In this document: positions 1 through 24,000 of the stretch, one piece after another
How positions within the stretch are numbered: position 1 is the stretch's first letter
How the letters are laid out: every line of letters begins with the position of its first letter
Source of the DNA: Thermoplasmata archaeon
GTDB taxonomy: Archaea > Thermoplasmatota > Thermoplasmata > RBG-16-68-12 > JAFNFQ01
Assembly: GCA_041489255.1 (NCBI GenBank)
Contig: JBGPQV010000003.1
Location: forward strand, 53,448 to 77,447
Reading direction: 5' to 3'
DNA length: 24,000 nt
Program-made: the position numbers and the translations under genes
Notes under the pieces: generated by a model
Told to the model about the DNA's origin: nothing
The model's input: only the letters and a program-made list of their open reading frames with translations
Database searches by the model: none

Positions 1-96
1 GCTGCCTGACTACCGAGGCTGCGGTTGGTGAACCGGGGATTTGATACGCCCCAGGCTCTACAAAAGACTTATGAGCCTGCCAGCGAATCTTGACTC

Positions 97-2565
97 ATGG
101 GTCTGGAGGCGGGGACCGTGAGGACTGTCGCTGCGTTATTGGTTGGGTGCCTCTTCGTGAATTCCATTTCCGGCTATGTCATGCAGCAACCGCCGTCGCC
201 TCAGACAGTGACGCTGCCATGCACGTTCGAGGTCGCCCAGGGCGGGTCGAACCATGCAGTAGAGCCCGTCGAGCGGGCGCAGACAGTCAGCTCATTCTAC
301 AACTACTTCAGCGACAGCGCACACACGCCGTTCGCCGAGGCCTACGTGAGCGTGCTCTATCTCTATCTTGACACCGGAAGCAGCAGGTTGTACTTCGTGT
401 TCCACTTCAATGTCGACGGAAGCGGAACGCCTGATGCACTGACGGATGTTGAGCTGCAGGGAATCCCGGCAGGAGCTTCAGTGGCGGTCTCCGACGACCC
501 CGGGGAGTTCAACCTCGCGCGCAATCCCCAGGGCCAGTTCCATTACTTCACCAACACTGACGGCGGCGCCCTTGGACCGCTGCCGACGAGCAGCGAGTGG
601 ACCATGAAGGTGGACCTGACCCACTATGGCCCGGACCCGGCGCGCTACCAGCGCTGGGTCGATAGCGACGGTACTCACATCCCGCTTTCGATGACGGGGC
701 AGGTCACGATCGGGAGCGCATGCAACAAGCCGCCTGTGGCGAACGGCAGCGGGCCGTACATCGGCACCGAGGGGTCTCCGATCCTGTTCAACGCGAGCGG
801 TTCCTATGACCCCGACGGAGACGCGCTCACCTACGCATGGGACTTCGAAAACGATGGCACCACGGACATCACGACGATGAACGCCACGGTCAGCCACACA
901 TATCCTGATGACTTCAAAGGGAAAGCGAGGCTCACAGTCTCCGATGGGAAACTGCAGAATTCTACGACGGTCGACGTGGGCGTGAAGAATGTCTCTCCGT
1001 CAATAACCTTCGACTCAGTCACGGATTCTCCAGAGGGCGGTGTGATCACGCTGCAGTTCAGCATCACCGACCCAGGAGCAGATCCGGTGAATGTCACGGT
1101 GGACTGGGGAGACGGCCTCCCGCCAGAATTCATCGGCCCATGGTTCAACCCGAGCGGACAGACGGTGACCGCCACGTGGACTTACGGAGATGACGGCAGC
1201 TTCCCGCTCGAGATCACCGCAACCGACGACGATGGCGGGGTCGGGATGCTGGAAGGCAAGTTCGCGATAGTGCAGAACCTCCCGCCGACAATCATCGCAC
1301 TTTCATTCCCAGCCACCGCAGACGAGGGGTCGCTCGTCGACATGACCGCAACCGGACAGGATCCGGGGAGCGATGACCTCCGTTTCACCGTGGACTTCGG
1401 AAACGGCGAGGTGGAGTCGAGGGTTTTCTACAATGACGGGGCCCGCCCTGACCCGCCGCTGAGCCCGCTCGGGACGTTCCCGTTCGCAGCCACGTCCACA
1501 TTCACGGCATTCTACCCGCAGGACGGGGACTATGCCGGGGAGTTGACGGTGCAGGATGACGATGGCGGTAGTCTCGTGGTCACCTTCTACATCAACATTC
1601 AGAATGTTCCTCCGACGATTATCCCCTTCGGACCGGTCTATGTCGACGAGGGATCACCCGGCAGCATGACCGCCACCGCAACAGACCCGGGCAACGACAC
1701 GCTCGCATTCCATTGGGAGTTCGAACTCGGGCCCACCCTGGACGAGACATTCCCCGCAACCGGATCGCCAATGAGCGCCACCAGCACCGCCGCCTTCCTG
1801 TACGGGGATGACGGCAACTATTCCGTCCTCCTCACTGTGACAGATGAGAACGGCGCCTCTGCGGTGTATGAGACAGCGGTCATCGTCAGGAATGTCGCAC
1901 CGACCACGCGGATCGTCCAGGTCAACCGTCCAGGAACGTTCACGCTGCGCGTTGCGGGAGAGAAGTGGCACGATGTCGAAGGCATCTTCTTCATCAACGA
2001 CACTGTGCTCGGCGACCTGCGCATCGTCAGGATGCCGGGCTCCCCCGATGATCAGGCGATGTCAACGAACGTGACGGACCTGTTCCTATCGGCCAACTAT
2101 TCCGCGAGGATCGTGTACACACCAGAAGACGACCCGATCAACGGGCAGCCTAATGGCGCGAACCCCGTGTGGATCATGGTCGGGTCTCCAGGTGAGGAGC
2201 CGATCAGAATACACCACACGTTCAATGTCAACCACCCCGGGACCTACGTATGGGAGGTGGACCTCACGCCGTATGTGGCGAGATTGGCGGTTCAGTTCAA
2301 GGCGGTGGCGGTAGACCCGGGCAGCGACGACCTGACGTTCGAGTGGGACTTTGGGGACAACAGCACGATCCAGAACTCAACGGCGTTCAACGATGATGTC
2401 GGGCCGGACCCGCCAGAGAGCCCGGGCGGTACCTTCCCGTTCACCGCTGCGAGCGAGGTCAGCCATGCTTTCGCGAGCCCTGGAACCTATGTAGTCAGGC
2501 TGACCGTTCATGACGATGATGGCGGGAGCTCGACCACCAGTATGACCATCGCGATCCTTGGCTGA
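97..2565 (+). CDS. Secreted multi-PKD-repeat surface protein (822 aa)
   Basis: ATG at 97. The N-terminus has a hydrophobic signal-like segment (VAALLVGCLFVNSISG). At least five PKD-type repeats have cores WDFENDG, VDWGDG, VDFGNG, WEFELG and WDFGDN. Each is followed by a strand of the form [LI]T[VA].D[DE].G (LTVSDGK, ITATDDDGG, LTVQDDDGG, LTVTDENG, LTVHDDDGG). It is a single long ORF with no competing frame. Confidence 0.85.
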   Translation: MGLEAGTVRTVAALLVGCLFVNSISGYVMQQPPSPQTVTLPCTFEVAQGGSNHAVEPVERAQTVSSFYNYFSDSAHTPFAEAYVSVLYLYLDTGSSRLYFVFHFNVDGSGTPDALTDVELQGIPAGASVAVSDDPGEFNLARNPQGQFHYFTNTDGGALGPLPTSSEWTMKVDLTHYGPDPARYQRWVDSDGTHIPLSMTGQVTIGSACNKPPVANGSGPYIGTEGSPILFNASGSYDPDGDALTYAWDFENDGTTDITTMNATVSHTYPDDFKGKARLTVSDGKLQNSTTVDVGVKNVSPSITFDSVTDSPEGGVITLQFSITDPGADPVNVTVDWGDGLPPEFIGPWFNPSGQTVTATWTYGDDGSFPLEITATDDDGGVGMLEGKFAIVQNLPPTIIALSFPATADEGSLVDMTATGQDPGSDDLRFTVDFGNGEVESRVFYNDGARPDPPLSPLGTFPFAATSTFTAFYPQDGDYAGELTVQDDDGGSLVVTFYINIQNVPPTIIPFGPVYVDEGSPGSMTATATDPGNDTLAFHWEFELGPTLDETFPATGSPMSATSTAAFLYGDDGNYSVLLTVTDENGASAVYETAVIVRNVAPTTRIVQVNRPGTFTLRVAGEKWHDVEGIFFINDTVLGDLRIVRMPGSPDDQAMSTNVTDLFLSANYSARIVYTPEDDPINGQPNGANPVWIMVGSPGEEPIRIHHTFNVNHPGTYVWEVDLTPYVARLAVQFKAVAVDPGSDDLTFEWDFGDNSTIQNSTAFNDDVGPDPPESPGGTFPFTAASEVSHAFASPGTYVVRLTVHDDDGGSSTTSMTIAILG

Positions 2566-2665
2566 ACTGATTCCAATCAGCCACATCCATACGGCAAAGT
2601 ATTTTGTCAGGCCGAATATCGGTCGACAAAATGGGACTGCTCCATAGAACTCTTTGTCCGGTCTT

Positions 2666-2714
2666 GTCCCCCCAAGCTCCGCCCTGCAATACGGGCGGGG
2701 CACCTTTCCTTTTT
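2666..2714 (+). terminator. GC hairpin plus T-tract element, copy A (candidate terminator of the PKD gene; a second copy lies at 15166..15211)
   Basis: The stem ctccgccc (2677..2684) pairs with gggcgggg (2693..2700) around an 8-nt loop, followed by cacctttccttttt. The element lies about 100 nt after the stop codon at 2563..2565. Confidence 0.4.
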
Positions 2715-3126
2715 CCATTATGGGATAAATTCTTGTCCCGATTCCTGCACTCGCTCTCACAGGTGGAACATGGAAATTGAATGAACGAAGACTAGCCCTG
2801 AAGACTCACAGGAATCGCGGGCAAAGATGATCGCCGAAAATAATAGGGCGTTGAACCGATATGTGGCAGGAATTAGTAACCAAAGCCTAACGAAGGTGAA
2901 AGAGCGAGCCGATTCTCTCCAAATGGCCATGGATCAGTTGGGGAATGATGTGTGCCCGGCAGCTGCCGACCTCAACAAGGTAGCAAGCTGCGTGCGGCTG
3001 CCAACGTGGGACGCAATCTGCGAATCTCTTATCGTGAAAGCATATCCTCCCCATGGCTTAGCGGACTAGGTGACCACTTGATTGAATCTACCCTCTTGCT
3101 GCGCCTGCTCTGCGCCCAGCCGCGGT

Positions 3127-3672
3127 TCACAACTGCACGAAGAGGCAATTATAGACCGTCGGAGGTCCGGGCTCCCCCGGTGCATTGCCTTTCATGCCAG
3201 GCACTCTTAGGGAGAGTATCGACCATGGCAGCACCTCGATGCCTTCGTTCTCGAGTTGTCTCAGTATGCAGTCCTCCAGATGTTTCAGTCTGTCGGGCAC
3301 GATCTCGGGGTCCTGCCACCCTCTTTCCCCCAGCACACCCCAGTGGAACCTCGCAAGCGGCCGCGCCTTGCTGATGTGTATGAAGGCTTCGTAATCGCCC
3401 ATCCTTATCTGGCCCGGCTTCGTGCGAGGGTCCCTCGAAACAGGTTTCAGTCTCGACTCCGAGGTCCTTATCCAGTGGCATATGTCGTAGTTCCCATCTA
3501 GCCAATAATACGCGTTTACGCCGCATTCGTCTCTGATGCGTTGGCAAAGTCTCTCCACCTTGGCACAATCTCTCATCGTGAATTCGAACTTGGGGTCCAT
3601 CTTGTCGAAATCCATCGATGGATACATCTCTCTTGTCAGACGGATTATCTTGTCCGGAATCACGCTCTCCAT
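3127..3672 (-). CDS. Putative immunity protein, paralog 3 (orphan copy, 181 aa)
   Basis: ATG at 3670..3672, 16 nt downstream of the stop of the orphan toxin tip. By hand count about 155/181 residues are identical to the ORF at 4795..5340. It has no signal peptide. The block YYWLDGNYDICHWIR is shared, and the C-terminus is CLF-x-x-x. Confidence 0.75.
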   Translation of the reverse strand: MESVIPDKIIRLTREMYPSMDFDKMDPKFEFTMRDCAKVERLCQRIRDECGVNAYYWLDGNYDICHWIRTSESRLKPVSRDPRTKPGQIRMGDYEAFIHISKARPLARFHWGVLGERGWQDPEIVPDRLKHLEDCILRQLENEGIEVLPWSILSLRVPGMKGNAPGEPGPPTVYNCLFVQL

Positions 3673-3688
3673 TCAAATCATCTCATGG

Positions 3689-3871
3689 TTATTTCTGCTG
3701 TCGCCAATCGTTCACTGCTTTAATCCAGGCCCATACATTCTCATCTTTCACGGGGAAGAATGAAATTATCGAACCATCCGAAGCCCTTACAACAATTTTC
3801 ATCTCGTCGATGTCACGCATCCCTGGTCTATACGTGTATGTTCGTCTGACTGAATCTTGGCTTGCCAGAAT
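3689..3871 (-). pseudogene. Orphan 5'-truncated toxin C-terminal tip (60 codons plus stop), homologous to the last 60 aa of the giant protein
   Basis: My minus-strand translation is ILASQDSVRRTYTYRPGMRDIDEMKIVVRASDGSIISFFPVKDENVWAWIKAVNDWRQQK-stop. The giant protein tail is IKLDTNSGNLIYTYKPHMYGIDEVTIVVRASDGSIISFFPVQGENVWAWIKALNDWRQQI-stop, about 41/60 identical by hand. The frame is closed upstream by an in-frame TAG at 3872..3874. The fragment is too short to appear in the ORF track. Confidence 0.75.
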
Positions 3872-3927
3872 CTAACAGGAAATCGATATCCTGTAGAGAC
3901 CCGTCTTTCTGGCCCTCACATGACCAT

Positions 3928-4473
3928 TCAAATCCAGGAGAAGAGGCATTCGAACACTCTTGGCGGCTCTGGATTGTCGAACACCCGACCTCCCATGCCT
4001 GGCACTGGGCGGAGCAAGATATCCCTCGGAATGACCTCGATGCCCTCCGATCGTAGTTGGCTCAGTATGCACGTTTCAAGGGATTTCAGCTTTGCTGGCG
4101 GTTCGGGGAGTATCTCCCAGTGAAGCTTCCCTAGAACTTGCCAGGTCATTGCTGCCAGCGGGGCCGCCCTGCTGATATTCATCTGAACCTCGATGTCTCC
4201 AGTCCTATAATCCTCATGGCGAGCTTTGGGGTGCCCCGACACAGGCTTCTCCCTCGAGGTTGAGAGCCGTATCCAGTGACAGATGTCGTAGTTGCCGTCT
4301 AGCCAGTAATGGACGTTGACTTGACATTCCGATTCCAGGCGTCTGCAAAGCCTTTGCACCCTCGCAGGGTCGTCCTTTGAGCGCGCAAGGCGGGAATCCC
4401 TTTCGTTCACGTTCATGGTTGGATAAATTTCTCTTATCAAACGCATCAGGTCATCTGGGATTGCTGTTTCCAT
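3928..4473 (-). CDS. Putative immunity protein, divergent paralog 2 (181 aa from ATG 4473)
   Basis: The internal ATG at 4471..4473 gives METAIPDDLMRLIREIYP..., colinear with MQSVIPDKIMRLIREMYP... in the paralogs and the same 181-aa length. GGTGA lies 8-12 nt upstream. It shares HYWLDGNYDICHWIR and the C-terminal ECLFSWI. Roughly half its residues are identical to the other two copies. Confidence 0.7.
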   Translation of the reverse strand: METAIPDDLMRLIREIYPTMNVNERDSRLARSKDDPARVQRLCRRLESECQVNVHYWLDGNYDICHWIRLSTSREKPVSGHPKARHEDYRTGDIEVQMNISRAAPLAAMTWQVLGKLHWEILPEPPAKLKSLETCILSQLRSEGIEVIPRDILLRPVPGMGGRVFDNPEPPRVFECLFSWI

Positions 4474-4489
4474 CTCTGTCACCGTTTCG

Positions 4490-4794
4490 TCAAAACTGTT
4501 GAACCCATCTTGAGGGGCTTGGGTCTTGTGCCAAGAAATCCATCCTTGACCTAGTTCCGTGGCGGGAGGCAGCATCGCGCTGCAGCTGGAGGTACACCGT
4601 CTTCCTCCTTCCATCCCTTTCAAACTCCCCGAATATCGAACGGCCGATGTTCATTTGACCGCACGGATGGAATGCGCTTGGGGCATTTAAGCCATCATTT
4701 GGAAAGCAGTCAAATCTTTGCGCCCAATCTCTCTTCCATCGATTGGATGCGGTATCGGAGTCGGGCGTACTCGCCGCAGCCGCTCGGCTGCAAT
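4490..4794 (-). other. Possible second orphan toxin-tip remnant (open frame ending at TGA 4490..4492)
   Basis: An open frame ends exactly 16 nt upstream of the paralog-2 ATG, the same spacing as the other two tip/immunity junctions. Its tail ...SRWVQQF only faintly echoes ...NDWRQQI. It has no credible start codon (only TTG at 4816, inside the upstream gene). It cannot be resolved by eye. Confidence 0.25.
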
Positions 4795-5340
4795 TCATAT
4801 CGACGAGAAGAGGCAATTATAGACAGTCGGAGGTCCCGGTTGCCCAGGTGCATTACCTTTCATACTAGGTACTCTTAGGAAGAGAATCGACAATGGCAGC
4901 ACCTCGATGCCTTCATTCCTGAGTTGATTCAGAATGCAGTCGTCCAGCTGTTTCAGTCTGTCGGGCACATTCTCGGGGTGCTGCCACCCTCTTTCCCCGA
5001 GCACACCCCAGTCGAACCTCGCAAGGGGCCGGGCCTTGCTGATGAATATGAAAGCCTCGTAACTGCCCATCGTCTTCTCTTCCGGCTTCGTGCGAGGGTC
5101 CCTCGAAACGGGTTTCAGTCTCGACTCCGAGGTTCGTATCCAGTGGCATATATCGTAGTTCCCGTCTAGCCAATAGTACACGTTCACGCCGCATTCTTCT
5201 CTAATGCGTTGGCATAGTCTCTCCACCTTGGCGCTGTCTCTCATCGTGAACTCGAACTTGGGGTCCATCTTGTCGAAGTCCATCGATGGATACATCTCCC
5301 TTATCAGACGCATTATCTTGTCCGGAATCACGCTCTGCAT
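4795..5340 (-). CDS. Putative cognate immunity protein, paralog 1 (181 aa)
   Basis: ATG at 5338..5340, 16 nt after the giant gene stop (5357..5359). The spacer, read on the minus strand, is TCATGAGATGATCTGA and contains a GAGATGAT SD-like motif. It is a small cytosolic-looking protein and is paralogous to 3127..3672 and 3928..4473. Confidence 0.75.
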   Translation of the reverse strand: MQSVIPDKIMRLIREMYPSMDFDKMDPKFEFTMRDSAKVERLCQRIREECGVNVYYWLDGNYDICHWIRTSESRLKPVSRDPRTKPEEKTMGSYEAFIFISKARPLARFDWGVLGERGWQHPENVPDRLKQLDDCILNQLRNEGIEVLPLSILFLRVPSMKGNAPGQPGPPTVYNCLFSSI

Positions 5341-5356
5341 TCAGATCATCTCATGA

Positions 5357-8300
5357 TTATATCTGCTGTCGCCAGTCGTTCAATGCTTTAATCCAGGCCC
5401 ATACATTCTCACCTTGCACAGGGAAGAATGAGATTATCGAACCATCTGAAGCCCTAACGACGATGGTTACCTCATCAATACCATACATGTGAGGCTTATA
5501 GGTGTAGATAAGATTGCCTGAATTGGTATCGAGCTTGATGTCTCCCAACGGGGTATTTCTTAGACCGTCCCTGAGCAACTCCCAGACTTGTGCGTCGGTC
5601 ATTGCCGGAGGGAGCGTCTTTTCGATTGGATATCCAGTGATGGTCTTGCCCGTCGGGAAGAAGGATGTAATATCCTTATCCAAGCTGACTATGCTGCCTT
5701 CAATGTGGCGGCCAATGACATGGAACTGACCAAACCGCCCGTCTCCCATTTTGAGGACCGCGATGCCGTCGGGCAATCCGCTGGCCTTCCATGCTTTCAA
5801 CACTTCATCAGCGCCAGCACCTTCGTCGAGCGGGTTAGCACCGTTCTTCCTAACCCACGCTCCGAACCTTTCGAGGGCCCCAGGTTCGAGTTCGATTACA
5901 TCTTTTGTCACAGACCTCCAGACACCCTCTCGAATAGCTCTATCCGGAAAGGCGGCTTCGAAACCGATTACTTCAGCCTCTGGAAGTCTCAACAACGCCT
6001 TTGTCCTTCCGCGAAGGATGTCGTCTGATATGCCGAGGACATCCGCACTCCACTTGGTCATCAGCACCAAGCCCGCCAGCCCGATTCCGTTCGCGAACAT
6101 CTCCTCGAAGAAGCCTCCGAACAGCTCTGCAAGTGCGTAGCTGCCAGCGAAGATGGCACCCGCAAGGGCGAGTTTCACTGTGCATCGGCCGAAGTATTCA
6201 TAAGCCCTAGCTGCGAAACTGATGATTCTTTGGAGGGGACCGAGCTTGGAAAGTGCTTGAGTAATCATTGCCCCAATGTTTCCAGCTTCGAGGGCTCCTT
6301 TGACAGCGGCTCCCGCACCCGCCGTCACAATCATTCCGATTATATTTCCGATCCAATACCAGTAATTGAATGTCTCGTGATCATTGCTCATGTCCCAGGG
6401 ATCGTTGTCGCCGTCGGGAACCGGGTCGTAGGGATTGGCGTTTTCTGCTTGTTGAACTAAAGCGTCGTAGAGAGACCCAAGAGCGTTTCGCAATGTATCA
6501 CCGGGATTCCCGCTATTGAGCAGGTCATGCCCGAACGATGCGCCAGAATCGAACAGCGAACCTGCATTTTTCATAATGGACGGTATGCTCGTGAACATCC
6601 CCGAGAAACAATCCCACAAGCCGACTGCCATCCCTCCAACCTCTGGACCAAGATACTTGACCGTCAGGTCTTTCAGAAGGTCCCGAGCTCTGTCAAAATA
6701 TGTGTCTTGCTTGAGCCAGTAATGGTTTGCATTGCCGTTGACGTCCACCACATAGAAATCGACGGTCTTGCCCGTGAATGCATCCAAGAAGCCGATGCTG
6801 AAGTCCTTATTGCGAGTGTCGAAGATATTCGCATAGAGATCGTCGTTGGAATACTCCTTTCCATCAACGACAGTTATTAAGGACCCTAGCCCCACGTTGT
6901 CGGACATGACGATGGTGACGTGGACACACTTCAGCCCTTCCCAGCAAAGTGAGGTGGACCAAGACAAATCAATGTAAGGAACGACCAATTCCACTACGCT
7001 GGGTTCGTCATCTATGTCATCTTTCATCCTATCTCCATCGCTGTCCTGCTTTCTTGGGTCAACTTTCTGTAAGAACTCCATCAGATCATTTAGCCCGTCT
7101 CCGTCCGTGTCTTTCTTGTCCGGATCGGAAGTCACGTGGTAGCGAGTAAAGAGTGGCCTTATGGCCTCCGACACCATGTTCTGGGCGTGGACTGGAAGGG
7201 ATGTATCGTCGAGTATGCGGGTCATCTCGTAGACGTTCGCGACGGAGGTGAGCATGACCGTGTCCCATCCTAGGATCTCTATTCCGTCGAGCAGAAGGTC
7301 CCCGTCGCAATCAGGATTCAGCGGGTTAGTCACCCATCCATAAACACCAGTGACTTCTTCGCCATCTTTGAGTCCGTCGCCATCCGTGTCGGGTTCCAAC
7401 GGATTCGTCCCGTATCCACCGCCAGGATTCGGCTCCCCCAGGTAGCCCACCTCACCTAACTCTTCACCAGAATCCCAGACTTGGTTGCGCAAGGTGTCGT
7501 GCCAGCCATCCCAGAGTCCGTCCCCATCCGTATCAGAGAGCACGGGACTTGTGCGGTAGTTCCGTTCCCCCATCAGCTCGCCAGAATCCCATATTTGATT
7601 GGGAGTCCCCTGATTGTCATTCCAGCCGTCCCAGAGTCCGTCCCCATCAGAGTCTGGATCGCATGCGTTTATGAGGCTATCACCATCAGTGTCAACCCAC
7701 CAGTCTATTTCCGAACCATCTAAGATTCCATCTCCGTCACTGTCAGGATTTGTTGAGGAAAGGCACGAGTAGGCAGGTAAGCCCTCGATTCCGTCGCTCA
7801 GTCCATCGGAATCGGAATCCAGCAGATCTTCCGGCGTGTAATCTCTGCCGCCTAGAATCACGAGAATCGATTCGAGCAATAGATCGCCCTTGGTGCTCGA
7901 GTGGAACCGAATCGGTATGAATTGATAACCGTCCACATCCGGGTAGCTCGCCAGCAATGCGTTGATAGCGTCGGTATCCAAAAGCACAATCAGGTGGTCA
8001 GTCCATGGAAATGGGATGCCTGCATCAGGGCTGACATATCCCTCTTGCTTCCACTCAGGATTGTCATCCCCCTCTGATGTCACGATATTGATGGAGACAT
8101 CATGCGGATAATCTACGCAAAACATCTGATATACCAAAGAGCCCGAATCGGTAGTCCAATCAATCGATTCGAAGAAATTAACATCGTAGAGCAAAGCATG
8201 GTTTGCCCAAATTCGCGCGTCGTCGCTCGCGGCCCAATAGAATTCCCCGTTGAACATCCTTAGTATCATCCAGTATGTGGTTTCCGCTTCTAGCAGTACT

Positions 8301-11300
8301 GGGGAATCGAATCGAAACTCAAGCCAACCGTAGAGGGCGCCGGATACTTCGACTGAAGAAACGGCATAATCGCTTGCCAGAGGTCCAATTTCGCCGGTGG
8401 AGAGATCCCATGAGGCCGCCTCACCCAAGACGAGGTCGATCCATGCGGTTTCGCCAGTCGGAATGGCGTAGGCGACTGCGACTTTGACCGTAATTAGAGA
8501 TTGAGGCCCATCGCTGGAGGAAATGTAGAATGGGACGCCCGCCGCGTATCCGGCCCATCCGTCATCAGGAACATGCAGCCCCGGGAATGTTGGGTTGGAG
8601 TCATGAGAACCTGACCATTTGTGGGGCTGGAATGTCAGGACCACCCGCGGAGCATCCCAACCCATCACTGGTTTGACTTGTTCAAGAACCCCTTTCTTGA
8701 CGGGGACTTTCAGATAGAGCTCGGTGTCTCCGCCGGTGTCTCCGCCAGCATCCTCAAAGAGCGTCCATGTATACCAATACGTCCCCACCTCCGGAGTTGC
8801 GCATTGGCCTGCATCATTGGTGCTACAAAGCCACTTGGGCCATTCCTCATACGCAGCGGCGCCGAACTCGGTGCCGTCTTTCGCCCCATCTGCATCGAAA
8901 TCGCGCTGGAAGCTGTCAGCCATGGCGAAATCGCCTAGGGCGCCAGAAAGAGACCAGACGTAGTCATACGCGGTATTCCTCCAAGTCTCCTCACCGATGT
9001 ACTTATGTTTCATCGGAACCCATTCGCCTGCGTCCCCATTCCCATCCCAATGATACATCAAGAGTCCATCCTCGCCCACTGGATTCCCTAAGTTGTCGAC
9101 TGGACCCTCTGGATAACTGATTTTGACCACAGCGCGGTAGCCTTGAGCTGACGAGGTCTCCACGTGAATCACCTGCCCTACGAGCCCTGCATCAGTGAAT
9201 GTCTGAGAACCTTCGGTAATGGTGACCGTTGCGCCAGGGTCAGGCATACCAAAATCGAGGGCCACACTCACTCCAAGGTCTCTGTTGACTGCAATCACAT
9301 CAGGCTCGAAGTCGGACGGGAGCAGGATTCCGAGCGTTGGGTTTGCGGCAGCGTCTGGGTCGATGTCGTATTCTAGGTTGCGAACGTCAAGGCCATCAGG
9401 TATCAAGTCGTAATCTGTGTCAGCGTCTGCGGGGTTGGTGTTCTGAAGATATTCCTGTAGGTTCGTGAGAGTGTCCCCATCCTTATATTCGGAAGAGTCA
9501 TCATAGGTCGGCAATAGTCCGTATTTCACTTCCCAACCATCCGGCATCCCGTCAGGCTCTGTGTCCGCCTGTATAGGATTGGTGTCAGTCTGGATTTGCT
9601 CCACTGAATCGGTTAGCCCATCATTATCGCTGTCAGGTATGTTCGGATTGGTCTCAGCGGTTCCCTCCAGCCCCGTCCATGAGCCAGTATCTACGCGGCC
9701 GTCGATGTCACGATCTTCGAATTCCCCCTGTTCGATTCCATCGCTGTCAGTGTCAATCCACCCGTCGGGCAAACCATCTGAATCGCTATCCACATTCAAC
9801 GGATTCGTTACCGTAGTTGGGTCCTCATCCGGGACGAATCCTGATGGTGCTCCCAAGGTCTGCGAGTCCCCGTCATTCTGCCAATCCGCAAGAGAATCGT
9901 AGCCTTGAGGCCAAGGGAGCCCTGCTTCCTGTCCGTCTGTCAGGTGATCACCATCTGTGTCGCGCATACTTGGATTCGTTTCGATGTTGTCGACACAACC
10001 ATCGCGGTCTACATCCTCAGTGCCGTCCCATAAACCGTCGTCATCTGTATCTCTATCCAGAGGATTCGTGGTTGTGCTTGAATCGGAATCTCTCTTGGGG
10101 ATGCCAAATATGTCTCTGTCCAGTGTGTCGCCAACCTCCGGCAACCCAAGCTCAAGTCCATCAGGAAGCCCGTCACCATCCGTATCCGCAATCGAAGGGT
10201 CGGTTTCCTCTGCATCGATGTTGCCGTCAAGGTTCTTGTCCTCGCTCTCCCATCTGTCAATCAGTCCATTCCCTTCCGTTCCCTGGGGATTCGTTGCGGG
10301 ATCGTAGTCATCATGGTCAGGGTCAGGATTGCCGATCAGGTCATATCCGGGTTCCTGCCAGCTGAAAAGACAGCCTGACGCCCCCAAGCCACAATCCACC
10401 CATCCATCTGGCAGCCCATCCTTGTCTGTGTCTATGCTTGTGGGATTAGTCGTCACGGAGTCTGGGACATCATATCCTGGTACACCGGTCTCCACTCCAT
10501 CCCCCAATCCATCATCGTCCGTGTCGGCATCCAGAGGATTCGTTAGATAGGTATCACTACCTCGAACGGCTTCCTCGCCGTCCTTCACGCCGTCATCGTC
10601 TGAGTCATCATCCAGGGGGTTCGTTTCGCCTGGACCATCTCCATCATTCCATACGCCCGCATCTGTTGCGCCATTCAGGTTTCGGTCTTCGAACTCTCCT
10701 GAATTCCGCGTCTGATCGTCATTGAAGTCAATCCACCCATCGGGTAGCCCATCATTGTCCGTGTCCCAGCGGAGCGGGTCAGTGACCGTGCCTGGGTCCG
10801 AGTCGATTCCAAGAAGACCGACCTCCAGTCCGTCGGGCAATCCATCCCCGTCTGTATCTGCTTGAGATGGATTCGTCTCTCCTGGCCCAGAACCGGGGCC
10901 GCTTCCGGCATCCCATGCCCCGGTATCCACCACACCGTCGAGGTCACGATCCTCGTATTCACCGACATCGCGCAGGCCATTGCTGTTTAGGTCAAACCAG
11001 CCATCGGGAAGTCCGTCTCCATCCGTGTCTATAATAGTCGGGTTCGTGGTCGTTAATGGATCGGAGTCAGGGCCATAACTAACGCCATCGACAATGCCGT
11101 AACCCCACGGAGGGGATAGCGTGTCTGAGGCGCGCATCGGGGAGTCGTCGGTGAGCCCCACCTCCAACCCATCCGAGAGATGGTCGCCGTCCATGTCTGG
11201 ATTGAGCGGATCTGTGATGAATGTATCCTCGCCTGCGAATAGTTCTTCCCAGTCTGTCAAGCCGTCGTTGTCGGTATCATCGCTCGTCGGATTGGTTCCA

Positions 11301-13960
11301 TATAGTTCGACTTCGGCATAATCGAGCAGCAGGTCCCCGTCGGTATCGGGATTGTTCTTATTCAAACCATTCGCGTCCTCCCATTCGTCCCTCAGTTGGT
11401 CACCGTCTGAGTCCAGTTCGATAACGACTATGGCAGTGTCATCGCCAAAGGACCCAGAAGCGTCCGTTGCCGTGAGAGAGACCGTGTATGTCCCAGATAC
11501 TGTGAATGTATGAACGGTATTCGGCATCATTTCGTGAGGGCTGCCGTCGCCGAAGTCCCAGACGAAAGTGAGCGGTTCACCATCATCATCTTCCGCCTCA
11601 GCAGAGAATATTATGGGCGCAGCGGCGCCATGGATTCTCCGATCAGGACCTGCGAACGCAGTTGGCGGAGTGTTCGCGACTCTAATAAGGTGAGTATCAT
11701 AGGACACAAGCCCGTGCTTGTCCGTCACACGGAGGGTAGCCGAGTACTCGCCCCGAGAAGAATACCGATGCATTGTGCGCGAGCCCGAGCCCGTCGAAGA
11801 GTCGCCGAAGAACCAAAGATAGGAGAGGTCGGACAAGTCGTCCTGGCCGTCGGAGGAATGGATGCCGCTGAGTACCGATGCATGCGTCTCTGCTCCTAGG
11901 GAGAGGACCTCAAAGGCGGCATTCGGAGCAACGTTAGAGACCGTAACGCTATGGGTCTTGGTGCTCATGACCCCGTTGTCGTCAGTGACTGTTAGAATCA
12001 CGCCATAGCTTCCTTCCCGCCTGTAGGAATGGGTAGGCGAGACGCCTGAGGCCTTAGCTCCGTCTCCGAACTGCCAATAGTAGTCCAGAGCCGTGCGATC
12101 TGAAGCTGTGTCGGTCGAAAGGGAACCGTCATAGTACACCATCGTGTCCTCATCTACTTGGGAGGGTGTGAATGCGAAGTCAGCGTTCGGCGCCCCATTC
12201 GTCACACTGACACGTCTGCTGTTAGCGCCCCAGTCCCCCTTCCCGTCTGTGACCTTCAGCACTACGGTGTACGTTCCGGCGCGCAAGTACGCATGAGTGG
12301 TCGAGGCGGTGCTCGTGGTGGCCGTCACGCCGTCGCCAAGATCCCAAAAGAAAGATGGAGCCGGCGAGGAGGGCCCGTCGCTGTCCGCGTATATGCCCGT
12401 GAAGGTGAATGTCTGGTCCTCGGCTTTTGTCGCCGCGTTCACGTTGACGGCCGTAATCTCGGGAGCCTTGTTGTCCAGCACCCCGCCCTTGAACGTGCAC
12501 GTGGCAGTGTTCGTGCCCCCATCCCCATCGTCGGCCTTCAGGGTGACGGTGTATGTCGTCTTGGAGGAGGGGAATTTATGCGTCACGTTCCACCACACAC
12601 GGTAGGGGGAAACGTGGCTTGGGTTTGCGAACGTCTGGACAGCGTCAGCGCTCCCGTCCCCGAAGTGCCACGTTAAGGTGAGGGCGTCGGCGCCGACCTC
12701 ATGGGCAATCCCTTTGAGGACGGACGATGTCGCCCCGACGATTGATGCGTACGGCGCGCGGTTCTGCACGGTGACGGTCACGCTGGAAGTGGTAGAAGCC
12801 GAATGAGGATCGGTGACCGCGAGGTTCACCGTCGCGGATGTCTCATCGTACCATACATACGTTGGCCTGCTCCCTGTCATCGATGCACTACCACTCCACG
12901 AATAAGCCAAGGCGTCGGCATCGCTCGACGTATCGGTGGACGCGGTGGCATCGAAGAGCACTGTCTGTGCTTCCGAAACGGTGATTGAATTGCCTGCTGT
13001 TGCCGTCGGCGCTCCGTTGGCGACGTTCACCACATGCTGCGTGGTTGACGTGGCGTCGTTGTCGTCGCGGACGGTAAGCAGAACAGCGAAGTTGCCCGGA
13101 GATGAATACGCATGGGTGATGGTCCTACCTTGGCCATACTGCCCGTCTCCGAAATCCCATGCGAATGTCAGCGGGTGCCTAGTGATGGCGTTGCCCGGCA
13201 AGGCGTTGTCAGTTGCGGTGTCTGTTGAACCCGAGGCGTCGAACGTCACTACAGCATCCATGTATGGACTCGTAGGAGAATAGACGAAAGAGGCAGACGG
13301 ATTGGCATTCACAATGACCACGTTCCGAGTCGCCGTGTCGGCGTTCCCGGCTGCGTCTCGCACGATCAGGTGCACGCGATAGGTTCCTGCGTATCCATAG
13401 GAATGCGTCTCAATGCCTGCAGTGCTCGTTGCCCCGTCACCAAAATCCCATTCGTATCGGAGATCCTCTCGCGGGTATGTGGCCGGCCACGAGGTCGTGG
13501 CATCAAACTGAATGCTCTCGTCCTCCGCCACGCTTGCGGTGTCAGCCGGAGTCGTGAGGATGACTGCCCCGGGAACTCCCCCTGATCCGTAGCTCGGACT
13601 CTTGATGTGGATGCGGATTGTGTCCAGAGCCATCGTCCCAGTCGACTCTTCGGCAACCAAAGCCACGTCGTAAATCCCGTCCGTTGTGAACGAGTGTACA
13701 GGTGAAGGATCCGTCGAAGAGGTGCCGTCTCCGAAAAACCATGTGAAAGATAAGGCATTTCCGGGTTGCCCGGGGCTTGACCCACTTGAGTCAAACTCGA
13801 TGTCTTCTCCCGGATCTGCCGGGTCTGACTCTTCGGTTCCGTCGAGCGCATCCGCCACGGCGACAGGCGGCGGATAGCTCGCCTTGACAAGAGTTGTGGC
13901 GCCTGAGATCACGGTTATAAAGGCCAAAGCCAAAGCCATTAGACTTCTCATCCCGATCAT
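5357..13960 (-). CDS. Giant secreted polymorphic-toxin-like protein (about 2867 aa from ATG 13960)
   Basis: ATG at 13958..13960 is preceded by GAGGAGGA and followed by the signal-like MIGMRSLMALALAFITVISGATTLVKA. A PKD block (approx 11422..13860) has nine W-x-F-G-D-G-type cores. TSP3-like acidic Ca-binding repeats (DTDGDGLPDG, DTDNDGLTDWEE and similar) occupy approx 9385..11421 and 7010..7830. An unassigned module lies at approx 7831..9384. A hydrophobic Gly/Ala-rich segment lies at approx 6050..6640. A distinct C-terminal domain of about 230 aa lies at 5360..6049. The coordinates include the stop codon. Confidence 0.85.
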   Translation of the reverse strand: MIGMRSLMALALAFITVISGATTLVKASYPPPVAVADALDGTEESDPADPGEDIEFDSSGSSPGQPGNALSFTWFFGDGTSSTDPSPVHSFTTDGIYDVALVAEESTGTMALDTIRIHIKSPSYGSGGVPGAVILTTPADTASVAEDESIQFDATTSWPATYPREDLRYEWDFGDGATSTAGIETHSYGYAGTYRVHLIVRDAAGNADTATRNVVIVNANPSASFVYSPTSPYMDAVVTFDASGSTDTATDNALPGNAITRHPLTFAWDFGDGQYGQGRTITHAYSSPGNFAVLLTVRDDNDATSTTQHVVNVANGAPTATAGNSITVSEAQTVLFDATASTDTSSDADALAYSWSGSASMTGSRPTYVWYDETSATVNLAVTDPHSASTTSSVTVTVQNRAPYASIVGATSSVLKGIAHEVGADALTLTWHFGDGSADAVQTFANPSHVSPYRVWWNVTHKFPSSKTTYTVTLKADDGDGGTNTATCTFKGGVLDNKAPEITAVNVNAATKAEDQTFTFTGIYADSDGPSSPAPSFFWDLGDGVTATTSTASTTHAYLRAGTYTVVLKVTDGKGDWGANSRRVSVTNGAPNADFAFTPSQVDEDTMVYYDGSLSTDTASDRTALDYYWQFGDGAKASGVSPTHSYRREGSYGVILTVTDDNGVMSTKTHSVTVSNVAPNAAFEVLSLGAETHASVLSGIHSSDGQDDLSDLSYLWFFGDSSTGSGSRTMHRYSSRGEYSATLRVTDKHGLVSYDTHLIRVANTPPTAFAGPDRRIHGAAAPIIFSAEAEDDDGEPLTFVWDFGDGSPHEMMPNTVHTFTVSGTYTVSLTATDASGSFGDDTAIVVIELDSDGDQLRDEWEDANGLNKNNPDTDGDLLLDYAEVELYGTNPTSDDTDNDGLTDWEELFAGEDTFITDPLNPDMDGDHLSDGLEVGLTDDSPMRASDTLSPPWGYGIVDGVSYGPDSDPLTTTNPTIIDTDGDGLPDGWFDLNSNGLRDVGEYEDRDLDGVVDTGAWDAGSGPGSGPGETNPSQADTDGDGLPDGLEVGLLGIDSDPGTVTDPLRWDTDNDGLPDGWIDFNDDQTRNSGEFEDRNLNGATDAGVWNDGDGPGETNPLDDDSDDDGVKDGEEAVRGSDTYLTNPLDADTDDDGLGDGVETGVPGYDVPDSVTTNPTSIDTDKDGLPDGWVDCGLGASGCLFSWQEPGYDLIGNPDPDHDDYDPATNPQGTEGNGLIDRWESEDKNLDGNIDAEETDPSIADTDGDGLPDGLELGLPEVGDTLDRDIFGIPKRDSDSSTTTNPLDRDTDDDGLWDGTEDVDRDGCVDNIETNPSMRDTDGDHLTDGQEAGLPWPQGYDSLADWQNDGDSQTLGAPSGFVPDEDPTTVTNPLNVDSDSDGLPDGWIDTDSDGIEQGEFEDRDIDGRVDTGSWTGLEGTAETNPNIPDSDNDGLTDSVEQIQTDTNPIQADTEPDGMPDGWEVKYGLLPTYDDSSEYKDGDTLTNLQEYLQNTNPADADTDYDLIPDGLDVRNLEYDIDPDAAANPTLGILLPSDFEPDVIAVNRDLGVSVALDFGMPDPGATVTITEGSQTFTDAGLVGQVIHVETSSAQGYRAVVKISYPEGPVDNLGNPVGEDGLLMYHWDGNGDAGEWVPMKHKYIGEETWRNTAYDYVWSLSGALGDFAMADSFQRDFDADGAKDGTEFGAAAYEEWPKWLCSTNDAGQCATPEVGTYWYTWTLFEDAGGDTGGDTELYLKVPVKKGVLEQVKPVMGWDAPRVVLTFQPHKWSGSHDSNPTFPGLHVPDDGWAGYAAGVPFYISSSDGPQSLITVKVAVAYAIPTGETAWIDLVLGEAASWDLSTGEIGPLASDYAVSSVEVSGALYGWLEFRFDSPVLLEAETTYWMILRMFNGEFYWAASDDARIWANHALLYDVNFFESIDWTTDSGSLVYQMFCVDYPHDVSINIVTSEGDDNPEWKQEGYVSPDAGIPFPWTDHLIVLLDTDAINALLASYPDVDGYQFIPIRFHSSTKGDLLLESILVILGGRDYTPEDLLDSDSDGLSDGIEGLPAYSCLSSTNPDSDGDGILDGSEIDWWVDTDGDSLINACDPDSDGDGLWDGWNDNQGTPNQIWDSGELMGERNYRTSPVLSDTDGDGLWDGWHDTLRNQVWDSGEELGEVGYLGEPNPGGGYGTNPLEPDTDGDGLKDGEEVTGVYGWVTNPLNPDCDGDLLLDGIEILGWDTVMLTSVANVYEMTRILDDTSLPVHAQNMVSEAIRPLFTRYHVTSDPDKKDTDGDGLNDLMEFLQKVDPRKQDSDGDRMKDDIDDEPSVVELVVPYIDLSWSTSLCWEGLKCVHVTIVMSDNVGLGSLITVVDGKEYSNDDLYANIFDTRNKDFSIGFLDAFTGKTVDFYVVDVNGNANHYWLKQDTYFDRARDLLKDLTVKYLGPEVGGMAVGLWDCFSGMFTSIPSIMKNAGSLFDSGASFGHDLLNSGNPGDTLRNALGSLYDALVQQAENANPYDPVPDGDNDPWDMSNDHETFNYWYWIGNIIGMIVTAGAGAAVKGALEAGNIGAMITQALSKLGPLQRIISFAARAYEYFGRCTVKLALAGAIFAGSYALAELFGGFFEEMFANGIGLAGLVLMTKWSADVLGISDDILRGRTKALLRLPEAEVIGFEAAFPDRAIREGVWRSVTKDVIELEPGALERFGAWVRKNGANPLDEGAGADEVLKAWKASGLPDGIAVLKMGDGRFGQFHVIGRHIEGSIVSLDKDITSFFPTGKTITGYPIEKTLPPAMTDAQVWELLRDGLRNTPLGDIKLDTNSGNLIYTYKPHMYGIDEVTIVVRASDGSIISFFPVQGENVWAWIKALNDWRQQI

Positions 13961-14032
13961 CAATGTATCCTCCTCACGTCCCAACAATCCGCTCAATCCA
14001 ATTGAATGGGACGCACGGGGATAACCATCTAG

Positions 14033-14041
14033 CCTTAAATG
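14033..14041 (-). promoter_or_regulatory. TATA-like box candidate for the giant toxin gene
   Basis: The minus strand reads CTAAACATTTAAGG, about 75-80 nt upstream of ATG 13960 and only a few bp from the IS target-site duplication. Motif resemblance is the only evidence. Confidence 0.25.
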
Positions 14042-14045
14042 TTTA

Positions 14046-14053
14046 GTCTCCCG
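14046..14053. repeat. Target-site duplication GTCTCCCG (left copy)
   Basis: The identical 8-mer directly abuts both IS ends (14046..14053 and 15102..15109). Confidence 0.85.
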
Positions 14054-14071
14054 AACTGTGTTGAACAAATC
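14054..14071. repeat. IS terminal inverted repeat (left)
   Basis: AACTGTGTTGAACAAATC. It matches the reverse complement of 15084..15101 at 17/18 positions. Confidence 0.85.
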
Positions 14072-14109
14072 CCGTCTTTTTCTCCCTCCGACCTCCCGAC
14101 CTCCCGCCA

Positions 14110-15033
14110 TCAGGGCATCTGCAGGAGCATCGCGTAGACAGCGAACTTCGCCATGACCTCCCTGTACATCAGGTCGAGCCTCCTCGCCATCACGTTCTCC
14201 CCGAATATCCTCTTCTCGCCGGAGAAGGTCCACTCAGCCGCCCACCTCATCCCATACCCGTGTTTCTCCCTCCAGCCATCGTACCCGAGGGACCTGAGCT
14301 CCCTCACCGCCCTCGGCCTGGCCGATGAGCCCAACGATTTGCAGGTCGCACCAGCCTTGATCCTGATCCCCGCCCCGATTCCTTTGTCCTCCAGGAGCTG
14401 GAAGTTCGCGCGGCTGTCGTAGGCGGCGTCGGCGAGGACCTCCCGTATGCGCCCCTTCCCCAGGGCCCTCTCCGCCTTCTCCAGCAGGGCGGGGAACATC
14501 GTCGTGTCGCCTATCCCCTCGTCGGTAGCTTTCATCGCCACGGGCCCTCCGTCAACGTCCACCGCCAGGTGCACCTTTATCCAGCCCCGGTGGCGGTGCC
14601 ACTTCTCCCTCATCCACTCCCCCCTGTTCGTGACCTTGATTCCCGTGCTGTCGAAGGCGATCACGAACGGCCCGTCACCCTGAGGCGCGGGAATCTCAAG
14701 CTCCATGTCGGCTATCCGCCACCAGAGGGTCGTGTAGTCGGCAGGCCTGACCTTCCCCACGAACTTCGACATGCCGCAGAGGAAGCCCTCCATCTGCCTG
14801 TACTGCATCCTGAGGATCTGCCTGACGGCGGCGAGGAATCGCATCATGCTCTCGGGGAAGCCGTATGGACGCCCCCTCTTCCCGCCGTTCATCGTCCTCA
14901 GTTCGTCTTCCCACGAGTCCAGCCAGTCCATGCTGAGGTACAGCTCCCCCCGCCGGACGAGCCGCTCGTTGTACCCGGGCCAATTCCTCTTATCCTTGTA
15001 GTGCCTTTCACCCTCGCTCGGCATGGGTCCCAT
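14110..15033 (-). CDS. DDE transposase (IS4/IS5 superfamily)
   Basis: The N-terminal RNWPGYNERLVRRGEL motif is typical of IS5-like transposases. Acidic triad candidates lie in VIAFDSTGIKV and LADAAYDS, with the signature Y-x2-R-x3-E-x6-K in YGMRWAAEWTFSGEK. The start of the longest ORF at 15045 is TTG. ATG codons at 15033 and 15024 are more likely starts. Confidence 0.85.
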   Translation of the reverse strand: MGPMPSEGERHYKDKRNWPGYNERLVRRGELYLSMDWLDSWEDELRTMNGGKRGRPYGFPESMMRFLAAVRQILRMQYRQMEGFLCGMSKFVGKVRPADYTTLWWRIADMELEIPAPQGDGPFVIAFDSTGIKVTNRGEWMREKWHRHRGWIKVHLAVDVDGGPVAMKATDEGIGDTTMFPALLEKAERALGKGRIREVLADAAYDSRANFQLLEDKGIGAGIRIKAGATCKSLGSSARPRAVRELRSLGYDGWREKHGYGMRWAAEWTFSGEKRIFGENVMARRLDLMYREVMAKFAVYAMLLQMP

Positions 15034-15083
15034 CCCTGCTGACAAGGCAGGTTCTCATGCCGAGTTCCCACCATCAAACCATC

Positions 15084-15101
15084 GATTTATTCAACACAGT
15101 T
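15084..15101. repeat. IS terminal inverted repeat (right)
   Basis: GATTTATTCAACACAGTT. Its reverse complement matches 14054..14071 at 17/18 positions. Confidence 0.85.
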
Positions 15102-15109
15102 GTCTCCCG
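15102..15109. repeat. Target-site duplication GTCTCCCG (right copy)
   Basis: The identical 8-mer directly abuts both IS ends. Confidence 0.85.
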
Positions 15110-15165
15110 CAAATGGACGGAGTTAAATCGCCTAAAACGCGCTCGATTCGTCCATGTTCCATGCC

Positions 15166-15211
15166 GTCCCCAAAGCCTCCGCCCTGGCGGGCGGGGGCAC
15201 CTTTCCTTTTT
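15166..15211 (+). repeat. GC hairpin plus T-tract element, copy B
   Basis: The sequence is gtccccaaagcctccgccctggcgggcgggggcacctttccttttt. The stem 15176..15184 pairs with 15189..15197 around a 4-nt loop. It aligns with 2666..2714 at roughly 40 of 46 positions by eye, including an identical 18-nt 3' part, ggggcacctttccttttt. Confidence 0.6.
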
Positions 15212-15385
15212 ATGCGGTCTTAGGCTGGAAGTGAGGCTCGTCGAGGGGCTGCCGACTGATGCTGTAGACATGTTGAAGCAGTACCTCGCAGGACAGATCG
15301 GCACGATGGGGCTCGCAACACGACTCGAAGAAATACGCATGAAAGCCGCCACACTGCCGGGCTCGTTTCTCAAGCCATGATTTTG

Positions 15386-15400
15386 TCGATATGATATCGA
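15386..15400. promoter_or_regulatory. Perfect 15-bp palindrome TCGATATGATATCGA upstream of the zinc-ribbon gene (candidate operator)
   Basis: The palindrome was read directly from the sequence. It lies about 10 nt upstream of an A/T-rich TATA-like stretch (AAGTATTTTAT, approx 15408..15418) and about 47 nt upstream of ATG 15447. Confidence 0.3.
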
Positions 15401-15446
15401 GTTTGCAAAGTATTTTATGTCCAGGCGGAGGTAGTAAAGTCACATC

Positions 15447-15869
15447 ATGCCCCCCGAGGAAGAGCGAGAAGGCGAGATGGAGGAACCTCAGGAGCTGGCC
15501 CAAGAACAGGCCCCGGAAGTCCCCGTGGCCCCGCCAAAGCCCGAGTTGCGCATCGTCGACTTCTCGACAAAGAAGATCAATCCGTTCTGCACCGTCTGCG
15601 GTCTCGAGAAGGACAAGTACATGGAGGTCGAGGTCAAGGGAGTGATCGAGTACACATGCAGGGACTGCTACCGCAGGTCGAGGGGCGCGCCCGCCATGCC
15701 TCCGGCGGCGACCTGCAGGAAGTGCGGAACGCCGATGCAGGTGGGCGACAACTTCTGCGGGAAGTGCGGCAACCCCGCGGTGCTCAAGTGCACAGCCTGC
15801 AACAATGAGGTGGAGGAAGAGGACAGGTTCTGCGCGAAGTGCGGGGCGAAGCTATCCTTCGCGGACTAG
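15447..15869 (+). CDS. Triple zinc-ribbon protein with acidic N-terminus (140 aa)
   Basis: ATG at 15447. Three CxxC...CxxC pairs are present: CTVC...CRDC, CRKC...CGKC and CTAC...CAKC, in a double-zinc-ribbon style. The N-terminus MPPEEEREGEMEEPQELAQEQ is Glu-rich. Confidence 0.7.
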   Translation: MPPEEEREGEMEEPQELAQEQAPEVPVAPPKPELRIVDFSTKKINPFCTVCGLEKDKYMEVEVKGVIEYTCRDCYRRSRGAPAMPPAATCRKCGTPMQVGDNFCGKCGNPAVLKCTACNNEVEEEDRFCAKCGAKLSFAD

Positions 15870-16793
15870 CACCGCAGATCCCCTGGGCAGCTTGAATATC
15901 TTCCTTGGCAGCGGGCTCGTCTCGTGCACGCGGAAGCTGCCGAGGTTCGCCTCGAAGCTCTTGACGCCGTCGAGCGAGGTGCTCCCGCCGCCGAGGCTGT
16001 TCCACAGTAGGAACACCACATCGTCCAGTATCTCGTTCTTCACGGCGGTGCGCAGCTCCTCCGCGTTCCCGCCGCGGACGAAGACTATCGGCTCCAGGAT
16101 CATCTCCAGCTCTATCATGGCGGTTGAGCCGGTCTTCGTGATGACCAGGGAGTTCGATTCCGCCCCGCCCTGGAGCGCGGGCACCTCGATCGTGTTCGTG
16201 TCCTTCTTGACCCTGAGGCCATCGCCCCGCAGGTCCCTCTCGACGAGCGCGAGCATCTCCTGCTCCAGGTAGCCGGGCACGAAGTCGACTCTGGGCAGGG
16301 TCGTCTCCCGCCTCAGGCTGAAAGCGAGCGGGCAGCGGTAGGACTTCATCTCCTCCTTGTAGGATATCGATTCGACGATCTCCGGCTTCACCGGTTGCGC
16401 GCCGTCCCTGAGCACGAAGAACTCCGTGTCCGTCCCGTCCGTCACCACGCTCAGGTAGTTCTCGTGGCGGGAGGCTCTGGACTTGAGGGTGCTGTCGTCA
16501 GTCGCGCTGTGGAACACCGCGTGATCTGTCTCGTCCCTGAAGGGATGGCTGTGGAAGATGCCGACGATGCCCACGTTCCTGGGGTACTGCATCGCCAGCT
16601 CGACCTCCTCCCTCGCGTCCGCATGCGCGCCGTATCTGCTCTGCGACTTGTACCTGGTGCAGGGGACCGAGTCGCAGACCCAGACCTCGCTCCTCCCGAA
16701 GAAGCCGAGGAGCCAGCCGATCGTCTCGACGCCTCTCGACCGCGCGACCTCGTTCACGTGGATGTTGATCTTTCGCAGCGCGCTCCGCTGCAT
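15852..16793 (-). CDS. JAMM/MPN+ metallopeptidase with an uncharacterised C-terminal domain (313 aa from ATG 16793)
   Basis: JAMM signature: the Glu in VETIGWLLGF, then GIFHSHPFRDETDHAVFHSATD (H-x-H...S-x-x-D, codons approx 16497..16553). ATG at 16791..16793 lies 14 nt after the E1 stop. A GTG overlapping the E1 stop (GTGA) is an alternative start. The last ~200 aa match no family I recognise. Confidence 0.8.
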   Translation of the reverse strand: MQRSALRKINIHVNEVARSRGVETIGWLLGFFGRSEVWVCDSVPCTRYKSQSRYGAHADAREEVELAMQYPRNVGIVGIFHSHPFRDETDHAVFHSATDDSTLKSRASRHENYLSVVTDGTDTEFFVLRDGAQPVKPEIVESISYKEEMKSYRCPLAFSLRRETTLPRVDFVPGYLEQEMLALVERDLRGDGLRVKKDTNTIEVPALQGGAESNSLVITKTGSTAMIELEMILEPIVFVRGGNAEELRTAVKNEILDDVVFLLWNSLGGGSTSLDGVKSFEANLGSFRVHETSPLPRKIFKLPRGSAVLVREG

Positions 16794-16807
16794 GCGCACG
16801 CTGACCG

Positions 16808-17563
16808 TCACTTCGCACCACCGCAGACCGGGCACTTGGGGTCCCGCTTCCAGTTGTACCTCTGCATCTTCCCCTCCAGGCCATAATAGAGGATGTAAGG
16901 CGCGACTTTGCCGAAGCCAAGGAGGTACTTCAGCGCTTCCTGACACTGCAGGCTCGCGATGATGCCCATGGTTGTGGGAAGCGAAGTGAAGTGGCATGCG
17001 CCGTCTCCGGATTTCTTCAGGTCCGTTGTGCTGTCATCCTTCAAGGCGGGTTTGTTGCAGCGGTAACAGGGCGTCTTGCCGGGGATGATCGAATGCACGG
17101 AGCCGTTGATTCCGTCAAGGGAGGCTCCGCCGTCGATGAGGGGGACCTTCAGCCTCACGCACAGGGAATTAAGGAACAAGCGGACGTGGAACGAGTCGAC
17201 GCATCCGAGGACGAGGTCGGACTCCCTCGCCTCCTTCAGGAGGGCGTCGTAACCCTTGCCGTCGGTGACGTCGTTGGGATAGGTGAGAAGCTCAACGTCG
17301 GAGTTCGCCGCGAGGAGGTACTCCCTGAGCGCGTCCACCTTGAACATGCCTACCTGGTGAGTCCTGTAGATCAGCCTGTTCAGGTTCGCTTCCTCGAGCT
17401 TGTCGAAGTCGAATATCGTCAGGCGCCCGATGCCGCAGCGCGTCATGATCTCCGCGCAGGTCGCGCCGAGGCCGCCGACGCCGACGACGGTCACCTTCTT
17501 CTCCTTCAGCTTCGAGAAGTCCGCGAACGGGAAGATCTTGAGGCGGGCGTATCGCTCAGTCAA
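16808..17563 (-). CDS. UBA5-like E1 (ThiF/MoeB-type adenylation domain, 251 aa)
   Basis: VTVVGVGGLGATCAEIMTRCGIGRLTIFDFDKLEEANLNRL compares with human UBA5 [41 protein letters not shown] (recalled from memory). GACHFTSLPTTMGIIA compares with GVCAASLPTTMGVVA, placing the catalytic Cys candidate at Cys190 (codon 16994..16996). Zn-site pairs are CYRC and CPVC. The start is TTG at 17561..17563, preceded by GAGGGGGAAGGG. Confidence 0.9.
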   Translation of the reverse strand: MTERYARLKIFPFADFSKLKEKKVTVVGVGGLGATCAEIMTRCGIGRLTIFDFDKLEEANLNRLIYRTHQVGMFKVDALREYLLAANSDVELLTYPNDVTDGKGYDALLKEARESDLVLGCVDSFHVRLFLNSLCVRLKVPLIDGGASLDGINGSVHSIIPGKTPCYRCNKPALKDDSTTDLKKSGDGACHFTSLPTTMGIIASLQCQEALKYLLGFGKVAPYILYYGLEGKMQRYNWKRDPKCPVCGGAK

Positions 17564-18026
17564 GCCATCCCTTCCCCCTCATGTCCTTGACCACGCTCTG
17601 CACCCAGTAAGAGACTTCCCTCTTCAGGTAGAGCGCGATGCTGCAGTAGTCGTCCCACCAGTAGTTCTGTTCCATGTGCATGTCGCAGAGCCTCAGCCCG
17701 AGCACGCCATCGTCCACCTTGCGGTCGGTGTAGTTCATCAGCTCGGGAATGCGGCAGGCGGGAGGCGTCTGCGGGTAGGCGTCCTTCAGGACGAGCTCTA
17801 TGTCCCAGGAGTGCGGGCCGTCGAAGACCGTGCCGGTCCAACTAGTCGCCTTGTCCCCCGTCGGGCTGAGGCTGAACCATTTCCCGCCTTCTAGAAACCT
17901 CAGGTACTCCTCGAACCTCCTGAGGGCGTACCTCTCCTCCTTCGCCCTCACGCGCCAGGTTTCGTCCCGCGGCGAAGCTACGGTCGCGCACTGGAGGAAG
18001 TAGAAGAGGTCGTCTTCCTTGGCCAT
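17556..18026 (-). CDS. UFC1-like E2 (UBC fold, 156 aa)
   Basis: Four blocks are colinear with human UFC1 (recalled from memory). SPRDETWRVRAKEERYAL matches GPRDRELWVQRLKEEYQSL. WFSLSPTGDKATSWTG matches WFRLESNKEGTRWFG. WDIELVLKDAYPQTPPACRIPEL matches [29 protein letters not shown] matches KICLTDH, giving a Cys114 candidate (codon 17685..17687). There is no HPN tripeptide before the Cys, as in UFC1. ATG at 18024..18026. Confidence 0.85.
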   Translation of the reverse strand: MAKEDDLFYFLQCATVASPRDETWRVRAKEERYALRRFEEYLRFLEGGKWFSLSPTGDKATSWTGTVFDGPHSWDIELVLKDAYPQTPPACRIPELMNYTDRKVDDGVLGLRLCDMHMEQNYWWDDYCSIALYLKREVSYWVQSVVKDMRGKGWLD

Positions 18027-18029
18027 GCC

Positions 18030-18275
18030 TCACCCGACGATCGAGGGGTCTATCACGTGGATGTTGGTGCTCCTCTCCGCGATCTCCTTCACCGTGCCGC
18101 CTGGGATCGGCGAGCCGCCGGGGAAGGTCGCGCTGAGCACCGTCGCGTCCTTGTTCTGCCTCTTCGCGGCTAGGACGAAGGCTTCCTGGAAGAGCATGTC
18201 GTCGGGGACCTTGAGGGTGACCACGGGCTTCTCGGCTTCACTTATGAAGATAAAACGCAGGACGACTTGGGGCAT
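18030..18275 (-). CDS. UFM1-like ubiquitin-fold modifier ending in Val-Gly (81 aa)
   Basis: VVTLKVPDDMLFQEAFVLAAKRQNKDATVLSATFPGGSPIPGGTVKEIAERSTNIHVIDPSIVG-stop is colinear with human UFM1 [65 protein letters not shown] (recalled from memory). ATG at 18273..18275 is preceded by AGGTG. Only 3 nt separate its stop from the E2 ATG. Confidence 0.8.
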   Translation of the reverse strand: MPQVVLRFIFISEAEKPVVTLKVPDDMLFQEAFVLAAKRQNKDATVLSATFPGGSPIPGGTVKEIAERSTNIHVIDPSIVG

Positions 18276-18305
18276 GAGGCACCTGGGTTTGCCATGCTGG
18301 GCGCG

Positions 18306-18313
18306 ATATTAAG
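18306..18313 (-). promoter_or_regulatory. TATA-like box candidate (CTTAATAT) for the Ubl-E2-E1-JAMM operon
   Basis: It lies in the 56-nt gap between the upstream surface-protein gene stop (18332) and the Ubl ATG (18275), 31-38 nt upstream of the ATG. Motif resemblance is the only evidence. Confidence 0.3.
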
Positions 18314-18331
18314 GGTTTGTGGTGAGGCGTC

Positions 18332-21076
18332 TCATTGCGGTCCGGTTGGCGGCGGGCGGGGAGGCTGTGTCTTGGATTGTCCCTGATTCGCGTTTTCTTT
18401 TCGGCGACGTTTCATTGTGACGAGGGCCAGAATGACGATAATGACGGCGACAATGGTGGTGGCGAGGAGCCACCAATACTGAATGATGATTTCGAAGAGT
18501 GATGCACTGATCGTGAAGGGGTTGCTTTGCGCCCAACCCTTCATCCCTCCCGTATCTATCACAGTGATGTTCATGACTACATCGTCCGCCTCGATATCCG
18601 GGAGAGTCCATTGGTAATTCTCCTGTCCTTTGAGGGCTTGCGCAACAGAATATGTGATTCCTCCCGTCGAGTAGTTCAGATACACGATGAGGTTTGCATC
18701 TGCATCTTCGTTGTCCTGCATGGACCATGAGATAGTGTGGTCGGAGCCTTTCTCCCAATGCTCGCCACCGGTCGGCGAGGTCATAGTGACAGACGGGGAA
18801 GCGTTCGGCGTGAAGTTCAGCTTGACGACAAACACATCATACGCCGCGTCCAGTGTATCCTTGAAAGCGTGCGGTGTAACAGGGAAGTCCGCCGATCCTG
18901 TGCAACCCGCCACATAGGCGTTGCCCTCAAGGTCCAGGGCGATTGATTCGGGGCGATCGTAGTCGTTGCCGCCCAGATATGTTCCGTAGATGAGAGCGTC
19001 CCCACTTGTGTTGAGTTTCGCGACGAATCCATCCTCGGATGTGTGGGGATTTGTGTCCAATGCACCTGGGGTGACGGGGAAGTCCGGCGAGTTGGTGTAG
19101 CCTGCCACATAGGCATTTCCCGCTGAATCCAGAGCTATCGAAAACCCATATTCGTCTTGTTCGCCGCCAAGAAGAGTCGAGTAGACCAGCGAACTGCCCG
19201 TCTCTTCAAGCTTTAGGACGAACGCATTTGCGCGTGAATTGTGAACTGACTCCTGGAAAGCGCCCGCGGTGACGGGGAAATCATACGAACCCGAGTGGCC
19301 TGTTATATAGACACTCCCGAAGGGGTCCACGGCGATGGATCTGCCTTCATCCCAATCATCGCCGCCGATGTAGGTTCCGAAAACCAAAGGACCTCCTATT
19401 GTGTCGAGCTTCACGACGAACGCGTCCTGCTCGCCACCCCAGGTTTCGTCGAAAGATCCTGATGTAACGGGGAAGTCGGGCGAATTCGCTGCACCGGTCA
19501 CAAAGGCATTTCCGGCAGAGTCGACTGCAATCGAATGAGCCCATTCGAATTCGCCACTGCCGCCGAAATAGGTTGCATAGAGCAGAGAGTCGCACGTCGG
19601 GTCCAGTTTCGCGACAAAGAGGTCATCCGCCCCATTCATGGCGATGTCGTATGCATTTGATGTGACGGGGAAGTCGCTAGAATTCGTCCATCCGGCTACA
19701 TAGGCATTTCCAGAGGAGTCAACTGCAACAGAGACGCCGTATTCAGCACCGCCACCGCCAAGAAAAGTCGAATAGAAAAGTGTATCTCCTGTCGGACCGA
19801 GCTTGGCTAGGAATGCGTCAGACGTTCCATTTAGAGTCGTGTCGAAAATGCCCGAGGTCACTGGGAAATCCGAGGATTCTGTCCGGCCGGTCAGGTAGGC
19901 ATATCCAGCGGAGTCCAAGGTTATAGAGCCGCTTGACTCTCCAGAGCTGCCCCCCAGATAAGTTCCATAGACGAGGGAGCCCCCGTCTGAGCTTAGCTTC
20001 ACCACGAGTATATCCCTAGAACCGTCGAACGTAGTGTCGAATGCGCCGGGGGTAACAGGGAAGTCCGGAAAAGTAGTTTCAAGCGCTACGTACGCGTGTC
20101 CGGTCGAGTCCACGGCAATGGCATCACGGATGGTCAGCATAGGAGTGCCACCGAGAAACGTCGCGTACACCAAAGGATCTATTATCAGAGGGGCGAAATC
20201 ATCGATGCCAGCACAGCCCAAGCCATAAGATTCACCCGTATGGAGTGTAAAAAAGCAGTCCACTGGTCTACCCTGTTGATATGCGATGGGGGCCGTGTCT
20301 CTGATGTCCCCTACGGCGGTGTGGATTAGGATATCACCCTTCGAATCTGACGAAAGGCCGAGTATTCCCTCATAGGACATGACGATGGTCCCCGGGTTTT
20401 TTCCGGGATCGAGTGCAAGATCGTATTTCACGCCATTTTCTGTCATGCGATAGATCAGATCAATGCCGTCGTACAGATCATCGTAGGCTATCTCTCGGAA
20501 ACTCTTCACGTTTTGTCGCCACTTGGCCGGATCGCTTCCGATGAAGAAGTTGCTCATGAAAGACAATGGTTCGCGGCCTTTCGGCACGACCGTGTTCGCG
20601 CCCCCGAAGCTCAGGCGGACAAGTGCACCCTGAGGGGCGGCTTCTTGAGAAGAAGAGCGCAAGGAGAATTCCTCTATAGAAGGCTCAATGGCGGGCGTAG
20701 GCTCCCTCTCGACCATCTTGATCAGGACTGAACTCTCCCCGAAGCCCATCTGGACGTCACCAAGGTCCGTGTAAAAGAGTACGTCCCGATTGTCGAGCTG
20801 CCCTGCATTCTCCACAAAATAACCGGCGGGCAATGATGTCATCGTCCCCTTTAGCCCTGCCTGGATTTGAGCACCTGAATTGTTCATTCCTCCAGTGTCT
20901 CGCGACGTTGCAGGCAACAGGCTGGCAAGCAACATCGCGCAGCAGAAGACTACGCCAAATCGCAAGCATTCCCGACTTGGTCTCTCCGTGGAACCACCAG
21001 ACGGTCGATGTAGCAGGCGACTGATAAACATTCGGGACGGAACGATGCGCCTGATTGCCCGGTCCAGAAGATTCAC
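18332..21076 (-). CDS. Cell-surface seven-repeat SBBP beta-propeller protein with C-terminal membrane anchor
   Basis: There are seven repeats of the form D-S-x-G-N-A-Y-V-x-G-x-T-x-S-x-D-F-P-V-T-x-G-A-F-D (for example DSSGNAYVAGWTNSSDFPVTSNAYD). The N-terminus has a hydrophobic segment, FGVVFCCAMLLASLLPA. The C-terminus has a TM helix, WWLLATTIVAVIIVILALV, followed by KRRRK. The longest-ORF start at 21076 is GTG, and ATG 21031 is an alternative. Confidence 0.8.
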   Translation of the reverse strand: MNLLDRAIRRIVPSRMFISRLLHRPSGGSTERPSRECLRFGVVFCCAMLLASLLPATSRDTGGMNNSGAQIQAGLKGTMTSLPAGYFVENAGQLDNRDVLFYTDLGDVQMGFGESSVLIKMVEREPTPAIEPSIEEFSLRSSSQEAAPQGALVRLSFGGANTVVPKGREPLSFMSNFFIGSDPAKWRQNVKSFREIAYDDLYDGIDLIYRMTENGVKYDLALDPGKNPGTIVMSYEGILGLSSDSKGDILIHTAVGDIRDTAPIAYQQGRPVDCFFTLHTGESYGLGCAGIDDFAPLIIDPLVYATFLGGTPMLTIRDAIAVDSTGHAYVALETTFPDFPVTPGAFDTTFDGSRDILVVKLSSDGGSLVYGTYLGGSSGESSGSITLDSAGYAYLTGRTESSDFPVTSGIFDTTLNGTSDAFLAKLGPTGDTLFYSTFLGGGGAEYGVSVAVDSSGNAYVAGWTNSSDFPVTSNAYDIAMNGADDLFVAKLDPTCDSLLYATYFGGSGEFEWAHSIAVDSAGNAFVTGAANSPDFPVTSGSFDETWGGEQDAFVVKLDTIGGPLVFGTYIGGDDWDEGRSIAVDPFGSVYITGHSGSYDFPVTAGAFQESVHNSRANAFVLKLEETGSSLVYSTLLGGEQDEYGFSIALDSAGNAYVAGYTNSPDFPVTPGALDTNPHTSEDGFVAKLNTSGDALIYGTYLGGNDYDRPESIALDLEGNAYVAGCTGSADFPVTPHAFKDTLDAAYDVFVVKLNFTPNASPSVTMTSPTGGEHWEKGSDHTISWSMQDNEDADANLIVYLNYSTGGITYSVAQALKGQENYQWTLPDIEADDVVMNITVIDTGGMKGWAQSNPFTISASLFEIIIQYWWLLATTIVAVIIVILALVTMKRRRKENANQGQSKTQPPRPPPTGPQ

Positions 21077-21170
21077 TCGGGTTATTGTTGATGGCGACGT
21101 TCATCTGGGAATGCGAAGGCATATGTCCGACTATCGACATTCGAATTCAATCATTTGGAGGCAGTCGAAC

Positions 21171-23090
21171 ATGGCATTAACCAATTCGCCGCGAATCGAG
21201 TCGCTGTTATCCGCCCGCTTGTTCATGGACCCCCAGGTCGTCGGGAACCGCATCTTCTTCATCAGCAATATGAGCGGCCAGATGAGCCTCTACGCGATGG
21301 ACCGTGGCGGGAGCGTCCCCGAGCCGCTCATCCCGCCGGACATCGCCATGCAGAACCCGATGCTCATCGGCGGCTACTCCTATTGCGTGCTCCCCAAGCT
21401 CGGCAAGATAGTCCTCATGCTCGATCGGCATGGAGACGAGAACTACCAGCCAGTGGTCGTCCCCATCGATGGCGGCTATCCGGAACCGATCTTCAGCAAT
21501 GAGCTTGCGGATAAGCGCGTTCACATGGACGCGCCGGACATGAAACGGAACATCGTTTACTTCCCGACGGAGTCACGCAAGGAGCAGATGATCTACACCT
21601 ACCAGGCAGACCTCAGGAGGATGAAGTTGCGGCTCATGGGGAAGGGCACTTGGGGGCCATGGCTTGACACCGCAAACGAGACGCACGACAGAGCCGTCCT
21701 CATCGACGGGTACACGGCGGCGGATAACGTGCTCTACCTGTGGGAGAAGGGGGCGAAAGAGCGCAGGCTGCTGTACGGCAAGCCGATCGAGGAACGAAAG
21801 GAGGGTGAGATTGTCCCCTTGAACGGCATCAGCAATAGTCAGTTCATAGAGGACGACCGAGGCCTCATCTTCATCACGTATCTGTTCGACGACGCTGGCG
21901 GGCTCGGGTACATCGACCTTGCGAAACCCGAGAAGATAACGCCCGTGGCGGTGAAAGGGACTGTCCACGAAGGGAGAGGAATGCTCGAGTCTCTGCATCA
22001 TCTCGAAGAGGACCGGTATTCGCTGTGCTACAACATCGACGGGTGCTCATGGCTATATGAAGGGACGTACCACACCGCCGCCAAGGAGATGAGGATTGAA
22101 GCTACCGTGTGCGGCACCGTAGGACTATCCAGCGGGATGCTGCAGTCTCACCGTTATGATAAGGCAAGGAAGCGTTGGGCTCTCACATACTCTACCGCCA
22201 CATCGCCGGCTCAGATCTACACGGTCGAGGGGAAGGAACGCAAGGTGACGAGGCAGACGAACGAGCGAGTCCTCGCAATCCCGCCGGAACTGCTCTCACC
22301 GGGCGAGGATGCGTCGTATGAGTCGTTCGACGGCACTCGCGTTTCTGCACGTCTCTACCATCCCCCCGCCTCGCTCGGTTTCGAGGGAATGCGGCCGCTC
22401 GTCTACTACGTACATGGAGGGCCGCAGAGCCAGGAGAGGCCTGACTTCGCTTGGTTCTCAATGCCCCTGATACAGTTCCTCGCAATGAACGGGTTCGCCA
22501 TATTCGTGCCCAATGTCAGGGGGAGCTCGGGGTACGGGCTGAACTACATGAAGCAGGTGGACAAGGACTGGGGCGGGAAGGACAGGCTGGACCACGTGCA
22601 CGCGATGACGAAGGTGCTGCCCAAGGACAGGAGGCTGGACGTGTCGAGGGCGGCGGTGGTCGGCCGCTCATATGGCGGCTACATGACGCTGACTTTGGCA
22701 GCGAGGCACCCGGACCTCTGGGCAGCGGCCTGCGACATGTTCGGTCCGTACGACCTGATCAAGTTCTACGACAGGATTCCGGAGACATGGAAACCCACTT
22801 TCGCTCTGACGATGGGGGATCCGGTGAAGGACCGCGATTTCTTCATCGAGCGGTCTCCGAAGACATACATCGAGAACGTCTCGTGCCCCCTTCTCGTCAT
22901 CCAGGGCAAGAACGACCCCAGGGTCGTGGAGAAGGAATCGATGGATCTAGTTGAACAGCTGCGTTCGAAGGGGAAGGATGTGGAGTTCCTTGTGTTCGAG
23001 GATGAGGGGCATGACGTCATCAAGTTCCCCAACAAGGTCAGGTGCTACAACACGATCAAGGAGTTCTTCACGAGTAGATTGAAGCCGTGA
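21171..23090 (+). CDS. S9-family (prolyl oligopeptidase / acylaminoacyl-peptidase type) serine peptidase, 639 aa
   Basis: ATG 21171 is preceded by GGAGG at 21157..21161. The N-terminal region looks like a beta-propeller. The C-terminal alpha/beta-hydrolase domain carries the nucleophile motif GRSYGGYM, Asp in QGKNDPRV and His in DEGHDV. Confidence 0.9.
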   Translation: MALTNSPRIESLLSARLFMDPQVVGNRIFFISNMSGQMSLYAMDRGGSVPEPLIPPDIAMQNPMLIGGYSYCVLPKLGKIVLMLDRHGDENYQPVVVPIDGGYPEPIFSNELADKRVHMDAPDMKRNIVYFPTESRKEQMIYTYQADLRRMKLRLMGKGTWGPWLDTANETHDRAVLIDGYTAADNVLYLWEKGAKERRLLYGKPIEERKEGEIVPLNGISNSQFIEDDRGLIFITYLFDDAGGLGYIDLAKPEKITPVAVKGTVHEGRGMLESLHHLEEDRYSLCYNIDGCSWLYEGTYHTAAKEMRIEATVCGTVGLSSGMLQSHRYDKARKRWALTYSTATSPAQIYTVEGKERKVTRQTNERVLAIPPELLSPGEDASYESFDGTRVSARLYHPPASLGFEGMRPLVYYVHGGPQSQERPDFAWFSMPLIQFLAMNGFAIFVPNVRGSSGYGLNYMKQVDKDWGGKDRLDHVHAMTKVLPKDRRLDVSRAAVVGRSYGGYMTLTLAARHPDLWAAACDMFGPYDLIKFYDRIPETWKPTFALTMGDPVKDRDFFIERSPKTYIENVSCPLLVIQGKNDPRVVEKESMDLVEQLRSKGKDVEFLVFEDEGHDVIKFPNKVRCYNTIKEFFTSRLKP

Positions 23091-23285
23091 GTGATCGTGG
23101 CCTGATCGCTGGCCAGACAGACCCGCTCTGAACCCCGCTGTGAACCGCCATCCTGACAAGGTTCTCTCGGCAGCGGATCGTCCATTGAGCCTACAGTTGA
23201 TCCGGCAAGAAGATACATCGGGTGGATGCCCATCTTCGAGGTTTATTGTCAGACTCTCCGGGCAGACCGGCCCAGCACGAATATG

Positions 23286-23322
23286 AAAAAATAAGGCCGT
23301 CCGCAATTATGGAGGACGGCCT
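23286..23322 (-). terminator. Hairpin plus T-tract terminator for the small membrane protein gene
   Basis: A 9-bp stem (23294..23302 aggccgtcc pairing with 23314..23322 ggacggcct) encloses an 11-nt loop. On the minus strand it is followed by T6 (the A-run at 23286..23291). It lies about 60 nt downstream of the stop at 23380. Confidence 0.55.
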
Positions 23323-23379
23323 CGTTGTGGAGGGATGCTTGTGCGATTATATCGCGAACCTGCTGAAGTAGATTGCGGT

Positions 23380-23598
23380 TCATTCTTGGGACTTCTCAAC
23401 GTCAGTTTGACGTTTCCAGACTGACCTGATGACAGACACGAGGAGGCCCGCTGCAAGCATGGTGCAGTCCACGCCCGTGCCCCAACCGATCAGAGGCGGG
23501 ATCCTGAGAGGCTCGAACGAGAGGGAGAGGATGCCCGTGGCGGCCTCTATAAGAACGAAGGGTAATGCCGTGAGAACGAAGGACTTCATCACCGCCAT
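23380..23598 (-). CDS. Small two-helix membrane protein (72 aa), hypothetical
   Basis: ATG at 23596..23598. Two hydrophobic helices are present (FVLTALPFVLIEAATGILSL and VDCTMLAAGLLVSVI). A terminator-like hairpin lies downstream. I recognise no family. Confidence 0.5.
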   Translation of the reverse strand: MAVMKSFVLTALPFVLIEAATGILSLSFEPLRIPPLIGWGTGVDCTMLAAGLLVSVIRSVWKRQTDVEKSQE

Positions 23599-23714
23599 CT
23601 TGTCATTCCCGCCCGTTTGCGTGTTCTTTCACTGACATTCCTATGATGGTGCTTTCCTTGCTCGCACGGCCATCCAGCCTCCCGGTCTCCGGTGTGGCGG
23701 TTACTGAGGCATTT

Positions 23715-24000
23715 CTAGCAGCAAGGCACATGCCAGTCCTGGTCATCGGACAGCAGGACCCAGTACGCCGAGCCGGGGCACATGTTGGTCGTCGCCCACT
23801 CTGAAATCTCAATCCTCCTCAAGTTGTATGAGGTTGCGCCGCCGTCATAGACCTCGATCGCGCGCAAGCCGGAGACCTGCGCGGCGAAGTCCGCGAAAGT
23901 GTACGTCTCGTTGAAGGAGGGGAAGCCGATCAAGTTCCAGCCCGCCCTCAGCTCGACCACGATGCTCTCCGGGACCAGCCCGGCGATTGTCATCGTACCG
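23715..24000 (-). CDS. C-terminal part of a larger protein running off the window edge (hypothetical, surface-protein-like beta domain)
   Basis: The frame stays open from 23993 to the window end. The tail contains L-x-AGWNLIGFP ... PGSAYWVL, a pattern common in C-terminal beta-sandwich domains of secreted prokaryotic proteins. Confidence 0.45.
   Translation of the reverse strand, partial: GTMTIAGLVPESIVVELRAGWNLIGFPSFNETYTFADFAAQVSGLRAIEVYDGGATSYNLRRIEISEWATTNMCPGSAYWVLLSDDQDWHVPCC

Follow-up and report, generated by a model that had tools for sequence, protein, structure and literature searches.

A predicted polymorphic toxin-immunity locus with a giant secreted protein in a Thermoplasmata archaeon

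Gene content of the locus

The window, a stretch of 24,000 nucleotides from contig JBGPQV010000003.1 of a Thermoplasmata archaeon (GCA_041489255.1), carries on its minus strand a giant gene and, downstream of it, three small paralogous genes. An earlier note on this DNA had described the large product as a secreted repeat protein of about 2867 amino acids with PKD and TSP3-like domains. The open reading frame, a signal-like N-terminus, PF18911 matches and 25 repeat motifs agree with that description, and the JGI gene call has the identical length of 2867 aa. The features of the giant gene are, in window positions:

5357..13960, minus strand: giant gene of the predicted toxin, 2867 aa, ATG at 13960, stop at 5357..5359 (ORF list and translation; Pfam PKD and TSP3_bac)
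13880..13960, minus strand: predicted Sec-type signal peptide, aa 1-27, MIGMRSLMALALAFITVISGATTLVKA, top hydrophobicity in the protein (Kyte-Doolittle 2.17)
11411..13843, minus strand: array of PKD (Ig-like) domains, about aa 40-850, limits approximate (PF18911, PF00801)
9386..11413, minus strand: TSP3-like calcium-binding repeats, block 1, about aa 850-1525, Asp-rich, 17 of the 25 motifs
7826..9385, minus strand: central region, about aa 1526-2045, without any Pfam family
7001..7825, minus strand: TSP3-like repeats, block 2, about aa 2046-2320, 8 motifs
6041..7000, minus strand: conserved pre-toxin module, aa 2321-2640, colinear in relatives
6281..6364 and 6041..6184, minus strand: Gly/Ala-rich hydrophobic helices of the pre-toxin module, aa 2533-2560 and aa 2593-2640 (hydrophobicity)
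5768..6040, minus strand: variable linker from the helices to the toxin domain, aa 2641-2731, weakly conserved and of different length among relatives
5360..5767, minus strand: C-terminal toxin domain, predicted EndoU-like or BECR-type RNase, aa 2732-2867, about 135 aa (HMMER, AF2, PF14436 consensus match)

The repeat scaffold is well supported by Pfam. PKD_4 (PF18911) matched nine stretches of the giant protein with an E-value of 2.7e-113, and PF00801 reached 6.7e-74. TSP3_bac scored 19.6 bits, under its cut-off of 25, with the best stretch at aa 2191-2204. The 25 D-x-D-x-D-x-h-x-D motifs form two blocks, at aa 850-1514 and aa 2048-2306. A role of the central region between them in receptor binding is only a guess.

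The pre-toxin module is built of a beta-rich domain, a helical section containing an NPY motif (aa 2509) and the Gly/Ala-rich hydrophobic helices. It is colinear with the corresponding module of a Thermoplasmata MAG protein, of the proteins P0010 and P0013, and of very acidic, haloarchaeal-looking proteins. Pfam and NCBIfam provided no match to the module; the NCBIfam matches of the query were confined to the TSP3 repeats at its start. A search of this region against PDB sequences was empty.

Signatures of the well-known bacterial delivery scaffolds were sought as well. Pfam and a motif search of the giant protein gave no YD, HINT or VENN signal, in line with the earlier reading of the scaffold. 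PT-TG and LXG domains were not found at the locus with Pfam and NCBIfam. For TPS and FHA domains and for CdiB, neither the giant protein nor the products of the neighbouring genes had a Pfam match.

The products of the genes flanking the giant gene are surface proteins too, and PKD and SBBP domains occur in them. The whole window was without a match in Rfam and tRNA scans. An 81-aa open reading frame upstream of an E2-like gene was considered as UFM1-like and rejected: BLASTP against human UFM1, Pfam and PDB were all empty.

Distribution of the C-terminal domain

Relatives of the C-terminal part were collected by an exhaustive HMMER search with the last 240 aa as query against a library of 1.84 G representatives (E <= 1e-3). 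Among the 49 matches, about 44 were genuine, each a cluster representative. The matching part (query aa 105-237) is C-terminal in all of these relatives, in proteins of 110 to 3230 aa. It ends few residues from the C-terminus, or up to about 50 residues in a few short proteins. A distinct C-terminal domain had been proposed with a size of about 230 aa; the domain stands, but its size does not. The 230 aa are not one domain, because the conserved part of about 135 aa (aa 2732-2867) follows a poorly conserved linker of about 90 aa.

The proteins that bear the domain differ in their scaffolds. These include PKD/TSP3, CARDB/CarboxypepD_reg/MG2 and fn3 architectures, and a form of only 169 aa with a signal peptide. 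Some of the scaffolds have no pre-toxin hydrophobic helices. Judged by these architectures, the domain is a shuffled C-terminal module on unrelated secreted scaffolds.

A word-indexed search of 5.8 G proteins yielded five small proteins with the toxin-domain profile and no match with the last 240 aa. It is a poor rarity test for both the toxin and the immunity family, since it missed the giant protein itself and the profile retrieved only those five. A scan of a genome collection with a narrower toxin alignment (A5) detected one locus, L009. A further candidate, L010, from a metagenome scan with alignment A1, was discarded as a chance match of 15 residues.

Immunity-type genes and orphan cassettes

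The region downstream of the giant gene has the following features:

4795..5340, minus strand: imm1, 181 aa, predicted cognate immunity gene, 16 nt after the toxin stop; homologues lie downstream of toxin-domain homologues
3928..4473, minus strand: imm2, 181 aa from the ATG at 4473, diverged orphan immunity paralogue, 51% identical to imm1
3127..3672, minus strand: imm3, 181 aa, predicted orphan immunity gene of a displaced cassette, 86% identical to imm1
3689..3853, minus strand: orphan toxin tip, last ~53 aa of the toxin domain, SVRRTYTYRPGMRDIDEMKIVVRASDGSIISFFPVKDENVWAWIKAVNDWRQQK, 5' truncated (aligned at DNA level to the 3' terminus of the main gene)
4490..4816, minus strand: open frame of 108 codons before imm2, with TTG as its first codon, without Pfam match

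The translations confirmed the three paralogues of 181 aa noticed earlier. All of them contain YWLDGNYDICHWIR, and they share 51-86% identical amino acids. In gene calls, imm2 has an additional 47 aa at its N-terminus, which are absent from the paralogues. The distance from the upstream stop codon to the ATG, claimed to be constant, is indeed exactly 16 nt in all three cases (stop 5357..5359 and ATG 5340; stop 4490..4492 and ATG 4473; stop 3689..3691 and ATG 3672). Cassettes 1 and 3 have the same spacer because they are duplicates, with 88% nucleotide identity. At related loci, the spacing is 15 nt or 9 nt, or the genes overlap.

The frames upstream of imm2 and imm3 had both been taken for orphan toxin tips. 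This holds for imm3. The tip before it matched the toxin-domain HMM with an E-value of 9.6e-13 over profile positions 82-133; it is preceded by an in-frame stop (3872..3874), and the displaced cassette extends over about 3113..3853. It does not hold for imm2, where the upstream frame had no match to the toxin-domain HMM, NCBIfam or PDB sequences. Its in-register nucleotide identity of 31-34% was reached by about 4% of shuffles, and a decayed toxin tip is not demonstrable from these values. The frame may either be unrelated or a remnant decayed past recognition.

All three immunity paralogues are under purifying selection, with dN/dS ratios of about 0.2 (imm1-imm3 0.25, imm3-imm2 0.22). The comparison of the main tip with the orphan tip gave 0.19. 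The immunity proteins had no match in Pfam (E <= 10), NCBIfam (E <= 1) or PDB sequences, and no curated immunity family (Pfam Imm*, SUKH, CdiI and others) was matched by the paralogues. A structure model of mediocre quality (pLDDT 67) gave no meaningful fold match in a Foldseek search against the PDB.

Toxin-immunity linkage at other loci

At three other loci, L003/L009, L004 and L008, the gene that directly follows one of the closest relatives of the toxin domain is an immunity-family homologue. The homologue of L003/L009 is 31% identical to imm1 and has the same C-terminal ...TVYNCLFSSI. The gap between toxin and immunity gene is 15 nt in L004 and 9 nt in L008. Immunity-family homologues were found only downstream of the closest toxin relatives; more distant toxin domains are followed by unrelated small ORFs. 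In all eight toxin-domain loci with downstream sequence, a small ORF of the same orientation overlaps the toxin gene or follows it at a distance of at most 16 nt. The linkage of the small ORF family to the toxin domain is supported by the three other loci; the word-indexed search, which is not exhaustive, retrieved the three copies of the window only.

Could the small ORFs be a locally amplified family of unrelated function, with a 16-nt junction that arose simply by tandem duplication? In favour of this, the nucleotide sequences show cassettes 1 and 3 to be simple copies, no toxin signal was obtained from the frame before imm2, and the family has no annotated function. We consider this reading highly improbable. 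At three further loci with different scaffolds, the homologues likewise follow homologues of the toxin domain, the end of the toxin gene is included in the duplicated unit, and purifying selection acts on all copies. The word-indexed search of 5.8 G proteins also retrieved no further homologues.

The locus L009, the nearest relative, from a Thermoplasmata archaeon MAG, encodes the same scaffold as the giant protein, colinear and with 29-33% identity. The gene order is scaffold with toxin, immunity homologue and a complete orphan cassette. This orphan repeats the pre-toxin helices near-exactly and continues into a different tip, in which a PD-(D/E)xK-like motif (IDILAH...IIEVKD) was read by eye; the tip is followed by its own downstream gene. 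In L007, a very acidic, haloarchaeal-looking protein with the toxin domain is followed by a small ORF, an orphan and three paralogous small genes. Cassette displacement is supported by these two layouts and by the truncated tip before imm3.

These loci also bear on a different view of the giant protein, as a membrane-anchored adhesin or surface-layer-type protein. The helices would be anchors, the C-terminal domain a cytoplasmic enzymatic or signalling tail, and the small proteins its accessory or regulatory partners. Three moderately hydrophobic helices are located just upstream of the C-terminal domain. If they were stop-transfer anchors, their odd number would retain the domain in the cytoplasm of the producer; an N-out topology would place the tail there, beside the cytosolic small proteins. 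The PKD- and SBBP-bearing surface proteins encoded by the flanking genes would suit such a protein. Anchoring is nevertheless improbable. The C-terminal domain also occurs on helix-free scaffolds and as the secreted protein of 169 aa. The orphan of L009 exchanges the tail for the unrelated PD-(D/E)xK-like domain together with its own downstream gene, a pattern characteristic of toxins being replaced rather than of a tail that anchors. Displacement agrees with the truncated tip and the paralogue cassettes of the window.

Evidence for a predicted endoribonuclease

An alignment of 45 sequences (A3) defined the conserved residues of the toxin family. H26, P43, G45 and G124 do not vary; 41/45 sequences have H21, 40/45 have R25, and 42/45 have a Ser or Thr at position 118. 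The invariant histidine is part of an H-x4-H motif. In the giant protein, the conserved residues of the domain are H2747, R2751, H2752, T2765, P2769, G2771, S2844, P2847 and G2850.

EndoU_bacteria (PF14436) was the sole Pfam family that the toxin family matched repeatedly. The family consensus reached an E-value of 9.3e-5 and 23.2 bits, under the gathering threshold of 25.3 bits, and 10 of the 45 members also matched weakly. These sub-threshold matches are colinear to the end of the model, where a common ...G-x-I-x-T-A-Y-P strand is located. Like the toxin family, Tox-EndoU domains have a length of about 130 aa and are C-terminal in polymorphic toxins. Differences concern the scores, with the family below the gathering score and the toxin domain of the giant protein itself devoid of any Pfam, NCBIfam or PDB sequence match even at an E-value of 10, and the candidate active site: the histidines have an H-x4-H spacing, and a conserved lysine equivalent to the catalytic lysine of EndoU was not identified.

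Among PDB sequences, the best match of the toxin-family profile was CdiA-CT BWH57 of S. marcescens, a toxin with BECR fold (PDB 7M5F), over 26 residues with an E-value of 0.22, which is below significance. In this alignment, the H-x4-H motif coincides with H47...H52, and in both proteins it is preceded by 'LE.G....G'. H47, E51 and H52, together with R89, are candidate catalytic residues of CdiA-CT BWH57, with a proposed role (PMC8616854). BECR RNases have a conserved Ser/Thr in a late strand (PMC3482391), as does the toxin family.

The AF2 model of the toxin domain has a pLDDT of 95.8. An N-terminal helix with both histidines is followed by an antiparallel sheet. Foldseek found no significant match in PDB or BFVD; the top match, itself non-significant, was a BECR tRNase.

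These profile matches relate the toxin family, with scores under the thresholds, to bacterial EndoU and to the BECR-fold CdiA toxin. The toxin domain is most likely a metal-independent endoribonuclease of EndoU or BECR type. A polymorphic toxin locus with another kind of tip, such as a DNase, a peptidase, a membrane-active protein or another enzyme with a fold of its own, is conceivable but rather unlikely. In its favour, the confident model has no significant structural neighbour, the EndoU and BECR signals are all below family thresholds, and an EndoU-type lysine was not found. These points are set against the repeated, colinear EndoU_bacteria matches, the coincidence of H-x4-H with the proposed catalytic histidine pair of a solved BECR toxin, the late-strand Ser/Thr, and the non-significant but BECR-type top match in Foldseek.

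Comparison with known systems

In the sense of Zhang and Aravind (2012), polymorphic toxin systems combine a large protein of several domains that begins with a secretion signal, a C-terminal domain that occurs on unrelated scaffolds or is swapped on one, an immunity gene that directly follows and co-varies with this toxin domain, and downstream orphan tip/immunity cassettes. The window contains the first as the protein with a hydrophobic signal-like segment and PKD/TSP3 repeats; domain exchange and the co-varying immunity gene were both found. The imm3 cassette is an orphan of the expected kind; imm2 has no recognisable tip. Every testable hallmark of the organisation suggested in the earlier note was thus recovered at the sequence level: shuffled domain, adjoining ORF and orphan cassettes.

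Predictions of such systems for archaea are already on record (Makarova et al. 2019, mBio e00715-19, as cited in PMC8416519). Their effectors are reported to carry, typically, Ig-type domains and tips of DNase or RNase type. They likewise start with a long secreted multidomain protein whose nuclease-type toxin at the C-terminus is variable, followed directly by an immunity gene and then by cassettes homologous to the C-terminal region (Zhang et al. 2012, PMC3482391; PMC8416519). The toxin and immunity families described here are both absent from Pfam and NCBIfam.

The CdiA/CdiI systems, above all CdiA-CT BWH57 and the toxins with an EndoU-type CdiA-CT, share the toxin-on-a-stick logic with the predicted RNase-type toxin at the C-terminus, the adjoining immunity gene and the orphan modules. 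The locus differs from them by its stalk of PKD and TSP3 repeats, by the lack of FHA, TPS, VENN and CdiB, and by its export, presumably via Sec across a single membrane. Two-partner secretion is not indicated. With the Rhs/YD-repeat and LXG/T7SS toxins, the locus has in common a modular toxin at the C-terminus, an immunity gene behind it and arrays of orphans. YD repeats, an Rhs core, an aspartyl-protease or HINT release site, PT-TG and LXG are all missing here; the scaffold is another one, and so is the presumed secretion route.

Proposed mechanism and relevance

The locus probably encodes a polymorphic toxin-immunity system that depends on Sec and follows the 'toxin on a stick' design. This interpretation builds on the domain architecture, the common C-terminal domain, the toxin-immunity linkage, the orphan cassettes and the purifying selection, all of them read from sequence and comparison.

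The protein of 2867 aa would be exported via its N-terminal signal peptide and expose an extended stalk in which PKD Ig-like domains are combined with calcium-binding TSP3-like repeats. The pre-toxin module may insert into the membrane of a neighbour and help the C-terminal part across. The last ~135 aa would then act as the toxin, an endoribonuclease using H2747/R2751/H2752, T2765 and S2844. The imm1 gene is probably co-transcribed with the giant gene, and its cytosolic product would bind and block the toxin in the producer. From this arrangement we infer toxicity, RNase chemistry, neutralisation by binding, a membrane-translocation role of the helices and contact dependence. The imm3 cassette may represent an older toxin-immunity module, displaced when recombination brought a related module to the end of the main gene, and imm2 a still more diverged orphan. 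The three immunity genes would be kept by selection, plausibly against related toxin alleles of neighbours.

A bolder version, which we regard as unlikely, assigns the crossing to the pre-toxin module alone. With its NPY motif and Gly/Ala-rich helices, it would be a self-contained device by which a Sec-exported protein enters the single membrane of a neighbouring archaeon and passes the RNase in a contact-dependent manner, with no need of CdiB, T6SS or T7SS; the toxin would be a fold variant and the immunity protein a new fold.

The locus is a further case of an established type of microbial weapon system, to which it adds a toxin family and an immunity family that are unannotated in current domain libraries. 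As of 2021, archaeal polymorphic toxin systems were predicted from genomes, without experimental characterisation (PMC8416519), and targeted toxin delivery from archaeon to archaeon was unobserved before the work of 2024 on a haloarchaeal type six secretion system (PMC11566945). The locus is a compact and well-delimited test case, with a toxin domain of 135 aa for which the model is very confident and the candidates for catalytic residues are clear. The pre-toxin hydrophobic module, common to Thermoplasmata-type and haloarchaeal-looking proteins, could explain how the target membrane is crossed. The graded immunity paralogues, with 100%, 86% and 51% identity relative to imm1, are suited for specificity mapping.

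The giant gene and its putative immunity array

The gene of the giant secreted protein and three small paralogous genes downstream of it (imm1, imm2 and imm3; putative immunity genes) probably form a polymorphic toxin-immunity locus. This reading, proposed in an earlier note, is supported by the shuffled C-terminal domain, the linked small ORFs, the orphan cassettes and a tip swap in a related locus, L009.

ATG 13960 to stop 5357..5359, minus strand: giant toxin gene, one ORF of 2867 aa
4795..5340, minus strand: imm1, 181-aa ORF
3928..4473, minus strand: imm2, 181-aa ORF
3127..3672, minus strand: imm3, 181-aa ORF

The giant protein likewise has 2867 aa in the JGI annotation of the source contig. 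An alternative longer ORF from a GTG start would overlap the upstream transposase gene. The most hydrophobic segment is the N-terminus, MIGMRSLMALALAFITVISGATTLVKA, which by its sequence looks like a Sec signal peptide. The earlier description as a secreted repeat protein with PKD and TSP3-like repeats is borne out by the ORF, this N-terminus, nine PKD stretches (Pfam; PKD_4, E 2.7e-113) and a motif count of 25 calcium-motif units (D-x-D-x-D-x-h-x-D) in two blocks, aa 850-1514 and aa 2048-2306. The Pfam match to TSP3_bac was below threshold. Its pI of 4.05 makes the giant protein very acidic. No VENN, YD or HINT signal was found in it, as the earlier note had stated.

Imm1 shares 86% identity with imm3 and 51% with imm2. 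The earlier description of the array was confirmed throughout: the three 181-aa paralogues all contain YWLDGNYDICHWIR, and each ATG lies exactly 16 nt past the stop codon of an upstream open frame. DNA alignment identified cassette 3 (the region around imm3, about 3113..3853) as a duplicate of cassette 1 (about 4781..5520), and the duplication extends into the 3' end of the toxin gene. Positions 82-133 of the toxin-domain family profile match the frame upstream of imm3 (E 9.6e-13). This orphan tip, SVRRTYTYRPGMRDIDEMKIVVRASDGSIISFFPVKDENVWAWIKAVNDWRQQK, is cut off on the upstream side by an in-frame stop. The proposed orphan toxin-tip/immunity cassettes hold for imm3 and not for imm2. The frame upstream of imm2 (4490..4816) matched neither Pfam nor the toxin-domain profile, and its in-register nucleotide identity is 31-34%, which about 4% of shuffles also attain; it is left out of the toxin tips. 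Values of dN/dS were 0.25 for imm1-imm3, 0.22 for imm3-imm2 and 0.19 for the two toxin tips. The imm genes diverged under purifying selection, and therefore the orphan genes are not decaying pseudogenes. Gene callers annotate imm2 with 228 aa, and the mechanical ORF has 231 aa from a TTG (3928..4623). The 47-aa N-terminal extension of the annotated imm2 is absent from imm1, imm3 and the homologues, and ATG 4473 is likely the true start.

Predicted toxin domain

The last 240 aa of the giant protein had no match in a word-indexed set of 5.8 G proteins, in Pfam (E <= 10) or in NCBIfam, and nothing meaningful among PDB sequences. An exhaustive HMMER search of 1.84 G cluster representatives returned 49 proteins at E <= 1e-3, five of which were dismissed as repeat artefacts. 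All 44 remaining relatives match only query residues ~105-237, and the match stops at most a few residues before the C-terminus (up to ~50 before it in a few of the short proteins). They range from 110 to 3230 aa and have mutually unrelated scaffolds: PKD plus TSP3 as in the window; CARDB, CarboxypepD_reg and MG2 arrays; fn3 arrays; Cys-rich low-complexity giants; and a 169-aa form with its own signal peptide. We read the C-terminal domain as a shuffled module that resembles an enzyme. In one relative's locus (L005), an IS110-type transposase lies directly upstream of the toxin gene.

In the 45-sequence alignment of the family (A3), H26, P43, G45 and G124 are invariant and H21 (41/45) and R25 (40/45) nearly so. 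Strong conservation extends to the motifs T-S-F-F-P-T-G and G-x-I-x-[TS]-[AS]-[YF]-P. In the giant protein, conserved residues are H2747, R2751, H2752, T2765, P2769, G2771, S2844 and P2847. An AlphaFold2 model of the domain (window 5360..5767, with A3 as input) was very confident (pLDDT 95.8, pTM 0.89). It places both histidines on an N-terminal helix, followed by a second helix and a six-stranded sheet. Foldseek against PDB and BFVD gave nothing below E 0.1, which may reflect a distinct variant of the fold or simply low Foldseek sensitivity for so small an alpha+beta fold.

Three independent weak signals point in one direction, to an EndoU/BECR-like family. First, EndoU_bacteria (PF14436) was the only Pfam family matched repeatedly, by 10 of the 45 members (best E 3.9e-4). 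The family consensus matched it with E 9.3e-5 and 23.2 bits (cut-off 25.3), colinear to the model end. Second, the best PDB sequence match of the profile was 7M5F chain C, the CdiA-CT of Serratia marcescens BWH57 (E 0.22), in which 'DNSGKIIFLEKGNSKSGLQHIVEEHG' aligns with 'kkngevvvleeGdekegweHikerHi' of the toxin family. Its depositors assign this CdiA-CT a BECR fold and propose H47, E51, H52 and R89 as candidate catalytic residues (PMC8616854). Its H47 and H52 form the same H-x4-H motif as in the window's family. Third, the top Foldseek match in PDB was the BECR tRNase CdiA-CT NC101, with Nsp15 EndoU lower and none significant (E >= 0.2, TM 0.2-0.3). An alcoholic residue in a late strand, a reported feature of BECR RNases (PMC3482391), is conserved in 42/45 sequences; no conserved Lys was found. 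From these likenesses, we infer RNase chemistry.

Putative immunity family

The immunity family had no match in Pfam, NCBIfam or PDB, and among 5.8 G proteins searched, the three copies of the window were the only ones to match. The AF2 model was mediocre (pLDDT 67) and gave no meaningful fold match. A walk into the genes that follow toxin-domain relatives revealed homologues:

L003/L009, after P0004: starts MMSLIPKHIWDLIRKAYP, ends ...GVEILPWDLLDLTVPGMEGKPFGEPVERLTVYNCLFSSI
L004, after P0010 with a 15-nt gap: contains ...IPRDVLELIRRLYP...RNDCRVHVRSWWDRNYY...
L008, after P0005 with a 9-nt gap: starts MIPDDVMRSIRDTYP, contains ...RENCDVNMYIEIDRNYQHC...

They align with imm1 over the full length at 27-31% identity. 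At loci of more distant toxin relatives (L006, L007, L011 and L012/13), a small co-oriented ORF abuts or overlaps the toxin gene and belongs to a family unrelated to that of the window. Toxin subfamilies usually pair with different immunity families. By sequence and position, the small ORFs of the window behave as predicted immunity genes. Neither the 5.8 G search nor the downstream walks revealed a widespread immunity family unlinked to large secreted proteins.

Pre-toxin module and cassette replacement

The C-terminal 600-700 aa of seven relatives were aligned. The last TSP3 repeats are followed by a beta-rich domain, a helical region (LGP..GG...G), an NPY motif, F..xWY.GY leading into a Gly/Ala-rich hydrophobic helix, a variable linker and the toxin domain. 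A Thermoplasmata-type group has two extra hydrophobic helices before the linker. Neither Pfam nor NCBIfam has a model for this module. The hydrophobic segments of the giant protein lie at aa 2533-2560 and 2593-2640. The module could merely anchor the protein in the producer, as a membrane-anchored surface protein with a cytoplasmic tail. For a polymorphic toxin, it could insert into the target membrane and pass the toxin across. In P0011, P0020, P0022, P0019, P0036, P0050 and P0051, the same toxin domain follows a second, different pre-toxin segment (e.g., ...GWMLSGFIVVGDIRDIA...DG.G...). This segment has no Pfam match and may resemble PT-TG-type pre-toxin regions.

The only match in the genome collection was L009 (contig DATEUK010000015.1, labelled 'Thermoplasmata archaeon isolate SMAG_U8339'). 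The probable archaeal host of the window is taken from the label of this nearest relative. The protein of L009 is colinear with the window's giant, and the two are 29-33% identical in the PKD region and in the last ~700 aa. The giant relative is followed by the toxin and immunity homologues and then by an orphan cassette:

L009 6036..7862, equal to L003 2909..4615: 248-aa orphan ORF, then 355-aa gene

The 248-aa orphan repeats the pre-toxin helices nearly residue for residue (VTQLVNRLRGIGPLNSRIF...FPEIFGEWFANYLGG) and then changes to a different tail with a PD-(D/E)xK-like motif, IDILAH...IIEVKD, read by eye. The 355-aa gene would be its immunity partner. This layout is the textbook one through which recombination can swap toxin tips, and it counts as direct evidence that a cassette was replaced. 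In L007 (very acidic, haloarchaeal-looking), 10189..14524 encodes a toxin, a 170-aa ORF, a 485-aa orphan in which another tail follows the pre-toxin, and a set of three small paralogues (242, 232 and 243 aa). The set is an independent parallel to the three-paralogue array of the window.

Comparison with known systems

The locus shares the working logic of CdiA/CdiI, Rhs and other polymorphic toxin systems, but by their specific defining features it falls outside the CdiA/CdiI and Rhs delivery families. It belongs with the broader class and, inside that class, with the predictions for archaea by Zhang et al. 2012 (PMC3482391) and by Makarova et al. 2019. According to PMC8416519, the predicted archaeal systems have Ig-domain effectors with mostly DNase or RNase tips and were experimentally uncharacterised in 2021. 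Contact-dependent antagonism in archaea was demonstrated experimentally for a T6SS-like system (PMC11566945). The toxin system of the window would be contact-dependent. The toxin domain is a family without Pfam or NCBIfam annotation. The immunity family is a new one with very few members, and both go with an archaeal-type PKD/TSP3 scaffold. The toxin or pre-toxin family may already be listed in Makarova et al. 2019.

Flanking genes

Rfam and tRNA scans of the window found nothing. The surrounding genes include an IS element, large surface-type proteins and a ubiquitin-type conjugation operon (15852..18275, minus strand):

97..2565, plus strand: 822-aa PKD protein, large surface-type, convergent with the immunity array
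14054..15101: IS element of about 1048 bp; 18-nt terminal inverted repeats, 94% complementary
14110..15045, minus strand: DDE transposase inside the IS element (DDE_Tnp_1_5 and DDE_Tnp_1)
15447..15869, plus strand: 140-aa double zinc-ribbon protein (Zn_Ribbon_1 E 1.6e-13, DZR E 8.9e-12)
15852..16997, minus strand: JAB/MPN-like protein, weak matches
16808..17563, minus strand: ThiF-type E1 (E 6.5e-52)
17556..18026, minus strand: E2-like gene (Pfam UFC1 E 5.5e-9)
18030..18275, minus strand: 81-aa ORF ending ...PSIVG, just upstream of the E2 gene
18332..21076, minus strand: 914-aa DUF7948 and SBBP beta-propeller protein, large surface-type; C-terminal hydrophobic stretch, then RRRK

For the 81-aa ORF, a candidate for the ubiquitin-like partner, comparison with UFM1, Pfam and PDB sequences gave no match. 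The IS element lies only 94 nt upstream of the giant gene's ATG. The zinc-ribbon gene separates the IS element from the JAB gene and is encoded on the other strand. Another DUF7948/SBBP/CARDB protein is encoded on the source contig beyond the window.

Follow-up and report, generated by a model that had tools for sequence, protein, structure and literature searches.

The region analysed here is a 24,000-nt stretch of DNA (the window) from a Thermoplasmata archaeon (GTDB RBG-16-68-12; JAFNFQ01), covering positions 53,448-77,447 of contig JBGPQV010000003.1 in assembly GCA_041489255.1. It carries a giant gene for a secreted protein that ends in a predicted toxin domain, three related immunity genes (imm1, imm2 and imm3) and, directly before imm3, a short remnant of a toxin tip. 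The toxin gene, imm1, imm2, the tip remnant and imm3 are all encoded on the minus strand. The features are given below in window coordinates, each with its basis in parentheses.

5357-14233, minus strand: giant secreted protein with PKD/TSP3 repeats and a C-terminal toxin domain (ORF and translation)
5360-5770, minus strand: current toxin C-terminal domain, about 137 aa, with H-x3-R-H, T-x-x-F-P-x-G and C-terminal strands (family profile, invariant columns)
5341-5356, minus strand: 16-nt spacer from the toxin stop to the imm1 start, containing GAGATGATC (sequence)
4795-5340, minus strand: imm1, predicted cognate immunity gene, 181 aa (homologues directly behind the same toxin domain in two other loci)
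4490-4794, minus strand: region before imm2, with an ORF end ...RWVQQF-stop; possible decayed second tip (tentative, profile-negative)
3928-4473, minus strand: imm2, divergent immunity paralogue, 181 aa, 51% identical to imm1 (alignment)
3872-3927, minus strand: 56-nt junction from the imm2 stop to the remnant, its last triplet being the in-frame TAG at 3872-3874 (sequence)
3788-3871, minus strand: 5' part of the remnant, codons 1-28, 52% nucleotide identity to the current toxin (alignment, profile)
3689-3787, minus strand: 3' part of the remnant, codons 29-60 and TAA, 28/32 residues as in the current tip (alignment)
3673-3688, minus strand: 16-nt spacer before imm3, 14/16 as in the main spacer (sequence)
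3127-3672, minus strand: imm3, intact orphan immunity gene, 181 aa, 155/181 identical to imm1 (alignment, dN/dS)
2593-2607, no strand assigned: left copy of the direct repeat GCAAAGTATTTTRT that bounds the toxin island (comparison with the sister species)
15404-15419, no strand assigned: right copy of the direct repeat that bounds the toxin island (comparison with the sister species)

The longest ORF of the giant protein has 2958 aa, and the public gene call has 2867 aa with a start near 13960. PKD families are found in the protein in the gene call on an identical JGI contig. This 169.8-kb contig, which is identical to positions 1-7672 of the window, is one of four recorded contigs that carry the same array of toxin and immunity genes. 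The genome contains three copies of the immunity gene, all of them in this locus, and the interval between imm1 and imm2 is 321 nt. No further tip remnants were found 3' of imm3 (2566-3126). The otherwise empty 560-nt stretch between imm3 and a convergent PKD gene holds an 80-aa ORF (2827-3069, plus strand), which is called as a gene on a public contig without a family assignment.

To collect relatives of the toxin domain, the last 240 residues of the giant protein were used as the query in an exhaustive HMMER search, which returned 49 proteins. A domain of about 130 aa forms the extreme C-terminus in 44 of the 49, whose lengths range from 110 to 3230 aa, and the trunks N-terminal of the domain vary (CARDB, fn3, PKD or TSP3 repeats). 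A common tip on varied trunks is a hallmark of a polymorphic toxin domain. Since the domain ends 44 proteins with unrelated trunks and has a linked downstream gene, we infer that the locus is a polymorphic-toxin system, and the domain is predicted to be a nuclease-type toxin. The current toxin domain in the window covers positions 15-143 of the 144-position profile (E = 7.8e-41), and the residues that are invariant in the family are H-x3-R-H, T-x-x-F-P-x-G, G-I and P-x-x-G-x-x-V. Pfam and NCBIfam gave no match for the last 499 aa of the toxin, and for Pfam this holds at E <= 1. Neither a word-based homologue search with the C-terminal domain nor a sequence profile search of the PDB found anything.

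In the order of its motifs the domain looks similar to bacterial EndoU-type (BECR-fold) RNase domains, PF14436: His...His, [K/T]-S-x-F-P, a helix and strands ending in I-x-T-A-Y-P. Like EndoU tips, it also has a C-terminal position on giant secreted proteins. The invariant H, R-H and T-x-x-F-P-x-G occur in EndoU-like order, with their equivalence to catalytic residues judged by inspection only. With PF14436, 3 of 13 family members gave collinear but sub-threshold matches (14-16 bits, against a gathering threshold of 25.3 bits). The window domain differs from PF14436 in giving no Pfam match at the cutoff used above. When it was compared by hhalign with a true EndoU tip from the sister species, the probability was 13.8% and only the last hairpin was aligned. 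An AlphaFold model of the toxin domain has a pLDDT of 67 with a confident helix-plus-strands core, and this model had no Foldseek match in the PDB at E <= 0.001. Membership of the EndoU family was considered and not accepted on the basis of the sub-threshold Pfam scores, the hhalign probability and the lack of a Foldseek match. The identity of the toxin as an EndoU-like RNase is a lead, not a result.

In all three independent loci that have it, a gene of the 181-aa immunity family lies directly behind the same toxin domain: the window, a locus (L013) in Thermoplasmata archaeon SMAG_U8339 (DATEUK010000015; here G401) and a locus on a metagenome contig (L017). A fourth locus (L018), with a more distant toxin, has a different gene downstream. 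The product of imm1 is predicted to neutralise the toxin domain. The immunity family is very small, with five clusters among 5.8 billion proteins. Pfam and NCBIfam gave no match for any of the three immunity proteins, a word-based search with imm1 returned the window's own proteins only, and the same kind of search with a five-sequence immunity profile added only the G401 (L013) and L017 loci. In 401 genomes of the class, the immunity profile gave chance-level matches only. The model of the immunity protein (pLDDT 87) had no significant Foldseek match in the PDB. Crl-like Foldseek matches to the immunity protein were rejected as weak (E = 0.01, TM about 0.3).

The original prediction was that the immunity copy behind the remnant is about 155/181 identical to the cognate one, and alignment of imm3 with imm1 gives this figure (86%). 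The two genes have the same length and a dN/dS of 0.25. With imm2 as the outgroup, 7 derived changes were assigned to imm3 and 5 to imm1. These data indicate that imm3 is intact and constrained by purifying selection. Similarity to the main module stops abruptly just past the imm3 stop codon, as expected for a cassette boundary. In front of both imm1 (5344-5352) and imm3 (3676-3684), GAGATGATC lies five bases before the ATG, and imm2 has GGTGA at the same distance from its ATG (4479-4483). These motifs resemble archaeal Shine-Dalgarno sequences and may serve in ribosome binding. Expression of imm3 could use read-through transcription together with the conserved spacer. In G401, the ATG of the immunity gene overlaps the toxin stop (ATGA) inside the same GAGATGAT string.

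The remnant before imm3 had been described as 60 codons closed upstream by an in-frame TAG, and this was borne out on the minus strand: the frame at 3689-3871 runs from the TAG at 3872-3874 to its own TAA at 3689-3691. When aligned at the nucleotide level with the last 60 codons of the giant ORF, the remnant agrees without gaps at 41/60 residues and 135/183 nt. The runs VVRASDGSIISFFPV and ENVWAWIKA are identical in the remnant and the live tip. The predicted likeness of the two 16-nt spacers (3673-3688 and 5341-5356) also held, with 14/16 positions identical. Low-complexity sequence had been named as the alternative source of the similarity. A profile built from 44 unrelated family members matches the remnant with E = 4.7e-13, so the similarity is not due to low complexity. 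By megablast, the two blocks match each other over 649 nt without gaps at 89.4% identity; the offset between them is constant at 1668 nt. Close similarity between the remnant and the live toxin begins only at codon 28 (window position 3788), and over codons 1 to about 11 the similarity is near random.

Much of the toxin domain is missing from the remnant. The remnant covers only positions 92-143 of the 144-position profile, so that the whole N-terminal two-thirds of the domain is absent, and with it all invariant residues of the H-x3-R-H and T-x-x-F-P-x-G motifs (H, R, H, T, F, P and G). In addition, the remnant has Asp at two Gly positions that are conserved in 43/44 and 44/44 family members, and the full-length toxin retains both Gly. 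One Asp stands at the invariant Gly of G-I-D-E in the part formed by codons 1-28; the other is in the part formed by codons 29-60, where Gly is found in 44/44 members. Codons 1-28 still fit the family consensus (Y-x-Y-x-P, I-D-E-M), and there are no frameshifts or internal stops in the 60 codons. The truncated profile match, the missing motifs and the two Asp residues indicate that the remnant is a dead, decaying pseudogene which, to judge from its sequence, cannot act as a toxin. Read-through of the TAG (pyrrolysine-type) was considered and rejected because the frame upstream of the TAG does no more than overlap imm2, and in another reading frame.

No pre-toxin homology was detected in the remnant, as no similarity to the live toxin was seen upstream of about 3850, and the 56-nt junction showed no similarity to the main toxin gene (9-12/30 nt matching). 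Since the remnant has neither pre-toxin sequence nor the N-terminal two-thirds of the domain, it is best regarded as a vestige and not as a reusable cassette. The original prediction had offered a role as a recombination substrate. This role found no positive evidence, because pre-toxin homology is absent and the longest identical run between the remnant and the live toxin copy is 28 nt. A crossover upstream of codon 43 would replace an invariant Gly of the live toxin with Asp. The suggestion that the tip and its immunity gene co-vary stood in so far as substitutions occur in both. It was not supported as matched, compensatory change: the tip decays, and the derived changes are split 7 and 5 between imm3 and imm1.

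The region before imm2 may contain another trace of the same kind. An ORF of 108 codons (window 4490-4816, minus strand) ends in ...RWVQQF-stop exactly 16 nt before the imm2 ATG, which mirrors ...DWRQQI-stop before imm1 and ...DWRQQK-stop before imm3. A frameshifted VW-x-W-like stretch also lies before imm2. The family profile detected nothing in this region, and its DNA alignment is weak (19/43 nt next to the ATG). Tentatively, the ORF may be an older, heavily decayed tip remnant.

In the sister species (G001) both flanks are present, and the 12.8-kb locus at window 2566-15404 is entirely absent. The direct repeat GCAAAGTATTTTRT bounds the toxin island (2608-15403), which includes an IS-like ORF of 311 aa (14110-15045). 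G001 has a single copy of the repeat, which there connects the left flank (ATCCATGCGG...) with the right flank. The repeat looks like an att site or a target-site duplication of an inserted island.

Orphan modules were also found in two related archaea, G401 and G001, and it was only in these that alternative C-terminal domains were seen on one trunk; no alternative full tip was found on the window's own trunk. In G401, toxin and immunity genes are followed by an orphan module (L013 7937-8779) in which about 60 aa of a hydrophobic pre-toxin segment are repeated and then joined to a different C-terminal domain, with weak SfsA/Mrr restriction-endonuclease-like matches. Behind this orphan, a 355-aa ORF without a family (L013 8792-9859) is a candidate immunity gene. 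In G001 (L025 = C36:74351-77551; parts 1-1722, 1737-2324 and 2528-3200), a giant protein of 3888 aa with a true EndoU_bacteria C-terminal domain (37.5 bits) is followed by an unannotated ORF of 195 aa and an orphan. In this orphan the pre-toxin segment occurs again and is followed, beyond an apparent change of frame, by a second EndoU-like tip. Compared with these classical orphans, the remnant in the window is a more eroded vestige.

To examine the history of the remnant, the two blocks were compared along their length and with other family members. Identity has a change point at 3788: the 661 nt that follow it are 88.7% identical, and the 84 nt that precede it only 52.4% (Fisher p = 5e-14). 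In codons 7-28 the remnant agrees with the current toxin at 12/22 residues, barely more than with other family members (7-10/22). In codons 29-60 it agrees with the current toxin at 28/32 and with the others at 12/31 at most. These comparisons mark the remnant as a mosaic, in which the 5' 28 codons are roughly as distant from the current toxin as is the rest of the family. The dS of the shared block is 0.34-0.41 (0.34 for the immunity gene and 0.41 for the tip), and the dS of orthologues between this genome and the sister species is 0.11-0.27. On these values, the two modules are estimated to have separated no later than this genome and the sister species did. Codons 26-60 of the tip contain 4 nonsynonymous and 7 synonymous changes. 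Such counts would be unlikely (P = 0.036 with an average omega of 0.55) under neutral drift of one copy from the split onwards. The mosaic structure, the high dS, the sister species without the island and the low dN/dS of the tip together suggest that two alleles evolved apart in separate lineages, both functional at the time, until displacement placed them in one locus. We therefore favour displaced alleles over duplication in place, with gene conversion as a possible contributor. Of the two histories left open by the original prediction, an orphan remnant with its own immunity paralogue stands and the displaced former 3' end fits better; the mosaic, the dS values and the sister species without the locus speak against a simple duplication.

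Displacement of this kind is known from bacteria. In T6SS clusters of V. cholerae, effectors are displaced sequentially: an incoming effector/immunity module takes the place of the resident effector, whose immunity gene is retained (Kirchberger et al. 2017, PMC5361080). C-terminal displacement at Rhs loci is among the work cited in that paper (Jackson et al. 2009 and Koskiniemi 2014, cited in PMC5361080). In these systems, as here, a constant 5' gene gains a new 3' toxin part with its immunity gene, and the old immunity gene, often with a 3' piece of the old toxin, is kept downstream, which produces orphan immunity arrays. In contrast to the Rhs and T6SS cases, the locus belongs to an archaeon and its toxin is carried by a PKD/TSP3 surface protein instead of an Rhs/YD protein or T6SS effector, with no known delivery machine. 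The remnant also differs in being only 60 codons long and in having a close-similarity block that starts inside the toxin domain. Modules of the orphan cdiA-CT/cdiI and rhs-CT/rhsI type, which have reportedly been described in bacteria (Poole et al. 2011; Koskiniemi et al. 2014), resemble the window in placing a 5'-truncated toxin fragment and its cognate immunity gene downstream of an expressed pair. Classical orphans have a complete toxin domain and a conserved pre-toxin stretch, and they can be re-fused by homologous recombination. The remnant in the window has neither the complete domain nor the pre-toxin stretch; the orphans of G401 and G001 are of the classical type.

Polymorphic toxin systems have reportedly been predicted in archaea before (Zhang et al. 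2012). They are located in variable islands and consist of large secreted proteins, whose C-terminal nuclease-type domains vary, and of small neighbouring genes (PMC6393860). The window resembles them in its large secreted protein, variable C-terminal domain, adjacent small gene and variable island. It differs in that neither its toxin domain family nor its immunity family has a Pfam or NCBIfam model.

Taking these data together, we consider it probable that the remnant is a vestige of C-terminal displacement, accompanied by the retained orphan immunity gene imm3. The remnant would be the 3' end of an earlier toxin-domain allele. A newer tip/immunity segment would have replaced the 3' end of the giant gene and shifted the old end downstream, with the incoming DNA presumably joined by an illegitimate event to a point inside the older toxin domain, at the TAG junction near 3872. 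In this event the catalytic half of the older domain would have been lost, leaving the last 60 codons, the 16-nt spacer and imm3. We predict that imm3 is expressed and that it shields the cell from relatives that deploy the older toxin allele. The array of toxin, imm1, possible decayed tip2, imm2, tip3 stub and imm3 would then record two successive displacements, or else a single one, in which imm1 and imm2 arrived together from the same donor. No full-length toxin with a tip3-type end was found in any database searched, and so the donor and ancestor alleles can only be inferred. The lack in the remnant of the upstream pre-toxin homology that classical orphans keep counts against displacement, and the 89% block could stem from old gene conversion or from a non-tandem duplication.

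If the toxin end and imm1 had been copied downstream of imm2 by segmental duplication in place and had then diverged, two collinear blocks would be expected in one array of one genome, alike in spacer and gene length and alignable without gaps, and this is what is seen over 649-661 nt. The copy is not tandem, however, since imm2 and its upstream region lie between the blocks. Such a duplication also predicts uniform divergence, yet codons 1-28 of the remnant are toxin-family sequence with only 52% identity and retain the family-consensus Met at one position where the main gene has Val. Moreover, the dS between the blocks (0.34-0.41) is higher than that to the sister species, in which the locus is absent, and the dN/dS of the tip is below that expected for a copy dead since the duplication. 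We thus regard this history as unlikely, and equally unlikely its corollary that the extra immunity copy is a paralogue evolving a new or broader specificity. Gene conversion offers another route, by which tip3/imm3 was once as divergent as imm2 until it was overwritten by an old tract from the main module that started at tip codon 28 and took in the whole immunity gene. The sharp change point inside the toxin domain and the uniform dS across the block are what conversion would leave. The tract, however, ends exactly at the immunity stop, which is predicted for a cassette boundary and not for a random conversion end, and the intervening imm2 shows no such tract. We give conversion a low probability, and it would still imply a displaced orphan module, altering the history but not the nature of the feature.

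It is also improbable, to a clearly greater degree, that the remnant was kept for a function of its own, either as a translated 43-codon ORF coupled to imm3 or as a toxin 3' end that serves as the promoter or RBS of the immunity gene. An ATG-initiated ORF of 43 aa (3689-3820, ATG at 3820) does stop 16 nt before imm3, the GAGATGATC spacer is conserved at 14/16 positions, and the 60 codons are undisturbed. The ATG is nevertheless ancestral, because the full-length toxin has Met at the equivalent position, and the tip dS of 0.41 is not below the 0.34 of the immunity gene, so there is no extra constraint at the nucleotide level. The idea that the assembly placed two strain variants of a single tip/immunity region one behind the other draws on the nature of the genome (a metagenome-assembled assembly of 41 contigs) and on the 11% difference between the blocks, as strain variants might show. 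An artefact of this kind is very hard to reconcile with the unique and distinct imm2 module, with its clean ORF boundaries, that separates the blocks, or with the arrangement being shared by four recorded contigs, including the 169.8-kb contig that is identical over 7.7 kb, and we give it almost no credence.

As a vestige of displacement, the remnant is an ordinary by-product (debris) of a polymorphic toxin locus, and no new mechanism is needed to explain it. The locus is of interest because it offers a clear case from the archaea of the displacement by which arrays of orphan immunity genes arise in bacterial competition systems, the carrier here being a giant PKD/TSP3 surface protein in an uncultured Thermoplasmata lineage. 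The toxin/immunity family is archaeal, rare and undescribed. The analysis defines two families without a Pfam or NCBIfam model: the toxin domain of about 130 aa (44 representative proteins) and a very rare immunity family. The three immunity paralogues, two of which are 86% and 51% identical to imm1, form a panel for asking how much divergence immunity specificity tolerates.

A further reading, to which we assign little probability, concerns the unit that is inherited. The close similarity starts inside the domain (codon 28) and runs exactly to the immunity stop, which would fit a unit made up of the last 33 or so residues of the toxin (two terminal strands) and the immunity gene, not the whole domain. 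In classical systems, exchange occurs at the pre-toxin motif. If the immunity protein recognises the terminal hairpin, recombination within the catalytic domain would create new toxin/immunity specificities. Such a unit would, if true, be a different exchange grammar and a genuine co-inheritance of tip and immunity gene.

Other differences between the window and the sister species were seen around the island. About 690 bp of unrelated sequence lies behind the PKD gene in G001. A second segment of about 4.9 kb (window 18325-23260), which includes an ORF of 914 aa (18332-21076), has no counterpart in G001, where the flanks of this segment (window up to 18324 and from 23261) are about 100 bp apart.

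Follow-up and report, generated by a model that had tools for sequence, protein, structure and literature searches.

The window analysed here, a stretch of 24,000 nucleotides from a Thermoplasmata archaeon, contains a compact operon of four intact, tightly packed minus-strand genes (positions 15852-18275), which we interpret, with a probability of roughly 80%, as a chromosomal UFM1-type ubiquitin-like (Ubl) conjugation system of a Thermoplasmata-type archaeon. The genes encode a UFM1-like modifier, a UFC1-type E2, a UBA5-like E1 and a JAMM peptidase. The interpretation draws on the homology and folds of the four proteins, the conservation of their catalytic residues, their gene order and the purifying selection acting on them. 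An unrelated archaeal lineage would then also have the core of a pathway for protein tagging that has been regarded as eukaryotic and, lately, Asgard archaeal. We found no published description of the operon.

Organization of the operon

The four open reading frames lie where a previous sequence-only reading of the stretch had placed them, and the motifs quoted at that time are all present in the E2, E1 and JAMM sequences. The Ubl gene (18030-18275, minus strand) encodes 81 amino acids ending in PSIVG and has a Shine-Dalgarno-like AGGTG 5 nt before its ATG. The TATA-box-like element TTAATAT (18306-18312, minus strand), about 34 nt upstream of the same ATG, is a candidate operon promoter; a sigma-70 promoter scan is not applicable to archaea. 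The E2 gene (17556-18026, minus strand, 156 aa) follows after a 3-nt gap (Ubl TGA, ggc, E2 ATG), and the E1 gene (16808-17563, minus strand, 251 aa) begins with a TTG that overlaps the E2 stop, the 8 nt TTGACTGA being common to both genes.

These two junctions are as originally described. The third had been given as a 14-nt gap, which is arithmetically right for a JAMM start at ATG 16793 (313 aa), but the gene (15852-16811, minus strand) probably starts at GTG 16811, with a 4-nt overlap with the E1 gene instead of the gap. We prefer this in-frame start for its overlap with the E1 stop (GTGA), for the GGTGGT ahead of it, and for its 319-aa product, which matches the homologues in length and in their MxVxVxxQR N-termini.

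Relationship to UFC1, UBA5 and UFM1

Judged from its profile matches, the 156-aa protein is a member of the UFC1 family. It scores 36.3 bits against Pfam UFC1, above the gathering threshold of 25, and its significant matches in the PDB are UFC1 chains only (E = 2.5e-6 with the sequence alone and 2.4e-8 with the family profile; at least 0.13 for UBC9). Profile and human UFC1 align from end to end (residues 15-155 with 20-161), catalytic cysteine in register, and hhalign comparison of the family with a eukaryotic UFC1 profile yields a probability of 99.0% (E = 5.4e-18). The catalytic Cys114 is located within a nearly invariant LGLRxCDMHME motif (RLCDMH is present in the window's protein), and an HPN motif is absent from the sequence. 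An exhaustive HMM search detected UFC1-like E2s in three groups only, the window's clade, Asgard archaea and eukaryotes, with the E2s of the window's clade forming a clade apart from the other two.

By the same kind of evidence, the 251-aa E1 is UBA5-like. Its best PDB match is human UBA5 (167 bits, E = 4e-48, 36% identity over 239 aa), followed by MoeB (110 bits, 9e-31), and ThiF reaches 84 bits. The protein consists of the ThiF-fold adenylation domain only (Pfam ThiF, 6.5e-52) and reaches none of the NCBIfam cutoffs for MoeB, ThiF and UbaA, the SAMP E1. It contains the motifs TRCGIG..L.IFDFDKLEEANLNRL and SLPTTMG, a Cys ahead of the latter and two CxxC pairs. Over 33 loci, GxGGLG, the Cys of CH..SLPTTM and the first pair of the zinc site (CyRC) are invariant, and the second pair (C..C) is kept in at least 80%. 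UBA5 needs C-terminal UFM1-interacting (UIS) and UFC1-binding (UBS) sequences for its trans-binding mechanism. The E1 of the window's clade is without this tail, and recognition must therefore differ from that in UBA5.

For the Ubl, the predicted structure points to UFM1. The twelve best Foldseek matches of the AF2 model (pLDDT 90.6) in the PDB are all UFM1 chains (TM 0.78-0.86, rmsd 1.3-1.9 Å), against TM 0.65-0.70 for SUMO and ubiquitin. The link at the sequence level is moderate: hhalign gives 66% probability (E = 5.5e-5) for human UFM1 versus 0.2% for ubiquitin, and UFM1 is the sole PDB sequence match of the family profile; by hmmsearch, Ubl and UFM1 match with E = 1.1. A Pfam search of the Ubl gave no hit, so that the protein is outside Pfam Ufm1 at the sequence level. 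It is encoded already mature, with a C-terminal Val-Gly. V80-G81 is invariant at the C-terminus in the family alignment (A2), and a few homologues have tails of 1-6 aa after it, for which processing would be needed.

These resemblances exceed chance by far. Profile and structure searches group the three proteins with UFM1, UFC1 and UBA5 and with neither the sulfur carriers nor generic UBCs, in agreement with the assignments made from the sequence by eye, apart from the missing Pfam Ufm1 match.

The JAMM peptidase and a zinc-ribbon companion

The JAMM protein is composed of an N-terminal JAMM/MPN+ domain of about 130 aa and a conserved C-terminal domain of about 190 aa without family assignment. 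Prok-JAB and JAB matches were obtained for 28 of 28 family members, and residues E23, H81, H83, S96 and D99 are invariant in the family alignment. The H-x-H...S-x-x-D motif noticed earlier is present (as HSH...S-x-x-D), but HxH and S are 12 residues apart, where 7 are canonical. Foldseek relates the N-terminal domain to Rpn11, CsRpn11, a bacterial Ubl-deubiquitinase complex (8tyx, the second-best structural match), CSN5 and AMSH; in the AF2 model (pLDDT 86.8) the zinc-binding Ser/Asp segment, residues 91-102, is of low confidence. With the invariant E, HxH, S and D and an Rpn11-type fold, the protein looks like an active metalloprotease.

Convergent to the JAMM gene, and overlapping it by 18 nt at its 3' end, is a gene (15447-15869, plus strand) for a 140-aa protein with three zinc ribbons (Zn_Ribbon_1 1.6e-13, DZR 8.9e-12) and an acidic, Pro-rich N-terminus. 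The convergent arrangement recurs in 21 of the 33 related loci, and the gene is absent in a divergent subclade (L030, L031, L033).

Conservation and genomic context

The four genes are found together, in identical order, in all 33 related loci, all of them from Thermoplasmata-type MAGs. This conservation and the profile and structure searches above had been named beforehand as checks on the sequence-only reading, and both speak for it. The operon is under purifying selection (pN/pS 0.045-0.10 against the closest relative). It is native and not mobile: a five-gene block that includes the zinc-ribbon gene is the unit common to the window and its closest relative, with insertions on the flanks, and the GC content of the operon (about 0.62) is like that of the syntenic flank, the inserted 12.9 kb having 0.52-0.56.

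The sequence-only reading had left the choice between a housekeeping modifier system and a conflict system, partly on account of a supposed toxin/immunity/IS island. Near the operon in the window lie genes for surface-type proteins (PKD and SBBP) and for an S9 peptidase, together with one IS; toxins were not confirmed, and the toxin/immunity setting is not supported. Given the lack of a defence signal, the fixed gene order and the low pN/pS, the evidence leans to housekeeping.

An antiviral or conflict role of the Bil or CBASS Cap2/Cap3 type appears unlikely. In such a system, infection would lead to attachment of the Ubl to structural proteins of the virus or to an effector of the host, with the JAMM enzyme serving for regulation or reset. 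The parallel with these bacterial operons, which had been drawn before, holds for the four-part set of Ubl, E2, E1 and JAB shared with Bil (ISG15-like) operons and for the structural likeness of the JAB domain to 8tyx, and the E1 matches PADLOC 'E1-E2' (Cap2) models via its ThiF domain (8e-26). The flanks also differ between genomes and include IS and inserted DNA, a pattern also seen around accessory and conflict systems, and the system is present in only about 30 species-level genomes. The parallel does not extend to the proteins themselves: PADLOC has no match for the Ubl, the E2 or the zinc-ribbon protein and only a 4e-4 match for the JAB, and in place of a Cap2-like fusion there are two proteins, an E1 of UBA5 type and an E2 of UFC1 type. 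The module is without an effector or cGAS-like partner, its relatives were not found in viral contigs, and it is highly conserved (57-97% E2 identity across the clade) and appears vertically kept. The four complete-chromosome MAGs that were recovered contain one matching locus each (L001, L016, L026, L029), tRNA- and rRNA-modification genes are the neighbours in other genomes, and the variable DNA is inserted beside the module, not within it.

Less probable still is a sulfur carrier of the MoaD/MoeB, ThiS/ThiF, Urm1 or SAMP kind, with a thiocarboxylate made for cofactor or tRNA thiolation and conjugation absent or secondary. The E1 does suit such a role: it is a minimal enzyme of ThiF fold, similar to MoeB in size and with a MoeB-like zinc site, it has MoeB as its second-best PDB match, and it lacks the UBA5-specific tail. 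The modifier, like MoaD and the SAMPs, has its C-terminal Gly free from the start. Neither an E2 with an invariant catalytic Cys nor a JAMM isopeptidase serves sulfur transfer, however, and both are co-transcribed and co-conserved with the other genes. MoaD, ThiS and SAMP are not among the Foldseek top 50 of the Ubl model, and the Ubl ends in Val-Gly, not in the Gly-Gly of MoaD, ThiS, SAMP1/2 and Urm1. Rhodanese domains, Moco genes and thiamine genes were not found in the window, and the E1 falls well short of the MoeB, ThiF and UbaA cutoffs (103 bits for the UbaA model, cutoff 450). Haloarchaeal sampylation (SAMP/UbaA/HvJAMM1) shares archaeal Ubl conjugation, a MoeB-like minimal E1, a JAMM isopeptidase and a modifier made in mature form, but it operates without an E2, and SAMPs double as sulfur carriers.

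Recent transfer from a eukaryote or eukaryotic contamination of the assemblies, which might be suspected because three of the four proteins have their closest characterised relatives in eukaryotes, is effectively refuted by low identity (36% for the E1, 18-21% for the Ubl in structural alignments), intronless genes overlapping in an operon, 33 independent archaeal contigs (four complete chromosomes among them), a JAMM enzyme in place of UFSP, and the separate E2 clade.

Proposed pathway

For UFM1-type conjugation, we propose the following course, in which every biochemical step is inferred, as are the targets, the lack of an E3 and a physiological role that is most likely housekeeping. The modifier, made with its Val-Gly end already free, would be adenylated at its glycine with ATP by the E1, which, like UBA5 and MoeB, presumably forms a homodimer. 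The Cys of GACHFTSLPTTMG, at the position of UBA5 Cys250, would then bind the modifier in thioester linkage, and the E1 would hand it on to Cys114 of the E2. Lysines of target proteins would receive it from the E2, with no E3 involved or with the help of a factor not recognisable here. Human UFC1 depends on an E3 of the UFL1-DDRGK1-CDK5RAP3 kind; none of these three proteins is visible within the window, and the earlier reading had likewise seen no E3. Among the local genes, the one for the triple zinc-ribbon protein offers the best candidate: its product may be an adaptor, a receptor or a substrate, and an E3-like role is also possible. Reversal of the modification would fall to the JAMM metalloprotease, which would also expose the Val-Gly in species whose modifier has a short C-terminal tail and would so stand in for UFSP1 and UFSP2, the Cys proteases of eukaryotes.

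Comparison with known systems

With the eukaryotic pathway (UFM1, UBA5 and UFC1; UFSP1/2 with ODR4; UFL1-DDRGK1-CDK5RAP3), the archaeal system shares a Ubl of UFM1 fold with a Val-Gly end, an E1 whose nearest solved structure is UBA5, with catalytic Cys and zinc site in place, and a Pfam-level UFC1 member with aligned Cys and no HPN. It differs in its operon arrangement, in a Ubl mostly made without a C-terminal propeptide and too divergent for the Pfam Ufm1 model, in the reduced E1, in an apparently active JAMM metalloprotease instead of a C78 Cys protease, and in having the zinc-ribbon protein as conserved companion where the UFL1 complex is not seen. An MPN fold also occurs in eukaryotic UFM1 deconjugation, in the pseudoenzyme ODR4, and in C. 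elegans UfSP this component is part of a fusion (PMC10952357).

Ufm1 homologues have been described in Asgard archaea by a paper that states that none were found in other prokaryotes (Nat Microbiol 2026, PMC12962969). The Asgard E1-JAB-UFC1-like E2 clusters found in the present analysis (L034, L035) resemble the operon in their UBA5-like E1 (42% identity to the window's E1), a JAMM of the same, orthologous subfamily (hhalign 99%), a UFC1-like E2 (98.9%), a Ubl with a VG end (followed in L034 by two extra residues, LL) and the lack of a recognisable E3. Host phylum and gene order are different, the Asgard E2 has an ICHDHM motif and often carries the Ubl fused to its N-terminus, Band_7 and ESCRT-II-like genes adjoin, and the two Ubls, the window's and the Asgard one, show no similarity in sequence (hhalign 0.9%).

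In the Caldiarchaeum subterraneum-type ubiquitin operon (Ub, E1, E2, RING E3, Rpn11; PMC3082918, PMC6043591), the modifier is ubiquitin-like with Gly-Gly, the E2 a canonical UBC and the E1 Uba1-like, whereas the window's core trio is of UFM1/UFC1/UBA5 type and a RING protein is absent. Both are archaeal operons with a Ubl, an E1, an E2 and a JAMM/Rpn11-like peptidase. Searched against PDB sequences, the JAMM family profile matches CsRpn11 best (E = 0.005), and CsRpn11 is also a top structural match.

Operon layout and gene starts

Four intact minus-strand ORFs fill positions 15852-18275. Gene 1 (18030-18275) encodes the 81-aa ubiquitin-like modifier (Ubl), with the C-terminus ...DPSIVG; gene 2 (17556-18026) encodes the 156-aa E2; gene 3 (16808-17563), with a TTG start, the 251-aa E1; and gene 4, a long ORF with its end at 15852, the JAMM metalloprotease. 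A sequence-only reading of this DNA had described these genes as a UFM1-type operon. All motifs quoted in that reading were found in the sequence, and so was the Val-Gly end of the Ubl. The first two junctions that it gave also hold: genes 1 and 2 are separated by 3 nt (TGA-ggc-ATG), and gene 3 overlaps gene 2 by 8 nt (TTGACTGA). At the third junction, an ATG at 16793 does give the 14-nt gap that had been proposed, but the in-frame GTG at 16811 is to be preferred, because this codon overlaps the E1 stop (GTGA), is preceded by GGTGGT, and yields a product of 319 aa beginning with VTVSVRMQRS, in agreement with both the length (318-319 aa) and the N-termini (MxVxVxxQR) of JAMM homologues.

Gene 1 is preceded, at a distance of about 34 nt, by a TATA-like TTAATAT. 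Scanning for sigma-70 promoters and intrinsic terminators was uninformative, as the host is an archaeon.

E2 and E1 resemble UFC1 and UBA5

The E2 scored 36.3 bits against Pfam UFC1 (PF08694; gathering cutoff 25, E = 5.5e-9), a domain carried by nearly all of 95 E2 homologues. When its single sequence was compared with the PDB, UFC1 chains were the only significant matches, and the SUMO E2 Ubc9 appeared at E >= 0.13. In a profile built from 19 family members, positions 15-155 aligned with residues 20-161 of human UFC1, with LGLRICDMH opposite GGKICLTDH of UFC1 and Cys114, nearly invariant in the family alignment, at the position of UFC1 Cys116. Profile-profile comparison of the E2 family with eukaryotic UFC1 gave 99.0% probability (E = 5.4e-18). 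The HPN motif of canonical E2s was not found in the window E2 sequence.

The E1 contains a ThiF domain (Pfam, 6.5e-52). Its best match in the PDB was human UBA5 (4e-48, 167 bits; 36% identity across 239 residues), ahead of MoeB (9e-31) and ThiF (1e-22), and it remained far below the cutoff for every prokaryotic NCBIfam model, including MoeB (129 vs 266) and the SAMP-E1 UbaA (103 vs 450). The Cys of GACHFTSLPTTMG in the E1 was aligned to the Cys of GVCAASLPTTMG in UBA5, a catalytic Cys within the adenylation domain. Across 33 related Thermoplasmata-type loci, the GxGGLG motif, the Cys at the catalytic position and the first zinc-site pair (CyRC) were invariant, and the second CxxC pair was conserved in at least 80%. 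These data bear out two assignments that had previously been made by eye: the E2 goes with UFC1 rather than with generic UBC enzymes, being above the Pfam threshold and significant in the PDB for UFC1 only, and the E1 is UBA5-like, with a conserved catalytic Cys and four-Cys zinc site.

The window E1 ends 3 residues past the second CxxC and hence has no equivalent of the C-terminal tail with UFM1-interacting and UFC1-binding sequences (UIS/UBS) that UBA5 possesses, which is a difference from the eukaryotic mechanism. In a subclade of the related loci (L001, L025-L032), the E1 has an insert of about 20 aa ahead of the catalytic Cys and an amphipathic C-terminal tail of 22-45 aa (for example KKLEEIEKAAEMFDKMT), the tail being absent from the window E1. 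This tail may be similar to the helix by which human UBA5 binds UFC1 through its C-terminus; a search of the PDB with the tail for a UBS-like helix returned chance matches only.

The modifier has a predicted UFM1 fold

As a single sequence, the Ubl had no match in Pfam (no family at E <= 1), the PDB or NCBIfam, and it was not recovered as a sequence-level member of Pfam Ufm1 (PF03671). The link to UFM1 therefore required a family profile and a structure model. UFM1 was the sole PDB match of the family profile (E = 1.1), and hhalign of the family against human UFM1 gave 66% probability (E = 5.5e-5), compared with 0.2% against ubiquitin. The AF2 model (pLDDT 90.6) has a UFM1-type beta-grasp, and its 12 best Foldseek matches in the PDB were all UFM1 (TM 0.78-0.86, rmsd 1.3-1.9 A), as against TM 0.65-0.70 and rmsd 2.5-3.1 A for SUMO and ubiquitin. 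Neither MoaD, ThiS nor SAMP was among the top 50 Foldseek matches, so that the earlier grouping with UFM1, and not with sulfur carriers, holds for the modeled structure. The Val-Gly motif is invariant in the Ubl family (68 clusters); it is terminal in most members and followed by tails of 1-6 residues in a few.

The JAMM metalloprotease and a zinc-ribbon companion

The H-x-H...S-x-x-D motif read in gene 4 is present, and all 28 aligned sequences share E23, H81, H83, S96 and D99. The spacer from HxH to S comprises 12 residues in the window protein (not 7) and 22 in another subclade. All 28 aligned homologues match JAB or Prok-JAB in Pfam, the window protein itself scoring just under the cutoff (22.9 vs 25). 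In the AF2 model (pLDDT 86.8), the first ~150 residues match Rpn11, Caldiarchaeum Rpn11 (CsRpn11), the bacterial Ubl-deubiquitinase 8tyx, CSN5 and AMSH by Foldseek. The remaining ~190 residues are conserved, with invariant E254, D257, L284, G285, P296 and K298, and gave neither a Pfam family nor a convincing Foldseek match.

The JAMM model could also be superposed on C. elegans UfSP (5xda; 348-353 columns, TM 0.32-0.44, rmsd 9-14 A), which we judged to be generic MPN-fold similarity and no sign of a specific relationship. An ODR4-like Pfam match was sought in the JAMM family and not found.

On the plus strand, a gene at 15447-15869 encodes a 140-aa triple zinc-ribbon protein (Pfam Zn_Ribbon_1 and DZR) with an acidic, Pro-rich N-terminus, invariant Cys pairs and a CG..K..Y motif. 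It is convergent to the JAMM gene, which it overlaps by 18 nt, and a TATTTTAT element is located about 30 nt upstream of it, at 15411-15418. Of the 33 related loci, 21 show this convergent arrangement, and the gene is missing from a divergent subclade. The zinc-ribbon protein and the C-terminal domain of the JAMM protein are local candidates for partner or target recognition.

Conservation of the module and insertions in its flanks

E2 homologues came from MAGs labelled Thermoplasmata, Thermoplasmatota, Methanomassiliicoccales or, as a catch-all, "Methanobacteriota archaeon". Wherever contig and unmasked sequence permitted a judgement, the order Ubl-E2-E1-JAMM on one strand was kept in all 33 loci, as expected if the four genes form a conserved neighbourhood. 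The closest relative (L004, JAFNFQ010000029.1) is 95.8% identical in DNA over the module, and pN/pS values against it were 0.045 for the Ubl, 0.058 for the E2, 0.070 for the E1, 0.104 for the JAMM protein and 0.27 for the zinc-ribbon protein.

What the window and this closest relative share is limited to the five-gene block (15405-18324) plus two segments farther out. Relative to L004, the window carries two insertions, of 12.9 kb and 4.9 kb, and the comparison thus identifies the five-gene module as the conserved unit between inserted flanks. GC content is 0.52-0.56 in the inserted DNA, compared with about 0.62 in the operon and about 0.61 in the syntenic flank.

The 12.9-kb insertion (2538-15404), whose flanking segments are 725 bp apart in L004, contains small ORFs, a giant protein of 2958 aa with PKD repeats, and an IS (14054-15101, about 1048 bp). 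The IS has 18-nt terminal inverted repeats at 14054-14071 and 15084-15101 that are 94% complementary, and a DDE_Tnp_1 transposase gene on the minus strand (14110-15045). Because the giant ORF is listed as starting at 14233, within the IS, its 5' end may have been interrupted or substituted by the element.

The second insertion, of about 4.9 kb (18325-23260), encodes two proteins: one of 914 aa, of the SBBP beta-propeller/DUF7948 type, whose C-terminal tail is transmembrane-like, and one of 736 aa from the S9 prolyl-oligopeptidase family. The listed 5' ends of the two genes overlap divergently by about 200 nt, and their true starts are therefore probably further in.

The sequence-only reading had placed the operon beside a toxin/immunity/IS island. 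The IS is there, but the call of toxin and immunity genes is not supported: the neighbours are surface-type proteins, the 2958-aa one being made up of PKD repeats, none of three small ORFs matched a Pfam family, and the whole region is inserted when compared with the closest genome.

Distribution of the E2 family and Asgard relatives

An E2 HMM search of 1.84 billion representative proteins returned only 41 matches at E <= 1e-3. They fall into three groups, namely the Thermoplasmata-type clade, a second family marked by an ICHDHM motif and, where members are named, belonging to Asgard archaea (Heimdall-, Loki- and Promethearchaeota), and eukaryotic UFC1. In a neighbour-joining tree, which is crude and unrooted, the groups formed separate clades at similar mutual distances (0.80-0.83), which suggests that the Thermoplasmata-type clade is not nested in the sampled Asgard diversity.

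Two Asgard loci, L034 (Heimdallarchaeota WJIK01000029.1) and L035 (JAHLWK010000068.1), have the same module as the window. Their UBA5-like ThiF E1 is 42% identical to the window E1, their Prok-JAB protein (377-403 aa) matches the window JAMM profile with 99% probability, and a UFC1-like E2 is present in L035 and, in two copies, in L034. The Ubl of L034 is a separate 91-aa protein ending in RGDVG-LL; in L035 it is fused to the N-terminus of the E2. No sequence similarity was detected between the window Ubl profile and the 91-aa Asgard Ubl. Band_7/SPFH genes adjoin both clusters, and EAP30 (ESCRT-II-like) genes adjoin that of L034. Weak C-terminal zinc-ribbon matches were seen in proteins of about 370 aa that neighbour the two modules.

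Variants were also seen among individual proteins from the E2 profile search. In the Asgard-type P0274, P0276, P0277, P0278 and P0287, a Ufm1-like Ubl ending in DVG, GVG or EAG is fused N-terminally to the UFC1-like E2, and P0280 and P0302 are missing the catalytic Cys (UEV-like). In P0291 (Lokiarchaeota MBN1800750.1, 866 aa, named SIR2 family protein in the source), a UFC1-like domain occupies residues 604-751.

Proposed function

We consider it likely (probability roughly 0.8) that the operon is a functional UFM1-type conjugation module. Its gene content comprises a full E1-E2-Ubl cascade and an isopeptidase, and homology, conservation of catalytic residues and gene linkage suggest the following steps. 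The E1 would adenylate Gly81 of the mature Ubl and move the Ubl onto its own Cys; the Ubl would then be transferred to Cys114 of the E2 and passed to target lysines. The JAMM enzyme would remove it from targets and, where C-terminal tails are present, trim these. A Pfam scan of the window ORFs found no UFSP-type Cys protease and no UFL1, DDRGK1 or CDK5RAP3. Compared with complete eukaryotic UFMylation, the window thus has no UFL1-type E3, and a JAMM enzyme stands in place of UFSP.

The earlier interpretation as a UFM1-type operon is accordingly supported, with three corrections: gene 4 probably starts at GTG 16811, the neighbours are of another kind, and the balance between conflict and housekeeping roles leans to the latter. 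Like Caldiarchaeum ubiquitin and bacterial Bil, the window operon is a prokaryotic Ubl-E1-E2-JAB operon, and a role in Ubl-type defence of the Bil or CBASS kind has to be weighed. We regard it as unlikely. PADLOC has no families for the Ubl, the E2 or the zinc-ribbon protein, and it matched the E1 only via the generic ThiF domain and the JAB protein at 4e-4. A scan of viral contigs for the E2 found no relatives. The gene order does not vary, the genes are under strong purifying selection, and the neighbours are of housekeeping type in other genomes and surface proteins and an IS in the window. The evidence on the role of the operon therefore leans to housekeeping. A pure sulfur-carrier role is highly improbable, since the E2 and JAMM genes are co-conserved and the modifier has a UFM1 fold and ends in Val-Gly, not Gly-Gly.

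Relation to known systems

UFM1, UFC1 and UFSP2 have been reported as exclusive to eukaryotes, with UBA5 relatives in archaea and bacteria and UFL1 and DDRGK1 in Asgard archaea (Picchianti et al., 2023, EMBO J, PMC10183829). In open-access papers and bioRxiv, we found neither a UFC1 described from archaea nor a UFM1 system described from Thermoplasmata, though an earlier description is possible; the Pfam UFC1 label is already precomputed for window-type E2s in public databases. The window system differs from the known prokaryotic Ubl-E1-E2-JAB operons and from the UFM1 pathway in joining UFM1-, UFC1- and UBA5-type parts to a JAMM enzyme, with no recognisable E3, and it sits outside Asgard archaea and eukaryotes alike.

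That a Thermoplasmata-type lineage keeps a complete Ufm1-Ufc1-Uba5 operon, with strong purifying selection acting on it, widens the search for the origin of the pathway. One tentative scenario, which we think possible but doubtful, is that the UFMylation core (Ufm1, Uba5, Ufc1 and an isopeptidase) was an archaeal invention beyond Asgard, of which the Thermoplasmata-type operon keeps a minimal form, E3-independent or zinc-ribbon-assisted, with an active JAMM enzyme performing de-UFMylation. If so, the recently claimed "Asgard provenance" of Ufm1 would have to yield either to an origin further back in archaea or to transfer between phyla. The predicted role of a JAMM enzyme as UFM1 protease also bears on the ancestral peptidase. 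In eukaryotes, the partner of UFSP2 is an MPN pseudoenzyme, ODR4, found as a fusion in C. elegans UfSP (PMC10952357). ODR4 might be what is left of an ancestral de-UFMylase of the JAMM type, a speculation resting on the generic MPN-fold similarity of the JAMM model.

The module also offers a minimal bench system: its four or five proteins are small and soluble, and it lacks an E1 tail and a recognisable E3. Reconstituting it could show how E2s of the UFC1 type function when UFL1 is absent, and which targets came first (uL24? the ribosome?).

In the Methanomassiliicoccales-named loci L002 and L003, an eRF1-family protein matching eRF1_1/2/3, baeRF_family10 and acVLRF1 is encoded about 5 kb downstream of the operon (15203-16438, minus strand). 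UFM1 has been linked to ribosome quality control, but this proximity is probably a coincidence.

Follow-up and report, generated by a model that had tools for sequence, protein, structure and literature searches.

Organization of the locus

The window, by which is meant here the whole stretch of 24,000 nucleotides of Thermoplasmata archaeon DNA that was analyzed, carries on its minus strand a tightly packed operon of four genes in the order Ubl-E2-E1-JAMM, with the gene for the small modifier first. That gene (18030..18275, minus strand) encodes an 81-residue, UFM1-like protein and is recognized by its translation, an AlphaFold2 fold, Foldseek comparison and clusters of homologues. It is present as one copy in the window genome (2.74 Mb in 41 contigs, 96.5% complete), and its N-terminus, MPQVV, agrees with the MAQVT-type starts of its homologues. 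On inspection of the sequence, a TTAATAT element was seen 31-37 nucleotides 5' of the Ubl ATG (18306..18312, minus strand), a candidate that is possibly an archaeal TATA box.

After a gap of 3 nucleotides the modifier stop is followed by the ATG, at position 18026, of a gene for a 156-residue UFC1-type E2 (17556..18026, minus strand). The next gene (16808..17563, minus strand) encodes a UBA5-type E1 of 251 residues that comprises the adenylation domain only; its start codon is a TTG that overlaps the E2 stop. The last of the four is the gene for a JAMM/MPN+ peptidase, which has 313 residues when read from the Met at 16793 (15852..16793, minus strand). A longer open reading frame for the peptidase, beginning at 16997, was rejected, because it would overlap the E1 gene by 190 nucleotides and the homologous proteins begin where Met 16793 lies.

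A plus-strand gene for a multi-zinc-ribbon protein of 140 residues (15447..15869), identified by tblastn conservation and by the Pfam DZR model on its relatives, converges on the JAMM gene and overlaps the 3' end of the latter. Just beyond the zinc-ribbon gene is an intact DDE transposase gene of an insertion sequence (14110-15045, minus strand), which sits between the operon and an open reading frame of 2958 amino acids (5357-14233).

Relationship of the modifier to UFM1

The AlphaFold2 model of the modifier, made with an alignment of 64 homologues, has a pLDDT of 93 and a pTM of 0.83. When it was compared with the PDB by Foldseek, the best 12 matches were all UFM1 chains (TM 0.78-0.85, rmsd 1.4-1.9 Å, about 20% identity), and SUMO and ubiquitin came behind UFM1 at TM 0.65-0.70.

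Searches by sequence were also carried out. The 81-residue window modifier has no match in Pfam (to E <= 10), NCBIfam or PADLOC, and none among PDB sequences at E <= 10. A profile built from the family has T. brucei Ufm1 as its sole match in the PDB, at E 1.2, and the Pfam Ufm1 model (PF03671) matches 9 of 64 family members, weakly, with a best E of 0.0069. At locus L027 the encoded relative can be aligned with UFM1 of human and mouse, from residue 6 through to the final residue and with VGSC included, at E 0.01, and UFM1 accounts for 12 of its 13 matches. When the family profile was run against 1.8 billion representative proteins, it recovered six full-length clusters, all belonging to the family itself, plus fragments; at E <= 0.001, UFM1 of eukaryotes or of Asgard archaea was not among the matches. 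Partial matches to the modifier profile, in multiple stretches, were seen in giant proteins of 700-3700 residues (P0078, P0079 and P0081-P0083; E 7e-11 to 5e-4); these may reflect compositional noise or a similar small domain that is repeated.

By curated sequence criteria, then, the modifier stands outside the UFM1 family, and since the window modifier has no Pfam or PDB sequence match and the family profile meets UFM1 in the PDB at E 1.2 and not at E <= 0.001 among the 1.8 billion representatives, homology to UFM1 rests mainly on the predicted fold and the gene context. On those two grounds a UFM1-like modifier is well supported. The label "Ufm1-like", which the original prediction had given to the gene, is backed by the predicted fold together with linkage to a UFC1-type E2 and a UBA5-type E1.

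The E2 and E1 partners

The E2 scores 36.3 bits against the Pfam UFC1 model, whose cut-off is 25, and matches UFC1 structures in the PDB at 2.5e-6 to 5e-5. Its presumed catalytic residue, Cys114 (codon 17687..17685), lies in the motif LRLCDMHME and is invariant within LR[LI]CDMHME across the loci.

Among PDB entries the E1 is closest to UBA5 (167 bits, as against 110 for MoeB), and the protein also matches MoeB/ThiF models at scores below their cut-offs. Its sequence includes a GVGGLG loop, a zinc site made up of two CxxC pairs (CYRC and CPVC) that are conserved across loci, and a cysteine, Cys190 (codon 16996..16994), that is kept in every locus covering the region, which is to say all except the truncated L012. 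Cys190 aligns with the Cys of the ...GVCA-ASLPTTMG... segment of UBA5, which we take to be the catalytic C250. According to the Bub preprint, C250 of UBA5 is located close to where the crossover loop ends.

The C-terminal end of the modifier and of its relatives

The window modifier ends in ...HVIDPSIVG. Its last codons (18030..18038, minus strand) read GTC GGG TGA and specify Val80, Gly81 (18035..18033) and the stop (18032..18030). Translation of the minus-strand open reading frame, 18275..18030, thus confirms what had been proposed for this gene, namely that the stop comes directly after ...DPSIVG and that the protein requires no C-terminal processing. It had further been argued that a lone Gly preceded by Val separates this protein from tags ending in Gly-Gly. 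This distinction holds as well, and the alignment of the L027 relative fixes the Val-Gly of the family, at the level of sequence, onto V82-G83 of human UFM1. Read-through of TAG (Pyl) is irrelevant to the window modifier, whose stop is TGA; it could matter for relatives L008 and L019.

V80 and G81 are invariant across 61 aligned homologues (54-98% identity; alignment A3), and conservation collapses just past the Gly wherever the modifier carries a tail. Because of this invariance, and of the drop in conservation that comes right after the Gly in the tailed proteins, the Val-Gly-stop of the window modifier is judged from these alignments to be more than chance.

The stop itself behaves differently from the two residues before it. 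Homologues of the modifier fall into 68 clusters (65-98% identity). Among the 61 protein clusters with the motif, the Gly is followed by the stop in 44, and in the other 17 the sequence runs on for 1-25 residues; one of the 17 looks frameshifted, which leaves 16-17 tailed clusters of about 60. The cluster tails include HP, RP, QP, R, Q, FQ, FR, SRPA, RGGEV, SPRPRP and SLPPSIL, and are mutually unrelated in sequence. A set of 29 loci from species genomes, picked without regard to tails, has 22 tail-less Ubl genes and 7 tailed ones (SLPPSIL, GLPALDSGALTV, FQ, SC, SR, FR and T). Assembly error was considered as a source of the tails and was ruled out, since independent MAGs and clusters with many members contain them repeatedly; several tailed clusters are made up of dozens of sequences, the largest of 83. 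The Ser-Cys tail is that of L027. It is the same dipeptide as in human pro-UFM1, and the alignment with human UFM1 extends through it; we read the identity as coincidence.

An alignment of homologues had been named in the original prediction as the means of learning whether a Val-Gly-stop terminus is conserved, and the outcome is divided: the terminal Gly is conserved, but variable extensions follow it in the minority of clusters and species loci counted above. From these sequences, Val-Gly itself is fixed, the stop that follows the Gly is liable to shift in evolution, and the ready-made end is the common state of the family and no fixed rule.

The tail state changes at least four times on a maximum-likelihood tree of concatenated E2 and E1 sequences (33 rows; unrooted). 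On this tree the clade L026-L030 is uniformly tailed; the window lineage and its 98%-identical relative L005 are both tail-less. Because the tree is unrooted, gain of a tail is indistinguishable from loss. There is also an association between the tail and the spacing of the Ubl and E2 genes. All 18 loci in which this junction measures 3-7 nucleotides are tail-less, and all 9 tailed loci have a spacer of 19-108 nucleotides, a long spacer being found in 5 tail-less loci as well; as the loci are related, the association is to be taken descriptively, not as a statistical test. It suggests that tight translational coupling holds the modifier stop in place, and that the stop may drift once the spacer opens.

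The JAMM peptidase

Assignment of the last operon gene to the JAMM/MPN+ peptidases is based on an invariant motif and the AlphaFold2 fold, with weak Pfam Prok-JAB/JAB scores that reach the cut-offs or fall slightly short of them. The motif is made up of Glu23 in E-x-x-G-W-L-x-G, His81-Ser-His83-Pro-Phe, and Phe-His-Ser96-x-x-Asp99, and is invariant in 28 complete or nearly complete sequences, those beside a tailed Ubl and those beside a tail-less one alike. In the model (pLDDT 84), the N-terminal MPN domain best matches the Caldiarchaeum Rpn11 homologue (CsRpn11), Rpn11, CSN5 and AMSH; each of these best fold matches cuts behind the C-terminus of a Ubl.

The C-terminal part of the protein, of ~170 residues (about 145-313; window 15852-16360), has no fold match in the PDB. 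It is confidently folded in the model (pLDDT about 80-93) and far less conserved than the catalytic domain. Several clades have an insertion of ~10 residues between HSHPF and FHSxxD (window about 16514-16553), which the window clade lacks and which occurs independently of the presence of a Ubl tail.

It had been proposed that the linked peptidase, having no precursor to process, acts as a deconjugase or regulator rather than as a maturase. For the window genome this stands. The active-site motif is intact in at least 20 tail-less lineages, so that something besides a propeptide would have to serve as the enzyme's substrate; in those lineages the simplest candidate activity is that it cleaves conjugates, and deconjugase is, from the sequences, the better reading of its role in the window genome. 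The proposal fails when carried over to the family, and "deconjugase rather than maturase" does not generalize, because the family includes true precursors in the form of the tailed modifiers. No other protease was found in the operons of the tailed relatives. UfSP2 is a maturase and a deconjugase in one, and by analogy with it and with CsRpn11, the JAMM, taken at the level of the family, most likely performs both functions. CsRpn11, the closest structural match, both matures precursors and deconjugates (PMC6043591).

One alternative is that the JAMM is primarily a maturase, that the ancestral modifier was tailed, and that tail-less genes are neutral, recent losses in which the peptidase is merely retained. 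Tails in 16-17 of about 60 clusters and throughout the clade L026-L030 are in keeping with such a history, as are the unrooted tree, which leaves the ancestral tail state undefined, and the processing of precursors by CsRpn11. We nevertheless regard it as unlikely: 22 of the 29 species loci are tail-less, the E..HSH..S..D residues of the JAMM are invariant in every tail-less locus whose contig reaches the JAMM gene, and purifying selection on an enzyme deprived of its substrate is not to be expected. Moreover, CsRpn11 and UfSP2 deconjugate too.

The L027 genome (CP070739.1, 3.2 Mb), whose modifier is tailed, has no JAMM gene of the operon type after the E1 or elsewhere, and has three generic JAMM open reading frames. 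Either JAMM-dependent maturation is not universal or that copy of the operon is decaying. At this locus (L027:3638-5313), some 100 nucleotides close to where the E1 ends are masked with N.

Distribution and neighborhood of the operon

The same gene order is found in about 30 species loci (31 species-representative genomes), in one complete chromosome of 1.99 Mb and in metagenome contigs. With this order kept, and with the E1 and E2 cysteines, the zinc sites and the JAMM motif conserved, the system looks functional. The genomes that bear the operon are all labelled as Thermoplasmata, Methanomassiliicoccales or Methanobacteriota MAGs. In a sample of 401 genomes from the class, 26 have a match to the UFC1 model, each scoring above the model's cut-off. 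These fall by family, with whole families positive (7/7, 6/6, 5/5 and 3/3) and large families wholly negative, and the inheritance of the operon looks, from this pattern, vertical rather than mobile.

Flanking genes vary between loci, with the exception of the zinc-ribbon gene. By tblastn, this gene was located in 20 distinct loci of relatives, divergent clades among them, in each case placed convergently as in the window. The zinc-ribbon protein may be a fifth component of the system, with adaptor, E3-like partner and target as candidate roles. UFL1 (PF09743) was not found in the window genome, and a search of that genome for UfSP (Peptidase_C78, PF07910), run with no positive control, gave no match.

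At L033 (2500-4483) an E2-E1-JAMM cluster occurs without an upstream modifier gene, the slot being filled by a low-complexity stretch rich in Lys, Arg and Glu and by an FtsJ-like methyltransferase gene on the opposite strand. At L003 (8582-9215) a MazE/PIN toxin-antitoxin pair is located between the JAMM gene and the zinc-ribbon gene.

A second alternative is that the operon is a mobile anti-virus defense module of the Bil/CBASS kind, whose parts merely resemble UFM1 components. The four types of part are those of Bil (Ubl, E2, E1 and JAB), the window operon adjoins both the insertion-sequence transposase and a polymorphic-toxin locus, and the E1 matches PADLOC E1-E2 models through its adenylation domain. 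Against these similarities, neither the Ubl nor the E2 is matched by a PADLOC model, and the PADLOC JAB match is weak (E 4e-4); the E2 is of UFC1 type, above the Pfam cut-off, and its occurrence in the 26 of 401 genomes, with several families wholly positive and others wholly negative, fits vertical inheritance. The Ubl is, in addition, at least 65% identical across the homologue clusters of the family, and the neighboring genes, the zinc-ribbon gene apart, differ from locus to locus. A defense module of this kind is, on balance, quite improbable.

Comparison with known conjugation systems

In Haloferax volcanii, SAMP1, SAMP2 and SAMP3 are archaeal tags with an encoded C-terminal Gly, which act with UbaA and are removed by the JAMM enzyme HvJAMM1. 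The SAMPs are ThiS/MoaD-type proteins with Gly-Gly ends that work without an E2 and also serve as sulfur carriers. The operon described here differs from the SAMP system in its dedicated UFC1-type E2 and in the UFM1-type fold of its modifier. The window genome also encodes, elsewhere, a stand-alone second JAMM and three ThiS/MoaD-type genes, and because these separate genes are present, the operon would constitute a further system, in addition to the SAMP-type parts that are usual in archaea. Ready-made ends are ordinary among Ubls (SAMP1/2, Urm1, Atg12, ThiS and MoaD), so that the increment provided by the Val-Gly end is a modest one.

That the small protein is not a protein tag but itself carries sulfur in the manner of ThiS/MoaD/Urm1/SAMP2, with a ThiF-type enzyme as its activator, is highly improbable, for although a mature C-terminal Gly is typical of such carriers and the E1 does match MoeB/ThiF models at scores below their cut-offs, an E2 with an invariant Cys and a JAMM isopeptidase play no part in sulfur transfer, the 251-residue E1 lacks a rhodanese domain, the modifier has no match to the ThiS Pfam model (PF02597) and ends in Val-Gly and not Gly-Gly, and the genome has its three separate ThiS/MoaD-type genes.

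With the eukaryotic UFM1 pathway, the operon shares a modifier whose beta-grasp fold, in the predicted model, is closest to UFM1, a single C-terminal Gly after Val, and E1 and E2 partners of UBA5 and UFC1 type. The differences are several. The stop in the window gene comes directly after the Gly, whereas human UFM1 is made with a Ser-Cys propeptide, which in human cells has to be cleaved off pro-UFM1 as an indispensable first step (PMC9638016). The linked protease is a JAMM metalloenzyme, with UfSP (C78) and UFL1 not detected in the searches of the window genome; the genes are joined in one operon; and the E1 is without the C-terminal tail of UBA5. The modifiers share about 20% sequence identity, and the Pfam Ufm1 model does not recognize the window protein.

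Other prokaryotic operons are built along comparable lines. The ubiquitin operon of Caldiarchaeum subterraneum (CsUb, E1, E2, RING and CsRpn11; PMC5654768, PMC6043591) is, like this one, an archaeal Ubl/E1/E2/JAMM operon, but CsUb is ubiquitin-type, ends in Gly-Gly, is processed from a precursor by CsRpn11 and is served by a RING E3, whereas the present modifier is UFM1-type and mostly ready-made. The bacterial Bil and Bub operons (PMC11601596, PMC11601603) likewise combine a Ubl, E1, E2 and JAB peptidase in one operon. Those systems are bacterial, Bil is anti-phage, the E2 types differ from the one described here, and the Bub E1 is cysteine-less and fused to the JAB domain; no PADLOC model matches the Ubl or E2 of the present operon. 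The Asgard Ufm1 homologues (Nat Microbiol 2026, PMC12962969) are prokaryotic UFM1-like proteins that were found by structure-based comparison; the present family differs in belonging to the Thermoplasmata.

A proposed UFM1-type conjugation pathway in Thermoplasmata

We consider it probable that the 81-residue protein is the modifier of a Thermoplasmata UFM1-type conjugation system, that it is translated in its active form, and that the JAMM in this lineage mainly reverses conjugation. What the analysis establishes is the sequence of the modifier, its conservation, the predicted fold, the linkage of the genes and the intactness of the catalytic motifs. In the pathway envisaged, the free carboxylate of Gly81 would be adenylated by the UBA5-like E1, presumably of the homodimer type, and the modifier would pass to Cys190 of the E1 as a thioester. 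It would then move on to Cys114 of the UFC1-like E2 and be attached to target lysines, a step in which the zinc-ribbon neighbor may assist. Cleavage of the conjugates after Gly81 by the JAMM would provide for reversal and for recycling of the modifier. Because there is no propeptide to remove in the window lineage, conjugate cleavage would be the main task of the enzyme there; in the tailed relatives the same JAMM most likely also matures the precursor.

A broader evolutionary reading can be put forward, which we hold to be doubtful though worth stating. The operon may represent a minimal, E3-independent relative of UFMylation in which the ready-made Val-Gly end and reversal by a JAMM are ancestral; the Ser-Cys-type propeptide and UfSP would then be later additions, and the tag/E1/E2 core would predate, or lie outside, the Asgard-eukaryote lineage.

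UFM1, UFC1 and UfSP2 were seen only in eukaryotes by Picchianti et al. (PMC10183829), and the tag has been placed in eukaryotes and Asgard archaea alone (PMC12962969). The eukaryote- or Asgard-only picture drawn by these surveys is contradicted by a conserved operon of Thermoplasmata that has all three core parts. In the literature outside subscription journals, nothing relevant was found on a UFM1- or UFC1-like system of Thermoplasmata or Methanomassiliicoccales. The combination encountered here is that of a UFM1-type tag encoded in mature form and paired with a JAMM; its interest is moderate, and the larger interest lies in the operon as a whole. A version of the pathway with four genes should be reconstitutable, and because the Val-Gly end is ready-made, the tag can be put to use as expressed, with no need for processing. 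The occurrence of tail-less and tailed modifiers beside one invariant peptidase constitutes, moreover, a natural experiment by which the roles of maturase and deconjugase can be told apart.

The last tryptic site of the window modifier is Arg68, after which digestion leaves a C-terminal peptide of 13 residues, STNIHVIDPSIVG; human UFM1 leaves Val-Gly.
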